A stretch of DNA of 61,718 nucleotides, filler included, from Bacteriovoracaceae bacterium (lineage in GTDB: Bacteria; Bdellovibrionota; Bacteriovoracia; Bacteriovoracales; Bacteriovoracaceae): assembly GCA_018649885.1 (NCBI GenBank). It is 4 parts of 4 records of this genome, joined end to end, with 100 filler letters (N's around TTAATTAATTAA, not from the genome) between each part and the next. Parts side by side here need not be neighbours in the genome. Positions count along the whole stretch, not along the records: positions 26,939 to 41,319 come from JABIHA010000070.1; 3 more parts are not named here. One strand, written 5' to 3'. The position numbers and the translations under genes were made by a program. The notes under the pieces were generated by a model, which saw only the letters and a list, made by a program, of their open reading frames with translations, had not been told where the DNA came from and searched no databases. Numbering within the stretch: position 1 is the stretch's first letter; each line of letters opens with the position of its first letter. This document shows, one piece after another, positions 1 through 61,718 of this stretch.

Positions 1-1365
1 ATTGGTGAAATGGGCGGCAATACTCAGACTGCCAGGATGTTCAATTGGCTCTCTGATAAGGGAGTAAACTGGATCAGCTTAGGTGAGGACTATGATAGTT
101 TCATCTACCCAGATGGCTACAAAATTGCTTTTCCCAATGACAAAAATGAATATATCAGAAGGTTAAAAGAAGACTTTCCAGATGAGACAGAAAAACTTGA
201 TGAGTATTTCAAGCTTGTCAAAAAAGCTGCTCATGAGGCCAAGTCATATTTTGCTTTTAAGCTTCTGCCTGAAAAAATTGACTCTGCCTTTAGCCGCATA
301 AACCATAAATTTCAAAAAGATTGGTGGGAAGCGACAGCTGAAGATGTACTACAAGAAATGGGACTTAGTGAAAAACTAATAACCGTACTAACAGCGCAGT
401 GGGGTTATCATGGAAATATTCCAAACGAAGCCAGCTTTGCCATACATGCCCTTATCGTAAATCACTTTGCCTGGGGAGCTTATTACCCTCAAGGCGGATC
501 GAAATCGATTGCCAGCGCTCTACTTAGTCAGGTTGAAAATGCAGGAGGTGAAACTCTTTGCCGCGCTTTTGTCGAAGAAGTTTTGGTCGAGGGAAATAAG
601 GCCGTTGGGGTGAGATTGAAGACTGGTGAGAAATTTTATGCACCCAAAATCATCTCTGCTATTCCGGCCAAAAAGACTGTAGAGAATCTTATTCCTAGCA
701 GTTTTAAAAATACGCCTTGGGCAAAAGAGATCTCTAAAATTCCAGACTCTCCTCCCTATCTCTGTCTTCACATGGGATTTAAAGGTGATATTAAAAAGGC
801 CGGAGCTAAGTCCACAAATATGTGGTTTATGAATACCTACTCTAGAGAGAAAAAGCTTTGGGATATTAGTGATCCCAATTCAATCATAGATATTCTCTAT
901 GTCAGCTTCCCCTCACTTAAAGACCCAGAACACAATCCAGGTGAGGAGATGATTCATACAGGTGAAGCTGTGACTTTTGTTCCCTATGATATCTTTGAAA
1001 AGTGGAAGAATTCTGATTACGGTAAGAGAGACCAAAGTTACAAGGACTTTAAAAATCAAATTGAAAAAAGAATCATCGATCATCTCAAAGAGCGTATACC
1101 AGATATTATGCAGTATTTAGATTTTGTAGAATTGTCGACTCCTTTAACATCAGAACATTTTGTGGAAGTTGTTAAAGGCGCCATCTATGGTCTCGACAGC
1201 TCTCCTGCTAGATTTGCTTGTAAAAAATTAAGACCTAGAACTCCTATAAAAGGATTTTATCTCTCTGGCGTGGATATCACGACAACAGGTGTTATGGGTG
1301 GAATGACCGCCGGACTGATAACCGCAGCTACAATAGAACCAAAAGTTATTCGCCATCTTCTCTAA
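1..1365 (+). CDS. Phytoene desaturase / retinol-saturase-like FAD oxidoreductase, 5'-truncated by window edge
   Basis: Frame open from base 1; GAYYPQGG, STPLT..F...GAIYGL and PIKGFYLSG motifs typical of CrtI/RetSat family; N-terminal Rossmann GxGxxG lies outside the window. Confidence 0.8.
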   Translation: MGEMGGNTQTARMFNWLSDKGVNWISLGEDYDSFIYPDGYKIAFPNDKNEYIRRLKEDFPDETEKLDEYFKLVKKAAHEAKSYFAFKLLPEKIDSAFSRINHKFQKDWWEATAEDVLQEMGLSEKLITVLTAQWGYHGNIPNEASFAIHALIVNHFAWGAYYPQGGSKSIASALLSQVENAGGETLCRAFVEEVLVEGNKAVGVRLKTGEKFYAPKIISAIPAKKTVENLIPSSFKNTPWAKEISKIPDSPPYLCLHMGFKGDIKKAGAKSTNMWFMNTYSREKKLWDISDPNSIIDILYVSFPSLKDPEHNPGEEMIHTGEAVTFVPYDIFEKWKNSDYGKRDQSYKDFKNQIEKRIIDHLKERIPDIMQYLDFVELSTPLTSEHFVEVVKGAIYGLDSSPARFACKKLRPRTPIKGFYLSGVDITTTGVMGGMTAGLITAATIEPKVIRHLL

Positions 1366-1398
1366 CTCCCCCCCTGAGAAGATGGTGATAAATGCAAA

Positions 1399-1424
1399 GA
1401 AGGGGAGATGAAAATCTCCCCTTC
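1399..1424. terminator. Hairpin between convergent genes
   Basis: gaaggggagat-gaaa-atctccccttc perfect 11-bp stem. Confidence 0.7.
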
Positions 1425-1454
1425 CTCTTAATAGTAAAATTACTTATCTATTTT

Positions 1455-2579
1455 TTATTCTGCTGATTCGCCAGAAGCTTCTGATCCTTCAGACCCAGCT
1501 CCAGCGTAACGACGTCTTCTATGAGGAAATCTTGGTCTTTTGTGCTCACCTTCTCCCTCGCTAGCAATGCTTCTTGCGGCCTTGGCTTCTTCACCACTAA
1601 CAAAACCATCGCCGTCAGTATCAGCTTTTTTCTCCCAGGGCCGGTTGACTTTACTTTTGGCCCTTAGGCGCATTTGTCTTCTTTCAACCTGGTCGATTTT
1701 TCCATCACCATTACTATCAGCGTGCTCTTTTACATTTTGAGCTCGCCTATGCTCTCTTGGCCCAACATGGCCGTCATTATTTTTATCGGCCCTTTCTTCC
1801 CAAGGTTTGTCGACTTGAGCTTGCTCTCTATGTTGTTCCCTATACTCTTTGGCATTTTGTCTTTCTCTGGGTCCCACACGACCATCATGGTTTTTATCTG
1901 CACGGGCTTCCCAGGGACGATCCACTTGAAATTGTTGTCTTTTTCCCTCTGCCCATTTATTTTCTCTTGGTCCAACATGACCATCATTATTTTTATCAGC
2001 ACGAGCTTCCCAGGGACGATTAACTTGAGATTGTTGTCTTTTTCCCTTGGCCCATCTATTTTCTCTTGGTCCAACATGACCATCATTATTTTTGTCAGCT
2101 CTGGCTTCCCAGGGTCTGTCCACTTGTGATTTTTCTCTTCTATTTTGGGCCCAGCCACCACCTTGTGATGATCCGTTTTGCCCACCTTGGAAGTTTCCAC
2201 GTCCTGGACGATTATTTCCACCACGACCACCTTGAAAGTTTCCACCTCCGCGTCCTGGTCGGTTATTTCCACTGCGTCCGCCTTGAAAGTTTCCGCCTCT
2301 AGCATGAGCTGGTCCTCTGGCCTGTCCAGCGCCACCTCTATTACCGCGCCTAGCTCCAGCGCCGCCTCTATTTCCTCGCTGAGCTCTGCCGCCACCTCGC
2401 TGAGCTCCGCCGCCACCTCGATGACCACCGCCACCTCCGCGCTTGAAGCCGCTGCCTCTATGACCACCGCCACCTCCGCGACGTCCACCGCCTCCGCCTC
2501 GTCGGGCGAAAACTTCACTAGTTAATGCAAATGAGAGTAAGGTCACCAAAAAGGTGCTTAAAACTGAACGTATTTTCAT
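1455..2579 (-). CDS. Secreted protein with Gly/Arg-rich N-terminal region and EF-hand-like repeats
   Basis: Signal peptide ending VFA; RGG-rich tract; repeats QVxRPWEARADKNNDGHVGPRE; six DxNxDG/DxDxDG loops. Confidence 0.75.
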   Translation of the reverse strand: MKIRSVLSTFLVTLLSFALTSEVFARRGGGGGRRGGGGGHRGSGFKRGGGGGHRGGGGAQRGGGRAQRGNRGGAGARRGNRGGAGQARGPAHARGGNFQGGRSGNNRPGRGGGNFQGGRGGNNRPGRGNFQGGQNGSSQGGGWAQNRREKSQVDRPWEARADKNNDGHVGPRENRWAKGKRQQSQVNRPWEARADKNNDGHVGPRENKWAEGKRQQFQVDRPWEARADKNHDGRVGPRERQNAKEYREQHREQAQVDKPWEERADKNNDGHVGPREHRRAQNVKEHADSNGDGKIDQVERRQMRLRAKSKVNRPWEKKADTDGDGFVSGEEAKAARSIASEGEGEHKRPRFPHRRRRYAGAGSEGSEASGESAE

Positions 2580-2792
2580 AATGTTCTCCCTTTTCTTCTG
2601 CTCCCAATCTCCCCAAAGATTAAAAACCTCTATTTTGAAGTAGTTTACCCCCTCTTTTCGGTCAAATTGCTTTTTTACTGGAATCCTTGGCCAAACTTTA
2701 TAAATTCAGGTGCTTAAGTATACAAAATGATTTTATTGGCTGATTTATGAGTAGGAACTGCGCCAAAAAAAAGAGGCAAAAGAGCAGTGAAA

Positions 2793-3050
2793 TTAGGTAG
2801 TAAAGGAAGCAATCCAGATGGGAATTAAAATATAGATGATGGTGTCTCTGATTAAATAAAACAGAAAAAAGTAGATAAAGGCCTTTGGTCCTTTATCCCA
2901 CAGCTTTTCAAGACCCAAAACCTGGGCCTTTTGCCCCATTTTGACCATGAATTTTGTTTTGCCGAAATGCTTGAAAAAGAAGCTGACAGCTCCATCCACT
3001 TTCTTATCAAAACTTAAAAAACGTCCGTAAATCCGACTTCGAATCTGCAT
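2793..3050 (-). CDS. Small membrane protein
   Basis: 85 aa ORF with C-terminal hydrophobic segment. Confidence 0.55.
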   Translation of the reverse strand: MQIRSRIYGRFLSFDKKVDGAVSFFFKHFGKTKFMVKMGQKAQVLGLEKLWDKGPKAFIYFFLFYLIRDTIIYILIPIWIASFTT

Positions 3051-3167
3051 GACAACTTTGTAACATGTTCTATGCCCATAAGTTAACTGATAAAAATCAA
3101 AGGCAAAAATATACCCTTTCTACAAATCTGTGACAAAGTTGTGACGTCTTTCCCATAGTATAATCCC

Positions 3168-4088
3168 ATGTTAGACCAATTGACCCTCTGCAATTTCCAA
3201 AATTCCCATGAGTCTCAAATTCTGAGGCCCGAGGGCAGTTTCATTATGAAAACCTGTCAGAGAACAATTGTCTTACAACACAGCTGGTCTGAAGCCGATA
3301 CTCCGGTGGAGCAAGAGCCTAGCATTCAAAAATATTGTGGAAAAGATGCCTATATATTTATGCTCGAGGTCATTTGTGGTCTACAAAGTCATGTTTTGGC
3401 CGAAAATGAGATCACCTCCCAATTTAAAAAATCATTTTTAGAGTACATAAAATCAGATCATAAAAACCCACTGCTTATAAAAATCATGGAAAAGCTGCTT
3501 AAAGATGCCAAAGAAGTGAGAACCAAGCACTTAATTGGCCTTGGCCACAATACCTACGCAGGCCTCACAAGATCTATCATGGAGCGCAAAAATAAGCTCG
3601 AAAGCATCCTGATACTAGGCTCTGGAGATTTGGCCATTGATCTTTGCTACCAATTTAAGAAAAAATACGATGTCTATATAAGTGCCAGAAACCCAGAAAA
3701 AGTGAAAACACTTTGCCTTGAGCACGGTGTAAAAGCGGTTCCCTGGATGGATGCCAAGGAGTATTGTAATTTTTCTCACATGGCCAATACCCTTGGTGGT
3801 AATCAGGTCTTGCTGGATCACTCATTTTTCAAAAGCTGGGCGGCCAGTCATAACAAAAATAACATTTTGGTAGACCTCAGCTCTCCAAGCACTATTGACA
3901 CCTCTTTTTCCCTAGGTGAAGGTGTCTTCAGATTAGAGGATCTCTTTAGTCTGGGGGCCACTAAAAACAAAGACAAAATGGACAAAATCTCCCAGGCAAG
4001 GGACTACATGAAAAAGCTAGCGCAGCACCGCGACCTCTCTTTTATGTTGTCATTACCCTTTGGTTGGGAGGAGCTACAATTTGCCTGA
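3168..4088 (+). CDS. hemA: Short glutamyl-tRNA reductase
   Basis: TCQR (catalytic TCNR-like), GLQSHVLAENEI (GLDSxxLGExQI-like), GSGDLA NADPH site; first gene of heme operon. Confidence 0.75.
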   Translation: MLDQLTLCNFQNSHESQILRPEGSFIMKTCQRTIVLQHSWSEADTPVEQEPSIQKYCGKDAYIFMLEVICGLQSHVLAENEITSQFKKSFLEYIKSDHKNPLLIKIMEKLLKDAKEVRTKHLIGLGHNTYAGLTRSIMERKNKLESILILGSGDLAIDLCYQFKKKYDVYISARNPEKVKTLCLEHGVKAVPWMDAKEYCNFSHMANTLGGNQVLLDHSFFKSWAASHNKNNILVDLSSPSTIDTSFSLGEGVFRLEDLFSLGATKNKDKMDKISQARDYMKKLAQHRDLSFMLSLPFGWEELQFA

Positions 4089-5661
4089 TTCAGAAAAAAC
4101 CTTCGTCATTGGAACAAGGGCCAGTCTTTTGGCCGTCACCCAATGCACACTTGTAAAAAATCAACTTGAAAAAATTTCTGGCCGAAAATTCAGCCTCAAA
4201 TTAATTGAAACAGAGGGTGATCAAAAAACTGATAAACCATTGTGGCAACTTGAGGGAAAAGATTTTTTCACAAAAGAGCTCGATAGCGCACTCTTAATGG
4301 GTGAGGTAGATATGGTAGTTCACTCCTACAAAGATTTAGGAAGTGAAAGGCCTGAGGGAATTAAACTGGCTGCTGTCACCAGAAGAGCTAGCCCTTACGA
4401 TATACTGTTATTTAATAAGAATAGTTTTGACCATGAGTCTGCTAAAAGATTTTGTGTCGGGACTAGCTCTCCTAGAAGAATTTCTAACACCACTGCTTTT
4501 TTAAAAGACTTTCTTCCCTCCCCTATATCAAAACTGCCCATAGAAACAGAAGTTCTCAGAGGTAACGTCAACACAAGAATCCAAAAACTTAGAGATGGAA
4601 AATATGATGCCATCATTTTGGCCATGGCAGGACTTGAAAGACTTTGTGGACTTCAAAACTCCAAAAAACAGCTAAGAGAGCTTTTAAATGGGCTTGACTA
4701 CAGCATTCTTCCAGCTGATTACTTCACACCAGCTGCTTCACAGGGAGCACTGGCCATTGAATGCCTTGATGGCAGGAACGACGATGGTGAGCTTGAGAAA
4801 ATTTTAGACTGCGCAACTCATGGTGATACATGGGACTCAATAAAAAAAGAAAGGGCCATTTTTAATTCTTATGGAGGTGGATGCCACCTGGCCGTTGGAA
4901 TTCATGTTGAAAAAAAAGACCATCACTACATACACCGAATTCAAGGTGAAGTGGATGGAAAAAGAGTTGAAAGCTACTATAGTGAGCCCAAAGTTCAACT
5001 GGCTTGTCCTGCTGACAAAGATCAAAACAAGGTTTTCGTAGGTCTTGCTCCAGAAAAAGTATCTGAGAATTACCTAAGTGATAAGTTACTAGAAAAAAAA
5101 TCAGTGATAGCAGAAAATGGGCCTTATCCTAGCGGCCATTTCTTTGTCACCTCTTGGCATTGCATAGATAACTTAGAGAAAGTTTTTGACTCGGGTAGAG
5201 TTTGGGTTTCTGGCTCAAAAACTTGGAAGGCCCTTGCTAGCAGAGGCTTTTGGGTTAACGGTTCTGCTGATTATATGGGACACGGAAAAATTGCGGCCTT
5301 TAGAAATAGCCCACTAGTAAAGCTGTTTGGTGAAATAGATTCTGTGAACGACAAATGTAACGTGTTGACACATAAAGACTCTGATTCTGAAATTGGAGAA
5401 ATTCTCCCCAGTTATGAGCGAGTCACCAAATCTCTGTCTCCAGAATATGTGGAAAAGCTAAAATCCGCACAGTATTTTTTCTGGACTAGCTTTCATCAAT
5501 ATTCTCAGTACACAGACTTAATTCCAGAAATTAAAAATGGACAGCACTTTTGCGGCTTAGGTAAAACTTTGGCCCATTTCAAAGAAAACAATATTAAAAT
5601 TACCAGTTTTTCAAATTTGTCAGAATTTTTGAACTGGACCAAAGGAAACGCACATGAATAA
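4081..5661 (+). CDS. hemC: Hydroxymethylbilane synthase with C-terminal HemD-like domain
   Basis: IGTRASLLA, GKDFFTKEL, VHSYKDL, GTSSPRR, LRGNVNTRI, GGC cofactor site; about 230 aa C-terminal extension; start placed at TTG 4081 (ORF track 4060). Confidence 0.9.
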   Translation: MPDSEKTFVIGTRASLLAVTQCTLVKNQLEKISGRKFSLKLIETEGDQKTDKPLWQLEGKDFFTKELDSALLMGEVDMVVHSYKDLGSERPEGIKLAAVTRRASPYDILLFNKNSFDHESAKRFCVGTSSPRRISNTTAFLKDFLPSPISKLPIETEVLRGNVNTRIQKLRDGKYDAIILAMAGLERLCGLQNSKKQLRELLNGLDYSILPADYFTPAASQGALAIECLDGRNDDGELEKILDCATHGDTWDSIKKERAIFNSYGGGCHLAVGIHVEKKDHHYIHRIQGEVDGKRVESYYSEPKVQLACPADKDQNKVFVGLAPEKVSENYLSDKLLEKKSVIAENGPYPSGHFFVTSWHCIDNLEKVFDSGRVWVSGSKTWKALASRGFWVNGSADYMGHGKIAAFRNSPLVKLFGEIDSVNDKCNVLTHKDSDSEIGEILPSYERVTKSLSPEYVEKLKSAQYFFWTSFHQYSQYTDLIPEIKNGQHFCGLGKTLAHFKENNIKITSFSNLSEFLNWTKGNAHE

Positions 5662-6931
5662 GTCAAAAGAATCTCTTTTTGAGAAATCAAAAACCTTAGT
5701 TCCCGGTGGAGTTCATTCACCCGTTCGAAGTTTTAAAGGTCTAAATACAACTCCCATATTTATTGAAAGAGCTGAGGGGGCCAAAATTTATGATACTGAG
5801 GGAAAAGACTATATTGATTTTTGTATGAGCTTTGGCCCACTAATTTTGGGACATAGAAACAAGACTGTAGAAAATGATCTAAAATCGGCACTGGAGCGGG
5901 GCTGGAGTTTTGGAGCATGTGAGCCCTACTCCCTAGAATTAGCAGAATTTATCACCAGTAAAATTGATTTTGTAGAACAAGTTCGTTTTGTGAACTCTGG
6001 CACTGAAGCTGTAATGACAGCACTCAGACTCGCTAGAGGGGCAACAAAGAGAGATAAAATTATTAAATTTAATGGCTGTTATCACGGTCACGTTGACAGC
6101 ATGTTAATTAAAGCTGGATCAGGTCTTGCTGGAGAGGCAGAATCATCATCAAAGGGTATCCCAGAAGGTGTGGCAAAAGACACATTGACCTGTGAGTTAG
6201 ATGACCGTGAAACTGTTGAGGAAATATTTAAAAGAGAAGGTGCTAATATTGCGGCCATCATAGTTGAACCTCTTCCCGCCAATAATGGATTACTCCCACA
6301 AAGAAAAGAGTATCTTCAGTTTCTAAGAGATATTACGAAGAAAAATGGCGCACTTTTAATTTTTGATGAAGTCATCTCTGGCTTTAGAATGTCCTTTAGT
6401 GGAATGAGTGGAATTCTAGGAATCACTCCAGATCTAGTGACTTACGGAAAAATCATAGGCGGCGGACTCCCGGTTGGAGCAATTTGCGGAAAGAGAGCTC
6501 TACTAGAAAACCTAGCTCCTATGGGAGATGTTTATCAGGCCGGAACTCTTAGTGCCAACCCTCTAGCAATGGTGGGAGGGCTGTCGACACTTCGCCAGTT
6601 AACTGAAGAAAATTACAAAAAATTAGAAGAAGGCACAGGCAAAATTGTAGAAATGTTTCGGGAGTACTTTGCAAGCAAGAGCCAATATGCCCATTTAAAA
6701 GTTCAATCACGTGGCTCTCTATTTTGGATTCATCCCGCAATGCCTGACGACCAAGAAATTTCGAGTCTTGCAGATTTTCCAAGCAATTTAGCTGAAAGTT
6801 TTTCAATTCTTTTTGATGATTTTCTAGAAAAAGGAATATATCTAGCACCTAATGGATACGAAGTTGGCTTTGTTAGTCTAGCTCACTGTGATCAAACCAT
6901 TACCGAATTAAGAAAAAGGCTATGGAGCTAA
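5654..6931 (+). CDS. hemL: Glutamate-1-semialdehyde 2,1-aminomutase
   Basis: PGGVHSPVR, VNSGTEA, GCYHGH, FDEVISGFR, GKIIGGGLP, YQAGTLSANP. Confidence 0.95.
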   Translation: MNKSKESLFEKSKTLVPGGVHSPVRSFKGLNTTPIFIERAEGAKIYDTEGKDYIDFCMSFGPLILGHRNKTVENDLKSALERGWSFGACEPYSLELAEFITSKIDFVEQVRFVNSGTEAVMTALRLARGATKRDKIIKFNGCYHGHVDSMLIKAGSGLAGEAESSSKGIPEGVAKDTLTCELDDRETVEEIFKREGANIAAIIVEPLPANNGLLPQRKEYLQFLRDITKKNGALLIFDEVISGFRMSFSGMSGILGITPDLVTYGKIIGGGLPVGAICGKRALLENLAPMGDVYQAGTLSANPLAMVGGLSTLRQLTEENYKKLEEGTGKIVEMFREYFASKSQYAHLKVQSRGSLFWIHPAMPDDQEISSLADFPSNLAESFSILFDDFLEKGIYLAPNGYEVGFVSLAHCDQTITELRKRLWS

Positions 6932-7839
6932 AGAAAAAAAGGGTAAGTCCCATTCTCATTTTTTCATCACTGTGGATGGTCTTAATCTTGGCCCTAGGTA
7001 CCTGGTGGCTCTATCTTATTGTGACTTTAGGCAAAAAGATTGACCTACTAGATGCCAGCTCACTCCACGGCACCAATTGGTCCTCTATGGTTAAGTGGGA
7101 AGGAATATTCTTTTTCACACTACTTATATTATTATCTACAACTCTTCTCATATTTTATTTAAGAGACACTCGTAGAAACAAGTCCTTTCATGCATTTTTT
7201 GCCTCTCTTACCCATGAGCTAAAGACGCCACTTGCTTCCATCCAACTACAAGCAGAAGTTCTGCAAGAGAAATTAAAAGAACACAAAGTGGGAGGTGATA
7301 TTGAAAAGCTTACAAATAGGCTCACACAAGACACCCAAAAACTAGAATATGAGTTCGATAAAATTTTACAATTATCTCGAATAGAAAAAGGCTCTCCTCT
7401 CAATTTAGATAGTATCGCCATCACACCCTTTGTAGAGAAGTTCTTCACCTCATACCCTTTTGAAATTGAATATAAAATTCAAGATGAAGGTAACAAAGCT
7501 CTTCGCATAAAGGCAGATCAATTCGCCCTAACACTTGTGCTTAGAAACCTAGTAGAAAATACTTTGAAACATAGAAAAACTTCTTCATCTCCAATAAGTA
7601 TTAAAATATCTAGTGTCAGCGGAGATAGAGTGGCCCTTCACTACAATGATCATGGCGGGGCATTCACAGGGGATCACAGCAAACTGGGGACCCTTTTTTA
7701 TCGTCATAATTCAAAGAAGGGTTCAGGCATTGGGCTCTATCTTATTTCAAAGCTTATGAAAAAAATGGATGGCAAAGTGTCTTTTCACCTCAGCCCCGAA
7801 ATTAATTTCACTTTAGTTTTTGAACAGGGAGTTTCTTAA
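6922..7839 (+). CDS. Membrane sensor histidine kinase
   Basis: Two TM helices, THELKTPL H-box, N-box, GSGIGL G2-box. Confidence 0.9.
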   Translation: MELKKKRVSPILIFSSLWMVLILALGTWWLYLIVTLGKKIDLLDASSLHGTNWSSMVKWEGIFFFTLLILLSTTLLIFYLRDTRRNKSFHAFFASLTHELKTPLASIQLQAEVLQEKLKEHKVGGDIEKLTNRLTQDTQKLEYEFDKILQLSRIEKGSPLNLDSIAITPFVEKFFTSYPFEIEYKIQDEGNKALRIKADQFALTLVLRNLVENTLKHRKTSSSPISIKISSVSGDRVALHYNDHGGAFTGDHSKLGTLFYRHNSKKGSGIGLYLISKLMKKMDGKVSFHLSPEINFTLVFEQGVS

Positions 7840-8529
7840 GTGGGAAGCCGAATCCTGATTGTAGAAGATGAAAAAAACTTAGGAGATACTCTCACTGAAT
7901 ATCTAGGTAGTCTAGGTCATCAAATTTCTCTTTCAGGGACTTGTGAAAGTGCTAGAAATTCATTTAATGATTTTGACCCTCAAATTATTTTGATGGATAT
8001 TGGACTCCCCGATGGAGATGGAATTGAGCTCGCAAAAGAGCTTAGAGAGAAGTCCAAAAATTTTGTTTTAATTTTTCTATCTGCTCAAAATGACCCTGAA
8101 ACTCGGCTTCTAGGTCTGGAAATTGGTGCAGACGACTACATTACAAAACCCTTCCAGCTAAAAGAATTAGTCCTAAGACTAGACAGAATTAGTGCTGGAA
8201 AAACCAATATTGATAGTGGTCCTCCAGTCTACACATTTGGAGAAGTCTGCTATTGGCCAAACCGATTTGAAATTAAAGATGGCGTGGGAGATATTCACAA
8301 TCTCTCATTAAAAGAAGCTAATATACTGACTCTCCTTATCAAAAATATGGGCAAGGTTGTTAGTAGAGATCAAATAATAGAAGAAGTATGGGGAAGTGAC
8401 TCTTTCCCCAGTAATAGAACCGTTGATAATTATATTGTTAAATTAAGAAAATGGTCAGACTCAGAACCAAATGGAAAAGTACAAATCCAAAGTGTTCGGG
8501 GTGTGGGCTATAAATTATTAAAAAATTAG
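7840..8529 (+). CDS. OmpR-family response regulator
   Basis: ILIVEDE, D in LMDIGLP, GADDYITKPF, winged-helix RTVDNYI..LRK, VRGVGY. Confidence 0.92.
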   Translation: MGSRILIVEDEKNLGDTLTEYLGSLGHQISLSGTCESARNSFNDFDPQIILMDIGLPDGDGIELAKELREKSKNFVLIFLSAQNDPETRLLGLEIGADDYITKPFQLKELVLRLDRISAGKTNIDSGPPVYTFGEVCYWPNRFEIKDGVGDIHNLSLKEANILTLLIKNMGKVVSRDQIIEEVWGSDSFPSNRTVDNYIVKLRKWSDSEPNGKVQIQSVRGVGYKLLKN

Positions 8530-8537
8530 GAGAACTT

Positions 8538-9575
8538 ATGGGTTTATATGATGATCGCACCAGGACCAGTGATGGTAAAACAGAAATTCCAGTTTGGTTT
8601 ATGAGGCAGGCGGGAAGATACCACGTTCACTATCAAGCGATTCGCAAAAATCATGATTTCATCACAATGTGTAAAACTCCAGAGCTTGCATGTGAAATCA
8701 CCATGGGACCCATTGATGCATTCGACTTTGATGGTGCGATTCTTTTTTCGGATCTGCTCTTCCCACTAGAACAATTGGGACTCGGTCTTCAGTATAGTCC
8801 AGGTCCAAAGCTAGGCTTTAACCTAGAAGACCAAGCCTCATTTGAAAGACTCGACCTTTCAAAAAATGCTCGTGAATTTTATCATTTCCAAAAACTAGCA
8901 TGTGAGCTTTTAAGAGAAAAACTTCCTCAGAGCAAGAGCCTTTTAGGTTTTGCGGGTGCACCTTTTACTCTATTCACCTATGCTGCCTGTGGATCTCATG
9001 CAGGAAATTTGATCCCCGCCAAATCTGGTCTATACGATGGAAGATATCAAAAATTTGTAGATATTTTACTCCCAGAAGTTTTGACTGAAATGATTGTTCA
9101 AGCTGAAGGTGGAGCTGATGGAGTCTGTCTATTTGACACTGCTGCTGGAGAGCTTTGTTTCTCCGACTTTAATAAATTTGTCGTACCTCATATAAAATGG
9201 CTGGCAGAAGAATTTAAAAAAGTTCAGCCCCATAAAAAAGTCACTTACTACGCAAAGTATGCCCCGCTTAGCTACTTCAAGGCCATTGAAAGCGATCACA
9301 TTGATGTTATAGGAGTTGATTGGCGAGTTGATATGGCGCAGGCCCTAAAAGAGCTTGGTCCTGACTACTACGTTCAAGGCAATATTGATCCCACATGGCT
9401 TCATCTTCCATGGGATACACTTGAAAAACTAATGGGTGAGTATTGGAATAGACTGCAAAATGCTCCCAATCTTAATCACTGGATTGCAGGCCTTGGTCAC
9501 GGTGTAACAGTTGGTACTCCACAAGACCACGTTAAAAAAGCTGTAAAATTTATTCATGACAACTTTAGATACTAA
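8538..9575 (+). CDS. hemE: Uroporphyrinogen decarboxylase
   Basis: PVWFMRQAGRY, AILFSDL, GFAGAPFT, QGNIDP, LGHG. Confidence 0.95.
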   Translation: MGLYDDRTRTSDGKTEIPVWFMRQAGRYHVHYQAIRKNHDFITMCKTPELACEITMGPIDAFDFDGAILFSDLLFPLEQLGLGLQYSPGPKLGFNLEDQASFERLDLSKNAREFYHFQKLACELLREKLPQSKSLLGFAGAPFTLFTYAACGSHAGNLIPAKSGLYDGRYQKFVDILLPEVLTEMIVQAEGGADGVCLFDTAAGELCFSDFNKFVVPHIKWLAEEFKKVQPHKKVTYYAKYAPLSYFKAIESDHIDVIGVDWRVDMAQALKELGPDYYVQGNIDPTWLHLPWDTLEKLMGEYWNRLQNAPNLNHWIAGLGHGVTVGTPQDHVKKAVKFIHDNFRY

Positions 9576-10842
9576 ACTCATTGAGAAATACCATAGGTTA
9601 GGTCCAAGGTATTTTACTTATCCATCACCTCGCTTTTGGCAAAAGAGTGAAAAAGAGCAATCTAAGTTCATCAAAAATGATGGTGGTAATCTCTCGGTAT
9701 ATATTCATATTCCATTTTGTGAATCATTTTGCAGTTACTGCGGATGCAATATAAAAGTCACAAAAGATCACTCTAATGAAAAAAAGATATTGAAAGAAAT
9801 TAAAAGTGAGTTATTGCAATATTCGAACTCCCTACACGGAAACACCTTGGGTGAGCTCTACCTAGGTGGAGGAACCCCCACTTTTTTATCTCCTGAAAAC
9901 CTTAAAACCCTTATTGGTCAAATTTTTGATTTTTTTCCGAAGTCTTCTGATTTTGTAGGTACTATTGAGGTGGATCCACGAGTAACAACGACTGGGCACT
10001 TAGATGTCTTAAAAGAATGTGGCTTTTCGAAGTTACAAATAGGTGTACAAGATACTGACTCAAAAACACTAAAAAGTGTGAATCGCTTCATTGAAAAAGA
10101 TCAGCTTTTTCGGTTTATGGGAGAGGCCCATGCTCGTTTTAACCATATTGGGATTGATCTTATCTATGGACTGCCCAATCAAACTCTTGAAGGCCTTGCT
10201 GCCACAGCAAATGATCTCAAAACTATTAATGCCGATTCAGTCTCCGTTTATCCCCTGGCCCATGTTCCTTGGCTCAAGGGACAAGGCGGATGTGAAACTC
10301 CAAATGCTATAGATAAAACGATTCTTGGAGCTTTTCTATCCAACACACTTTTTGAAAACAATTATTCAGAACTGGGAATGGGCCATTTCTCAAAAAATGA
10401 TGGTGAACTTTTCTCCCTGCTAAAAGAAGGGAAGCTGCAAAAAAATATCATGGGCTATACAAAGGCAATGACGACGGCCACTCTTGGTCTTGGAGTCGGA
10501 TCTATTTCAGAATACCAGGGTGCATACTTTCAAAATGATCGAGTCTTAGAAAAATACCGCCACCTTTTAAAAAATGGGAAACCTCTAGCGAGATCCCATA
10601 TTCTTACTCCAATGGACAAAGAGATTAAAAATGCCATGGGTAAAATCATGTGCGGCAATAGAATTGAGTTTAGTGATTTGAAAGCTATTTTTAATGAAAC
10701 CCCGCAAGACCAAATAAGTGAAATATACCGTGGTTTTATTGAAGACAAAATACTCACTACTGTCGGGGAAGGTTATACCATTACTAAGCTTGGAAGATCT
10801 TTTTTGAAGCCCCTATGCCTAACTCTAGATGGCCACCTCTAA
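9556..10842 (+). CDS. hemN: Oxygen-independent coproporphyrinogen III oxidase (radical SAM)
   Basis: GPRYFTYP, YIHIPFCESFCSYCGC, GGGTPT, DLIYGLP. Confidence 0.85.
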   Translation: MTTLDTKLIEKYHRLGPRYFTYPSPRFWQKSEKEQSKFIKNDGGNLSVYIHIPFCESFCSYCGCNIKVTKDHSNEKKILKEIKSELLQYSNSLHGNTLGELYLGGGTPTFLSPENLKTLIGQIFDFFPKSSDFVGTIEVDPRVTTTGHLDVLKECGFSKLQIGVQDTDSKTLKSVNRFIEKDQLFRFMGEAHARFNHIGIDLIYGLPNQTLEGLAATANDLKTINADSVSVYPLAHVPWLKGQGGCETPNAIDKTILGAFLSNTLFENNYSELGMGHFSKNDGELFSLLKEGKLQKNIMGYTKAMTTATLGLGVGSISEYQGAYFQNDRVLEKYRHLLKNGKPLARSHILTPMDKEIKNAMGKIMCGNRIEFSDLKAIFNETPQDQISEIYRGFIEDKILTTVGEGYTITKLGRSFLKPLCLTLDGHL

Positions 10843-11942
10843 GACTTATTTATATCTGAGAAAAAACTCTGTCGTAGACCATTTTCTACCAATCGAGCTG
10901 TATTTTGTGAGGCGATCCCAGTAGAGACCAGCTTGCCTCCTTGTCTATGAGCAATATTTTGCATAAGCACCCGCTCTTCTTCCATACCTGTGACTTCAGA
11001 TATTTTTTCCACTACCCTTTCGCCATCTGGAGTTCGCCCCAATTGAATCACGATATCTACAGCATTAGAGATTTGCTCCCTAATGGCCTTAATAGGAATG
11101 TCAAAACCACTTAAGTGATATAGAACCTCAATTCTCTGTAAACAATCTCCTGTGGAATTAGCGTGGAGGGATCCCATTGAACCTGAGTGACCAGTATTCA
11201 TCGCCATTAGAAAATCAAATGCCTCAGCTCCCCTAACCTCTCCTATAATAATTCGATCAGGTCTCATTCTAAGTGAGTTTTTAACCAAATCTCTCACTGA
11301 AATTTTGGCACTTTCACTAGCCAGGTAATTTGCAGATGTCTCTAGACGAACTACATTAGGTTTATCTATTTCGAGTTCTAATGTATCTTCAATACAAATG
11401 ACCCTTTCATCTTGAGAAACTTCACCTAAAAGTAGATTCAAGAAAGTTGTTTTACCAACAGCAGTCCCACCAGAGACTATAATATTGAGCCTTGATTTTA
11501 CACAAGCTTTTAAAAAGCTGATCCAATCCTTTGATAGAGAAAAGAGATCAGGGTTTTGATCAAAGCTAATTCCTTTGAGTTCATATTTCCTAATAGTGAT
11601 GGCAGGGAATCCCCTAACATAAGGAGGCATTATAATATTGATTCGATTTCCATCGGGCAAAAGCCCATCTAGAATTGGATATTTAGATCCAAGGTTTTGA
11701 TTATTGTATTCGGCCACAGACTCAATGAATTCAAGGATTTCACGTCTATCGATTTTCGCCTTGAGGAAAATGAGTTTTCCTTTTCTTTCAACAAAAATTT
11801 TATCAGGCCCATTAATGACAATCTCTGTGACACCTTTTTTCGATGCCATTTCAGCCAAAAGCTTGCAAACACCATTACTTTTTTTAAAAATGGCCTTAGC
11901 TTTGCTTAGATCCTCATTTAATAATTCTACTCTTTTCCCCAC
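10839..11942 (-). CDS. cpaF: CpaF/TadA-family secretion ATPase
   Basis: SGGTAVGKTT Walker A, IED..EL, LRMRPDRIIIGEVRG, AMNTGH. Confidence 0.88.
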   Translation of the reverse strand: MGKRVELLNEDLSKAKAIFKKSNGVCKLLAEMASKKGVTEIVINGPDKIFVERKGKLIFLKAKIDRREILEFIESVAEYNNQNLGSKYPILDGLLPDGNRINIIMPPYVRGFPAITIRKYELKGISFDQNPDLFSLSKDWISFLKACVKSRLNIIVSGGTAVGKTTFLNLLLGEVSQDERVICIEDTLELEIDKPNVVRLETSANYLASESAKISVRDLVKNSLRMRPDRIIIGEVRGAEAFDFLMAMNTGHSGSMGSLHANSTGDCLQRIEVLYHLSGFDIPIKAIREQISNAVDIVIQLGRTPDGERVVEKISEVTGMEEERVLMQNIAHRQGGKLVSTGIASQNTARLVENGLRQSFFSDINKS

Positions 11943-12637
11943 AGTAACTCGCTCGTGAAAATCTCTATTTCATTAATTGAATATCCATACCGTAAAAAAT
12001 TCTTGGTAAATAACAATCCCTCTTCTTTTGAAAGGTTTTGTAAAATACTATCAAAATCCGCGTCTTCTGAATTCAACATTTCAGTCAATTTATCAAAACC
12101 TAAAATATCAGAAAGCTGCCATATGAGTATTAGAAGTATGTCCACTCTATAGGCCTTAGCATTTCCCAGTGATAGGAGTTTAAAAACTTCTTCTGGTGTT
12201 CTAAAGCTGGCATAACTATGATCCTTGGAACCATAAACGATGCGCACCATTTTTTGGTAGAGGCCCACTAGAAAAGATCTGGAATGACCTGAAACTGTTA
12301 AGTCCTCTAGCTCCATTTCAAAATCTAAAATATCTCGAACATAATCAATTTGAGATTCTCTTGGAAAGTCATTGTGATAGAGGCGATAAATATAAAGAGA
12401 AGTCAGCCGGTTTCTAAAATTTTTCCACCCTAGGTTTCTCAAAATCTGGTCTATGCTTCCAGTGGCAGAGTACTTGTGAAAACTCTTTTGAATTAAATAT
12501 CTAAAAGTTGGTTTGGAAATAATGTATTCAGCTAGCTCTTGAGTGGATTCAACTGTGCTGTGGATGGGAAGTTTTAAAAGCCCCACGAGCTCAATGGGCA
12601 TCGCAACTGAGGGTAGGGTCAATGATCGCAAGGCCAC
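11927..12637 (-). CDS. Hypothetical protein
   Basis: 236 aa ORF overlapping cpaF start, probable operon. Confidence 0.65.
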   Translation of the reverse strand: MALRSLTLPSVAMPIELVGLLKLPIHSTVESTQELAEYIISKPTFRYLIQKSFHKYSATGSIDQILRNLGWKNFRNRLTSLYIYRLYHNDFPRESQIDYVRDILDFEMELEDLTVSGHSRSFLVGLYQKMVRIVYGSKDHSYASFRTPEEVFKLLSLGNAKAYRVDILLILIWQLSDILGFDKLTEMLNSEDADFDSILQNLSKEEGLLFTKNFLRYGYSINEIEIFTSELLWGKE

Positions 12638-12878
12638 TCCTTTTAGTATAAGTACTTAAAATTATATTCTTTATGGGGAAGTATTCTAAGTCGGTAATTT
12701 TGTTCAAAGCCAGATTAAATACCTTTTTTCAGGTACTTATGTTGTTCATAAAGTTGACAGTTTTTATATATATTACATAAGACGGCTATTTTCTCCTGAA
12801 TGAGAGGAAATGAGATAGGGTTGGATAGCTTAGAACGCAGTCCTAGACTGGGTTGTCCCCATTTAAGTGGAGGTTAAT

Positions 12879-12971
12879 ATGATAATGGAAGTTAGTATGA
12901 TAGCGAAAGCTGCTCTATTTGCCTTTGTCATGTCTGTTTTTGCACAACTCACAAGCGGTATTTGGCTGTAA
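12879..12971 (+). CDS. Candidate 30-aa hydrophobic peptide (not in ORF track)
   Basis: GGAGG RBS 5 nt upstream of ATG; MIMEVSMIAKAALFAFVMSVFAQLTSGIWL. Confidence 0.45.
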   Translation: MIMEVSMIAKAALFAFVMSVFAQLTSGIWL

Positions 12972-13020
12972 AAATGCAGAAGACTCACAAGTCCCCTGCA
13001 CCAGCTCATTTGAATTAGTT

Positions 13021-13650
13021 TTAGTAAGGCCAGCGCGCTTTCACAGCACAAGATTCGGCAACATCCAGTAGATTATCTAGTTTTTTACAATAAAAGTGAC
13101 CCAGTTTCTTGCAGGCATCCTCTATACATCTTGAACCTCTATTATATGCACAAGATTTGGCAACTTCAGCTAACTTTGCTGAATCTCTACAAGTACTCAT
13201 TGGTGCTTTTTTACAGACGGCCTTAATACAATGACCGCCATCGTTAAATTGGCAGGCCTTAGCAAATGAGATGATATTCTTTCTTTCGTTGCAAAAAGAA
13301 AATGAAACTCTTGAACACATATCTTCAACACATGTAGAGCTAAGGTTTTCTTTACAGGCAGCTGCATACTCAGAAACCATATCTGGCTTAAGACAAGTCC
13401 TCATAGGACCCTCTTTACAAAGATATCTCACACACCACTTATCCCAATTATCACTGCAAGATGTTTGAATTTTTTTATAGACCTTTGGATCTTTACACTT
13501 ACCCCAGGTTTGTTTACAGGACTCTTCAACACAGGCGCGAGCATCCTTTCTATATCTTGGAAAGGGAGCTGGGTAATCACGCCAATCAGTGGCAAAAAGA
13601 GAAGTTGTCATAGAAAAAATGAAAATAGAGATGATGCTCAATTTGAACAT
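13021..13650 (-). CDS. Secreted cysteine-repeat protein
   Basis: Signal peptide; five repeats of about 34 aa with pattern C-x4-C-x6/7-C-x12-C; GGAGG RBS. Confidence 0.8.
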   Translation of the reverse strand: MFKLSIISIFIFSMTTSLFATDWRDYPAPFPRYRKDARACVEESCKQTWGKCKDPKVYKKIQTSCSDNWDKWCVRYLCKEGPMRTCLKPDMVSEYAAACKENLSSTCVEDMCSRVSFSFCNERKNIISFAKACQFNDGGHCIKAVCKKAPMSTCRDSAKLAEVAKSCAYNRGSRCIEDACKKLGHFYCKKLDNLLDVAESCAVKARWPY

Positions 13651-13773
13651 ATTTGGCCTCCTAGTTTTTTGGCTTGTCTTTAAGATTTACAAGTTATGCA
13701 TGGTCTTGGCAAAGAAGCGATGCGCCATATCACCAACGATGAAAGAGCAACGCAACAATTAAGGCCTAGTCAT

Positions 13774-14562
13774 CTAGTTAAATAAGTCGATTATCTTACC
13801 TATTGCCCCGAGATCTGAGCCCTCACCTACTTTGTTTTTCCCCACGTGACTAGCGCTGATAACTCTATCTGCAAGTCTCGAAAAAGGAAGCGATTGAAGC
13901 CATACGTAGCCATGACCTGATAATTTGGCCAGGAATAGACCCTCTCCCCCGAATATCATGGTTTTGAGCCCTCCGGCCCTCTCTATGCTGTATTCTACAC
14001 CCTTGGTGAATGCAACAAGACAGCCGGTATCCACATAGAGAGTATTACCCTCTAGTTTCTTCAGATGAACAGTTCCAGAGGCGTGAACAAAGGCCTTTCC
14101 ATCACCTTCTAATTTTTGCAAGATGAATCCCTCGCCACCGAAAAGCCCGGCCCCGAATCTTTTAGCCAGTGCGATAGAGACCTTAGTTCCATAGGCCGCA
14201 CATAAAAAGGAGCTCTTTTGACAGGTGACCTCACCTTTTAGCTTTTCTAAATCCATAGGAATAATTTTACCTGGGTAAGGAGCTGCAAATCCAACGTGAG
14301 ACTTCCCTTCCTTTGTGGCAGTAAAATGAGTTAGGAAAATTGACTCTTTAGTTAAAATTCGTTTTCCAATGTTAACAAAGGCGTCGAAGACTCCAGCGTC
14401 AGGATTAGAGCCGTCTCCCATTTTTGCCTCAAAACTGACACCTTCTTCCATATACATCATTGATCCAGCTTCACCCACTATGGTTTCGCCTGGGTCTAGT
14501 TCAACTTCAACAAACTGGAGATCATCTCCATAAATTTTATAGTCAATTACATGTGAGGCCAT
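13774..14562 (-). CDS. TIGR00266/AIM24 family protein
   Basis: [49 protein letters not shown]; start at MASHV after AGGAG RBS. Confidence 0.88.
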
Positions 14563-14851
14563 AGAAAACTCCTTTTTAGTGGAGTTAATGATATTCACTT
14601 AAACCAGAAATGAAAACGAAGAAAAGTGGCAAGCAGCCTTTGAGGTCGCGATGTGTCCCAGAATTGTATTATTACTACTTTAGATCAATATCATTAACAA
14701 TATCTCCCATGAAAATCTCAATTCGAGGGTTACTATAGTGATAGATAGAAATAAATGCATTTAAGAAATTTGCTAAAATGAGAATAGTTTTTAATTTGAG
14801 AATAGTTCTTAATTTGAGTAAGCCTCTTTTAGTTTCAACAAGGAGACAATA

Positions 14852-15172
14852 ATGATTCAAAAGATTTCCATATTTTTCGCTATTTCACTATCATTTTTGG
14901 TTCTTAACAGCACATTTGCAGCCGTCAAATTGGATGGCAATTTTGATGGAGGGTGTGGTTCAGGCAAAATAATTCGAACTCGTTTTCAATCACAGAGAGT
15001 TCTAGTTGAAATTGAAAGCAACCCATACTTTCCTGAAAGCATATGCATAGTACATTTTACTGTTGAAGATAAGGCCATGGGAGCATCTCTTATTTCTGCT
15101 CACGGAAAAGTATTTAAAATTCTTGAAAGCAAAGGTGGTATGATTAATTCATTTGAAATCCAACAAAATTAA
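14852..15172 (+). CDS. Small secreted hypothetical protein
   Basis: AGGAG RBS, signal peptide ending TFA. Confidence 0.7.
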   Translation: MIQKISIFFAISLSFLVLNSTFAAVKLDGNFDGGCGSGKIIRTRFQSQRVLVEIESNPYFPESICIVHFTVEDKAMGASLISAHGKVFKILESKGGMINSFEIQQN

Positions 15173-15200
15173 AAAAGGCCTGGAGCTACCGAGCCTTTTT
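15171..15200. terminator. Probable bidirectional terminator
   Basis: aaaaaaggc...gcctttttt imperfect stem between convergent genes. Confidence 0.55.
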
Positions 15201-15226
15201 ATCGGATTTTAATTTATTAATTTTTA

Positions 15227-17047
15227 TTAATCGAGAGCGATTTTTCCCATTCCCTCTTGTCTGGTTCCATCAACTCGGTAGTGAAAGGCCTTGCCGTGAA
15301 GTTTTCTTACTCCACCAAAAACTGCAACATTGAGTTCAAACTCCATTCTTGCTCCAGTTCTTTCTCCTGCTAAATTTTTCAGCAAAACTTTAAACTTTAG
15401 AGAGTTACCATCAAAGTCCACATCGTAGACATCTCCAGCGGCAACAGAGTAATCAAACTCAACTCTTCCAAATTCATTGTCAGCAGGCTTCCATACAGTA
15501 TTTTGCATCATACATAAGTTAATAATGGCCTTTCCAGAAGTATTAAATTCAGTGAAATCAAATGTAGAGTTTCCTGAAGAGCATAAGTAGAGATTGTCTT
15601 CATTTTCTAATTTTCCAGCTCTTAAACGAGCAGAGTTTTTACGGAGCCAATCATCACCATTTTCCACAGTTTTATCGGCAACCTTCTCTCTATCAACCTT
15701 GGATTGGCACTGATCAGCTATAGATTTCTTAGAATCCTTAAAGTGCTCATTCATTGGGTTTTCAATGTCAGTATCACTCTCATCAGCTAATTCACAAAGC
15801 TTTAGATTGCTATTAATGGGAAGAGATTCGAGTTGCTCTGACCATCTACTATATTTTTCACAAAATACACCATCTTCATCAAAACGATCGTAGGTATCAT
15901 CGACTTCAATACTACAAAAATGAATTTGCATATTGTCTCTCTCACCACTATCTCTTTTTACTTTGTCCGCCTCTAAGTTTCCATATTTTGAAGAAGCTCT
16001 CTCAAACGGTAAGTACTTTCTCTGAACTGATTTTAAACTACTTGTCACTTTTTTCACTTTAGACCAAGAAGCTGCGTACTCACCTTTCACATCGGTATCT
16101 GCACATCGGTATCTATAAGTTAATCCGAGTGTTGACTCAAGGCCTTTAACAAATTGGTCTTTTACAGCAAATTCACTTCTCTTACATTTATACTGAACAG
16201 CTGTGGCCGGTACCACATCGCCCATGGCAGTTTTAAGGGCCAGGTCAGCTGCTATGATTTTATCTTTCTTAGCGGCAAGTGCTGTTTCATACTTTGTCTT
16301 AAGTGTATCAATTTTTAGTTTTAATAATTCGATACCTTTTTGAAGTCTTTTATCGTGAAAAGTATTTGTCCCAAAAGTTTTTTGCTCACTAGTCATTTTT
16401 TCAGAAACAGTCTTGTTAAATCCTCTTTGTGATTTTAAAAGCTGTCTTTCAATATAAAATCTCTCAGCATAGAGTTTATCCTGTTCATAGCCTAAAAGAC
16501 CAAGCCTTGAATTCATATAAGACAGTCTGTCTTTGTACGAACCCATGGTACATCCATTGCCTTCGTATTTGGTAATAAATGTTTGATAGGCAACTGAGTT
16601 CGTAAGTGCACCCTTTGCCAAAAGGTAGAGCTCTCTTTCACTACTTCGCTCTGGAGCCGAAAGACTTACACCGTATAACTCACCTACAAGTTCCTTTTCA
16701 GCTTTTGAAGCATCTGAATTAACCCCAACTGAGTCAAGTCCTTTCAATGCCCAGTACTTTGCGGAGGTCTGCCAACTTTTGTGTGCCCGTTGTAATGCAC
16801 CTGAGCTCAAGTCACTCTTACAACTTTCAGGCATCCAAGGTAGGTCCTGATCATAGAAGAACACTAAGAACTTTGCTCTTTCGTTGAACGCAGTCGATAG
16901 AGAACTTATTGTCTTTGTCGGATCTAGCGGATTATGTGAAACTACTGACTCATCAGCATTTTTTCCAATTGGATTTGCACATGACACTAAAAAACTAAGT
17001 GATAAAAGTGCTGTCAAATTTAATAACTTTTTCATTTTAATCTCCAT
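15227..17047 (-). CDS. Hypothetical lipoprotein
   Basis: MKKLL...FLVSC lipobox; 606 aa. Confidence 0.75.
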   Translation of the reverse strand: MEIKMKKLLNLTALLSLSFLVSCANPIGKNADESVVSHNPLDPTKTISSLSTAFNERAKFLVFFYDQDLPWMPESCKSDLSSGALQRAHKSWQTSAKYWALKGLDSVGVNSDASKAEKELVGELYGVSLSAPERSSERELYLLAKGALTNSVAYQTFITKYEGNGCTMGSYKDRLSYMNSRLGLLGYEQDKLYAERFYIERQLLKSQRGFNKTVSEKMTSEQKTFGTNTFHDKRLQKGIELLKLKIDTLKTKYETALAAKKDKIIAADLALKTAMGDVVPATAVQYKCKRSEFAVKDQFVKGLESTLGLTYRYRCADTDVKGEYAASWSKVKKVTSSLKSVQRKYLPFERASSKYGNLEADKVKRDSGERDNMQIHFCSIEVDDTYDRFDEDGVFCEKYSRWSEQLESLPINSNLKLCELADESDTDIENPMNEHFKDSKKSIADQCQSKVDREKVADKTVENGDDWLRKNSARLRAGKLENEDNLYLCSSGNSTFDFTEFNTSGKAIINLCMMQNTVWKPADNEFGRVEFDYSVAAGDVYDVDFDGNSLKFKVLLKNLAGERTGARMEFELNVAVFGGVRKLHGKAFHYRVDGTRQEGMGKIALD

Positions 17048-17055
17048 CCCTTACT

Positions 17056-18342
17056 TTAGAAGAATAATACTAATTCACCCTGAGCAACACCTGCATCACT
17101 AACACTTTTGCCATTCACTGGAAGTGCATAGGTTAGATTCGCCTGTAGAGGGACTTTAAATTTCTTTTGCTTAAATAATGGAATTGTAGAAAAACCAGCT
17201 CCCATAGTTACAGCGTGCATTTTCTGTCTGGAGTTTTTTCCCATATAGTAATACCGCGCATCACTATAAAGTGAGCCTTCATATTTGTCTCTTTCCTTGT
17301 ACTGAAATGTATAGGCCGAAAGAATGTGAAATCCAGTAAAGAATTCAAACTTCCCCCCTACTTGAGTCATGAATTGATCTCCAAGGTCTCTTTGTACCAT
17401 ATCTTTATCCGGAGATAGTGAAGAATAGGAATTTCGTGGAACTCTCATTAAAGAGCGATCCTTAAACTCTCCACCAACACCTAATCTATAAGGCGTTTGC
17501 CAAATATAATTAACAGCGCCACTAAAAGTAAAATCAGAGAGTTTATACTCAGCAATTACACCAAGACCAATATCCCACTGTCCGTCCCCTGCTGGGATAT
17601 CAACAACCTCGTCAATATTTTTTTCTTTTCCAGTAGGTAAGACAATATCATTTCGAAGTGTCATGGTAAGAGCACTTCTTTTCAACAATTGATGCTTGTT
17701 AACAAGTTTTATATCGCCAAGTTTGGTTTCTGTTCTATTTGTTATTGGATTGTAACCGTACTCTGCAGCCTTTTCGGCAATTGGATTCGACGTTTTCCTC
17801 ATAAAGGTTTCGTAATCCTCTACAGTACCTTGGGCCCTTACAGCATCTTGTAACTTTTTAAGAGCATCCCCAGCTTCAACACCGGTGGCAACCTTTTGGT
17901 CAACTCTTGTCACGGGCACAGCGATTGCTGCCGTCCACTTCTTGCTCATACCATAAGCAAAAACAGGAACTGTAACAGATGCCCCTACGTTGACCATTCC
18001 TGTTGAGTTTCCCAGTGAATCGGAGTGCCCAATTCCCTCTAAGGTAGCAATGGTCATGGTCTTTGATGCTTTCACATCATCTGTTTCCCCTTCATATATT
18101 CTTTCAACTGTAATGACGCTATTCATGTCATTACCTATGGGTACGGAGTTCCCATCATTATCAAATTTATCACCAATTTTGGTGCCAACGCCTTTGACTC
18201 GAACATTTCTTATTCCTTTAGGAAGAACTGCTGCTGATTCCATATCAATGGGTGCAGTCAAATTTCCGGCCAATATGGAGCTAGACAGAATTAGAGAAAT
18301 TCCAATACTTGAAGTTTTTAGGCGAGATAAATACCAACTCAT
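17056..18342 (-). CDS. Putative outer-membrane beta-barrel protein
   Basis: Signal peptide; LGDI, LPTG, GDGQWD motifs resembling MetA-pathway/transporter barrels; alternating strands; terminal Phe. Confidence 0.6.
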   Translation of the reverse strand: MSWYLSRLKTSSIGISLILSSSILAGNLTAPIDMESAAVLPKGIRNVRVKGVGTKIGDKFDNDGNSVPIGNDMNSVITVERIYEGETDDVKASKTMTIATLEGIGHSDSLGNSTGMVNVGASVTVPVFAYGMSKKWTAAIAVPVTRVDQKVATGVEAGDALKKLQDAVRAQGTVEDYETFMRKTSNPIAEKAAEYGYNPITNRTETKLGDIKLVNKHQLLKRSALTMTLRNDIVLPTGKEKNIDEVVDIPAGDGQWDIGLGVIAEYKLSDFTFSGAVNYIWQTPYRLGVGGEFKDRSLMRVPRNSYSSLSPDKDMVQRDLGDQFMTQVGGKFEFFTGFHILSAYTFQYKERDKYEGSLYSDARYYYMGKNSRQKMHAVTMGAGFSTIPLFKQKKFKVPLQANLTYALPVNGKSVSDAGVAQGELVLFF

Positions 18343-18573
18343 ACCTTTTCCTTTTATGGTTTATGTTTACTTAAAGTGATGTTCACAAAATTTGATGGGC
18401 AGTGTAGTCACATGCAAATAAGGTGGCAATCCTTTTTACTATCAGTGGGGCTATCATAGCCACTTTGATCTGAGACCAAATCGTGTAATTTTTTTGTAGT
18501 AAAACAGTTCTTAACGCTACGCGCGCTATCGTAAGGTACCGATTCTTTCCCCTCCGCACAGAAAACTAAAATT

Positions 18574-19083
18574 TTGATTAAAATAGAGAATATGAAAGTA
18601 CCTGTCTATCACGAAATTAAAATGGAAAATAAACCAATAGAGGAAATCGAGAAACTCATCAAGCTCTCGCCCGTTGGAAGCTCCCCTGTCTATATCAGTT
18701 TTCGAGATGCCGATGATCCTGAAGATGTAAGAAGGGCCGTAAGTAAAATCTCCTTAACCATAACCTCCATGGGAGTAAACCCTAGATTCCCCAATCCTAT
18801 TTATGTGGTCTATAATGGTGATTATAAAAAGGGTGAATTGCCACATATTCGTCACGTTAATGAACTACCCAAATTCTTCTTTTCAAAAACCAAAGAGGTT
18901 ACCTCAAAAGAAATGCATTTTATCAAAAAAATTCAGCTCAATGTTGAGAAAATGAGTGGTTCCCTCATTAGGAAACAACTTGGTATTTTAAATAAGAAAA
19001 GTGAGGCCAACAAGGAGCTCTTTTTATTAACTAGAGAAACTCATTATTATCAAACTCTTTTAAAATTGCTGGAAGAAAAATGA
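18574..19083 (+). CDS. Hypothetical protein
   Basis: 169 aa ORF overlapping next gene by 4 nt. Confidence 0.6.
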   Translation: MIKIENMKVPVYHEIKMENKPIEEIEKLIKLSPVGSSPVYISFRDADDPEDVRRAVSKISLTITSMGVNPRFPNPIYVVYNGDYKKGELPHIRHVNELPKFFFSKTKEVTSKEMHFIKKIQLNVEKMSGSLIRKQLGILNKKSEANKELFLLTRETHYYQTLLKLLEEK

Positions 19084-19436
19084 CCAAGAAAAAACAAAAG
19101 AAAAAAGAAATTAAAGGTTTTGAGGATTTTATAGATCACTTTGGTATTAATCTAAGCCCAGAGAGTGTGGCAGTTAAACAAAAATTTGTATCAGACTTTG
19201 AATTACACGATAAATTAGAATATGAGCTCATAAGACAAGAAAAGCTCGCTGCCTTTTTCACTGAGAAACTATCCCATATAGAAAGTTTTTCGCCCACAGG
19301 AAATCTCATCATCAAACAAAGGGAAAATAAAGATTTGGAGCTTGATAGGTTGGCCTATAAACTAATGAAAGAGGGCTCACCATTTCTGGCCCATATTAAG
19401 AAGATATTTCTCGAAACCTTTTCGGGTAAGAACTAG
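19080..19436 (+). CDS. Hypothetical protein
   Basis: 118 aa ORF, ATGA overlap. Confidence 0.6.
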   Translation: MTKKKQKKKEIKGFEDFIDHFGINLSPESVAVKQKFVSDFELHDKLEYELIRQEKLAAFFTEKLSHIESFSPTGNLIIKQRENKDLELDRLAYKLMKEGSPFLAHIKKIFLETFSGKN

Positions 19437-19444
19437 TTTAAAAC

Positions 19445-21196
19445 CTAACTTTGAAGCAATATCGGTCCGCCGACATGTTGGTACTCATCGCCTTTTAGCT
19501 CACTGATGTCATAACCACTTAGGTGCCAGCTTACAATCTTTTGAAGAAAAGATGGAAGTCCCGGAATTTCAGCAAATCCAAAAGTTGAAATAAACTCATC
19601 TGTCATTTTCTGAAATTCATCAGTATTTTCATTAAATTGAGTCTTTCCCTCACAATCAAAAAATCGATTCCAAAAACTCGTAAGCTCACTTTTAGTAACA
19701 CCCATTTTCTTTTCTTCATTTTGAAGACTGCCTAGAGAGTAGTTAATCAGGCTAGACAATATAATTGACTCAAAATCAATTTCAGCAACATTGTAATTCA
19801 AATAGAACTGGTCCTGGAGATATTCCCCCTCAACCAACTGACTATAGCTTTGATGGAAACTTTGTATATAGGGAATAAGTCTTATTAAAAATTCAATTTC
19901 TTTTTCCCATTGATGAAAATCTTCTAACTTTTCGAGGCTCACTTTCTTCTCATCAAGACCTTTGGAATAATGGCCTGGCCCATCTAAGGCCTCTTCCAAA
20001 GTTTTATTTAAATGGACGCCAAAAAATTTCTGCTCTCCTAACTCTTCAAAGCCAAATTTCCTCAACTTGGCCTTAAGCTTTCTTTGGGATATGGCGACTA
20101 TTGATTTACCCACTTTATAAATTTCACTGAAATCAAAGAGTGCAAAGATACCTTGCTCGGGAAGATTGGCATTAGAATACTGAAGATAAAAATCAATATA
20201 TTCAAATCCTAGCTTCAATGAATTACTTACCTCAACTCCGTGCCTATTCATTGTAAGAGAACTCTCTTTTAGTGCTCCCTCAAAGGCCAAAACTGAATTT
20301 ACCAGTCTAATGAAATTAAACTGCAGATAATAAGATCTATCGCTATCTTTAATTTTCGAAAGTCCTGTATGAATTTTATCAAACCCCTTCCTAAAAGGAA
20401 CAATTTGGTTTGCGTGAAGTCTTTGCAATTTCTGGACAGAATCAAGTTCCGCAGTTAATTCTTTTTTATTTTTTATAAAACTATTCACATGGGACATGGA
20501 TGGAAAATTGGCAAGCAGTTTCAAAGACTCGTAGTAATCAACTATACCAATATCTTCCAGGCGACTTTTCTTAAATTGATATCCTGCCTCTTCAACATTA
20601 GCGTAACAATCCGAAACTATTTTAAATATGTGAGCATAGGCCCTCTCGACACCCCATCGACTATATAAATGTCTGAGTAAATTTTTGATTTGATCAACGT
20701 ATGGATAATCCTCTTCATACTCAAAAAGAAGAAGCCCATCATCGGTTAAAAAGTATTGATCATGATCTGGGTACATGGGATCTTCGACATCAAAAGTTTT
20801 GATATCAAATCTTCCTTTCAAGTAAAGAAGAAAGGATTCACCGGAGATAAAGTCCTCGACAATTTGCTCATCTTTGCATTTTAGGTAACTTGTAATCCAT
20901 CTCTCGAAGCTTGCCACGTCGAGGTGGTCTTTTTGCCACAAATCGATATCAATAAAATATTGTCTTTGAGCGCTCGAAAGCTTTTCAACTAATAGAGCTA
21001 ACTGATCTGATGTACATTTTTTTGTGGCCAAGTACATGGGCTGAACTGGAAGATTGTCCAACTTTTCGTTACTTTCAAGTAGCGCTTCAAGATTGTAATG
21101 ACCTTTGTAAGCCTCAGCTTCCATGAATAGTAGTGATAAAAGATCTCTATCGGTGTCGCTTGAATTTTCCAAGGTATATTCCCCAAATAATGACAT
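19445..21196 (-). CDS. Conserved hypothetical protein (DUF6178-like)
   Basis: 583 aa; DIDLWQKD and RLEDIGIVDYYE segments recalled from DUF6178-type proteins. Confidence 0.6.
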   Translation of the reverse strand: MSLFGEYTLENSSDTDRDLLSLLFMEAEAYKGHYNLEALLESNEKLDNLPVQPMYLATKKCTSDQLALLVEKLSSAQRQYFIDIDLWQKDHLDVASFERWITSYLKCKDEQIVEDFISGESFLLYLKGRFDIKTFDVEDPMYPDHDQYFLTDDGLLLFEYEEDYPYVDQIKNLLRHLYSRWGVERAYAHIFKIVSDCYANVEEAGYQFKKSRLEDIGIVDYYESLKLLANFPSMSHVNSFIKNKKELTAELDSVQKLQRLHANQIVPFRKGFDKIHTGLSKIKDSDRSYYLQFNFIRLVNSVLAFEGALKESSLTMNRHGVEVSNSLKLGFEYIDFYLQYSNANLPEQGIFALFDFSEIYKVGKSIVAISQRKLKAKLRKFGFEELGEQKFFGVHLNKTLEEALDGPGHYSKGLDEKKVSLEKLEDFHQWEKEIEFLIRLIPYIQSFHQSYSQLVEGEYLQDQFYLNYNVAEIDFESIILSSLINYSLGSLQNEEKKMGVTKSELTSFWNRFFDCEGKTQFNENTDEFQKMTDEFISTFGFAEIPGLPSFLQKIVSWHLSGYDISELKGDEYQHVGGPILLQS

Positions 21197-21252
21197 TGAG
21201 CTTCAGTTCATACCTAGAAATAAGTCAGTTGTAAATCACCGGGAACTAGCGG

Positions 21253-21645
21253 TTATTTGGCGAGTATTTTCTCTAGAGCAAGCCTTTCTTTTGGATTGAA
21301 ATCAAACCCACCTCCTCCTAGGAGGCTTTTAAGCTTGTGATGAGTTAAAGGATCATTTGGGTTATTTGCAGCAACATCACCTGGGGGATGGTCTTCGCCC
21401 CTTATTGTGGCCTTTAGGGCGTGACTTTTTTTGTTTAGAGCTTGCGCCTTATTGGAAATTTGGGCAGTATTTCCTGCTCTCCCACCTTGAAGTTGTTTAA
21501 TTTTGGCCCTGACTTCACTTTCGCTGAGAGTTCTTTTTGGTGCTGGCCTTGCATTTTTGCTACTAGACTTCACACTACTCGCTTTAGTGTTTGCTGCCGT
21601 ACTGGGGGCTGAGGCCGGATTTCCGTATACTGAAAAAAGTCCCAT
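21253..21645 (-). CDS. Hypothetical protein
   Basis: AGAGGAG RBS before MGLFSVYG; conserved-looking C-terminus NNPNDP.T..KLK.LL.GG.F.F. Confidence 0.65.
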   Translation of the reverse strand: MGLFSVYGNPASAPSTAANTKASSVKSSSKNARPAPKRTLSESEVRAKIKQLQGGRAGNTAQISNKAQALNKKSHALKATIRGEDHPPGDVAANNPNDPLTHHKLKSLLGGGGFDFNPKERLALEKILAK

Positions 21646-21879
21646 GTGGGCTCCTCTTTTAATGCCTAGCACCATTTTACCCAAAGTGGGCCTTGTAAAT
21701 AAAGATCGAAATTTTTTCTCAAACTTGAGGGAAACATTTTAAACAACTACAAGTTTCTAGGAAAAAAATGCCCCAATTGCATCACTCATGCACCACAATT
21801 GATCTTCGCTAGCTAGAGCAATCCAAGCGGTCTCCGAGAAGAGATTACAACCCAAAATAACAATGAACCGAGGTGAATT

Positions 21880-22539
21880 ATGGAAAATTTCAATTGGATC
21901 ACGGTAAGATCCGCCCTGACGACTGTGGTACTCAGCTTCACACTGATGTTAAGTACTTCATGTAACAAGCCTGAGGGTGAAAACCCTGAAATCGAAGGAG
22001 TTACTGGACCTGTTCTAAATCTCATTGAAGACAATATGATAATCTCTATTGTTTTTGACGATCTAGTTTTAGATGGAGGCCTAAGGTTTCCAATTCCTGA
22101 GTATGAAAGAAGTTTTGTAGAAGTAGGCCCTGACTTTGATTCAGGGGGAACACTCATGACTGTTTCTGTTTCTCTTCAAGATCTTTTTGATGATAAATTA
22201 AAAATGCTTGATCCTCAAACCCTTCCAGGAGGAAGACCACTTCCTGGAGTTGCAGGTGGAACTCTACCGGCCACAGCTTTTTCCATTCAAGATTGGGGCA
22301 TGGAAGACTTTGCATTTTACCTAGGCCCAAAATTATTTGGAAGCTTTATTCCATTTAAACTTGGAGTCCCAGGCGCCATTTTAACCTATAGATTTTATGT
22401 AGACGGAAAGAGAATGGGTAACATCTCTCTCGTAGGTGAAGACGAAAATGGGCAGAACTCAGGAATGTTTTTAATTTTAGATGTAGACCAAGCAACTGAA
22501 GACTATTTAAGAGATGTTGCTGAATTCTACCGCTATTAA
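21880..22539 (+). CDS. Conserved hypothetical lipoprotein
   Basis: GAGG RBS, LSTSC lipobox, DPQTLPGGRPLPGV motif. Confidence 0.75.
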   Translation: MENFNWITVRSALTTVVLSFTLMLSTSCNKPEGENPEIEGVTGPVLNLIEDNMIISIVFDDLVLDGGLRFPIPEYERSFVEVGPDFDSGGTLMTVSVSLQDLFDDKLKMLDPQTLPGGRPLPGVAGGTLPATAFSIQDWGMEDFAFYLGPKLFGSFIPFKLGVPGAILTYRFYVDGKRMGNISLVGEDENGQNSGMFLILDVDQATEDYLRDVAEFYRY

Positions 22540-22565
22540 TTTTTAATACGTAAGTACCAGATATG

Positions 22566-22589
22566 GGGGAAGTTTAACTTCCCCTTTTT
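22566..22589 (+). terminator. Intrinsic terminator
   Basis: ggggaagtt-t-aacttcccc followed by T tract. Confidence 0.7.
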
Positions 22590-22714
22590 CTTGGCACTTT
22601 TAAAAATCGCGCCTTTTTTAACTCTCTGAAAACTTGAAATCCAAACCCTAATTATCAGCTTCTCCCTATCCCGGTTACAATAGTTTAGCTTTTTAATACG
22701 ACAGGGGATGTACT

Positions 22715-23035
22715 ATTAAACAAATTTTATTTGTCGCTTTAGCATTTTTTCTGGGCACACCGAGCGCTTTCTCATCTGAGAAAATATGCAAAATTGGGGT
22801 TTGGGACAATGAAGGAAAATTCCATAAACTCGAAAGAATCGTCAACGTTCCAAAAACAGTTTGTAAATACAAAGCGATGAAAAGAGATATTGCCAGAAAG
22901 TTTAAATGGAAAATAGTTAAGCTTTGTAATAAAGGTACTGAAAAAGTGGGTTGGCTCTGGGAGCAGTATGAGCGAGGCTTGATTAAAAGACAAAAATCTC
23001 AAAAATCTTGGAATTGCGTAGAGTTTGATAACTAA
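22715..23035 (+). CDS. Secreted 106-aa protein with apparent ATT start (not in ORF track)
   Basis: AGGGGA RBS then ATT AAA CAA; IKQILFVALAFFLGTPSAFS signal peptide; four Cys; in-frame stop at 22694 excludes an upstream ATG. Confidence 0.6.
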   Translation: MKQILFVALAFFLGTPSAFSSEKICKIGVWDNEGKFHKLERIVNVPKTVCKYKAMKRDIARKFKWKIVKLCNKGTEKVGWLWEQYERGLIKRQKSQKSWNCVEFDN

Positions 23036-23079
23036 AAAGCCGAGTACCCAGTCAGGGAAGCACTCGGCAATATTAAAAT

Positions 23080-24225
23080 TTAAGCTTGAATTGGTGATTG
23101 ATAGATTCGCCATCTTCTATATATGGGAAGCCCCATATCTTTCCAAGGCTTATTCATCCCTTCATTGTCTTCTAAGATCCAAGAAGCTTCTCCACCAATT
23201 AATCCATATTTTTTGGCCCTAATAAAACCTTCGTGAGAAAAGAGTGCAAAAATACCTTCTTTTCTAAATTCAGGCTTCACTCCCAAGGCGACAACTCTTA
23301 CTGTTTTTAAAAGTTTTTTGCCTATTAATAGTTTTGGAAGTCCAAATGGAAAGAGCTTTCCGTTTGGTATGCGCTTTAGGATATGGTTGATATCAGGTAG
23401 AGCAAACATAAATCCAGCAGGTGCTCCATCTTTTAATACGATATAAGAAAACCTTGGGTCAACAATTAACTTCATGTCTTCAGCTGCATACTTAAACTCT
23501 TCTCTGGTCATAGGGACAAATCCCCAGTTCTTCTCCCAGGCAGCATTATAAATCTCAAAACATGTATCAATATCCCGATCCCAGTTCTTTGTACTTAAGT
23601 CTCTAAAGGTGAACCCATCTTCTCTTCTCAGTTTATTTGAACGGGTCACGACTTTAGCTGGAAGCTCATCAACACCTTCATGTGGTATCCAGTAGGCAAC
23701 AAGATCTTTGACGCCTTCAAACCCAGATTTCTCATGTAGATCTTGGTAATACTTAGGATTGTATGTGGTCATAATTGTAGGGTGCTGAGAGTGTCCCCTC
23801 ACTAAAAGTCCACACTCATGATTAGTAGAAGGACTCATTGGTCCTCTAAGAGCATCAAGACCCTCGTTCTTACACCAAGACTTGGCAGCTTTAAAAAGCT
23901 CGTCCGCAACCTCTTGATCATTGGTGCATTCAAAGTACCCATAAAAGCCGATATTTTCATCGTGATACTCATTATGAGCGTCATTTTTGACAGCTGCGAT
24001 TCTTCCTACAACTTTTCCGTCTTTTTTAGCTATAAAAAGTTCAATTTTGGCCCTCTTATAGAAGGGATTTTTTACAGTATCTAGGGATTCTTTCACACTA
24101 AGTCTTAGTGGTGGAACCCAATTCGGGTATTCTTTACTCGAATATATTCTCCAGGGCACATCAATAAATAGCTTTTTCAATGACTTAGACTTCCCGACTG
24201 GAAAGATTTCAATCTGCTGTTTCAT
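23080..24225 (-). CDS. GNAT-fold acyltransferase, probable bacterial ceramide synthase (bCerS)
   Basis: VVGRIAA, GFYGYFEC, GPMSPSTNHECGLLV, NWGFVPMT, SWILEDN; divergent from spt. Confidence 0.72.
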   Translation of the reverse strand: MKQQIEIFPVGKSKSLKKLFIDVPWRIYSSKEYPNWVPPLRLSVKESLDTVKNPFYKRAKIELFIAKKDGKVVGRIAAVKNDAHNEYHDENIGFYGYFECTNDQEVADELFKAAKSWCKNEGLDALRGPMSPSTNHECGLLVRGHSQHPTIMTTYNPKYYQDLHEKSGFEGVKDLVAYWIPHEGVDELPAKVVTRSNKLRREDGFTFRDLSTKNWDRDIDTCFEIYNAAWEKNWGFVPMTREEFKYAAEDMKLIVDPRFSYIVLKDGAPAGFMFALPDINHILKRIPNGKLFPFGLPKLLIGKKLLKTVRVVALGVKPEFRKEGIFALFSHEGFIRAKKYGLIGGEASWILEDNEGMNKPWKDMGLPIYRRWRIYQSPIQA

Positions 24226-24422
24226 TGTTTCCTCGCTTATGAAACGGGGCTTGTCTCTAAGCTGACTTAGTTTATAGTAGCAAAAGAACTTTAACGCAAC
24301 ATGTTATGAAAATTTTTTAGCCGATCTTTTTTTATTATAAATTGGGCTTGTCACTAATAGATCGAACTAAATAATTTACTTTAGAAACTGCATTTAAAAA
24401 AACAACTATCAACCTGGAGTCA

Positions 24423-25637
24423 ATGATGATTGTTGAAGATTACTCGAAAAAACCTTTGGTCCAAAGAAAGAGACAAGTTGAAAAACTTGGGCTTTACACA
24501 TTTTTTAGACCAATTTCTGAATCAACTGGTAGAACAGTTACTGTAAGGGGAAAGAAACAAGTTATGGTAGGTTCAAATAACTATCTCGGACTTACACACC
24601 ACCCCTATGTAAAAGAAAAAGCTAAGGAAGCAATTGATAAATACGGTACTGGATGTACTGGATCAAGATTTATAAATGGGAATTTAGATCTACACGAAGA
24701 GCTAGAAGAAAGACTGGCAAAATTTATGGGTGTAGAGAAGACCATTGTTTATTCCACGGGAATGCAAACAAACTTAGGGTCTATTGCAGCTATCACTGAA
24801 GGTAAGGCCGCTATTTTTAGCGATGCCGAAAATCACGCCTCTATTATTGATGCTTGTAGACTTTCAAGGTCACCAATTTACAAATTTAAGCATAATAGTA
24901 TGGAAGAGCTTGAAATGTTACTCGAAGAAAATCGTGACAAATACGATGATGCAATGATTATCGTAGATGGCGTTTATTCCATGACTGGTGATATTGCGAA
25001 TCTTCCAGAAATTGTGACCCTTTCAAAAAAATATAATTGCAAAGTATATGTTGATGATGCTCACGGCCTCGGTGTTCTAGGTCCCAATGGACAAGGAACT
25101 CCCACTCATTTTGGACTACAAAAAGATGTAGACTTTTTAATGGGTACCTTTTCTAAATCATTCGCCTCTATTGGCGGTGTTTTAGGTGGCGCTAAAGATT
25201 CAATTGAGTTTGTTCAATTAACTTCACGCTCTCTTACTTTTTCAGCAAGTATACCACCATCTGCTGCGGCAACAGTACTGGCCTGTCTCGATATACTCGA
25301 AAAAGATGATAGTTTAGTTAAGAAACTTAATGATAATGTTGATTTTATGGCCCGTGGTTTTAAAGACCTCGGTTTCTATACTTATGATTCAAAAACACCT
25401 ATTATCTCTATACTAGTTGGTGATGAGCTTATTGGACTTCAAGTTGCAAAAGCACTGGACGATATGGGTGTCTTTACATCTTGCATTCTTCCACCAGCAG
25501 TTCCAAAAGGTGAAGCTTTGATTAGAACAAGCTACATGGCATCTCATGAAAAAGAAGAATTGCAATACGTTTTAGATGTATTCGCAAAACTAAAGAAAAT
25601 GTTTCCATTTGCGACCGAATTGAAGCAGGGGCTCTAA
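24423..25637 (+). CDS. spt: Serine palmitoyltransferase (alpha-oxoamine synthase family)
   Basis: GSNNYLGL, YGTGCTGSRF, NHASIID, DDAHGLG, GTFSKS PLP lysine; context with GNAT and reductase. Confidence 0.78.
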   Translation: MMIVEDYSKKPLVQRKRQVEKLGLYTFFRPISESTGRTVTVRGKKQVMVGSNNYLGLTHHPYVKEKAKEAIDKYGTGCTGSRFINGNLDLHEELEERLAKFMGVEKTIVYSTGMQTNLGSIAAITEGKAAIFSDAENHASIIDACRLSRSPIYKFKHNSMEELEMLLEENRDKYDDAMIIVDGVYSMTGDIANLPEIVTLSKKYNCKVYVDDAHGLGVLGPNGQGTPTHFGLQKDVDFLMGTFSKSFASIGGVLGGAKDSIEFVQLTSRSLTFSASIPPSAAATVLACLDILEKDDSLVKKLNDNVDFMARGFKDLGFYTYDSKTPIISILVGDELIGLQVAKALDDMGVFTSCILPPAVPKGEALIRTSYMASHEKEELQYVLDVFAKLKKMFPFATELKQGL

Positions 25638-26641
25638 TGAAAGTTATTGTTTCTGGATCAACCGGTTTTATAGGATCACATATTTGTGATAGACTCCAAA
25701 GCGAGGGAGTAGATATCTATTCCCTCGCTCGCAATCAAAGAAAGTTTAAAGACTTTGATGTGAAAGGAAAGTTTGTTCAATGTGATTTCAATTCCCTTAA
25801 AGATGAAATGCTAGAAGAATTACCAGAAAGTGTTGATGCAATCATTCATGTCGCTGGAACTCTGTTTTCACACAATCCAAATGATTACTATCAAATGAAT
25901 GTGGAAAGAACTCTTGATTTTATCAACATGCTTAAGAAGAAGTATGAGGCCCAACGGGTAAAGTTGATATTCTTCTCTTCTATAGCAGCAGCCGGTCCTT
26001 CGGCGAGTGGAAGGGCTAAGTCAGAAAGTGAGCTCGAAAATCCCGTGAGCCACTATGGTAAGTCGAAGCTTGAAGCTGAGAAGGCCTTGATAGCAGCAGC
26101 CCCCGAGGGTTGGGAAGTTGTAATTATTAGACCTCCAATGGTTATAGGACCAAGAGACCCGGCCTTTTTAGAGGTTTTTCAAATCATAGGAAAGAAAATC
26201 TGTCCTTACCTAGGAGTTGATGGCCACAAAACAAAAATAAGTTTTGTAAGCGTTTTTGACCTAGTTGAGGTCATTCACCAATCACTAAATACTGAGCACG
26301 ACTCAAGTGAGCCACAAGTTTATTACCCTTGCCATCCAGATATTGTCGAAATGGAAGAGTTGAACAAGATGATACAAGATTCAATGGGATTAAAACGAGT
26401 GTTCAGAGTATTTATTCCTCTTAGCTTTATAAAGTCAGCTGCATATTGTGTTCAGTTTCTATCTAAATTTGTAGATTTAGGAAGCGGGCTTACTGTTGAT
26501 AAAACTAGGGAAATGGAAGTCTCTCCGTGGATATTCTCTCCACAAAAATCTATTGATCGATTGGGTGTAAATTACCAATACAATTTAGAGCGAACTATTG
26601 ATATCACACTAAAAGATTACCGCGAGCGTGGTTGGGTTTAA
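25637..26641 (+). CDS. Extended SDR NAD(P)-dependent reductase, candidate ceramide/ketosphinganine reductase
   Basis: SGSTGFIG, SSIAA, YGKSK; TAATG overlap with spt. Confidence 0.7.
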   Translation: MKVIVSGSTGFIGSHICDRLQSEGVDIYSLARNQRKFKDFDVKGKFVQCDFNSLKDEMLEELPESVDAIIHVAGTLFSHNPNDYYQMNVERTLDFINMLKKKYEAQRVKLIFFSSIAAAGPSASGRAKSESELENPVSHYGKSKLEAEKALIAAAPEGWEVVIIRPPMVIGPRDPAFLEVFQIIGKKICPYLGVDGHKTKISFVSVFDLVEVIHQSLNTEHDSSEPQVYYPCHPDIVEMEELNKMIQDSMGLKRVFRVFIPLSFIKSAAYCVQFLSKFVDLGSGLTVDKTREMEVSPWIFSPQKSIDRLGVNYQYNLERTIDITLKDYRERGWV

Positions 26642-26838
26642 ACCTAAGCCTGACCTAAAGCTGAAATTTACTTTTTCTTAAAACGTAGCCGTTGACCTAT
26701 TACTTCGCCCTCTCCCTCGCCCTCGCCAATCAAAATAAAATGTGCGGTTTTGTTAAATCATTTTAAATTCGAAGATTGGTTTGAACTTTCCGAGACATAC
26801 TTTACTATTTATTAGCGACACATACTTTACACTATGTG

Positions 26839-26938
26839 NNNNNNNNNNNNNNNNNNNNNNNNNNNNNNNNNNNNNNNNNNNNTTAATTAATTAANNNNNN
26901 NNNNNNNNNNNNNNNNNNNNNNNNNNNNNNNNNNNNNN
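26839..26938. other. Artificial contig linker
   Basis: 100-nt N run with central TTAATTAATTAA (stops in all six frames). Confidence 0.97.
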
Positions 26939-27074
26939 CCCAATTTAAGAACGGTGCGTGGATATCGCCATCTCAAAGAACTCAGAGAGGCAATGAAGAA
27001 CTTGAATTTTAAAGAAAATATTATTAAAGTGGCGTAAGGCATTGTTCAATTTCAACTGACAATGGGACTACGCC
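26939..27074 (+). mobile_element. 3' end of IS256-like insertion sequence
   Basis: Partial ORF NLRTVRGYRHLKELREAM..KVA* resembling IS256 transposase C-termini, then terminal aatttcaactgacaatgggactacgcc; sits at contig edge. Confidence 0.6.
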
Positions 27075-27082
27075 TTTTATAA

Positions 27083-27181
27083 ATGTCCATCTACAAGATT
27101 AACCTCAAAGACCATACAGCAACCAGCATCAATGGCATCACGTGTAAGCCGACAGAAACCAGGAAGGGTATTAAGGGCTAA
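27083..27181 (+). repeat. Truncated copy 1 of the 72-aa ORF at 31071
   Basis: MSIYKINLKDHTATSINGITCKPTETRKGIKG*. Confidence 0.85.
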
Positions 27182-27202
27182 GGACAAAACAAAGGAATAA
27201 CC

Positions 27203-27439
27203 ATGTCAATTGCATTATGGGCAAAAAATATTCGGTGTCCGAATTGCAAGTTTGAAGGGAAAGCGAAAGTTAAAGGCACAGGGGGCTGGCTTTTTTTAAT
27301 TGCGATAATTTTGTTTCTAATTGGAATTGTCTTCTGGCTATTATTAATTCTAGTACCTATCCTTATATTAATTGCAATATTTCGTCCCGCAAAACAAATA
27401 TGTCCTAATTGTAAATGGGAACATCCGATACCTCTTTAA
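27203..27439 (+). CDS. Small zinc-ribbon membrane protein (LITAF-like topology)
   Basis: CPNC - hydrophobic hairpin - CPNC; AAGGA RBS. Confidence 0.75.
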   Translation: MSIALWAKNIRCPNCKFEGKAKVKGTGGWLFLIAIILFLIGIVFWLLLILVPILILIAIFRPAKQICPNCKWEHPIPL

Positions 27440-27462
27440 TTTTAAAAACTTAATATTCCATA

Positions 27463-28341
27463 ATGAACCACCAACAGACTATTGATGAATTAGAAAAGAC
27501 TGGGAACTACAGAGTTCTGTACAAGTATCAAAAACCAAATTCTTATCATCAAGAGGATGGCTCAGAAAAAATAACTGGGATATTCCTAGATGTAGAAACT
27601 ACTGGGTTAAGCCATGAGATTGATAAAATTATTGAGATTGCCCTCGTTCCATTTGAGTTCTCAAAAGATGGTCGTATTTTCAATATTCTAGAAGCTTACT
27701 CTAGCTTAGAAGACCCTCAAACCCCTCTCCCTCAAAAGATAATCTCATTAACTGGCCTTACAGATGAAATGCTTACCGGAAAGTCCTTTGATGATGAAGC
27801 GATTAAGAGCATTGTCGAATCTTCTAGTTTAATAATTGCCCACAATGCAAATTTTGACAGGAAGTTTGTAGAGAAAAGATTCTCAATATTTCAAACAAAA
27901 TCATGGGCATGTTCGGCAAGCCAAGTGCCGTGGGAAGATGAGGGGCTTGCAAGTGTTAAACTAGAATACTTAGCTTATAAATTCGGGTATTTCTTTGAAG
28001 GTCATCGAGCAGAAATTGATTGTTGTGCTTCTCTGCATCTTCTTTCTATGACCCTTCCTAAGTCTGGTGATTTGGTTCTAAAGACCTTGCTTAATAATGC
28101 ACGGTTGAAGTCATATAGAATTTGGGCTCTTGGTAGCCCTTTTGAGTCAAAAGACTTGTTAAAAAATCGTGGGTATAGGTGGCCAGGTGATAATGGGAAA
28201 CATCGCTCATGGTATATAGATGTCGATGAAGAAAGCAAAGAGCAGGAATTGAAATATTTGAAAGAAGAAATCTTTAAGATGGATATTGATCTACCTATTG
28301 ATTCGATTACTGCCTTCAATAGATTTTCCGAACGTATTTGA
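27463..28341 (+). CDS. DEDDh 3'-5' exonuclease (DnaQ-like)
   Basis: LDVETTG, AHNANFD, HRAEID motifs. Confidence 0.9.
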   Translation: MNHQQTIDELEKTGNYRVLYKYQKPNSYHQEDGSEKITGIFLDVETTGLSHEIDKIIEIALVPFEFSKDGRIFNILEAYSSLEDPQTPLPQKIISLTGLTDEMLTGKSFDDEAIKSIVESSSLIIAHNANFDRKFVEKRFSIFQTKSWACSASQVPWEDEGLASVKLEYLAYKFGYFFEGHRAEIDCCASLHLLSMTLPKSGDLVLKTLLNNARLKSYRIWALGSPFESKDLLKNRGYRWPGDNGKHRSWYIDVDEESKEQELKYLKEEIFKMDIDLPIDSITAFNRFSERI

Positions 28342-28468
28342 TTTAGACAAGGGACTACTCGCATACAGAAATGACAATGGATAGAATAGCTATGCTGATT
28401 AAAACTGTTATGGCTGTCAGGTATGATGGTGGGAAGAAAACTCATAAATGGTGTGAGCGAGGGAACTT

Positions 28469-30025
28469 ATGAAGAAATGGATTAAATTATTCCTGATACT
28501 GTTCTTTATATTATTTAATTTATTTTTTTCAGGTAAGTTATTTGCCCTACAACCTGCCGGAGAAGTTGCTTATGATTTGGGTCATTTGATGACTAAATAC
28601 CTAGGGATTGATATTGCCGTGGAAAATTGCATTAAAAAATACCCACAATTAAAAGTTGATCTTAATGAGGCATCCAATTTCTGGAAAAATAAAAACAAGG
28701 AAAACATAAAAAGACTGAATAAGGTTTTTACTGCCTTCATATATAAAAACTCTAAAGATGAGGTAGGCTTTGAGCAAAATTTATCTAAATTAAAACAAAA
28801 AATGAAAGATGCAAACGTCCGAACGTTGCAGAATATGGGTGCTACTAAACTCGAGCTAACCTGCAGGGTCTTTCCTATCTATATAAAGTCGAAGAAGGGG
28901 GATTTTTTCCAAACTGAGAAAGACCGATTAGACAATATATTTAGTAAGGATTTAAATGTTTTCACCCCTGAACCAAAAATTGCCAGAAAAGAAGATCGTT
29001 TTTCTTCTGAAAACCCCACGACCCAACAGGCTCCAAACTCTTCAAAGAGACCTGAGTCTAAAGATTATTTAAAAAAGCTCGCTGATGCTAAGGAATATGG
29101 AAAGTACAATAATTCTGTCATTTTATTTATTAACAGATTTGCTACCTTAGCAAATGAGATTAGCGAAATCCAAGATTTATGCGGTGGGATTTTAAGCGAA
29201 GAAGTTTCGACTGATTATGCAAATAAAAGAGTAAAGATTATTGGTAATCAGGCTGAACTGAAACTGCAGGAGCTTAAAAATTCGCTGAAAGATATTTACA
29301 AGCCTGTCCTTACTTCATCGCTTAAGGATTCTGTGGCATTACTTAATATTTATATTTCCACCTTACCCAAAGATGCGAGAGATATTATAGATAATTATTA
29401 TGGGTTATTCAGGGCAGTAAGAGAGGGAAATGAAAACGACTTTTTCAAATTTACTAATAAGATTCAATTAAATGGGATTAAATTACTAGAGAATCAAAAT
29501 GCAATAATTTCTCTCGAAAAGAGCAAAATAGATGAGGAAGCACCCATATTTTACCTTTACGATACTATCCAAAACTTAAACAGATCATACATAGCTTTAG
29601 TTCAAGCAAGAATTTCGGAAGCTAACAACCCGGCCGAATCCCAACTTGACTTTCTCGAGGGAGATGTCGCTTTAAATATTCAACAGGCTGAAAAGTATAT
29701 AGAGGATTCTAAAGATAGCGTGGCAAAAGGATATTTTAAATTGGAGCATTGGATAAATAAGTTGACGAATTTAGGTTCAGAGAGGGAGTATTTACCTTTG
29801 GTGCGGGAGGTTGAGACTATATTCAAAGAAGCTCTTTCAGGTGAGGAAAAGTTGATAGAAGGACTTACTATTATTTTAGCGGATTTTCCAAAAGATGACT
29901 ACCTTGATGATTTTTCAGCATTGTGGGATCAAATTGCCTACCAAAGGCAATCATATTTTAAGAAAATATGGCCTCTAATTTCCAAGTTTAATGCCAAGTT
30001 TAATACTATGAACCGTGGCGATTAA
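28469..30025 (+). CDS. Secreted helical hypothetical protein
   Basis: Signal peptide ending LFA; 518 aa. Confidence 0.75.
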   Translation: MKKWIKLFLILFFILFNLFFSGKLFALQPAGEVAYDLGHLMTKYLGIDIAVENCIKKYPQLKVDLNEASNFWKNKNKENIKRLNKVFTAFIYKNSKDEVGFEQNLSKLKQKMKDANVRTLQNMGATKLELTCRVFPIYIKSKKGDFFQTEKDRLDNIFSKDLNVFTPEPKIARKEDRFSSENPTTQQAPNSSKRPESKDYLKKLADAKEYGKYNNSVILFINRFATLANEISEIQDLCGGILSEEVSTDYANKRVKIIGNQAELKLQELKNSLKDIYKPVLTSSLKDSVALLNIYISTLPKDARDIIDNYYGLFRAVREGNENDFFKFTNKIQLNGIKLLENQNAIISLEKSKIDEEAPIFYLYDTIQNLNRSYIALVQARISEANNPAESQLDFLEGDVALNIQQAEKYIEDSKDSVAKGYFKLEHWINKLTNLGSEREYLPLVREVETIFKEALSGEEKLIEGLTIILADFPKDDYLDDFSALWDQIAYQRQSYFKKIWPLISKFNAKFNTMNRGD

Positions 30026-30551
30026 GAAAGAACTAAAGCTCAAAAGTTGGCAAGGGCGTGAATGGAGAAGCATAAATGAGCGTAAATTGTTTAACTTTCC
30101 CCCTATTTTTTATGGTGACGAAATGACCTCTTCAGGATGTCCATATTGCGGAACGGCAATCGACACCATTGCTACGGCATGCCCTTATTGCAAAAAAGAG
30201 TTGCCTGAAGCTGTTATAGATTTTATTAAAAACGAAAAGGATAACGCAAAAAGTAAAATTGCGACCAAAGCAGGGTCGCAGGTATTTTTAGAATATTTTT
30301 TGGGCGTTTTTTTTATTATTTTATCAGCAATAATATTCTCAATTATCAATCCTGGTTCATTAGCCCGTCAAGCGGGTGGCCTGATGGGCCAATCTGTAGT
30401 TGTATTACTTTACACGGTGGTATATGTGAAATGGGGGTTTGGGAAAAGCCTTCCAAGCATTAAATTTTTTCCAAGAGATAATGGCTTTTTAGTTTTTTCT
30501 GAAATTTTATTAATTCATGAATTAATATTTTTGTATAGAGCCATGACATGA
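30015..30551 (+). CDS. Zinc-ribbon membrane protein
   Basis: CPYCG..CPYC then three hydrophobic segments; true start may be ATG 30123. Confidence 0.7.
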   Translation: MAIKKELKLKSWQGREWRSINERKLFNFPPIFYGDEMTSSGCPYCGTAIDTIATACPYCKKELPEAVIDFIKNEKDNAKSKIATKAGSQVFLEYFLGVFFIILSAIIFSIINPGSLARQAGGLMGQSVVVLLYTVVYVKWGFGKSLPSIKFFPRDNGFLVFSEILLIHELIFLYRAMT

Positions 30552-30673
30552 GTATCTGGAAAATTAACTTAGAGAAACAAACAGCAACCTCCATCAACGG
30601 CATCACCTTCAAGCTGACTGAAACAAATGGGGAGTATGAAGAATATTTCTTAACCCATAGAGAGTTGCTATGA
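30548..30673 (+). repeat. Truncated copy 2 of the 72-aa ORF at 31071
   Basis: MSIWKINLEKQTATSINGITFKLTETNGEYEEYFLTHRELL*; ATGA overlaps on both sides. Confidence 0.88.
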
Positions 30674-31037
30674 AAGAAATTCCATTTAAAGACTCCGCTT
30701 CTGCACTTGAATATATTGAAAAATTTTTTAAGGTCGGGATTCTCGAAGAAGAAATGTCATTTTACGGGAGAATTTTAAGTGAGGATACGACAGAATCTCC
30801 AATGGTATATATCGTTGAAATTATTATTAAGAAGAAAAACTATTTTCAACTAGTCATGAAAAAATAATGGTTGTAGGTGTTAAGCACGAAGAACTTTACC
30901 AAGATTTAAGGGAAGGAGATTTAATTATTTGGGGCTGTATGAATAAAGAAATGAAAATTCCGTCAGGTGTCATACTACATAAACTTGAGAATACTTTAGA
31001 TATACAAACTGGGGAATTCAAGATTATAGGCGCTTAA
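30670..31037 (+). pseudogene. Frameshifted hypothetical gene
   Basis: ORF stops at 30867 but a second frame continues LFSTSHEKIMVVGVKH..EGDLIIWG..TGEFKIIGA*; shift falls near A-rich run 30829-30839. Confidence 0.6.
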
Positions 31038-31070
31038 GGTGAATGAAGAATAATTAAGGCATGATGGGTT

Positions 31071-31289
31071 ATGGGTTCTTACAAAATTAACCTCAAAGAA
31101 GAAACGGCCACTTCTATCAACGGGATCATCTTCAAGCTGACTGAAACGAAACCGGGAGAGTATGAAGGCGTGTGCCTCAATCCAAAAAATATTCCGCCCG
31201 ATGATATGTGTGATGAGATATTAGGCAGGATGATTAAAGAGGCGGGGATGTTTTATGAGTTGGCGAAGAAGCGGGAGGAGAAATTATGA
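31071..31289 (+). CDS. 72-aa hypothetical protein, full-length member of the repeated ORF family
   Basis: MGSYKINLKEETATSINGIIFKLTETKPGEYEGVCLNP...; ATGA overlap with next gene. Confidence 0.8.
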   Translation: MGSYKINLKEETATSINGIIFKLTETKPGEYEGVCLNPKNIPPDDMCDEILGRMIKEAGMFYELAKKREEKL

Positions 31290-32173
31290 ATGGCCTCATT
31301 GATTGCAATGCTTGTCATACTGAAATTGCAAATTCAGCTGATAACTGCCCAAAATGTGGCGCAAAAAACGATTATCGCCATCCTGAGATTATCCGATTTT
31401 TAGAAAACGTAGAGAATATTAAGTTACCAGAAGAATGTGAATATGCGGTCACTGATCGAACATCCCTAGCCGTTCAACATATTTCCAAAAGTATCATGAA
31501 ACCACATTATCATTTTATCAAAGCATTCTTTCTTATTTTTGTATCTGCAGGCTTATCTTCTTTTTTTCTTGAATCTATGATTCTGTGGACATTTATGTAT
31601 TATATATTACCCACCTTCTTTTTAATTTATTCGATCATGGGTTTTGTTCAATATTGGTTTAAAATTAACGAACAAACGATGATTAACCTTGGTGCTGAAT
31701 TCTATTGTGGACATATTCAATCAGGGAATAGCCCGTCGTATGGAAATAAAATTATTTATTTTGATTTTTCAGAGAATCCAGTAAAAATTGAATCTAATGA
31801 TAATGAGTTTTGGTCAGAATTACTTAAGTTTTTTAATCATGAAGATGCAATGGGGGAAATATCTCAGCCAACATTATATAGAAGACATGAACGAAAACTC
31901 ATGAAAGTTGTGTTTTTGGCTTTGATCTTTGTTCCTGGCTTTCTTGTGGGGCTAGGTTACATTTCGCCCAACTGGGTGTTTGGTTCCATTTTCTTCGCTT
32001 ACTATTGGTCTATCTATGTATTTGGCGATCAGACCGGTGTATCTGATTTTCGTGAGCAAAGCACTGATGAGTTTATAAAGAGTGATTCGAGCATCACCCT
32101 CAAACTAATGTACTACATTGTAGGCATCGCTGTCGTGTACGGATTGGGTCATCTTATCTCATCATTGCTCTAG
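31286..32173 (+). CDS. Zinc-ribbon multi-pass membrane protein
   Basis: CNAC..CPKCG N-terminus; about five TM segments. Confidence 0.75.
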   Translation: MNGLIDCNACHTEIANSADNCPKCGAKNDYRHPEIIRFLENVENIKLPEECEYAVTDRTSLAVQHISKSIMKPHYHFIKAFFLIFVSAGLSSFFLESMILWTFMYYILPTFFLIYSIMGFVQYWFKINEQTMINLGAEFYCGHIQSGNSPSYGNKIIYFDFSENPVKIESNDNEFWSELLKFFNHEDAMGEISQPTLYRRHERKLMKVVFLALIFVPGFLVGLGYISPNWVFGSIFFAYYWSIYVFGDQTGVSDFREQSTDEFIKSDSSITLKLMYYIVGIAVVYGLGHLISSLL

Positions 32174-32393
32174 TCATTTTCTTTCTTTGAACTAATTTTT
32201 CTGTCCGATCCAAACAACTTCCCCGACTATTTTTATTGCATCTTTTTTTTGGGTTATGATCCTCAAAAAGTTTTTCTGTAAGTTGTTTATTCATTTAAAT
32301 TCGATTATTCTCCAATTCCATCCAGGAGTCACATTGAGAAGCTCAAACCTCCTCCCGCTCAATATGTAGAAGAGCAGTCCAGGCGTCAATTCT

Positions 32394-32798
32394 TTATTTG
32401 GTATTGTACTTGCCCTCCAAGCACTTCTTACACAGCGTTTGAGTAAAACCAGCAATAGCTTGCTTTTTTCCTGACGCACCACAGTCTTCGCAAATAGTGA
32501 ATGAACATTTTTCAGCTTCAGCACAAAATAAATCAGTAGTCGTATCACCGCCTTCCAAATAAAATCTCAACCCGCCCATTTTCTGTTTTACCTGTTTGGC
32601 TTTTGGGTTGAGCCCTTTTTCTTTGGAGTGTTTTGTAATTTTGACAGACAACTCGTGAATCAAGGAAAACCAACCATCACCACATGAAAAACCAAAGGAC
32701 ATTAGGTTTTCTGTAATAGGTTCCGAACGGCCACGATACAATTCAGGAAATTCTGCAAAAAGTTTTTCTGTTAATTTATTATTCACTTCTCTTCCCAC
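32394..32798 (-). CDS. Phage-type conserved hypothetical protein with C-terminal zinc finger
   Basis: FSCGDGW, QVKQKMGGLRFY, CEDCG..TLCKKC. Confidence 0.7.
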   Translation of the reverse strand: MGREVNNKLTEKLFAEFPELYRGRSEPITENLMSFGFSCGDGWFSLIHELSVKITKHSKEKGLNPKAKQVKQKMGGLRFYLEGGDTTTDLFCAEAEKCSFTICEDCGASGKKQAIAGFTQTLCKKCLEGKYNTK

Positions 32799-33223
32799 TC
32801 CTCAGCATCAACCGGCCTCCACACCCTACCCTGCTCAACATGCAAAATAGCATTCCAACCATCAATTTCTTTATGGATGGTCATTTGATCTAGGCATGTA
32901 ACCAAATTGCCCAACTCTGATTTGACTTCCTGATAGAGGAATCCGAAGAAGTCTTCTTTAAAGCCCTGGCAGATTAGAAATATCGATTGCGTCAATTCGT
33001 TATTAAAATTAAGGGAAGGACTGAATATGATCCATATCGTACCTTTCCCCTTATACTTGGATTTCCTCAACCATTCTTTAGTCGGCTGGCTAATAAATCG
33101 TAACCAGTCATGCCTATGTTCTTCTGGCAACTTGTTGATATTAAGTTCGAGAATAGGAACTGAAGTTCTATCGTTAAACACTAAATTAGGGTTATGTAGA
33201 GTTTTCATATTTCTTTTAGGCAT
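32783..33223 (-). CDS. Hypothetical protein
   Basis: 146 aa, AAGGGG RBS. Confidence 0.65.
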   Translation of the reverse strand: MPKRNMKTLHNPNLVFNDRTSVPILELNINKLPEEHRHDWLRFISQPTKEWLRKSKYKGKGTIWIIFSPSLNFNNELTQSIFLICQGFKEDFFGFLYQEVKSELGNLVTCLDQMTIHKEIDGWNAILHVEQGRVWRPVDAEEWEEK

Positions 33224-33411
33224 AGTTCGTCCCCTTTAAAAATAGATAAGCCCTCACACAGGCAAACGACAGCGATATCGCTGAACGTGCCTAAGGAGGG
33301 CGAATGTTTATGGATATTTATTGGTAGAGCGAGTAGAAGCAGGTTTGAATAGACTCAGGAATATTTCAGCATGGTTGTTTCACTGCTAGTGAAATTTTCC
33401 TTCTACTCCTT

Positions 33412-34908
33412 CTACTTTGATTTTGGCTGGTACTCTTTGCTGATTTTAACTTTCCAACGAATCTTACCCTGACTCTTGATCGAATCCAGATTCAAAGCTT
33501 TAAGCTCTTTACCAAACACAGATGCGTTACCGATCTTGTGCTTTGTAACTTTTCCATAGAGCTTATAAGCCTCAAACAGGTCTGTGGTAGTTACCCTTCC
33601 CTTTGAGTCATTAGTTAGAACATCTTTAGCGAACTTCTTTACCGGCTTGGAATCTAAAATAAACTCCTCTACCAATTCTCGACTTGAATTGGGAATTATG
33701 AAGCGACCTCGCTTATTTAATCTTTGTAACCCTGCTACGGCCCAGACCAGTATTCCTGAAAGTTCTTTGCCCAGTTTTGATTCGAGGTTCTTATCCTGTT
33801 CTTTCTCAGTGAAGATGCGGTTGAACTGGATAAACACGGCTCTCTCCATAAAACCATTTGAAGAATCATGGGTTTTAGGTAACTTATCGGCTTCTGGGTT
33901 TAAACACGCTATCAAACGACAGTAGGGACGGAAGGTTATAGATGACTTGCCCTTCTCGTCAGCTTCTATCAAATCCGATCCAACTATTGCCTTCAATAAG
34001 CTTGTAGGTATCTTTTCTCCTGGCTCGATCTCACTGGAAATATTTACCAGTTTATTTAAAAGCCCTGCTCTGATGTGTGAGTTGTTTAACCGGTGCAACT
34101 GCATGGCTGTGCAGTTCTCTGGACCACAAAGTTTCTCTATTATTTTGAGGATCAGACTTTTCCCATTCCTCCCATTCCCAACCATCCAGAAGAATTTATG
34201 CTGACTAGTGTCTGCTGTAAGGAGATATCCCGTTAACTCCTGAATCAAATCAATTTTGTTTTTCTTCTCAGAATCGGCATGGAATATCTGATTTAGAGTC
34301 CGCTTCCAGACGGGACATTTAGCATTAGCTTTCCAGTTAATGGGAAGTTTATTGAGAAGCATATGATCTGCGGAATGCTTCAGCAACTTTCCTGTTCGTG
34401 GATTTAGAGTTCCATTCTCAAGACAGATCAAGTTGTAGTTTTGGGTAAGACTCCCCTTGTCCTTTAAGTGCTTTATGGTTTTAATCACCGCACCGTATCT
34501 GCTAGGGTTAGCGTAAATACCATCTATCTTATAGACCTGATTAATGATCTCTGAGTCAGGTATCTTCTTCCAGTATCCATCCTGATATACACGAAGCCAT
34601 TCATCAGAGAACATGATCCGGTCTTCATGCAGGTCAAAGGTGTACTGGACAAGTTCTGGGATAGTGAGCCTTTTCCCATTTTTCAACTTCTCCGCAAACG
34701 AGAACCAGCCCGGTAACTTCTTAACAATAACTGGCCCGCTTCCGTTGCAATGTTTTCTCAGCATTTCCCTGATTAACTTCTCGTCCTGCTTTCGGTCTGT
34801 GATGTCCCAGTTCGGGTTCCTGGTTATTTCTAGAATAAATTCATAGACTGCTCTGCCGGGACTGCCTTGAATTTTTTTTGCCAGTTTCTTTTTATCAGTA
34901 GCGTTCAT
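33412..34908 (-). CDS. D5/P4-type SF3 helicase (primase-helicase family, no recognisable primase domain)
   Basis: LICLENGTLN D5_N segment, GNGRNGKS Walker A, ISSE Walker B, A.EKGK motif; GGAG RBS. Confidence 0.85.
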   Translation of the reverse strand: MNATDKKKLAKKIQGSPGRAVYEFILEITRNPNWDITDRKQDEKLIREMLRKHCNGSGPVIVKKLPGWFSFAEKLKNGKRLTIPELVQYTFDLHEDRIMFSDEWLRVYQDGYWKKIPDSEIINQVYKIDGIYANPSRYGAVIKTIKHLKDKGSLTQNYNLICLENGTLNPRTGKLLKHSADHMLLNKLPINWKANAKCPVWKRTLNQIFHADSEKKNKIDLIQELTGYLLTADTSQHKFFWMVGNGRNGKSLILKIIEKLCGPENCTAMQLHRLNNSHIRAGLLNKLVNISSEIEPGEKIPTSLLKAIVGSDLIEADEKGKSSITFRPYCRLIACLNPEADKLPKTHDSSNGFMERAVFIQFNRIFTEKEQDKNLESKLGKELSGILVWAVAGLQRLNKRGRFIIPNSSRELVEEFILDSKPVKKFAKDVLTNDSKGRVTTTDLFEAYKLYGKVTKHKIGNASVFGKELKALNLDSIKSQGKIRWKVKISKEYQPKSK

Positions 34909-34937
34909 ACGTGTCTCCTAATTTAGGCGTGTACAGT

Positions 34938-35297
34938 TCACTCTTCATCATCTTCTTCATCGTCCTCATCCATATCTTCATCCTTCGCTTCAATGTGCTT
35001 TTTGAATAAAGACCCAGAAAAATATTCATGGTCGATGGTTTCTTGCACAGAAGTAATTGATTCTTCCAACTCATCAAATGGCATACAGGACATCCATTCA
35101 CTCAAGTCGGCAACACTCTCTATAAGTTTTTTCAGACGGCTATCCCTGTCAGGATTGTTGACAAGGTTCTGTGCGTCAGTTACCGCACTTCTATTCCCAT
35201 CGATGTAGAACATTGCCACCTTCAAGTCATTCAATCTGACCCAGATGCTTTCCAATTCACTCTTTAATGCTCTCTTGCTTTCCAGTTGAACAATCAT
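34938..35297 (-). CDS. Hypothetical protein with acidic tail
   Basis: AAGGGG RBS before MIVQLESK; D/E-rich C-terminus. Confidence 0.65.
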   Translation of the reverse strand: MIVQLESKRALKSELESIWVRLNDLKVAMFYIDGNRSAVTDAQNLVNNPDRDSRLKKLIESVADLSEWMSCMPFDELEESITSVQETIDHEYFSGSLFKKHIEAKDEDMDEDDEEDDEE

Positions 35298-35472
35298 TGG
35301 TTTCCCCTTTCTAAATTTAGATTGGTCGTAGGAACAGAAAAGGCGCAAACCGCAGGTTGGATTGCGGACTCACGCCGGGGTTATTTCTATTGGAATTTAA
35401 CTTGGGATTTATTGAACTCGCTACAAATGGTAGCGTAGCCATTGAAGACCTGACTGGCCTATTTAGACTTAT

Positions 35473-35500
35473 ATTTTAACATTCCGAGCCGGACTGTCAA
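35473..35500 (-). promoter_or_regulatory. Sigma70-type promoter for replication module
   Basis: TTGACA-16 nt-TAAAAT with TGn extension on minus strand. Confidence 0.55.
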
Positions 35501-35569
35501 GGGGTATCCCTGCCTGATTAGGTCAAGCTAGGCAAGGCTTTGAGACCCAAGTTTACCGTTGTAAACTGT

Positions 35570-36004
35570 TTACCGCTGTAAACTTTCCTTCTTAAAAATA
35601 GTACCTTTTATTGTGCCGTTTTTCCAAGCGATTGCCCCCGCCTTAAGAAAACCATTTTTAAGATAAAATTTTATCGCCCGGTGATTGTCGCTTCTAACTG
35701 TCAACCAGATAGGATAGCTGATCGTTTTGCAAAAAATTTTCAAAACTCGGCCTGCTTCCCCGTTACCTTGATTAACGTTAGCGATTTGATGAAGCATTAT
35801 ATGGCTCCGGGGTATTTTAACTGAGCCTAAATTAACAGTCCGCTTATATTCGGTGAATATAATTACAACTTCACGGTCAAAAATAACCTCTTGGTCAATT
35901 ATCTTCCGTTTTAGATAATCATACCGGATGTGCGGAAAGACGGATTTATATTTACTGAAAATACTGCAAATATTATCCAAGTCATTGATGGATGCATATT
36001 TCAT
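35570..36004 (-). CDS. GNAT-family acyltransferase
   Basis: QGNGEA acyl-CoA loop, WLTVRSDNHRAIKFYLKNGF; ATGA overlap with methyltransferase. Confidence 0.8.
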   Translation of the reverse strand: MKYASINDLDNICSIFSKYKSVFPHIRYDYLKRKIIDQEVIFDREVVIIFTEYKRTVNLGSVKIPRSHIMLHQIANVNQGNGEAGRVLKIFCKTISYPIWLTVRSDNHRAIKFYLKNGFLKAGAIAWKNGTIKGTIFKKESLQR

Positions 36005-37071
36005 TTTCTCCTCCTCTTAAAGCAGAGAATCGGTTCAGACTTTTCCTGCTTCTGATTAATGCCCGGCATATCACTCAATCTCATCTTAAGTGTCTTCTTT
36101 AAGGTGAAGCCTTTATCTTTTGCTAATTCAATTACCTGGGATATTAAATAATCACCTCCTACATTAAACAAGAACCAACCGTTTGGTTTTAAAACTTGAA
36201 GAACATTATCCATCATCCCGCCTATAAACTTATCCAACCAAACAGGAAATTCTTCGTATTTTAAATACGATTGCGTTGACTCTTCAGAGTATTTTTCAAT
36301 ATCAAAATAAGGTGGACTAGTAAAAGCTAAATCAATCATCTCTGGCGGTATGAAGTCCTCGGCGCACTTCTGATGCAGAGATATTTTCTTTTCATTTAGA
36401 GGAACAGCGGTTTTACCAAAGTCTAGATTAAGTGAAAGAGGAACAAATTTTTCCCTGAAATCCTTTTCAAGTGCTTTCAACCCTTGAAAGGTTGGTGTAC
36501 ACGGCTCAGTACCGTAATACACTCTTCCTTTTTTTGATGCTAGGAAGCCAAGCAACCTACCCCCGTATCCGCAACACATATCCCAAACCACACCTTTTCC
36601 GGCATACTGGTCATAAATTGCTTTTGCGGCGGTAGGTCGAAAATTGGACACAGATTGGGTACCTGAATATATCTTTAACATCGACCTAAGACTGCCAATA
36701 TTAAAATCCTTATTTAGGTTTAATACTTTACGAATTACTTTTGTGAGATACATACTAAAAGCATTTTCAGGAGTATACTTCCCGCCGCACTCAACCTCCC
36801 ATGCATGAGGATGGTAAAACCAACCAAGCTTAGAACCGGTATGGGTCTGTCGGACTTCATTTCCTCGGATAATTTCAGACGACTCTACACAACACAAATC
36901 ATTAAACATTCGTATGCAAGCAGATTCAGTCATTAGATGGTACGGGAAACCCCGCTGTCGAATAATGCTAACAGCAGAGCTTACCCACTCTGTTTGCTCC
37001 TGATCGTTCATTACTTCCCAAGCTTCTTTACATAGATCAGGAAACGACACTCTATTCTGTAACTTTCCCAT
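36001..37071 (-). CDS. Putative amino (N4C/N6A) DNA methyltransferase
   Basis: FRPTAAK, DMCCGYGGRL SAM motif I, FTSPPYF motif IV; start at MGKLQ (ORF track 37092). Confidence 0.8.
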   Translation of the reverse strand: MGKLQNRVSFPDLCKEAWEVMNDQEQTEWVSSAVSIIRQRGFPYHLMTESACIRMFNDLCCVESSEIIRGNEVRQTHTGSKLGWFYHPHAWEVECGGKYTPENAFSMYLTKVIRKVLNLNKDFNIGSLRSMLKIYSGTQSVSNFRPTAAKAIYDQYAGKGVVWDMCCGYGGRLLGFLASKKGRVYYGTEPCTPTFQGLKALEKDFREKFVPLSLNLDFGKTAVPLNEKKISLHQKCAEDFIPPEMIDLAFTSPPYFDIEKYSEESTQSYLKYEEFPVWLDKFIGGMMDNVLQVLKPNGWFLFNVGGDYLISQVIELAKDKGFTLKKTLKMRLSDMPGINQKQEKSEPILCFKRRRK

Positions 37072-37888
37072 CGGCTTCCTCCTTCCCATCAAGTTGAACC
37101 AAGCTGATTCGTTTTGTTAGTGCGGTGCTGATTAAATTTAGTCGGTTGATAATGGCTTCCAGTTCAGATACAGATAAGTTTTTACCGTTGCTCAGTGCAG
37201 TCTCCATTGTGTCTATAACTCCATCCACCTTATCCTTTTCAGACTTTTCCTTTTTTGGGGCGGCATTGACCAGCTTCTTCTGCTTCTGCGCCTTTTTCTT
37301 AAGCGATTCAATCACACCATCATGAGTCGGCTCGATCTCTCCCTTCTCAATTTTTTTCAAGGTCTCCATACCAGTATCTTTGTTTAATTTCGAGAGGTCT
37401 CTGAGCGTGGAGAAGGATAGTTTGGAATGTTTTCCCTTTATCTCCTCTTTGACCGCCTTCGGCATTTTTGCGATCTTCTTATTTTGAGAGACCGTTGACT
37501 TCTTTATCCCCAGGTCTTTAGCTAGGTCTTTTTGCTTGATTTTTCCTTTTCGGAGGGCTTGCCTGATAGCTTCCGCCTTCTCCAGAGGGAGGATACCTTC
37601 CCGCTGAATACTGGCTATTAAGCTTAGTTTCCTTGAGTTGTTTGCCTTAGGTTCGATTAAGGCCGGAATTTCTTTTAACCCAGCTTTTCTTGCGGCTTCT
37701 ACTCTGCGCCACCCTTTGATTACGTAGTAGTGATCTGGTTGACCATTGGGACATACTAGAATCGGTTGAAGTATCCCTGATGATTTAATGGATTCGGTCA
37801 ACTTCGTCACATCTGTCTCAGTCTTTCTCGCACGTATTGGGTGTGCTTGAAGGTTTGCTACCGGTACTGAAATGATTAATTTATTCAT
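37052..37888 (-). CDS. ParB/Spo0J-family protein with HTH
   Basis: LTESIKSSGILQPILV, GWRR (GxRR), HTH QKDLAKDLGIKKSTVS; CAGGAG RBS; no ParA nearby. Confidence 0.85.
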   Translation of the reverse strand: MNKLIISVPVANLQAHPIRARKTETDVTKLTESIKSSGILQPILVCPNGQPDHYYVIKGWRRVEAARKAGLKEIPALIEPKANNSRKLSLIASIQREGILPLEKAEAIRQALRKGKIKQKDLAKDLGIKKSTVSQNKKIAKMPKAVKEEIKGKHSKLSFSTLRDLSKLNKDTGMETLKKIEKGEIEPTHDGVIESLKKKAQKQKKLVNAAPKKEKSEKDKVDGVIDTMETALSNGKNLSVSELEAIINRLNLISTALTKRISLVQLDGKEEADGKVTE

Positions 37889-37921
37889 GATTTTTTCTCC
37901 TGTATTTCAGGTTTTAGGTAT

Positions 37922-38326
37922 TCAAGCCGCTCGGTGTGTCTGCCTCATCATTTGCATCAGCACAAAATCTTTTGCCAATTTGGATCGGAGATTTTTTTCA
38001 CGCTCCAGTTGCCTCCTATTGTTTTCATCCCTCCATTCCATTCTGTGAACTCCGAATGGGTAAACATGCTTAGCGATTCTTGTGATAATTCCGCCTGTCT
38101 CATTTGCTTCATCAAAAACTTCACCGGCATTTGTTCCATCACATGCGATTAGTAAAATCTTAAAAACATGGTTACCACCTTCTTCCCTGTAATAATCGTG
38201 GACTATCTCTCCCTCCACCACTTTGAACTTACCTCCAACGTTCTCCCAATATGCGATTTCATCGCCAGTTACTAAGCTACGATTTGCCGGGATCGGGTAA
38301 ATTGTTTTTCCTATCTTGAGTGACAT
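37922..38326 (-). CDS. Hypothetical protein, first gene of leftward operon
   Basis: CAGGAG RBS before MSLKIGK. Confidence 0.7.
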   Translation of the reverse strand: MSLKIGKTIYPIPANRSLVTGDEIAYWENVGGKFKVVEGEIVHDYYREEGGNHVFKILLIACDGTNAGEVFDEANETGGIITRIAKHVYPFGVHRMEWRDENNRRQLEREKNLRSKLAKDFVLMQMMRQTHRAA

Positions 38327-38513
38327 GGTTTTCTCCTGTTTTGGTTTATAGTTGACTACCACCCACATCTAAAGTAAGCTTCATATCATTAATTTCAGGA
38401 CAAACATAATCCTAGGCTTAGATCATGCGTAAATATTACCCGAAGCTAATGCTTTATGCAAGAAAAAACATTAGCTTTAGATAATAAAATTCAACTAGCA
38501 AATACAGGGACTT

Positions 38514-39191
38514 ATGGCTAAAAGCACAAAAACTGAAGAAAAAAGAGCTTTAGGTTTGACAGAAAAGCAGGCTGATTTAGTCGATTTCCTGTTTTCTGAT
38601 TTGAGGAAATTAGAAAAGTTTTTAGAGGCAGGAACTAAAAAATATTTAAAGGATAAACACTTCCCGCCAAAAGGTAAAAAAGCAAATGGAAAAACTTTTA
38701 CCGACTGGCTTGAGTTCATCTTATCCTTAAATAGCATTTATGAGGTAACAGACACTAGTAATCCTTCTGCTCTAGCAAGTGCGTTAGACATAAAACCACC
38801 TTCAGTTTTTAATTCATTGCAAAGAGCAAAAATCCCTTCCTCCTGGGTTTTTACATGCGTTAAAAAATATAAAGGAGATATGGAATATCTAATGGCAACA
38901 GATTTTCTCGATAAATCCTTAGACGATTTTATAGCGGGTAGAAAAAAAGCAAAGGCAACAGACGGCAAGAAAGCGACAAAAATCTCTGCCGCCTTGAAAT
39001 TGGAAGAAGACCCGATATTTTCAGACCAAAAAGAGGCAGTGAGCGTCGATGAATCAGACTTTAATAGTAAGCTAAAGCTTATAGAGAAAATGGATGAGGA
39101 TGCATATGATTTGCTGACAGCTAAAATTAACAGAGTTTTTAAAAAACACTATAAGTCGCTGGGGCAAACTCCACGCTCAGGTACCCGCTAA
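38514..39191 (+). CDS. CI-like phage repressor (HTH)
   Basis: SALASALDIKPPSVFNSLQRAKIPSSWV resembles phage CI HTH; divergent from leftward operon. Confidence 0.6.
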   Translation: MAKSTKTEEKRALGLTEKQADLVDFLFSDLRKLEKFLEAGTKKYLKDKHFPPKGKKANGKTFTDWLEFILSLNSIYEVTDTSNPSALASALDIKPPSVFNSLQRAKIPSSWVFTCVKKYKGDMEYLMATDFLDKSLDDFIAGRKKAKATDGKKATKISAALKLEEDPIFSDQKEAVSVDESDFNSKLKLIEKMDEDAYDLLTAKINRVFKKHYKSLGQTPRSGTR

Positions 39192-39273
39192 TTTGAGGCT
39201 GTTTCAGATTTGGTAGAACTTGCGTATTAAGGAAGGGAGAAAAGGCAGGAGAAGAAAAGGCAAGCTTCGGAGT

Positions 39274-39624
39274 TTACCCTTTCTTTTTTTGATTTTTCAC
39301 TATCCAATCATCTATATCTAACAATCTGTAGTAGACCCTGCCATTATCATCAAGCTTAAAGAATTTAGGGCCACCTTCTTTCTTCCATCTACAATGTTCA
39401 GCCCATTTTTTACTTTTTTTAATACCCTTGCTGGCTAGATATTCGAGCATCTCATCCGTATTCATATTTTCCTTGAATTGTTTTTCTTCTTTTTCTTCTG
39501 GCTTTATCTCGTCTTTAAACACTGTGATTTCTGGTTCTACTATTCCATCTTCTCTTTTTTCATCTTCAAAATAGAACCCTGAATCAAAACTAAAGTTCAC
39601 TGAATTTTTATTTTTCTTTGCCAT
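39274..39624 (-). CDS. Excisionase-like winged HTH protein
   Basis: MNTDEMLEYL..RWKKEGGPKFFK...RVYYRLLDIDDWI; overlaps integrase stop. Confidence 0.7.
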   Translation of the reverse strand: MAKKNKNSVNFSFDSGFYFEDEKREDGIVEPEITVFKDEIKPEEKEEKQFKENMNTDEMLEYLASKGIKKSKKWAEHCRWKKEGGPKFFKLDDNGRVYYRLLDIDDWIVKNQKKKG

Positions 39625-40936
39625 TATTCACACCCCACAAATTTAAAATTTCTGCTTCGATATCCTCCAAAGCTCCTCGCATTCGCCTAACCTTTACCTT
39701 GACATAACGGTCAGTAACATCTCCACTCGGCTCTGAGTGATTCATCATGGACTTTCTTGTTTTCTTTGGGATATCTAATGATTCTGCTACCGTGGAAAAC
39801 TCACGCCTTAAATCATGAGCCGTAAACTCTACCCCAACGGCTTCGCTGATTTCCTGAAAAGCTTTCCTCGCATACTTAACGTGACCTTCTTTATTGTGCG
39901 CCGGAAATAGATACCCATTTTTAGCTTTCTTGACCCTTCTCCTTAGAACTTTCTCTAGAAAATCACAGTATGGAATTTTCAAGGATTTTCCATTTTTTGT
40001 TTCTGGCACAAAAATAGTTTTTGCCTCAAAATCTATATGCTTTGTTTGTAGTCCACCCGCCTCTACACTTCTAAATCCTGTCAGCCACAGCGTAAATATA
40101 AAGTCACTGTATTTTGATCTCTCATAATCTAAAAGTTCCTGGTAAATTTTAGGGTAGTGATGATCTTCAATCTGACTTTGCCGTGGTTCAACCTCAAACC
40201 ATGCCTCCATGTCTGTAATGTGTTCTACAGGGTTATATGACAATAACGGTTTACCACTTGAATCTTTAAATTGTTTCTTGTGGAAGTTGAAAAGAGATCG
40301 CAACAATCGCATGGTTAAATTAGCCTCAGCGTTCCCCGTGGAATCTGCTACCTCCAAACCGTTCTTCTTCCTATTTTTTATAACGTCTTTTTTAATTTTC
40401 AAGTGACGATTGAGAGCCATATCTCCTGTTATGTCATTGATAGGCTTATCCAGCCAATCTGAGAAGACACCCTTCGTGCTGATTGATCGCTCATACTCTC
40501 TCAAAGTGCTGTCCTTTATTTTTCCCCGTTCCACCTTGAAATGCCTGAATTTCTGGAATAGCTTTTTTAAGGTAATTTCCTTCGACTTCAGAGCTACCTT
40601 TGTAGCTTCACCTTTTTTTAATGTTTCTCTAATATTTTCCCCTGTTGCCATTCTTCCAATGTACTCGTCTGCAATCTTTCGTGCCTGTTCTGGAGTCTTC
40701 TCGTCAATGCTTGCAATTGTTACCCGAACGTTTTTTCCATTGATTGATTTTTGACAGACATATGATTTTTTACTCCGGCAAACACGCACCCCAAATCGGG
40801 TTGATAGCGTGTCCCAAACAATAACCTCTCGCACTTTGTCGGGGTTGGCCTTATTTTTGACCAGTTCATCGAAATCAAGCTTATCTATCGCTGTGCGATT
40901 CAACTTGGTCTCTATTCTAGCTCTACTCTCTTTCAT
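39608..40936 (-). CDS. int: Tyrosine integrase, P4-like with arm-binding domain
   Basis: WDT...FGVRV..SKKSY arm domain; catalytic TGFR, TKNG, HDLRR, NH, Y; start at MKESR after AAGGA (ORF track 40969). Confidence 0.92.
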   Translation of the reverse strand: MKESRARIETKLNRTAIDKLDFDELVKNKANPDKVREVIVWDTLSTRFGVRVCRSKKSYVCQKSINGKNVRVTIASIDEKTPEQARKIADEYIGRMATGENIRETLKKGEATKVALKSKEITLKKLFQKFRHFKVERGKIKDSTLREYERSISTKGVFSDWLDKPINDITGDMALNRHLKIKKDVIKNRKKNGLEVADSTGNAEANLTMRLLRSLFNFHKKQFKDSSGKPLLSYNPVEHITDMEAWFEVEPRQSQIEDHHYPKIYQELLDYERSKYSDFIFTLWLTGFRSVEAGGLQTKHIDFEAKTIFVPETKNGKSLKIPYCDFLEKVLRRRVKKAKNGYLFPAHNKEGHVKYARKAFQEISEAVGVEFTAHDLRREFSTVAESLDIPKKTRKSMMNHSEPSGDVTDRYVKVKVRRMRGALEDIEAEILNLWGVNNGKEK

Positions 40937-40945
40937 GGCATCCTT

Positions 40946-41075
40946 CATTGAATACAGCACATAAAACAACTAATTTTTAAAGCAACTAACTTTTATGGCA
41001 ACTAATTCTCTGTATTCAGAGTAGTAGAGCAACTAATTTCTGTCAATCTATTTTGTATTCAATGGGTATTCAATG
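40946..41075. repeat. att-arm region with two short repeat families
   Basis: CAACTAA at 40967, 40983, 40999, 41030; GTATTCAATG direct at 41055 and 41066, inverted at 40946. Confidence 0.75.
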
Positions 41076-41214
41076 CAAAAGTAAAAGGGAAGGCAGAGCA
41101 ATTAGAAATGGCATTAAAAAATAACACCATAACTTACTTAACCTAAACACTTTATAGAGCAGATTAGAAGCGAAGGTGGGGTTTTTAGAAGAGGCTAGAA
41201 ATGGGAAATAAAAT

Positions 41215-41252
41215 TTAAGAGTCAGTTGCTCTACCAATTGAGCTAACGGCCC
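41215..41252 (-). tRNA. 5' half of tRNA-Lys(CTT), interrupted after anticodon loop
   Basis: GGGCCGT TA GCTC AATTGGTA GAGC A ACTGA CT-CTT-AA then ATTTT instead of TCAGT. Confidence 0.85.
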
Positions 41253-41283
41253 CACTTATCTGTCTGGATGAAAATACCGGATC

Positions 41284-41312
41284 ATTCTAACTAATCTGTA
41301 CCGGACTCGCAA
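41284..41312 (-). promoter_or_regulatory. Sigma70-type promoter of the tRNA gene
   Basis: TTGCGA-17 nt-TAGAAT on minus strand, 31 nt upstream of tRNA. Confidence 0.6.
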
Positions 41313-41319
41313 CCACTCG

Positions 41320-41419
41320 NNNNNNNNNNNNNNNNNNNNNNNNNNNNNNNNNNNNNNNNNNNNTTAATTAATTAANNNNNNNNNNNNNNNNNNNNNNNNN
41401 NNNNNNNNNNNNNNNNNNN
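41320..41419. other. Artificial contig linker
   Basis: N run with TTAATTAATTAA. Confidence 0.97.
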
Positions 41420-41516
41420 AAGAATTCTTACAGAATTTGACCCAAATTAACTTTCTAAGAGAAAATATACTCGTTCAAACTAAAGTATTCAAATTTTGCG
41501 CAAAAAAGGAGTTTTT

Positions 41517-42767
41517 GTGAGAATTATCCCTGCTATTATTTTTTTGGCCATTAGCGCCCTCGCCTTCGCCAAGGCCCCACCTCAAGTACAAAAAAGAAAA
41601 CTGTATTTCATTCACCTCAAGGCCAAAAATGTGGAAGTAAGGTCCAAGATTGCCAACTTCATTCACATTGATCAGCTAGTTGAAGATTCCATATACTCTG
41701 TGATCAACCAAGTTGAATTAAAAAACATAAAACGTGAGATCCCTCACCTAATTGAAGAGTTTCATCTACTGGAAGAACAAAGCTTTGAGCACTACCTAGA
41801 CATTCCTAAATACCAATTTCCCAAAGGGGACGAATCATTTCACACCTACAATGAAGTTGTCAGTGAACTCAAGGCACTTGCCACAAAATATCCCAACATC
41901 GTCCAGTACTTCTCTATTGGGAAATCCCTTGAAGGCCTAGATATTCCTGGAATTAAAATTACTAACAAATTAGATAAAAAAAGAGGAGACATGGTACCGG
42001 CAATCCTGTTTACCGGCTCACACCATGCCAGAGAACATCTCTCCACAGAGGTACCTATGCTTTTACTCAGACACCTGATCGAAAGTTACGGTTCGGATAA
42101 AACAATTACCAGCTTAGTGGACAACCGTGTCATTTATTTTGTTCCACTTGTTAATCCTGATGGAGCGATGTGGGACATCTATGACGGGAAATATAAAACC
42201 TGGAGAAAAAACAGAAGAAGCACTGGAGCCTGGACTCATGGTGTTGATCTAAATAGGAACTATAGCTATAAGTGGGGAACGGGTGGATCTTCAAAAGATC
42301 ATGGCTCAGAAGTCTATATGGGTCCCAAGCCATTTTCTGAGCCTGAAACAAAGGCCATGAAAAAATTCGTCGAATCTATTTCTAATTTGCGGATTCTTTT
42401 ATCTTTTCACACATTTTCTGAACTAATCCTCTACCCCTGGGGTCACAGTAAATATCCAGTATCTGGTAAGGATGGTGAGGTTTTCAAGAAGATGGCAACC
42501 ACAATGTCTAAGTGGAACAAGTACACTCCCAAGCAGGCCTCAGGGCTTTATGTGGCCTCTGGAGATACTTGTGATTGGGCCTATGGGGAGAGAGGTATCT
42601 TTTGTTTTACCTTCGAGCTCTCACCTAAATGGGCCTGGGGCTCAGCAGGATTTTACCCAGGAGCAAAGGCCATCGTACCTACCTTTAAGGCCAATATCCG
42701 GCCTGCTCTTTATTTAATAGAGCACGCTGCAGATCCCCATGGGGTCTTAGACACAAAGCTTCTTTAA
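41517..42767 (+). CDS. Secreted M14 zinc carboxypeptidase (carboxypeptidase T-like)
   Basis: HHARE, NPDG, WRKNR, GVDLNRNY, SFHTF, FTFEL; GTG start after AGGAG. Confidence 0.92.
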   Translation: MRIIPAIIFLAISALAFAKAPPQVQKRKLYFIHLKAKNVEVRSKIANFIHIDQLVEDSIYSVINQVELKNIKREIPHLIEEFHLLEEQSFEHYLDIPKYQFPKGDESFHTYNEVVSELKALATKYPNIVQYFSIGKSLEGLDIPGIKITNKLDKKRGDMVPAILFTGSHHAREHLSTEVPMLLLRHLIESYGSDKTITSLVDNRVIYFVPLVNPDGAMWDIYDGKYKTWRKNRRSTGAWTHGVDLNRNYSYKWGTGGSSKDHGSEVYMGPKPFSEPETKAMKKFVESISNLRILLSFHTFSELILYPWGHSKYPVSGKDGEVFKKMATTMSKWNKYTPKQASGLYVASGDTCDWAYGERGIFCFTFELSPKWAWGSAGFYPGAKAIVPTFKANIRPALYLIEHAADPHGVLDTKLL

Positions 42768-42882
42768 GTTAATTTGACCCTCACACGTTGAAAAGTGAGG
42801 GTCTCTCTTTCGCAATGATCCTTGTAGAACGCCACCGCGATAAATAGATTGCAATGGCTTTAATCTCAAAGGACATAACAAC

Positions 42883-44190
42883 GTGAAAGAACTCATTTTT
42901 ATAGTTTTCGGCCTATTACTTTCCTCACACTCTATTAATGCCCACAACATCACAGATTACTCCCAAAGATTGGAGAATACTGAAGCAGGTGAAGTGCTAT
43001 TAAAAGCAGCTGAAACAGGAAACCTTGAGACTATAAGAGCTCTTTTAAAAAAAGGGGTCTCCCTGGAAGCACGTGACGAAAAGGGAAATACGGCCCTTCA
43101 CATTGCAGCCGAATATAAAAACGAAGACATTCTCACCGAACTACTCAGCTACGGTATGGAAGTGGATATCGAAAACGATTTGGGAGAAAGCCCACTGATT
43201 GTAATTTCAGCTATGGGCCATACAGCAATGGCCAAAACACTACTTAAGTTTGGAGCAAACCCCAATTTACAAGGATATAATGGTACACCACTAAGTTATG
43301 CCATCTCACAAAAACAACACCTAATGCTTCAGCTATTACTGGACTCTGGCGCCAATCCTCATCATGCAATCCACAACAACCTGACTCCTTTAATGGTAGC
43401 AGTAGACAACCTCAACTTTAAGGCCACAAAAATCCTTCTTTCTGCAAGTGTTGATATTAATCAACTCACTACTAGGGAAGGGCATAGTGCTCTTAGCTAC
43501 GCTGTAAAAAGAAACTCATATGGTATGACCAAAGTTTTACTGGCGACCAGAGAAGTAAAACTCAACTTAAGAAAAAAACAAGGTCCTACACCTCTAATAT
43601 TGGCCATCGGGGCCAAAGACAAAAGACTTGCCACTACCATTATTGAGGCCGGTGCTGACGTTAACATGACTTATAAAATTGGCCGCACTTTAAAAATGAC
43701 TGCTCTAATGTGGGCAGCAACCCTAGGAAAGCTTGAAGTGGGAAAGGCCCTTCTTCGAGAAGGTGCCATTGTTTCAAGTTTCACAACTTACACTTCTAAA
43801 GAAAAAGCTGGATGGAGCGCCGTCCACTTTGCGGCCTATAACAAAGACCTTGATTTTCTAAAAATGCTTGAAGCTAACAAAGCAGATTTAAAGGCGCTTA
43901 CTAGAAGGTCTGAAAGCATTTTGCTTCTTGCTTCGAAAAAATATGCTGGTCCAGCTCTGGTTAGCTATATAGTTAGTCGTGGCATTCCAGTTGATACCCA
44001 AGATTTAAATGGAAATACTGCTTTGATGGAAAAGGCCAAAGATGGTGATCTAAAGTCAGTAATCCTTCTGCTAGCAAATGGCGCCAACCCACTTCTCACT
44101 GATAGAACAAGTAAAACTGCTTACTACTATGCTATTCGTTACGGACACTACCTAGTCGCTCTAGAGATAAAAAAACATATTAACCCCTAG
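42883..44190 (+). CDS. Secreted ankyrin-repeat protein
   Basis: Signal peptide; roughly 11 G.TALH/TPL..A ankyrin repeats. Confidence 0.9.
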   Translation: MKELIFIVFGLLLSSHSINAHNITDYSQRLENTEAGEVLLKAAETGNLETIRALLKKGVSLEARDEKGNTALHIAAEYKNEDILTELLSYGMEVDIENDLGESPLIVISAMGHTAMAKTLLKFGANPNLQGYNGTPLSYAISQKQHLMLQLLLDSGANPHHAIHNNLTPLMVAVDNLNFKATKILLSASVDINQLTTREGHSALSYAVKRNSYGMTKVLLATREVKLNLRKKQGPTPLILAIGAKDKRLATTIIEAGADVNMTYKIGRTLKMTALMWAATLGKLEVGKALLREGAIVSSFTTYTSKEKAGWSAVHFAAYNKDLDFLKMLEANKADLKALTRRSESILLLASKKYAGPALVSYIVSRGIPVDTQDLNGNTALMEKAKDGDLKSVILLLANGANPLLTDRTSKTAYYYAIRYGHYLVALEIKKHINP

Positions 44191-44198
44191 GAACACGT

Positions 44199-45137
44199 GT
44201 GAATGTAAGCACCATAGACTGCCTATACTGCCAAAATGAGAAGCACAGCTCAAGCTACCTCGTTACTCAAAACAATAAGGCCATTTTCGTAGACAATAAC
44301 ACTACCAATTCGGTGGAAATACTTCTTTTGGCCCTTAAAGACCAGGGCATTGAAAAATCAGATGTAGACTATCTTTTTGTAACCCATATTCACCTTGATC
44401 ACGCAGGGGGAACATCTGCACTTTTAAAGCACCTTCCCAATGCTAGAGTTGTATGTCATCCCAGGGCCCAAAGACACTTGGTCGATCCTACCAAGTTAGT
44501 CCTAAGCGCAAAAAGTGTTTACGGCGAAGAAGATTTTCATAAAATGTATGGTGAAATAGGCCCCATTGATGAACAGAGAATCACTATAGTCGAAGACGAG
44601 GAAACTCTATCCTGGGGTGATGAGACAATTCATTTTCTTCACACCAGAGGCCACGCTAAACATCATATTTGTTTTTATTTTGAAAAGCTTAGTAGTGTTT
44701 TCACTGGGGACTCCTTTGGTCTTTATTATCCAACACTTCAAAGGGCCCATAGTTTTGTATTTCCCTCAACTAGTCCAACTGATTTTGAACCAGACCATGC
44801 ACTGACAACAATTAAGCGCATAATAGACACAACTGCAGTGAGTATCTACCCCACACATTTTGGAAAAATTCCTGATAATCAAAAAGCTTACGGCCATCTT
44901 AAAAACTATCTTGAGTTTGCAAGCAAGCTACTATCAGAGCAAATCTCGACTGATTTGGTTGGGGATGCATTGTACGCTCACTACAAAGAACACATCACTG
45001 AGTATTTCAAAAAATGTTTCGCTGAACTCAATATAAGTTGGAACACTTCTACCATCAAATGGATGTCCCTAGATATCGACCTAAACGCCCAGGGGATGGC
45101 ATTTTCAACCATTCGTCTGAGAAAGTCCCTCGGGTAA
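44199..45137 (+). CDS. MBL-fold metallo-hydrolase
   Basis: THIHLDHAGG, GHAKHH, FTGD, PTHFG. Confidence 0.9.
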   Translation: MNVSTIDCLYCQNEKHSSSYLVTQNNKAIFVDNNTTNSVEILLLALKDQGIEKSDVDYLFVTHIHLDHAGGTSALLKHLPNARVVCHPRAQRHLVDPTKLVLSAKSVYGEEDFHKMYGEIGPIDEQRITIVEDEETLSWGDETIHFLHTRGHAKHHICFYFEKLSSVFTGDSFGLYYPTLQRAHSFVFPSTSPTDFEPDHALTTIKRIIDTTAVSIYPTHFGKIPDNQKAYGHLKNYLEFASKLLSEQISTDLVGDALYAHYKEHITEYFKKCFAELNISWNTSTIKWMSLDIDLNAQGMAFSTIRLRKSLG

Positions 45138-45235
45138 GTCCGATCTTAAAGTAAGAATTTTTATGTTGGAGCACCCTTTCAAAGTTTCTAATATTAATTA
45201 AATTATTCAAGCACAGTTAAAAAAAGGATTTTTTA

Positions 45236-46549
45236 ATGACAGCATCACGGTTGATGAAATTAATCATACTTCTCACTCTTATTATCCCCCAAGCATTTGC
45301 CTCTTACGTAACCGAAAACTTTTTCGTTAAATTAAAAAAAGGTAAATCTCTTCCTGAAACTGATTTAATTAGTAAAAGTAAAAATCTCTTTGGCGAACTC
45401 CATATTGTTTACGCCGACAACCAAATTGTGGCGCGAGACTTTTTTAAGTCTCATCCAGATGTTGCCTATGTAGAAGGTAACCATAAAGGGGAAAGACAAA
45501 ACCTTGTAATAGAAGAACCCCTAGAATTTATCGATGCCCCACAGACAGGAATGCTCAGTTTCAAAGACCCTTACTACAGTAGACTCTGGGCCTTTAAAAG
45601 CTCGGTGGTTATGGGAATGGGTGTAGACGATGCTTATGTTAATTTCCCACGAGCTCACAAAGACAAGATTATTGTAGCGGTAGTAGATACAGGAGTTGAT
45701 TACAACCACCCTGATTTAAAAAACCAAATGTGGGTTAATAAAAATGAAATAGCAGGAAACGGAATCGATGATGACCTCAATGGTTACATTGATGATGTCC
45801 ATGGAATTAACCTTTTAATTAAAAAAGGCGGAAAAGCAACAGGTAACCCAATGGATGGCCATATGCACGGAACACACGTAGCAGGTACCATAGCTGCTGC
45901 TCAAAATAACGGAGTGGCCATTGCAGGAGTTTCTTCGCATGCAAGAATCATGGCCATTAGAGCTGTTCCCAATTCCGGTGATGAAACCGACCTTGATGTC
46001 ATTGAGGCCTTCTTATATGCTGGTAAAAATGGTGCTAAAATTATTAACTGCTCTTTCGGAAAATATAAAAATGAAAAAGGCATGGCCGTATCCGATGCTA
46101 TCAAGCACATCGGCGATAAGTACGACACCCTAGTTATTGCAGCAGCTGGGAATGAAAATAACAATATTGATAAAGTCAGTGTCTACCCAGCAAGTTACCC
46201 CAATTCCAATTTGCTAGTAGTTGCTGCCACAACAAATAGAGGCAGAAAGGCCTACTTCTCAAACTATGGCCCCAAAAATGTCGATCTAGCAGCTCCTGGA
46301 GTTGGAATTTATTCAACGACTCCCGGTAGTAGAGTCAAATCTCTTTCTGGGACTTCAATGAGCTCCCCCAACACCGCCGGTGTTGCTGCAGAGATTCTAT
46401 CTCAATACCCTGAGTTAAAAGCACTAGAGCTAAAAAAGATCATGATGGACTCAGTTACCAAGTCAGCTCGCTTTAAAGGCAAAGTGGGAGCCGCTGGAAT
46501 GCTGAATCTCAACAAGGCGCTAAAGGCAGCAGACGATTTTACAAAATAG
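45236..46549 (+). CDS. Secreted S8 subtilase
   Basis: VAVVDTG, HGTHVAG, AAGN, SGTSM. Confidence 0.93.
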   Translation: MTASRLMKLIILLTLIIPQAFASYVTENFFVKLKKGKSLPETDLISKSKNLFGELHIVYADNQIVARDFFKSHPDVAYVEGNHKGERQNLVIEEPLEFIDAPQTGMLSFKDPYYSRLWAFKSSVVMGMGVDDAYVNFPRAHKDKIIVAVVDTGVDYNHPDLKNQMWVNKNEIAGNGIDDDLNGYIDDVHGINLLIKKGGKATGNPMDGHMHGTHVAGTIAAAQNNGVAIAGVSSHARIMAIRAVPNSGDETDLDVIEAFLYAGKNGAKIINCSFGKYKNEKGMAVSDAIKHIGDKYDTLVIAAAGNENNNIDKVSVYPASYPNSNLLVVAATTNRGRKAYFSNYGPKNVDLAAPGVGIYSTTPGSRVKSLSGTSMSSPNTAGVAAEILSQYPELKALELKKIMMDSVTKSARFKGKVGAAGMLNLNKALKAADDFTK

Positions 46550-46566
46550 GTAGTACTCATCAATCG

Positions 46567-46605
46567 AAAAAAGAGTTGAAAAGTTAATTTTCAACTCTTT
46601 TTTTT
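46567..46605 (+). terminator. Intrinsic terminator
   Basis: aaaaaagagttgaaaa-gttaa-ttttcaactctttttt perfect inverted repeat. Confidence 0.8.
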
Positions 46606-46742
46606 CCCCGAAATACATAGCGTACAACACACCGCTTTAAAACAAACTAAATCCGTTATCCTTACAAAGTATTGCCGCATTTGGGAATTTCCCCCCTACC
46701 CTTTAAAATATATTCAGTTCAAATTTTCAATAGGATTTTAGG

Positions 46743-48338
46743 ATGAAATCAATTGTGACCTTATTCGCAATCGCACTTGTGATTGCATTCTCAGCTACCA
46801 CTTCTTTTTCAAAAGACACCTTGTTTCAATACCTCATCAAATTTAAAAACCACCCTGATGCCAGTAAAAATAAATTAGAGCTTGTTGATTTCGGACTCAA
46901 ACTAAAAGAGCACATAGGGCCTAATAAACAAATCTATGTCTACACAGCTCCACTTGAGCTATCACAGCAAGCACTCAGCAGTCTCAATACCAGAAATGGC
47001 ATTGATTGGATTGAGCCCGATTATCAAATACAAATTCCAATGCCTGTAGAATCTACTCAAAAAAAAAGTCCGGCCCTCTCACTAAGTGAGCCATATCATC
47101 ACCAAATTCTAGAAACCAAAAAGGCCCACAAGGCACTTAAAGATGGCAAAGAAATTATTGTTGCTGTGCTTGACACAGGCATTGAATCAACTCACCCCAA
47201 TTTAAAAAACCATATGTGGACAAATTCTGGAGAAATTGCAGGAAACGGAATTGATGATGATAAAAATGGCTTTATAGATGATGTTCACGGATATGACTTT
47301 TACAACAATCAATCCTCTGCAGAAGATGACAACGGCCATGGCACCCACTGTGCAGGTCTGATTGGGGCCTACCCCACAGATGCAAGAGATGTCTTTGGAG
47401 TCATGCCCAAAGTAAAACTGATGTCTCTAAAAATATTCAATCAATATGGACAAGGTAAACTCTCTACTGCTATCAAAGCGGTACTTTACGCTGTTAGAAA
47501 TGGTGCGGTGATTTTAAATAACTCATACGGTTCACCTAACCCCAATAAATCTCTAAGACTCGCCTTCAAAGCAGCTGAAAAGCTTGGAGTCATCGCGGTT
47601 TCAGCAGCTGGAAATCACAAGAATAATAATGACACCAGAGGCGAGTTCCCTGCCAATTTCGACTTACCCAATATAATTAGTGTGGGCTCAACAGATGCCA
47701 AAGATACCCATTCAAGCTTTTCAAATTTTGGCGCCCTAAGCGTTGATCTCTCCGCCCCGCGAGATCAAATCCTCAGCTCCCACCTCCATGGAAAGCTCAA
47801 ATCTTTAAGCGGCACTTCAATGAGTACTCCCCTTGTGGCCGGAGTTCTAGGTCTTGTATGGTCAAAAGATCCCTCGCAAACTTATAGAGAGGTGATCCAA
47901 AAAGTTCTCAATGGTAGTGACAAACTAGATCTCCTTTTTGGTAAAAACTACAACCTAGCAAGGGTGAATGCATACAATAGTGTAAAAGAAAAAAAAATTA
48001 AAAACCTCTATCCGCTACCAGAGAAGAAATGGAAAGAAGAATCTCTCGACATACAAAGTGATCACCCCTACCTAAACAACTCCCGCGCAAGTTATATTGT
48101 CGAAAAGTCAGGCGCTAAATATATCAAACTCAACTTTGATAAGATACATATGGAAAGTGGATACGACTTTTTAGAAATCATAAACTCCAAAGGCGTTATA
48201 GTTCACAAACTAAATGGCCCTTTTAAAGATGACCTCTCACTAATCATTCCCGGTGACAAGCTCACCCTTCAAATCGACTCAGATAGCTCACAAACAGAAT
48301 ATGGATTTAAAATTTCAAACTTTTCCTGGGGGAAATAA
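46743..48338 (+). CDS. Secreted S8 subtilase with C-terminal CUB-like domain
   Basis: VAVLDTG, HGTHCAG, AAGN, SGTSM; SDHPY..N, ESGYDFL, SD.S...YGF CUB-like tail. Confidence 0.92.
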   Translation: MKSIVTLFAIALVIAFSATTSFSKDTLFQYLIKFKNHPDASKNKLELVDFGLKLKEHIGPNKQIYVYTAPLELSQQALSSLNTRNGIDWIEPDYQIQIPMPVESTQKKSPALSLSEPYHHQILETKKAHKALKDGKEIIVAVLDTGIESTHPNLKNHMWTNSGEIAGNGIDDDKNGFIDDVHGYDFYNNQSSAEDDNGHGTHCAGLIGAYPTDARDVFGVMPKVKLMSLKIFNQYGQGKLSTAIKAVLYAVRNGAVILNNSYGSPNPNKSLRLAFKAAEKLGVIAVSAAGNHKNNNDTRGEFPANFDLPNIISVGSTDAKDTHSSFSNFGALSVDLSAPRDQILSSHLHGKLKSLSGTSMSTPLVAGVLGLVWSKDPSQTYREVIQKVLNGSDKLDLLFGKNYNLARVNAYNSVKEKKIKNLYPLPEKKWKEESLDIQSDHPYLNNSRASYIVEKSGAKYIKLNFDKIHMESGYDFLEIINSKGVIVHKLNGPFKDDLSLIIPGDKLTLQIDSDSSQTEYGFKISNFSWGK

Positions 48339-49690
48339 TGCTTAATAAAATACTTCTCACTTTCTTAATCTTAGGGTCTGCTCACGCCGCAGATATCGAT
48401 TCAGCTCCACCCTCAATCGGCAAAAGTGTTCGAGGAAAAAATGCTGTTTTTGTAGACTTCAAAAAGGCGACCTACAATATCACCATTAACAAAGCCTCTA
48501 AAAAGGCCTACGCCAAGTCTGTTATTGAGTTTACAAGCTTTGATACCGGGACTCCTATATTTGATTTAGTATCATCTATTGTGAAGGCAAAAATCGATGG
48601 CGTAGAAGTCGATATTCAAGCTATTAAGGCCCCCACTTGGAAAACTTCTTTCAAGACCACAAAGTCTGTTATTTCGCCTGGAAATCATACCCTCGAAATC
48701 GAGCACAACCTTTCAAATGGAGTTAAATTTGATTACAGTGGAGTCTCAGTAGGTTTTTTCATGAGTGACCTTGGTGATCGTAATTTCCTTGAAAAATACT
48801 TACCCACAAACCTTGAGTACGATCACTACAAAATGAATATTGTCCTTAATTTCACCAATACAACATCAAGACTTGTACAGGCCAATGGCACTGTTAAGTC
48901 CCTTGGTAAGAACTCTTGGGAAATAGACTACCCCGCCTACTTTACCACCTCAAGTGTTTATCTCCACAGTTTTCCAGATTTAGGAATAAGAAAGCTAGAA
49001 TGGGTTCACACCGCAAGTGATGGCAGAAAAATACCAGCAACCGTCTACACTAAAAGCTCAAGAGTTAGACCCGATAATTTCAAACGAAATACAATCAAAT
49101 ATTTAAAAGAGCTCGACAGAGACTATGGTCCCTTTCCCCATAATAAAATCATCGTCTATGGTGTTGGACCAATGAATGGTGGAATGGAGCATTGTGGGGC
49201 CACCATAACTTCTGAACGTGCACTGGGACATGAGCTAACTCACTCCTATTTTGCCAGGAGCGTAATGCCCAAAAATGGTAACTCAGGATGGGTTGATGAG
49301 GCGATTGCTAGCTGGAGGGACTCCCGCTACAAACGACTGTCCAGCACCACTTTTGCTGGCAGCAATATGGGTAAGCATTCCCCCTATCGCAGAACAACAG
49401 ATAAGAAGGCCTACAAACAGGGCCGAGATTTCCTAGCTCACTTAGACTATCTTTTAAGAAATAAAAAAGGGCTTAGGTATTACTTAAATGAATTTCACCA
49501 GCGCTTTCAACACAGCTCAGTATCTACAAAAGATTTCGCAGACTTCTTAAAATTTCAATCAGGTGAAAACTTTGATAAATTATTTGAAAAATATATTTGG
49601 GGAGGAACTTCTCCAATTTTAGGCCTAGAAGACTTCTCAAACCCGAACCATCCCAAATTATCCGAGGCGCAATTGAAAGCTTTGCTTTGA
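48338..49690 (+). CDS. Secreted M1-like gluzincin metallopeptidase
   Basis: GGMEH, HELTH, W.DEA. Confidence 0.85.
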   Translation: MLNKILLTFLILGSAHAADIDSAPPSIGKSVRGKNAVFVDFKKATYNITINKASKKAYAKSVIEFTSFDTGTPIFDLVSSIVKAKIDGVEVDIQAIKAPTWKTSFKTTKSVISPGNHTLEIEHNLSNGVKFDYSGVSVGFFMSDLGDRNFLEKYLPTNLEYDHYKMNIVLNFTNTTSRLVQANGTVKSLGKNSWEIDYPAYFTTSSVYLHSFPDLGIRKLEWVHTASDGRKIPATVYTKSSRVRPDNFKRNTIKYLKELDRDYGPFPHNKIIVYGVGPMNGGMEHCGATITSERALGHELTHSYFARSVMPKNGNSGWVDEAIASWRDSRYKRLSSTTFAGSNMGKHSPYRRTTDKKAYKQGRDFLAHLDYLLRNKKGLRYYLNEFHQRFQHSSVSTKDFADFLKFQSGENFDKLFEKYIWGGTSPILGLEDFSNPNHPKLSEAQLKALL

Positions 49691-49792
49691 GTAGACCTTT
49701 GATCAAAAGTTAAATAGCAGACACCTATTTCAAAGGATTGCGTGTTTGCTATTTCAGGGTCAATCACAAAAGTTTTGTAACGAATAGAAAAT

Positions 49793-50416
49793 TTACTTTG
49801 CCCACAACTCTAACTCAATATTTACATCGTCACCTAAAACAAAGCCACCTACATCCATAACTTTGTTCCAGGTTATTTTCCACAATTTGCGGTCAATGAG
49901 ACCTGTTACTTTAAATTTATGAGCATCTCCAATTAGTCCTTGATAAACTAAATAAAGAGTAACGGGTCTAGTAATCTTTTTGATTGTGAGATCACCCTTC
50001 ACTTCCACCGTCCGATTTTTTTGAACAATTACTGACTTATTTGAAATGAAAGTTATTTCCTTGAATTTTTTTGTATTAAAAAAATCCACATCTTCTCTAA
50101 GTTTTTTATCTCTTTTGGCCTTTCCCGTATCAATGGAGTCAACATTAATCAAGGCCCAAACACTTCCTACGGTCCAAGTTTTTATATCGAAATCTATATT
50201 TGCCTTAAACTTCTTAAACTTTCCTTTAACTGGTGCGCCTATTTTAAATTTGTAAATTGAGAAACCCAGGGTCGATTTATTCGTTACTGTATAAGTTTTT
50301 GACCAAGAAATTGAAGAAACTAAGCTCACCAGAGCAATGGTAAATAAATTTAGCTTAGCTCTATATTTAATAAAATGGCCACTATCCATAACAAAGCCCA
50401 CAGTCGGGACACTCAC
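49793..50416 (-). CDS. YceI-family protein
   Basis: V.GKF, SIDTG..KRD..L...DFF, GDLTIK.IT.PV, IDR..W.I; start uncertain. Confidence 0.85.
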   Translation of the reverse strand: MSVPTVGFVMDSGHFIKYRAKLNLFTIALVSLVSSISWSKTYTVTNKSTLGFSIYKFKIGAPVKGKFKKFKANIDFDIKTWTVGSVWALINVDSIDTGKAKRDKKLREDVDFFNTKKFKEITFISNKSVIVQKNRTVEVKGDLTIKKITRPVTLYLVYQGLIGDAHKFKVTGLIDRKLWKITWNKVMDVGGFVLGDDVNIELELWAK

Positions 50417-50729
50417 TCATCTCCCCACTCATACTTGCACCGCAAGCTTGGCACTTATTATCAACGCTTCCAGCATCATAAACACCTGAAATTGCTTCAT
50501 GATTTACTTCATGTCCTGAGAGATTATGCGAAAATTCCTCTTGCATCACCTTCATCACCATCTCTTTGTCTTTCTCTTTTCCCCAAAGCTCACAGGTCGG
50601 AGAACATCCGGTCGTACATGTGTTTTCACTGGCCAACATATCCAGATCAACGCCTAAATTTTTAAATTTTGATTTCACCATCTTGGCCTCAGAAATAGAT
50701 AATATTCCTAAGCAAAACTTATCTTCCAT
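50382..50729 (-). CDS. Small protein with C-terminal zinc ribbon
   Basis: CTTGC and CQACG..CPDCG; GAGG RBS. Confidence 0.7.
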   Translation of the reverse strand: MEDKFCLGILSISEAKMVKSKFKNLGVDLDMLASENTCTTGCSPTCELWGKEKDKEMVMKVMQEEFSHNLSGHEVNHEAISGVYDAGSVDNKCQACGASMSGEMSECPDCGLCYG

Positions 50730-50816
50730 TAGATATACCTCACTCCTATAATTGTACCTTATTACTATAATTTATATCCCGAATATAGGCCATGCCTAAC
50801 CTCTTAAGGTGCAGTA

Positions 50817-51647
50817 GTGAGTAAGCCGTGGAAAGAGATAATTGAAGAACTGGACACTGAGCAGTTAAAAAAACTCGCCTTGAAGCAGCGAGAGGAAATT
50901 GATGAACTTAACCGCTTGCTGACACTCTACAAAGAAGTTTCAGTTCACCAAACTCGCCTCGCCTCCATGGGAGAGATGTGTGGTGGCATAGCTCATGAGA
51001 TAAATAACCCTTTAACAATTATCAATGGCTCGCTTTTCCTCCTTGAAAGACAATTTCTAAAAAAGGAGATTAAGCCTGAAACTATAGCAGGACACTTTGA
51101 GCGCATTCATGAAACTATTGCCCATATATCAAATGTCGTTGTAAATATGAGAGCAATGGTAGTTAAGTGTGACAACCTAGAAAAGCAAGTCATCAAGATA
51201 AGTGATCTTTTTTCCAAAAGCTTAATTTTCTGTGAAGCAAAATTTAAAAACCGAAGCATCAAAATAGAGTCAATCTGCGATGAAGATTTATCACTTCACT
51301 GTCAGCCCACTCAAATAGCTCAAGTTCTTTTAAATCTCTATTCAAATTCTTTTCACGCCATTAAAAATTTAGAAGTTGAAAGATGGATTAGCATAAAAGC
51401 GTGGTCAGAAAACAATCTCATTTACATTCGGGTTACCGACTCAGGCAATGGTATAGATAATGAGCATGCAAAAAATATTTTCACCCCCTACTATACGACA
51501 AAAAGTATTGATGAAGGGACAGGAGTAGGACTTAGCATTTCAAAAAAGATTGTTGAAGAACACCAGGGGACACTTGAGTATAAGCTCTTTAAAGGAAATA
51601 CTTGTTTTGAGATGAGCTTCCCCTTCCCTTTAGAGAGAAAGTTTTAA
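50817..51647 (+). CDS. Soluble NtrB-type histidine kinase without sensor domain
   Basis: GIAHEINNPL, QVLLNL..NS, DSGNGI, FTPYYTTK, GTGVGL. Confidence 0.9.
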   Translation: MSKPWKEIIEELDTEQLKKLALKQREEIDELNRLLTLYKEVSVHQTRLASMGEMCGGIAHEINNPLTIINGSLFLLERQFLKKEIKPETIAGHFERIHETIAHISNVVVNMRAMVVKCDNLEKQVIKISDLFSKSLIFCEAKFKNRSIKIESICDEDLSLHCQPTQIAQVLLNLYSNSFHAIKNLEVERWISIKAWSENNLIYIRVTDSGNGIDNEHAKNIFTPYYTTKSIDEGTGVGLSISKKIVEEHQGTLEYKLFKGNTCFEMSFPFPLERKF

Positions 51648-54598
51648 TCAACAATTTCGTATTCGAGAAGTTTCTTACTCTTATAGGCCTTGCCATATCC
51701 ATTAGAGAGTCTCTTCCAAATTGATGTTTTAGAATCCCCAACGCCGGCAACATTTCTAAAATTTGTAGTCTTTCCGCTTTTTTTGCCTTTAAACAATTCG
51801 GCCATATTCTTTTTGCCTTTTTTACCTCTTCTTGCACTCTTATAATAAAGGCCCTTGCCTGAATTGTAGCCATAGCCACCTTTTTTCTTATATCGTCCGC
51901 CACCTTTCCCGCCTCCAGGAGCACTGGCACCGCCGCCTCCGCCAGGAAGACCTGCACTTGGAGCAGAAGCACCTCCGCCTCCAGCACCGCCAAGGCCTTT
52001 TCTCTTAACTGAAGCAGCACTACTGCCTCCATCAACAATTCCAGACCCTACACCTGGAGCTCCATCAATTGCTCCAGAAAAGTCTCCCGAAGGATCCCCG
52101 TCTGCATCAGTAGTCGTATCCACGGAACCCGCCACATCTCTTAGTGTGTTAGTGGATCCCATCGAACTTGCTGCCCCTCCATCCATATCAAGAGAGCCAA
52201 AGCCCGAATCAAAACCATGTCCGTAGCTACCCATATTGTAACCACCACATTCTGGCATAGTTGGGTTGAGTTCACACTGTCCTATATTTAATACATCAGA
52301 ATAAAGGCCTCCCATATCTAGGTCTTCCATTCTTGTGTCGATGTCGTCGATCATGTTTTGGATTTGGTGGGCCTGGACGAAGTAGGCGGTACCAGCAGCA
52401 AGTTTAACAAGACCTTTCGCCAAGTTTTGCGCCCCTAGTTGTTTTGCAACATTTTTTATCTTCTCATTTGGTAAAACATCATCTCTACCACCCAACCTCT
52501 CGGCCGCTACTGCACAATGGTCATATTTTAATACGACTCCTGCATATTGAACAGGGATAGGCAATTCAATGCTAGAGCTAGATTCCCCACGGTCTTCTAT
52601 TTCTTCTCGAAAAGAGCTTTCGGCCCCTACTAAAGCCCCCTCAAAAAGGGCCTCAGGTGAATCTTCACCTTGCATCTCACGACTAATTATGGCCGTAAAA
52701 TCATCTTGTGTTTCCCCTGCCTCAGTTTCGCCGGCCTCTGCACCAGCACCTTTCTTTTTTGCAAAAGCTGGACTTAGTACATAACTGCTTAACTCAATGC
52801 TTGGACGAATTAAGTAACGACTTAAATTCTTTGACGAATTTAAAAACTTAAAGGCCAAAAGGGATTGGAATTTTTTAACTTTATTTATATAGCTAGCGCT
52901 TCCTACGTCCTCTTCTTCTCTAAGCCCAGTACAGACTCCCGAAGAGTAACATTTATCATGCTCACTATCATGGCCCATAATTAACCCAAAAACATTCATA
53001 TCAAAACTGCTATTTTGCCTGAGGGCCGTTCGACACCTATCGATGTAACCAGGCCAAGAGAGCTCTTTTTCATATTTTGCAGCTGTCGCCAGCAAAAAGC
53101 CACCTTTTGCGCTTTCAATCACCCCTATCCCAATGGCCTCTCGACCAAGGGTTGAGGTGTTACCTTTTAGCTCTTTAAGAGCAAGAGTGGGATCCATTGG
53201 ATCTTCAGCCGCATCAATCATCAAGTCAGCTTGATTTTTAGTAGCACTTAACTGTTGGTGAATATTTCCAGCTTGCTGGACACCAAGGTCTATAATTGCA
53301 TAAGAGTCATATGTCTTTAGAACTTTTGTGCAAATGGCATAATCTTGGGTAACAACCCCTTTATTCTCACATTTAAGAGCAGGGTTTATACTGCTGACCA
53401 TTTCCTCTTTTTCCAAATATTCATCATTAAACTGAGTCGCGTACAACATGGCATCACAAACTCTAACTTCTCGCACTATCTTCCGCGCAACAATTTGAGA
53501 TGACGTACGTACAAAATCTGCTCCCACAATAGGGTTGTTTATCATCATATGATCTTTCCAAAATGAGCACTCAACAAATCGATCAGATTCAGGACATATA
53601 TCTTGTATATGATGTTTTAATTCCTTATGCCGATCAAAAAATATTTTCCATTTATCTCTTGAATTTTTAAACCTCGGCCTTACAAAAGCGAACGCTTTTT
53701 CCCATGATTTTGATTTTCCTTCACCATTCTTAAAAAGAGCTTCTGGAGTAAAGTATTCATCTTTGTCTCTTCTTTGTGCCTCAAACCAATCGTCCCACCC
53801 ACCAAAAATTCGTACACATTTTTTGAGTGAACTATTGGCACCAATATCACCTGATACTTCTACATTGAATTCTACTGCTGCATCTATCGCCTTACTTGCT
53901 AATGAATCCCCTAGTGCTTTCCAACTATCAGTGCCATATGTAGTATCAATGCTAAGACATGCCTCGTCTCCCAAAGAACACTCACTAGTAATCACAGAAC
54001 CAGTATAAAGTGCTTTTGAACCTTTTCTGTAGTCAGGTATTGTAGGTTGAATCCCCGCTGGTAAGCTCTTTGTCTTACCCTCGCTGATCATTTGATAAAA
54101 AGCATATTTGGCCTTTGCATATTCTGTAAATTTGCCTACAATTTCTTCAAATTTATCCTGATCCCAATCACACTTTGCAGTATCAGCATCAGTTTTCCAT
54201 TCAGTGGCGTAATGCGAGCGACACTCTTCTTCGTCAGAAGCTGCGGCAGTGGTGTCTCCATCATGGCCTGGGGGATCATCTTTTTCTTCATCTTCGTCAT
54301 CATCAGAATTTTTGACACATTTTTGCTCAGTATTCTCTGGACTTTCTTCATCAACTCCTAAGTGATGGGTATCCTCAGGGCAAGCACACAGAGCTACGTC
54401 ATCAGAAGAAATGGAAACTTCACCATCAGCACAGGACCTGAGAACACAAGCCCCGTCTTCATTGTCATCGCAAAGCTCAATGCATTCACCCTCAGTATTC
54501 TCTTTAACGTCGCAACCAAATAAGTCTCCTACAAAGACAGTTTGCCCAAAAAAAACTAGGCAAAAAAGAAGAGTAAATTTGGAAATAAAATTTCTCAT
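51644..54598 (-). CDS. Large secreted hypothetical protein with Cys/acidic N-terminus and Gly-rich C-terminus
   Basis: 984 aa; signal peptide; compositional domains visible. Confidence 0.8.
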   Translation of the reverse strand: MRNFISKFTLLFCLVFFGQTVFVGDLFGCDVKENTEGECIELCDDNEDGACVLRSCADGEVSISSDDVALCACPEDTHHLGVDEESPENTEQKCVKNSDDDEDEEKDDPPGHDGDTTAAASDEEECRSHYATEWKTDADTAKCDWDQDKFEEIVGKFTEYAKAKYAFYQMISEGKTKSLPAGIQPTIPDYRKGSKALYTGSVITSECSLGDEACLSIDTTYGTDSWKALGDSLASKAIDAAVEFNVEVSGDIGANSSLKKCVRIFGGWDDWFEAQRRDKDEYFTPEALFKNGEGKSKSWEKAFAFVRPRFKNSRDKWKIFFDRHKELKHHIQDICPESDRFVECSFWKDHMMINNPIVGADFVRTSSQIVARKIVREVRVCDAMLYATQFNDEYLEKEEMVSSINPALKCENKGVVTQDYAICTKVLKTYDSYAIIDLGVQQAGNIHQQLSATKNQADLMIDAAEDPMDPTLALKELKGNTSTLGREAIGIGVIESAKGGFLLATAAKYEKELSWPGYIDRCRTALRQNSSFDMNVFGLIMGHDSEHDKCYSSGVCTGLREEEDVGSASYINKVKKFQSLLAFKFLNSSKNLSRYLIRPSIELSSYVLSPAFAKKKGAGAEAGETEAGETQDDFTAIISREMQGEDSPEALFEGALVGAESSFREEIEDRGESSSSIELPIPVQYAGVVLKYDHCAVAAERLGGRDDVLPNEKIKNVAKQLGAQNLAKGLVKLAAGTAYFVQAHQIQNMIDDIDTRMEDLDMGGLYSDVLNIGQCELNPTMPECGGYNMGSYGHGFDSGFGSLDMDGGAASSMGSTNTLRDVAGSVDTTTDADGDPSGDFSGAIDGAPGVGSGIVDGGSSAASVKRKGLGGAGGGGASAPSAGLPGGGGGASAPGGGKGGGRYKKKGGYGYNSGKGLYYKSARRGKKGKKNMAELFKGKKSGKTTNFRNVAGVGDSKTSIWKRLSNGYGKAYKSKKLLEYEIVD

Positions 54599-54642
54599 TA
54601 CATCATATCCATTCGGTAGTTTTTTAAATTCTACCAGTAAAT

Positions 54643-54670
54643 TTATCGGATATTATGTAAAATAACTTGA
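54643..54670 (-). promoter_or_regulatory. Candidate sigma28 (FliA) promoter
   Basis: TCAAGTTA-12 nt-TCCGATAA on minus strand about 45 nt upstream of the 984-aa gene. Confidence 0.4.
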
Positions 54671-54849
54671 GCCCCCCGGACGGGTTCTAAATCCCTGTGA
54701 TATTAATACCTTCCAGTTTGCTTTACAAAAAATATTGAGAGGGAAAAGTGCCCACAATTGGTGGCATTTTGATGATTTTGATTTGGGTAAAATGCTATTG
54801 TTTTTCGATTGCTGGATGGTTAGTTTATAGAACTCAGGCGAGCGAAGAC

Positions 54850-55026
54850 GGTGTTCACAGCAAACGGTGTTTACAGTTTCAGCGATACTTACAGAGCTGG
54901 CGGTGCTTACGGCGCTTATTATTCTGGCGATGCTTAAAGTGCTTACTATTTTGGCGGTACTTGGGGTGTTTATTATTCAAGCAGTGCTTTGGCGGTACTT
55001 GGGGTGTTTATTATTCAAGCAGTGCT
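54850..55026. repeat. Degenerate 9/27-nt tandem repeats ending in an exact 38-nt duplication
   Basis: 27-nt units at 54897, 54924, 54951; 54951-54988 identical to 54989-55026. Confidence 0.8.
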
Positions 55027-55126
55027 NNNNNNNNNNNNNNNNNNNNNNNNNNNNNNNNNNNNNNNNNNNNTTAATTAATTAANNNNNNNNNNNNNNNNNN
55101 NNNNNNNNNNNNNNNNNNNNNNNNNN
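55027..55126. other. Artificial contig linker
   Basis: N run with TTAATTAATTAA. Confidence 0.97.
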
Positions 55127-55266
55127 CCATACCTGCCGAAAGTTAAACATTGAATTTTGGGATTACCTGCAAGACAGATTAAATAAAAAATTCAAAATCC
55201 CAGCTCTACAAAACCTGATTGAAATTGCTTAGTTAGAAATCTAGCCTCTTTTTATTGAGTAGTTAC
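55127..55266 (+). mobile_element. 3' end of IS66-like insertion sequence
   Basis: Partial ORF TCRKLNIEFWDYLQDRL...IPAL..LI* typical of IS66-type transposase C-termini; terminus ttattgagtagTTAC (GTAA-type end); at contig edge. Confidence 0.7.
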
Positions 55267-55369
55267 TAAAAGGACGCCTAGTTTATGAGCAATAAAGCGC
55301 TTTAGACAACCTACGTAATCTCATAATAAGTACTTAGACACCTCATTTTGGAGCTCCATTTGCAATATA

Positions 55370-56749
55370 ATGAGCTCCAGGCTTAATTTCTTGTGGGGAG
55401 GAACTATCAAAGCAAGTGGATCAAAAACAAATAAATTTTATTTCCATATTGCCACTTTCCTGATGGTTGCAATTAGCTGCGATAATATTGATCAATTTTG
55501 CGGAGAAGGCGTAGACGGAACCCCCCTTGAAACTCTTCTTACCACAAGCCTTGCACTTTCATCTGTCAGGAGTCATTTATGGAAGATTAAAAGTGATAGC
55601 TGGCCCACTGACCAATACTCAAGACCACTGATTAAAGTCTGCTGGCAAGATAGGCCCGGAGGCTATCCCTATGAACTTAATCAAGAAGAACTAGATAAAA
55701 CACTTTACTCTAACAAAGAATATGAAACCTTTAGAGAGGTCGTCCAAAAAAGAATTGAGGCCAGTTGGCTCAAGGCCCAATGTGAAGACGGTGTTATCCC
55801 CTACAGTAAACATATCGCCACTCCTGGCGCCCCTGTTTGGATGTGGGATGAATTGACCCAGAGTTGTTATCCAGCGAGTTCAGGATCTGATTTTAAACCC
55901 TGGCCTGTTTGTGATGATTCAAATGATCAGCATATTCGTATTAGAACACCCATCAGCGCAGGCGGAGCCTACTCGGCCATTGGAAATGATTTGATGGAAA
56001 GAAAAAATGAAACAAATAAAGAAAGTAAAAAAATTGATAAAGGAGAAATTGTTCAAATTCCTATCTCACTTAAAGATGGTCCATTTGAAGCGTGTGGAAA
56101 ACGGGATGTGGCGTATCAAGATGCAAAAGCTGCTCTCGACTTTATACAAAGATGGCAAAAAGCATTTCCTAGTATCGATTTATCAGATCAAATTGCGGCC
56201 GCTGAAGCAACTAGGGATAGCACATTTTCTTTTGTTAAAGATTGTTGGGCAGAACTGGCCATTCATGAGTTTGGGCACGCACTTGGATTCACTCATTCTC
56301 AAAGACGTGAAGATATGGAAGAGTATGTGGATGAAATACTCAGCTCTGGAAGACTTCCCGATGGCAGCAGGCTTTCTGAAAGTGATAGAGAAACATACCA
56401 AAAGTGTAAAGAAAGACTTGAAGGGGAACCCAGAGGGACAGCGGGAGATATCCACTTCGAAGAACCTGATATGGACTCCGTCATGAATTACTGCAATCCC
56501 AAATCAAATGGTGATGGGATACTAAGTGAAAAAGATAAAAGACATCTGCGTTGGATTTACTTTCCGGAGTACTATCCCACTGTAGCTTGTTCAGAAGATG
56601 ATTTAATTACTGATTTAAGTGTTTTTGGAGACACTCCAAGACCAGAAAGTGAAGGTAGGGATGATATCCAAGATGGTCTTAATGACGGTTTTAGTGATGG
56701 CGGGGACCATGGCGATTTAGGGCCTCAAGATAGAGTGCTTATAGAGTAA
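55370..56749 (+). CDS. Metzincin zinc metallopeptidase, probable lipoprotein
   Basis: HEFGHALGFTH, Met-turn SVMNY, AISC lipobox; start uncertain. Confidence 0.82.
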   Translation: MSSRLNFLWGGTIKASGSKTNKFYFHIATFLMVAISCDNIDQFCGEGVDGTPLETLLTTSLALSSVRSHLWKIKSDSWPTDQYSRPLIKVCWQDRPGGYPYELNQEELDKTLYSNKEYETFREVVQKRIEASWLKAQCEDGVIPYSKHIATPGAPVWMWDELTQSCYPASSGSDFKPWPVCDDSNDQHIRIRTPISAGGAYSAIGNDLMERKNETNKESKKIDKGEIVQIPISLKDGPFEACGKRDVAYQDAKAALDFIQRWQKAFPSIDLSDQIAAAEATRDSTFSFVKDCWAELAIHEFGHALGFTHSQRREDMEEYVDEILSSGRLPDGSRLSESDRETYQKCKERLEGEPRGTAGDIHFEEPDMDSVMNYCNPKSNGDGILSEKDKRHLRWIYFPEYYPTVACSEDDLITDLSVFGDTPRPESEGRDDIQDGLNDGFSDGGDHGDLGPQDRVLIE

Positions 56750-56778
56750 AATTAAAACCATAAAGGCATAGGCCTTAC

Positions 56779-57090
56779 TTAATTCCAGCTTCTTGTTTTA
56801 TTTAATTCTTCTTTTTTATGAAACATCTCTTCCAGATTTATGTCGTATCTATTGGCAATGGCACAGGTGTAAATAAGAATATCTACAAGCTCTTCGCCTA
56901 CTTCAAAAGCAATTTCATCTCGACTCTTATTTTTAATTTCTGATTTCCTTATGGCCTTAAATAGCTCTCCAACCTCTTCGCCAAGAAGTAGGCACTTTTG
57001 AAGGACAGTGTTACTAATAAAACCACGCTCAATTTCCATATTTTTTATATATTCTTGATATTTGGATAAATCAAAGCCGCTATTTGTCAC
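56779..57090 (-). CDS. MazG-like nucleotide pyrophosphohydrolase
   Basis: LGEEVGEL, EELVD, IAN...INLE. Confidence 0.85.
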   Translation of the reverse strand: MTNSGFDLSKYQEYIKNMEIERGFISNTVLQKCLLLGEEVGELFKAIRKSEIKNKSRDEIAFEVGEELVDILIYTCAIANRYDINLEEMFHKKEELNKTRSWN

Positions 57091-57186
57091 CGATACTCCC
57101 CTGTAACCTATTTGGGAGCATGTTTATCACACCAACACAGTATTGAGTAACTCTCTATGAACACATTTAATTTTGGATATTTAGAA

Positions 57187-59265
57187 CTACCTCAAGGTGG
57201 GGTAGCTTACATTTTCATCGATAGTCCAAACACTAGATAAATCCCAAGATGCACCCGTGTAGACGGCCCCTGTTTTAAGCTCACTTGAAGCAAGTCCCAT
57301 GGCACCACCAACATTTGAGTCAGGGCATCCCCCTGATCCGTAGGCCACGGCACATCCAGTATCTAGGAAATAGCTGGCCGAGACAGCACCACTTGTATAA
57401 GAACCTACAAAAGTACCTACAGCTCCAGTGGCCAAAATTCGTGTAAAACCACCACTGCCTATTGCTGCAATGTCTCCCACTGCCTGTCCTTTGGCCGATG
57501 AGGCCGTGACGGATCCAGTTGAATAGCAGTCGGCCATATTAAAGGTTCCGGCAAAATTAATACTGCCTACAAGACCTCCCACATTTATAGATCCTGCCTC
57601 TCCCACATTTGCAGTGGAAGAACATCCACTAATAGAGATACTTCCTCCACCTGCGCTATAGGCATTGCCAATGATACCTCCAGTTCCGGCGCCCACCACA
57701 GTGCCACCCACAGATAGCGAGGACATGGTTACTGTCCCCCCTGAAAGAGACATATCGCCTATAATACCTCCAGAATATGAACTGGCATCAACTGTAGTGC
57801 TTGAAATAGTAACACCCGTGATTGTAACTATTCCCCCAGTAATATCCATTCTTCCAGCGATGCCACCCGTGAAGTTGTTGGAAACCGTGCTTACGTTGCT
57901 TCCGGTAATATCAATTTCACTAATGGTCAAAGTTCCAGAACCGCTGATCTTTCCCATCACAAAGCCAGACTCTCCGCCATTATTAGGGATGGTGACATTG
58001 TATAAAATAATATTTTGAATCCCGGCACTTGAAGTTAGTGCTGCTTCACCAACAAGCACTCCATTTTGAGTACTACTTGTAATATTTGTAAGAGACGAGT
58101 TGGTTATGTTGAGGAATGCAATTTCTCCACCATCACCAAGTTTTCGAAAAATTCCACCAAAGTTATTACCGCCATTGTCTAAAATAAGATTTGAAATAGT
58201 AAACCCGCCCCCATTAAATTGGCCTGTAAACGAGCTGGGTGCACCACCTGTTCCACCTATAGGAATCAAGGTCTGTCCTGTAAGGTCTAAGTCCGACATT
58301 AAAAAGAAGCTTTTGGTCAAATAGGTTCCATTATTGGTGATAGAGTTGAGTTGGGCCAAAGTACAAATGCCGTAGGGGTCGCTTGTGAGTCCAGAGCCTA
58401 TTTCAAAAGGTGCATTTCCATCACAAGGATAGCTCACTCCCCCATCTTTTAAAAAAAGATTAGTTGTAAGGTAGCTTCCGTTATTAACACTTTCAACAAT
58501 CAACTCTCCAGGATTAGAAATACTGGGGTTATCTAAAAGGGAGATAAGTCCGGTATCTAAGGATTTAGTTCTAATGAGATTAGAACAAGAGCCATCCTTG
58601 TAAAGATGAATATTGACAGGATATTTAAAACCGCTGCCCGTATTCCCAACAGGAATTTTAATAGGAGTATCAGTAGAAGAGTTTGATGAGTTGGTTTGAA
58701 AACATTGCGAAGTTAAATCACTTGAGTCACTCATTTCCAAACTCACTTCAAAAGAGCGGTAAAAGACCCCAGTATTGATGTCACAAAAAGAAGGAGTATT
58801 AAATGCCCCAGACATTCCCTGTCTACAGCTACTCACTCTCAGAGGAGTTAAAGTTCCCCCACTTAGAAATTCAGAACTAGAAAGATCTGTTGAGTTACAT
58901 CCCGATGAAGACAGAGATAAATCCACCGAAATATCCAGTCCCTCTAAAGTGAAACTTTTTATTTGGCAGTTAACAGTTCCTTCAAAGTAAGATTCCCCTG
59001 CTCCAGCTGTCCAGGCCAGTGCTGCAATATCGTATTCTCCACTTTCTAGATTTAGAGAAAAAGAGCCGCCGGTGGTATTTAGTGCAAAACTCTTAATGGA
59101 TCCTGTGCTTTGATTTTTTACATAGACAACACTGCCACCTGCGCTACTTACGGCCATGGAATCAGACTTTATAGTCAACCTTGTCAAACTAGGATCTTCT
59201 CTTTCTCCACAGGAAACAAAGATAAAAGATAGGACCCACAAATATATGATTAAATGTTTACTCAT
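57187..59265 (-). CDS. Surface lipoprotein with GLUG-like Gly-rich beta-solenoid
   Basis: FVSC lipobox; GSG..SDPY.I, FTGQFNGGGFTISNL, repeated GGIxG, terminal W.I....YPTL. Confidence 0.8.
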   Translation of the reverse strand: MSKHLIIYLWVLSFIFVSCGEREDPSLTRLTIKSDSMAVSSAGGSVVYVKNQSTGSIKSFALNTTGGSFSLNLESGEYDIAALAWTAGAGESYFEGTVNCQIKSFTLEGLDISVDLSLSSSGCNSTDLSSSEFLSGGTLTPLRVSSCRQGMSGAFNTPSFCDINTGVFYRSFEVSLEMSDSSDLTSQCFQTNSSNSSTDTPIKIPVGNTGSGFKYPVNIHLYKDGSCSNLIRTKSLDTGLISLLDNPSISNPGELIVESVNNGSYLTTNLFLKDGGVSYPCDGNAPFEIGSGLTSDPYGICTLAQLNSITNNGTYLTKSFFLMSDLDLTGQTLIPIGGTGGAPSSFTGQFNGGGFTISNLILDNGGNNFGGIFRKLGDGGEIAFLNITNSSLTNITSSTQNGVLVGEAALTSSAGIQNIILYNVTIPNNGGESGFVMGKISGSGTLTISEIDITGSNVSTVSNNFTGGIAGRMDITGGIVTITGVTISSTTVDASSYSGGIIGDMSLSGGTVTMSSLSVGGTVVGAGTGGIIGNAYSAGGGSISISGCSSTANVGEAGSINVGGLVGSINFAGTFNMADCYSTGSVTASSAKGQAVGDIAAIGSGGFTRILATGAVGTFVGSYTSGAVSASYFLDTGCAVAYGSGGCPDSNVGGAMGLASSELKTGAVYTGASWDLSSVWTIDENVSYPTLR

Positions 59266-59396
59266 GGTTAAATTTTAAGGGGAGAAATGTCTTACGAACA
59301 GTCTCGCCGCCCCGCTCCTGGCGGCGATTAAAGAAAAGTTAATGCACTCAATATTTTGTGAAAATGGCACAAATATTGAATGCATAGCAATATATT

Positions 59397-60638
59397 TTAA
59401 TGTTTCAAAACGTCGCGATCAAAAATGGCCTTCTTCAATTGGTAAATACCGGCCTTTCTTAAATTCATAACCTCAAACAAAGAGTGACCTTTCTCAGAAA
59501 AGTCTAAAACATTTCCTTTGAGCATATGTGTGACCAAAATGTCTCCTTCAACTCTTACATAACCAGGAGCATCTTTTTGTTCGTGAGTGGCCTTTTTATT
59601 ACTCATCTCGATAATGCTTTTTGAGCCGTCAGCAAGAGTAATAGCGAACTTAAATTCTTTTGGGTATTTCATTTTATTAGCAGCTTTAACCATATCTTTT
59701 CGCCCACTAATAGTTGGCTCAATTCCAGTAATCGTTCCTAAAATACGCTTGCCACCAACTGACATATAAGCGATGTTTTCAACAATCTTCTCTGCCTTTT
59801 TTATGGCACCTTTTTTATTAAAGACTTTGGCCGCAATTACAGTGGTGTTCTTGGTAAAACTTCTTCCCCAATACCAACTCTTTATTGTTGATCCCATTGG
59901 TACTGTTCCGTAATTATGATCGTGATAACCGAGTCCATTAATAACACCTTTTTTAATGATAGTGCCATCAAGAGCTGTAAGTTGATAATCTCCAGTAACC
60001 TTTCCTCTAGGAACCGAGACAACCCATTTGTGATACTCCTTAGGATTGTTTTTGTTTACATAGAGATAACCCTTTTTATGCATCCAACTTTTTTCGATCC
60101 CTACAATTTCGATATTGGCCTTAAAGTTTTGCCCGCTTACTGAGTCAGTTTGATTGAGCGTCAGTTGGTAGGTTTTAACTCCATTTGCATCAATCGACCT
60201 TGCAACTGAGCTATTTTCCATAGTAAGTGCATAGTTTTTTATATCAAATTGAACACTTTTTCTGTCTACTCCATAATCTTGAATAGAAAAGATTTTGCCA
60301 CTGGGAAGCATCCCTTGTGCAATACTTCCTACAAAATCTGAAGGTCTAGGGTTTTTTGGATGAAGAAGATAGCTTCTAGTGAGCCTTGGATCAAATCCGT
60401 TGGGCCCAAGAAATGCCACTGATAATTGAAGTCCATCATCACTTGTAAGGTCAAAGTAGAGCCACTCGTAGCCATACTTAGAGACCTCGCCCATGTGATG
60501 CCATTTTTCATCATAGTCAGTAGGTGTGGCACTGATGGCGGAAAAAGAAGTGATCAATAGACAAATGATACAAATTAAATGCGTGATTTTTTGCAAAGTT
60601 ATCTCCTGAATGGATTTAGTTTTGTGGAAATTTAGCAC
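59397..60638 (-). CDS. Secreted CrtC/AttH-like (lipocalin-fold) protein
   Basis: EWLYFD...DDG, GYHDHNYG, WYWGR; signal peptide; start uncertain. Confidence 0.6.
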   Translation of the reverse strand: MLNFHKTKSIQEITLQKITHLICIICLLITSFSAISATPTDYDEKWHHMGEVSKYGYEWLYFDLTSDDGLQLSVAFLGPNGFDPRLTRSYLLHPKNPRPSDFVGSIAQGMLPSGKIFSIQDYGVDRKSVQFDIKNYALTMENSSVARSIDANGVKTYQLTLNQTDSVSGQNFKANIEIVGIEKSWMHKKGYLYVNKNNPKEYHKWVVSVPRGKVTGDYQLTALDGTIIKKGVINGLGYHDHNYGTVPMGSTIKSWYWGRSFTKNTTVIAAKVFNKKGAIKKAEKIVENIAYMSVGGKRILGTITGIEPTISGRKDMVKAANKMKYPKEFKFAITLADGSKSIIEMSNKKATHEQKDAPGYVRVEGDILVTHMLKGNVLDFSEKGHSLFEVMNLRKAGIYQLKKAIFDRDVLKH

Positions 60639-60873
60639 AAAGTATTCGAATTAATTCCTTAAATTTTCCTAAACAAAATAATTGTTTCAAAACTAACTGG
60701 GACATTGAAATCCAAAGAAAGTCTGAGTGGTGAAACATCACGATCATATTAAGGGTTTCTTAATCAATGCCAATAGAAGGTTATTTTTACAAAATTTGTC
60801 TTAGTCATTAACAAAGCATTCACTGAGAGCAATGACTAGAGGACCTAACACGCTTTGAGAACGGGAGAAAAAC

Positions 60874-61314
60874 GTGAAATACCTACTGGCATTAGCCTGC
60901 GTTGCATCATTTAGCGCTTACGCAGACGAAGAAATCAAAACAACTTGCAATGTGAAAAACTCCATTGATGCAAAAGAATGTCTGAGAATTGACTCTTATA
61001 AAAGATACAGTGAAGGTGAACTCGAACACACTATTGGTGTGACTAGATACCGCAGGGGAAAAAAGGCCTTTGAACAAATCACAGGAAAAAAACCCACTAC
61101 CAAATATGTTGGTGTCGTAGAGGTTCATTACGACGAAGATCAACTTTTATATTATGAAATTCCTGTAGGTAAGAATGTATCACCAGTATTAGTTGGGGAT
61201 TATAACACTGCCGATTTATCAGAAGATTACTATGATGAAGACGGAGAAGTAACTGAAGGCTCTGAGTATACTTACGCCCTTAAGATCAAAGGCCTTGAAG
61301 ACTTTCATCTCTAA
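60874..61314 (+). CDS. Secreted hypothetical protein
   Basis: GGGAG RBS, signal peptide ending AYA. Confidence 0.7.
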   Translation: MKYLLALACVASFSAYADEEIKTTCNVKNSIDAKECLRIDSYKRYSEGELEHTIGVTRYRRGKKAFEQITGKKPTTKYVGVVEVHYDEDQLLYYEIPVGKNVSPVLVGDYNTADLSEDYYDEDGEVTEGSEYTYALKIKGLEDFHL

Positions 61315-61329
61315 GAGTAAATTAAGAGC

Positions 61330-61718
61330 TTAAATCTTTTTTATAAACAGTTCTTTATCAAAGCGAACTCTTTCACTAAAAAGTCCATGAGGGGCGCGTT
61401 TTCCTGCACTGATGGCCATGCATACTTCGCTATTTCTATCTAATCCCAGAAGGCCTTTAATCCTAACGGGGTCTAACCCCTCCATAGGACAGCTATCATA
61501 CCCATAAGCACGAAAGGCCAACATCAAGTTTTCGCAGGCAAGAGCAGTTGATTTATGGGCCCAAACTCTCATATCGCTATGACTTGTAGGAGCTCCCGGA
61601 ACAATATCACCTTTTAATCTTTGAAAGAAAAAAAGAACCCTCTTAATAGTACCAAACCAATTCAAAAATCCTTGATTGTAAGCAAGCTTAGCAATTTTTT
61701 GGTAGTAATAATAAGCAC
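61330..61718 (-). CDS. Nitroreductase-family protein, 5' part outside window
   Basis: KSTALACENLMLA.RA.GYDSCPMEG.D motif; frame open to window end. Confidence 0.82.
   Translation of the reverse strand, partial: AYYYYQKIAKLAYNQGFLNWFGTIKRVLFFFQRLKGDIVPGAPTSHSDMRVWAHKSTALACENLMLAFRAYGYDSCPMEGLDPVRIKGLLGLDRNSEVCMAISAGKRAPHGLFSERVRFDKELFIKKI

Follow-up and report, generated by a model that had tools for sequence, protein, structure and literature searches.

The window, that is, the whole 61,718-nt stretch of DNA that was analysed, comes from a genome bin (G000) and includes, at positions 26939-41319, a separate contig of 14,381 bp (C33) bounded by N-linker gaps. The left part of this contig holds an array of genes in which one ORF appears three times on the + strand. 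Copy 1 (27083..27181) is a 5' fragment of 32 aa, with similarity to about codon 29. Copy 2 (30548..30673) is a frameshifted 5' fragment of 41 aa; it has a 3-nt deletion, and its similarity continues to LNP past a 1-nt deletion. Copy 3 (31071..31289) is full length at 72 aa. The sequence-only reading that drew attention to the array had given these positions, lengths and shared orientation correctly, together with the ATGA overlaps that join copies 2 and 3 to the next gene. A profile of 42 sequences matches copies 1, 2 and 3 at E 7e-10, 2e-13 and 8e-44, so the likeness is not due to chance; across 68 nt the other two copies match copy 2 at 74% and 81% identity, and the three form one repeat family.

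The contig begins with the 3' end of an IS256/Mutator-family element (26939..27074, + strand; the end of a Transposase_mut gene), which is 91% identical over 136 nt to another locus (L055:3103-3238) and lies 8 nt from copy 1. Copy 1 is followed on the same strand by genes for a 78-aa zinc-ribbon membrane protein (27203..27439; zf-LITAF-like in Pfam, E 9e-8) and a 292-aa DEDDh 3'-5' exonuclease (27463..28341; NF006615 above cut-off). The exonuclease is a recurring pool gene, with 88% DNA identity to its counterpart in a sister element (C70). Next comes a 3' remnant of an SNase (thermonuclease) gene (28388..28462, +), a second recurring linker with matches in many loci and PF00565 in the full genes. 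In translation, the short frame of this remnant is joined at its end, again through ATGA, to the gene for a 518-aa protein that has no family above cut-off (28469..30025, +). A further zinc-ribbon membrane protein (30015..30551, +; 142-178 aa depending on the start chosen, with weak zinc-ribbon matches only) has a stop codon that overlaps the ATG of copy 2, again as ATGA. Between copies 2 and 3 are ORFs of 65 and 56 aa (30670..31037, +), without a family and possibly one split gene; the 65-aa product has no homologue in 120 genomes, in a search run without a positive control. Copy 3 leads into a 295-aa zinc-ribbon membrane protein (31286..32173, +). The array closes with a third recurring piece, on the opposite strand: what is left of the 3' end of a cI-like S24 repressor gene (32177..32259, −; PF00717 and PF07022 in full genes). 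Of 120 Nitrospinota genomes, 7 contain matches to it at 86-91%. The two recurring remnants (28388-28462 and 32177-32259) had been missed at first reading.

The copies were also said to be of separate origin, and this is confirmed: each has its closest relatives in other loci (84-97%) and not within the window (71-82%). Synonymous differences dominate (pS 0.54-0.76 vs pN 0.16-0.23), and the longest identical stretch between any two copies is 18 nt. The exact 18-mer noticed earlier in copies 2 and 3 is indeed shared, but it was rejected as a recombination site, being merely a family-wide sequence present in 11 of 38 intact copies.

The carrier element and its origin

The other end of the contig identifies its source. 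The attachment end (41215..41319, −) consists of the 5' half of a tRNA-Lys(CTT) gene (41215-41252) together with 67 nt of the host DNA upstream of it, and these 105 nt are 100% identical to a Nitrospina sp. genome (G062:C19:339-443); the partial tRNA also matches the tRNA in C70 at 38/38 positions. Adjoining it is a tyrosine integrase with an arm-binding domain (39608..40969, −; PF00589 and PF13356) that is not an IntI. The interval 38514..39624 contains a cI-like regulator (+, a weak match) and, before the integrase, a small gene (−) that by position may be excisionase-like. A DNA methyltransferase and a ParB-like gene (36001..37888, −) and a P4-family primase/D5 helicase (33412..34908, −; TIGR01613 above cut-off) also belong to the element. 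C33 has a replication module and regulators without virion genes, and no structural PHROG was found among the element proteins scanned, the left end of the element being missing from the contig. It is a satellite-like element in tRNA-Lys.

C33 and C70 are Nitrospina DNA within the bin of another lineage, and C74 probably is too; their genes should therefore not be assigned to G000. The three copies hold up as first described. The array that contains them is on its own contig between artificial linkers, which had been overlooked, and is foreign to the genome that flanks the contig in the window.

The 72-aa ORF is a Nitrospinota family, present in 27 of 120 Nitrospinota genomes and in none of the bin's relatives (0 of 60). 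Within Nitrospinaceae it sits in elements integrated at tRNA genes and in small islets on the chromosome. Intact copies are under purifying selection (median dN/dS 0.146 over 676 pairs of 39 copies). The protein is predicted to fold as a three-stranded sheet with a long helix (pLDDT 87.6), and has no family in Pfam, NCBIfam or PADLOC and no named match in the Atlas rows. Its sole PHROG match is weak (E 0.016), Foldseek finds nothing at E<=0.001 in the PDB or BFVD for the model, and the best VIA Z of 5.6 (SpoVG) is inside the background. The best viral Foldseek row is an uncharacterised phage protein (A0A6J5Q7Y5, E 2e-3, TM 0.65). The viral contigs scanned gave no confirmed relatives and phage records none; plasmids gave a single marginal match (E 0.04), obtained when a distant homologue served as query, and Rfam no match at E<=0.5. 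The protein is probably a phage-derived accessory factor with no part in recombination. A word-match search of the openly readable literature returned no paper on the ORF family or on Nitrospina islets.

Reassorting flanks and broken copies

If cargo is exchanged through the ORF, its homologues should have changing neighbours, and they do. Rather than single copies with constant neighbours, they are multi-copy with highly variable surroundings: the census of 70 full copies from 98 sequences gives 45 upstream and 47 downstream flank types in 56 combinations, which form nine connected reassortment networks. In one four-way case, the upstream and downstream types are paired as U0,D0 (L094), U0,D5 (L046), U1,D5 (L036) and U1,D17 (L043). 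The L046 ORF equals that of L094 over the first 80 nt and that of L036 from about nt 46, so that the switch falls in a 35-nt identical run. Where two copies have a downstream flank in common, the 3' end of the ORF is the more similar end in 11 of 12 pairs (0.92 vs 0.82). Where the upstream flank is common to both, similarity is on average higher at the 5' end (0.90 vs 0.79), with this excess in only 8 of 19 such pairs (Mann-Whitney p 0.007 for the contrast). Shared blocks between loci begin or end in pool genes. L007 and L093 have in common a 99% identical 4-kb dehydrogenase/TonB-receptor block, from the ATG of the ORF to a Sel1 remnant, and the block common to L046 and L094 runs from one ORF copy to the next. 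Two further pairs of loci (L144/L148 and L143/L159) occupy the same core-gene site and have differing cargo.

Statistical tests for mosaicism give a mixed picture. In a triplet test on 38 intact copies, 52 of the 50,122 triplets have p below 1e-5; 20 codon shuffles give 0-8. In 33 of the 52, the upstream flank is that of the 5' parent, and these appear to stem from one pair (L077/L097); in none of the 52 is the child's downstream flank that of the 3' parent. This is a rerun that kept 38 of 56 rows; the first version, with 70 significant triplets, was discarded because rows with non-homologous ends inflated the counts. The PHI test on 56 copies is null (p 0.41-0.82).

Broken copies are of 5', 3' and internal kinds. 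The suggestion that the 5' part of the ORF is the anchor is not supported, with 26 fragments of the 3' type against 17 of the 5' type, and break points scattered (right ends at nt 56-182, left starts at nt 14-138). Nor is the ORF the sole anchor, as pieces of the SNase and Sel1 genes behave likewise: 3' remnants of SNase, Sel1 and S24 repressor genes recur, two of them in this array, and the SNase remnants are 25 of the 3' type and 0 of the 5' type. Orientation is strongly conserved, in 23 of 25 pairs of adjacent ORF copies and, relative to the ORF, in 38/38 SNase and 28/28 Sel1 pieces. The ORF copies cluster 0.1-5 kb apart. By our own tally, the order of full and broken copies fits one-step homology-facilitated addition at five loci (the window, C70, L046, L056 and L098) and misfits at five (L026, L037, L054, L055 and L068). 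Two complete co-oriented copies at one locus, as a fresh single-crossover integration would leave, were not found among the loci. Most loci are short-read metagenome contigs, and they were picked by presence of the ORF, so its apparent centrality is inflated.

Probable exchange without a dedicated system

Accessory genes are likely swapped and stacked by ordinary recombination within the ORF and within a small number of other recurring genes, no dedicated integron enzyme being involved. Specifically, we give a probability of about 60% to the 72-aa ORF being a passive homology linker: host recombination in it and in the SNase and Sel1 genes would swap cargo, with illegitimate joints and deletions leaving the truncated copies. 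DNA might arrive on satellite-like elements or by transformation (ComEC is present in 4/4 and DprA in 5/5 Nitrospinota genomes tested, as in most control genomes). A RecA-type crossover in identical runs of 35-50 nt would then anchor the incoming DNA beside a resident copy. At the other end, a second crossover in another pool gene would give replacement, or an illegitimate joint would give addition and leave a fragment. Joints near gene ends might survive because the purine-rich 3' end of the linker, or a short leader peptide, keeps promoterless cargo translated. A broader version, which we hold only tentatively, is that Nitrospinaceae have a distributed, recombinase-free counterpart of the integron, in which polarised linker genes (72-aa ORF, SNase, Sel1) are seeded across satellites and islets and cargo is captured, stacked, coupled, fused and moved, the 72-aa gene being kept partly for this linking role. 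The small set of linkers would make all these sites mutually compatible, so that cargo of any sort could move between them, be it nucleases, TonB receptors or urease accessory genes.

The most serious competitor, though an unlikely one, is ordinary island erosion: the ORF would be a frequent satellite cargo gene, arrays would come from tRNA integrations and random deletions, and crossovers would be a by-product and not the driver of cargo turnover. The scattered break points, the similar fragmentation of other genes and the null PHI result fit this account, as do remnants of this sort in tycheposon islands, as far as these are described (10.1101/2020.12.28.424599). Islets near a tRNA are on its 3' side in 12 of 14 cases. 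Among 17 fully flanked loci, a tRNA lies within 3 kb of 5, and the remaining 12 have none at that distance. Erosion is also at odds with the near-perfect co-orientation of pieces and the clustering of copies, with mosaic copies in which each half goes with its own flank, and with shared blocks that begin or end in pool genes. A much smaller probability goes to an assembly artefact, in which strain variants chained or switched at the repeat would produce tandem copies and reassorted flanks. C33 is a stray contig in its bin, and short-read contigs predominate among the loci. However, two other assemblies, perhaps not of independent sample, contain parts of the array at 100% identity: 29555-31570, with copies 2 and 3, in L023, and 31076-32271 in L024. 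The window copies have at most 18 identical nt in common and putative parents only 35-53, and ORF fragments are found at several sites in three single-contig chromosomes (G061, G135 and G136).

About equally improbable, and already largely refuted, is a dedicated integron-like system in which a specific recombinase processes a site in the ORF and inserts cassettes. Polarised arrays, gene-sized cargo, translational coupling and the tyrosine integrases that adjoin some arrays would agree with it. The earlier reading had remarked on the absence of IntI and attC, and profile and pattern searches bear this out: the C33 integrase scores 24 bits against TIGR02249 (IntI; cut-off 265), none of five genomes has an IntI above cut-off, and attC core pairs (RYYYAAC...GTTRRRY) number 0 in the window cargo and 38 over 414 kb vs 32 in shuffled DNA, by a simple pattern rather than a covariance model. 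The cassette system proposed with it finds no recombinase, site or nucleotide-level hot spot. The ORF copies have no hairpin or stable fold (z −0.7 to 1.8), no stretch in which synonymous variation is reduced (p 0.57) and no fixed crossover point, fragment ends being spread over nt 14-182; many islets have no integrase in the fetched DNA.

Least probable as a replacement for the passive-linker explanation, which it complements, is selection of the fragments as translational leaders, whose short peptides and purine-rich 3' end would supply starts and ribosome sites and so explain retention instead of recombination. The leader role suggested earlier is partly upheld: copies 2 and 3 and the SNase remnant have their ATGA overlaps, and in 14 of 34 downstream types a gene begins no more than 25 nt from the stop, nine with SD-like motifs and four by ATGA (raw counts, without a chance control). 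The 3'-dominated SNase remnants and the in-frame fusions of linker pieces to cargo point the same way. On the other hand, close coupling is absent from 20 of 34 downstream types, and only 6 of 35 upstream types supply an SD-like motif for the ORF (likewise a raw count without a chance control). In 13 of 45 upstream types a TAA precedes the start codon; exact gene abutment was considered as an explanation and rejected, with only 2/35 in-frame upstream stops.

Relation to known systems

The arrays resemble integrons in outcome, as polarised arrays of small promoterless genes in variable order, but lack IntI, attC and a fixed crossover point. In lambdoid linker or boundary sequences, P4/P2 cargo hot spots and Neisseria minimal mobile elements, variable genes are exchanged by homologous recombination in conserved neighbours, a fixed flank pair at one position. 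The Nitrospina linker is instead multi-copy and dispersed. Nitrospina are major marine nitrite oxidisers, and the turnover of their flexible genome is little described.

Closer parallels exist. The PeSLs of T4-type phages are described as conserved units of about 100 bp among ORFans in hyperplastic regions, where recombination swaps, deletes or inserts flanking genes and gives chimeric units (PMC2839356). A short repeated unit, exchange of flanking genes and chimeric copies are also found for the Nitrospina ORF, tempered by the null PHI result. PeSLs, on that description, are non-coding promoter/terminator cassettes in phage, whereas the Nitrospina linkers are protein-coding genes and remnants in cellular islets and satellites; with a coding ORF under purifying selection and promoter-like sites at chance level (20 vs 20.6 expected), the promoter and stem-loop terminator of a PeSL are not what is seen here. 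T6SS immunity arrays of V. cholerae and Rhs/CDI orphan arrays are attributed to homology-facilitated illegitimate recombination (PMC5361080), and there too, as outlined in that source, a conserved stretch anchors DNA, the other end joins illegitimately, and successive events stack genes and leave remnants. Those arrays are presented as a single locus and a single class (effector/immunity) with a fixed 5' anchor; Nitrospina differs in its numerous loci, its unrelated cargo, its several linker genes and its 5' and 3' remnants without fixed order. The C33 carrier itself is like tycheposons, the PICI-like tRNA-integrating elements of marine bacteria, in its tyrosine integrase, partial tRNA, primase/helicase and cargo, and these are said to seed islands with remnants at tRNA genes; the main text of that account does not include Nitrospina, and the account as available describes no coding linker repeated in cargo (10.1101/2020.12.28.424599).

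The linker model would explain, in a form that can be tested, how small accessory modules move without an integrase, with a protein-coding gene family as dispersed exchange linker and source of gene fusions. In practical terms, the ORF is a cheap marker for the variable islets of Nitrospina.

Origin of the contig carrying the array

Positions 26939-41319 of the window are contig C33 of the bin (G000). The N-gaps at 26839-26938, 41320-41419 and about 55027-55126 join the separate contigs C30, C33, C34 and C41, and the first two contain an artificial stop-codon linker; the window is therefore a concatenation, not a scaffold. Since C33 is bounded by such gaps on both sides, its window neighbours, which we take to be Bdellovibrionota-like in appearance, are no evidence of its context. 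On the plus strand, C33 carries the cargo (variable neighbor genes) after an IS256-type end; then, on the minus strand, come primase, methyltransferase, ParB, regulator and tyrosine integrase genes, and the contig ends in the 5' half of a tRNA-Lys(CTT). The final 105 nt match the tRNA-Lys locus of a Nitrospina sp. genome (G062) at 100% identity, the tRNA is matched in 0/40 relatives of G000 at E<=1e-15, the 72-aa linker ORF is present in 0/60, and C33 is a tetranucleotide outlier within the bin, as are C70, C74 and C90. For these reasons, we infer that C33 is Nitrospina DNA assigned to a foreign bin.

Contig C70 holds a sister element with a 5' fragment, an exonuclease (88% identical), a full linker copy and different cargo. 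C70 and C74, whose ends overlap by 108 nt, belong to the same tRNA-Lys island, with an intact tRNA between elements in C70 and the 3' part in C74. An IHF-like gene occurs on both, and C70:17330-20885 contains nucleotidyltransferase-like and patatin-like genes, a pair that is presumably CBASS-like. Elsewhere in the bin, window positions 46376-51647 and 60771-61408 match C117, C50 and C149, contigs of this same bin, at 84-88% identity, which we read as strain or species mixing. Many contigs of the bin share short terminal sequences (e.g. window 26779-26838 and 55127-55267), probably collapsed IS elements from its main genome.

Copies of the linker ORF and their neighbors

The sequence-only reading had placed three copies of the linker ORF in this array, and all three are there, with matches above chance: 32 aa at 27083, 41 aa at 30548 with a frameshift ahead of LNP, and the full 72 aa at 31071, so that the fragments come first and the full copy last. 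It had also held that they descended separately, and this is borne out because pairwise pS is 0.54-0.76 and pN 0.16-0.23, and the closest relatives of each copy lie in other loci (84-97%), not within the window (71-82%). Eight bases (27075-27082) separate the IS end from the ATG of copy 1; they may be a target duplication of the IS256-type insertion, having a length typical of such elements, and the second IS end is absent from the assembly. The window also contains 3' remnants of an SNase gene and an S24-repressor gene.

The loci sampled comprise 16 genome contigs, the 80 top-ranking metagenome matches out of 220 and further fetched regions. The 70 full copies with enough flank have 45 upstream and 47 downstream types in 56 combinations, connected in nine reassortment networks. 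Chromosomal pieces sit in 1-3 kb islets flanked by core genes, mostly without an integrase in view; a tRNA lies within 3 kb in 5/17 fully flanked loci, and 12/14 tRNA-near loci are on the 3' side of the tRNA. In a family scan of 103 proteins, drawn from 194 representatives and 5 further proteins of C70, the cargo includes SNase, Sel1, MORN, cNMP-binding, HNH, Mrr, GmrSD, IrrE-like, UreD and TonB-receptor genes. Short non-coding or unidentified segments adjoin the linker ORF at L100:1745-1880, L079:451-567 and L021:9772-9826, each recurring in 5-6 locus groups.

The linker ORF is not the sole linker. SNase pieces occur in 35/96 non-redundant locus groups, with 29 downstream types among 35 3' ends, and co-orientation with the linker ORF, by which the loci were selected, is seen for 38/38 SNase and 28/28 Sel1 pieces.

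Probable exchange through shared small genes

Four loci (L094, L046, L036 and L043) form a four-way flank set: L046 follows the L094 type at first and the L036 type afterwards, the change falling inside a 35-nt identical run. Where pairs have a common downstream flank, the 3' end of the ORF is more alike in 11/12; where they have a common upstream flank, the 5' end is closer on average, yet only in 8/19 (p 0.007 between the two groups, whose pairs are not independent). Blocks shared between loci start or stop in these recurring small genes, as does a 4-kb block of L007 and L093. Because a relative of the window's 295-aa cargo (94% identity) and a linker copy 75% identical to copy 3, with a similar C-terminus, both have a longest contig of 15,829 bp, probably the same one, the pairing appears to be conserved with the linker swapped. 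Counting against exchange are a null PHI test on the linker copies and a cleaned triplet test only moderately above shuffles and resting largely on one pair.

We favor, at a probability of about 0.6, a reading in which host homologous recombination within shared small genes would replace or add cargo, and gene remnants would come from illegitimate joints and deletions. Translational coupling, found between linker piece and 14/34 downstream types, would keep some joints useful, and some have become in-frame fusions; that selection for a leader alone made the pattern is the least probable account. DNA may enter via satellites or transformation (ComEC and DprA genes were found, and are frequent in control genomes as well). 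A single step of homology-facilitated illegitimate recombination (HFIR) fits the window order but only 5/10 informative loci overall. Plain erosion of islands is rather unlikely. The linker observation is real; an assembly artefact is improbable. More improbable still is a dedicated recombinase: non-edge, de-duplicated pieces number 68 full, 26 3', 17 5' and 8 internal, their ends are scattered along the gene, and a search found neither IntI nor attC, and no hairpin or synonymous cold spot. The system is not site-specific and does not qualify as an integron.

The favored mechanism resembles the shuffling of PeSLs, short repeated units of T4-type phages (PMC2839356), and the building of T6SS arrays by HFIR (PMC5361080), and the array's carrier element is similar to tycheposons (10.1101/2020.12.28.424599); small variable segments from illegitimate recombination are common in bacteria (PMC2884548). 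No description of linker shuffling in Nitrospina was found in word-matched listings of a literature library with few subscription papers.

The linker ORF family

The family comprises 749 clusters at E<=0.001; a full profile search gave no distant named family and many partial matches. Matches occur in 27/120 genomes of the G062 phylum, 14 of them with more than one, and only 8/58 matches reach from residue 1 to at least residue 68. Among intact copies (39/56 rows), a median dN/dS of 0.146 shows purifying selection. The predicted model combines a three-stranded sheet and a long helix and has no significant structural match, the nearest rows being uncharacterized phage proteins; a phage-derived accessory role is our guess.

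In a stable fusion lineage (P0364-P0367, 243-261 aa), the whole linker ORF is the C-terminal part, preceded by a 170-aa domain that belongs to no Pfam family. At L108:8296-9888 and L147:10184-11770, on two single-contig chromosomes, a SelO-family protein has an internal piece of the linker ORF as its N-terminus (MCxNPKDIPP). Copies on 2-5 kb contigs in bins labeled Opitutales, Marinimicrobia, Saprospiraceae and SAR86 (L011, L014, L015 and L022) reflect either transfer or further mis-binning.
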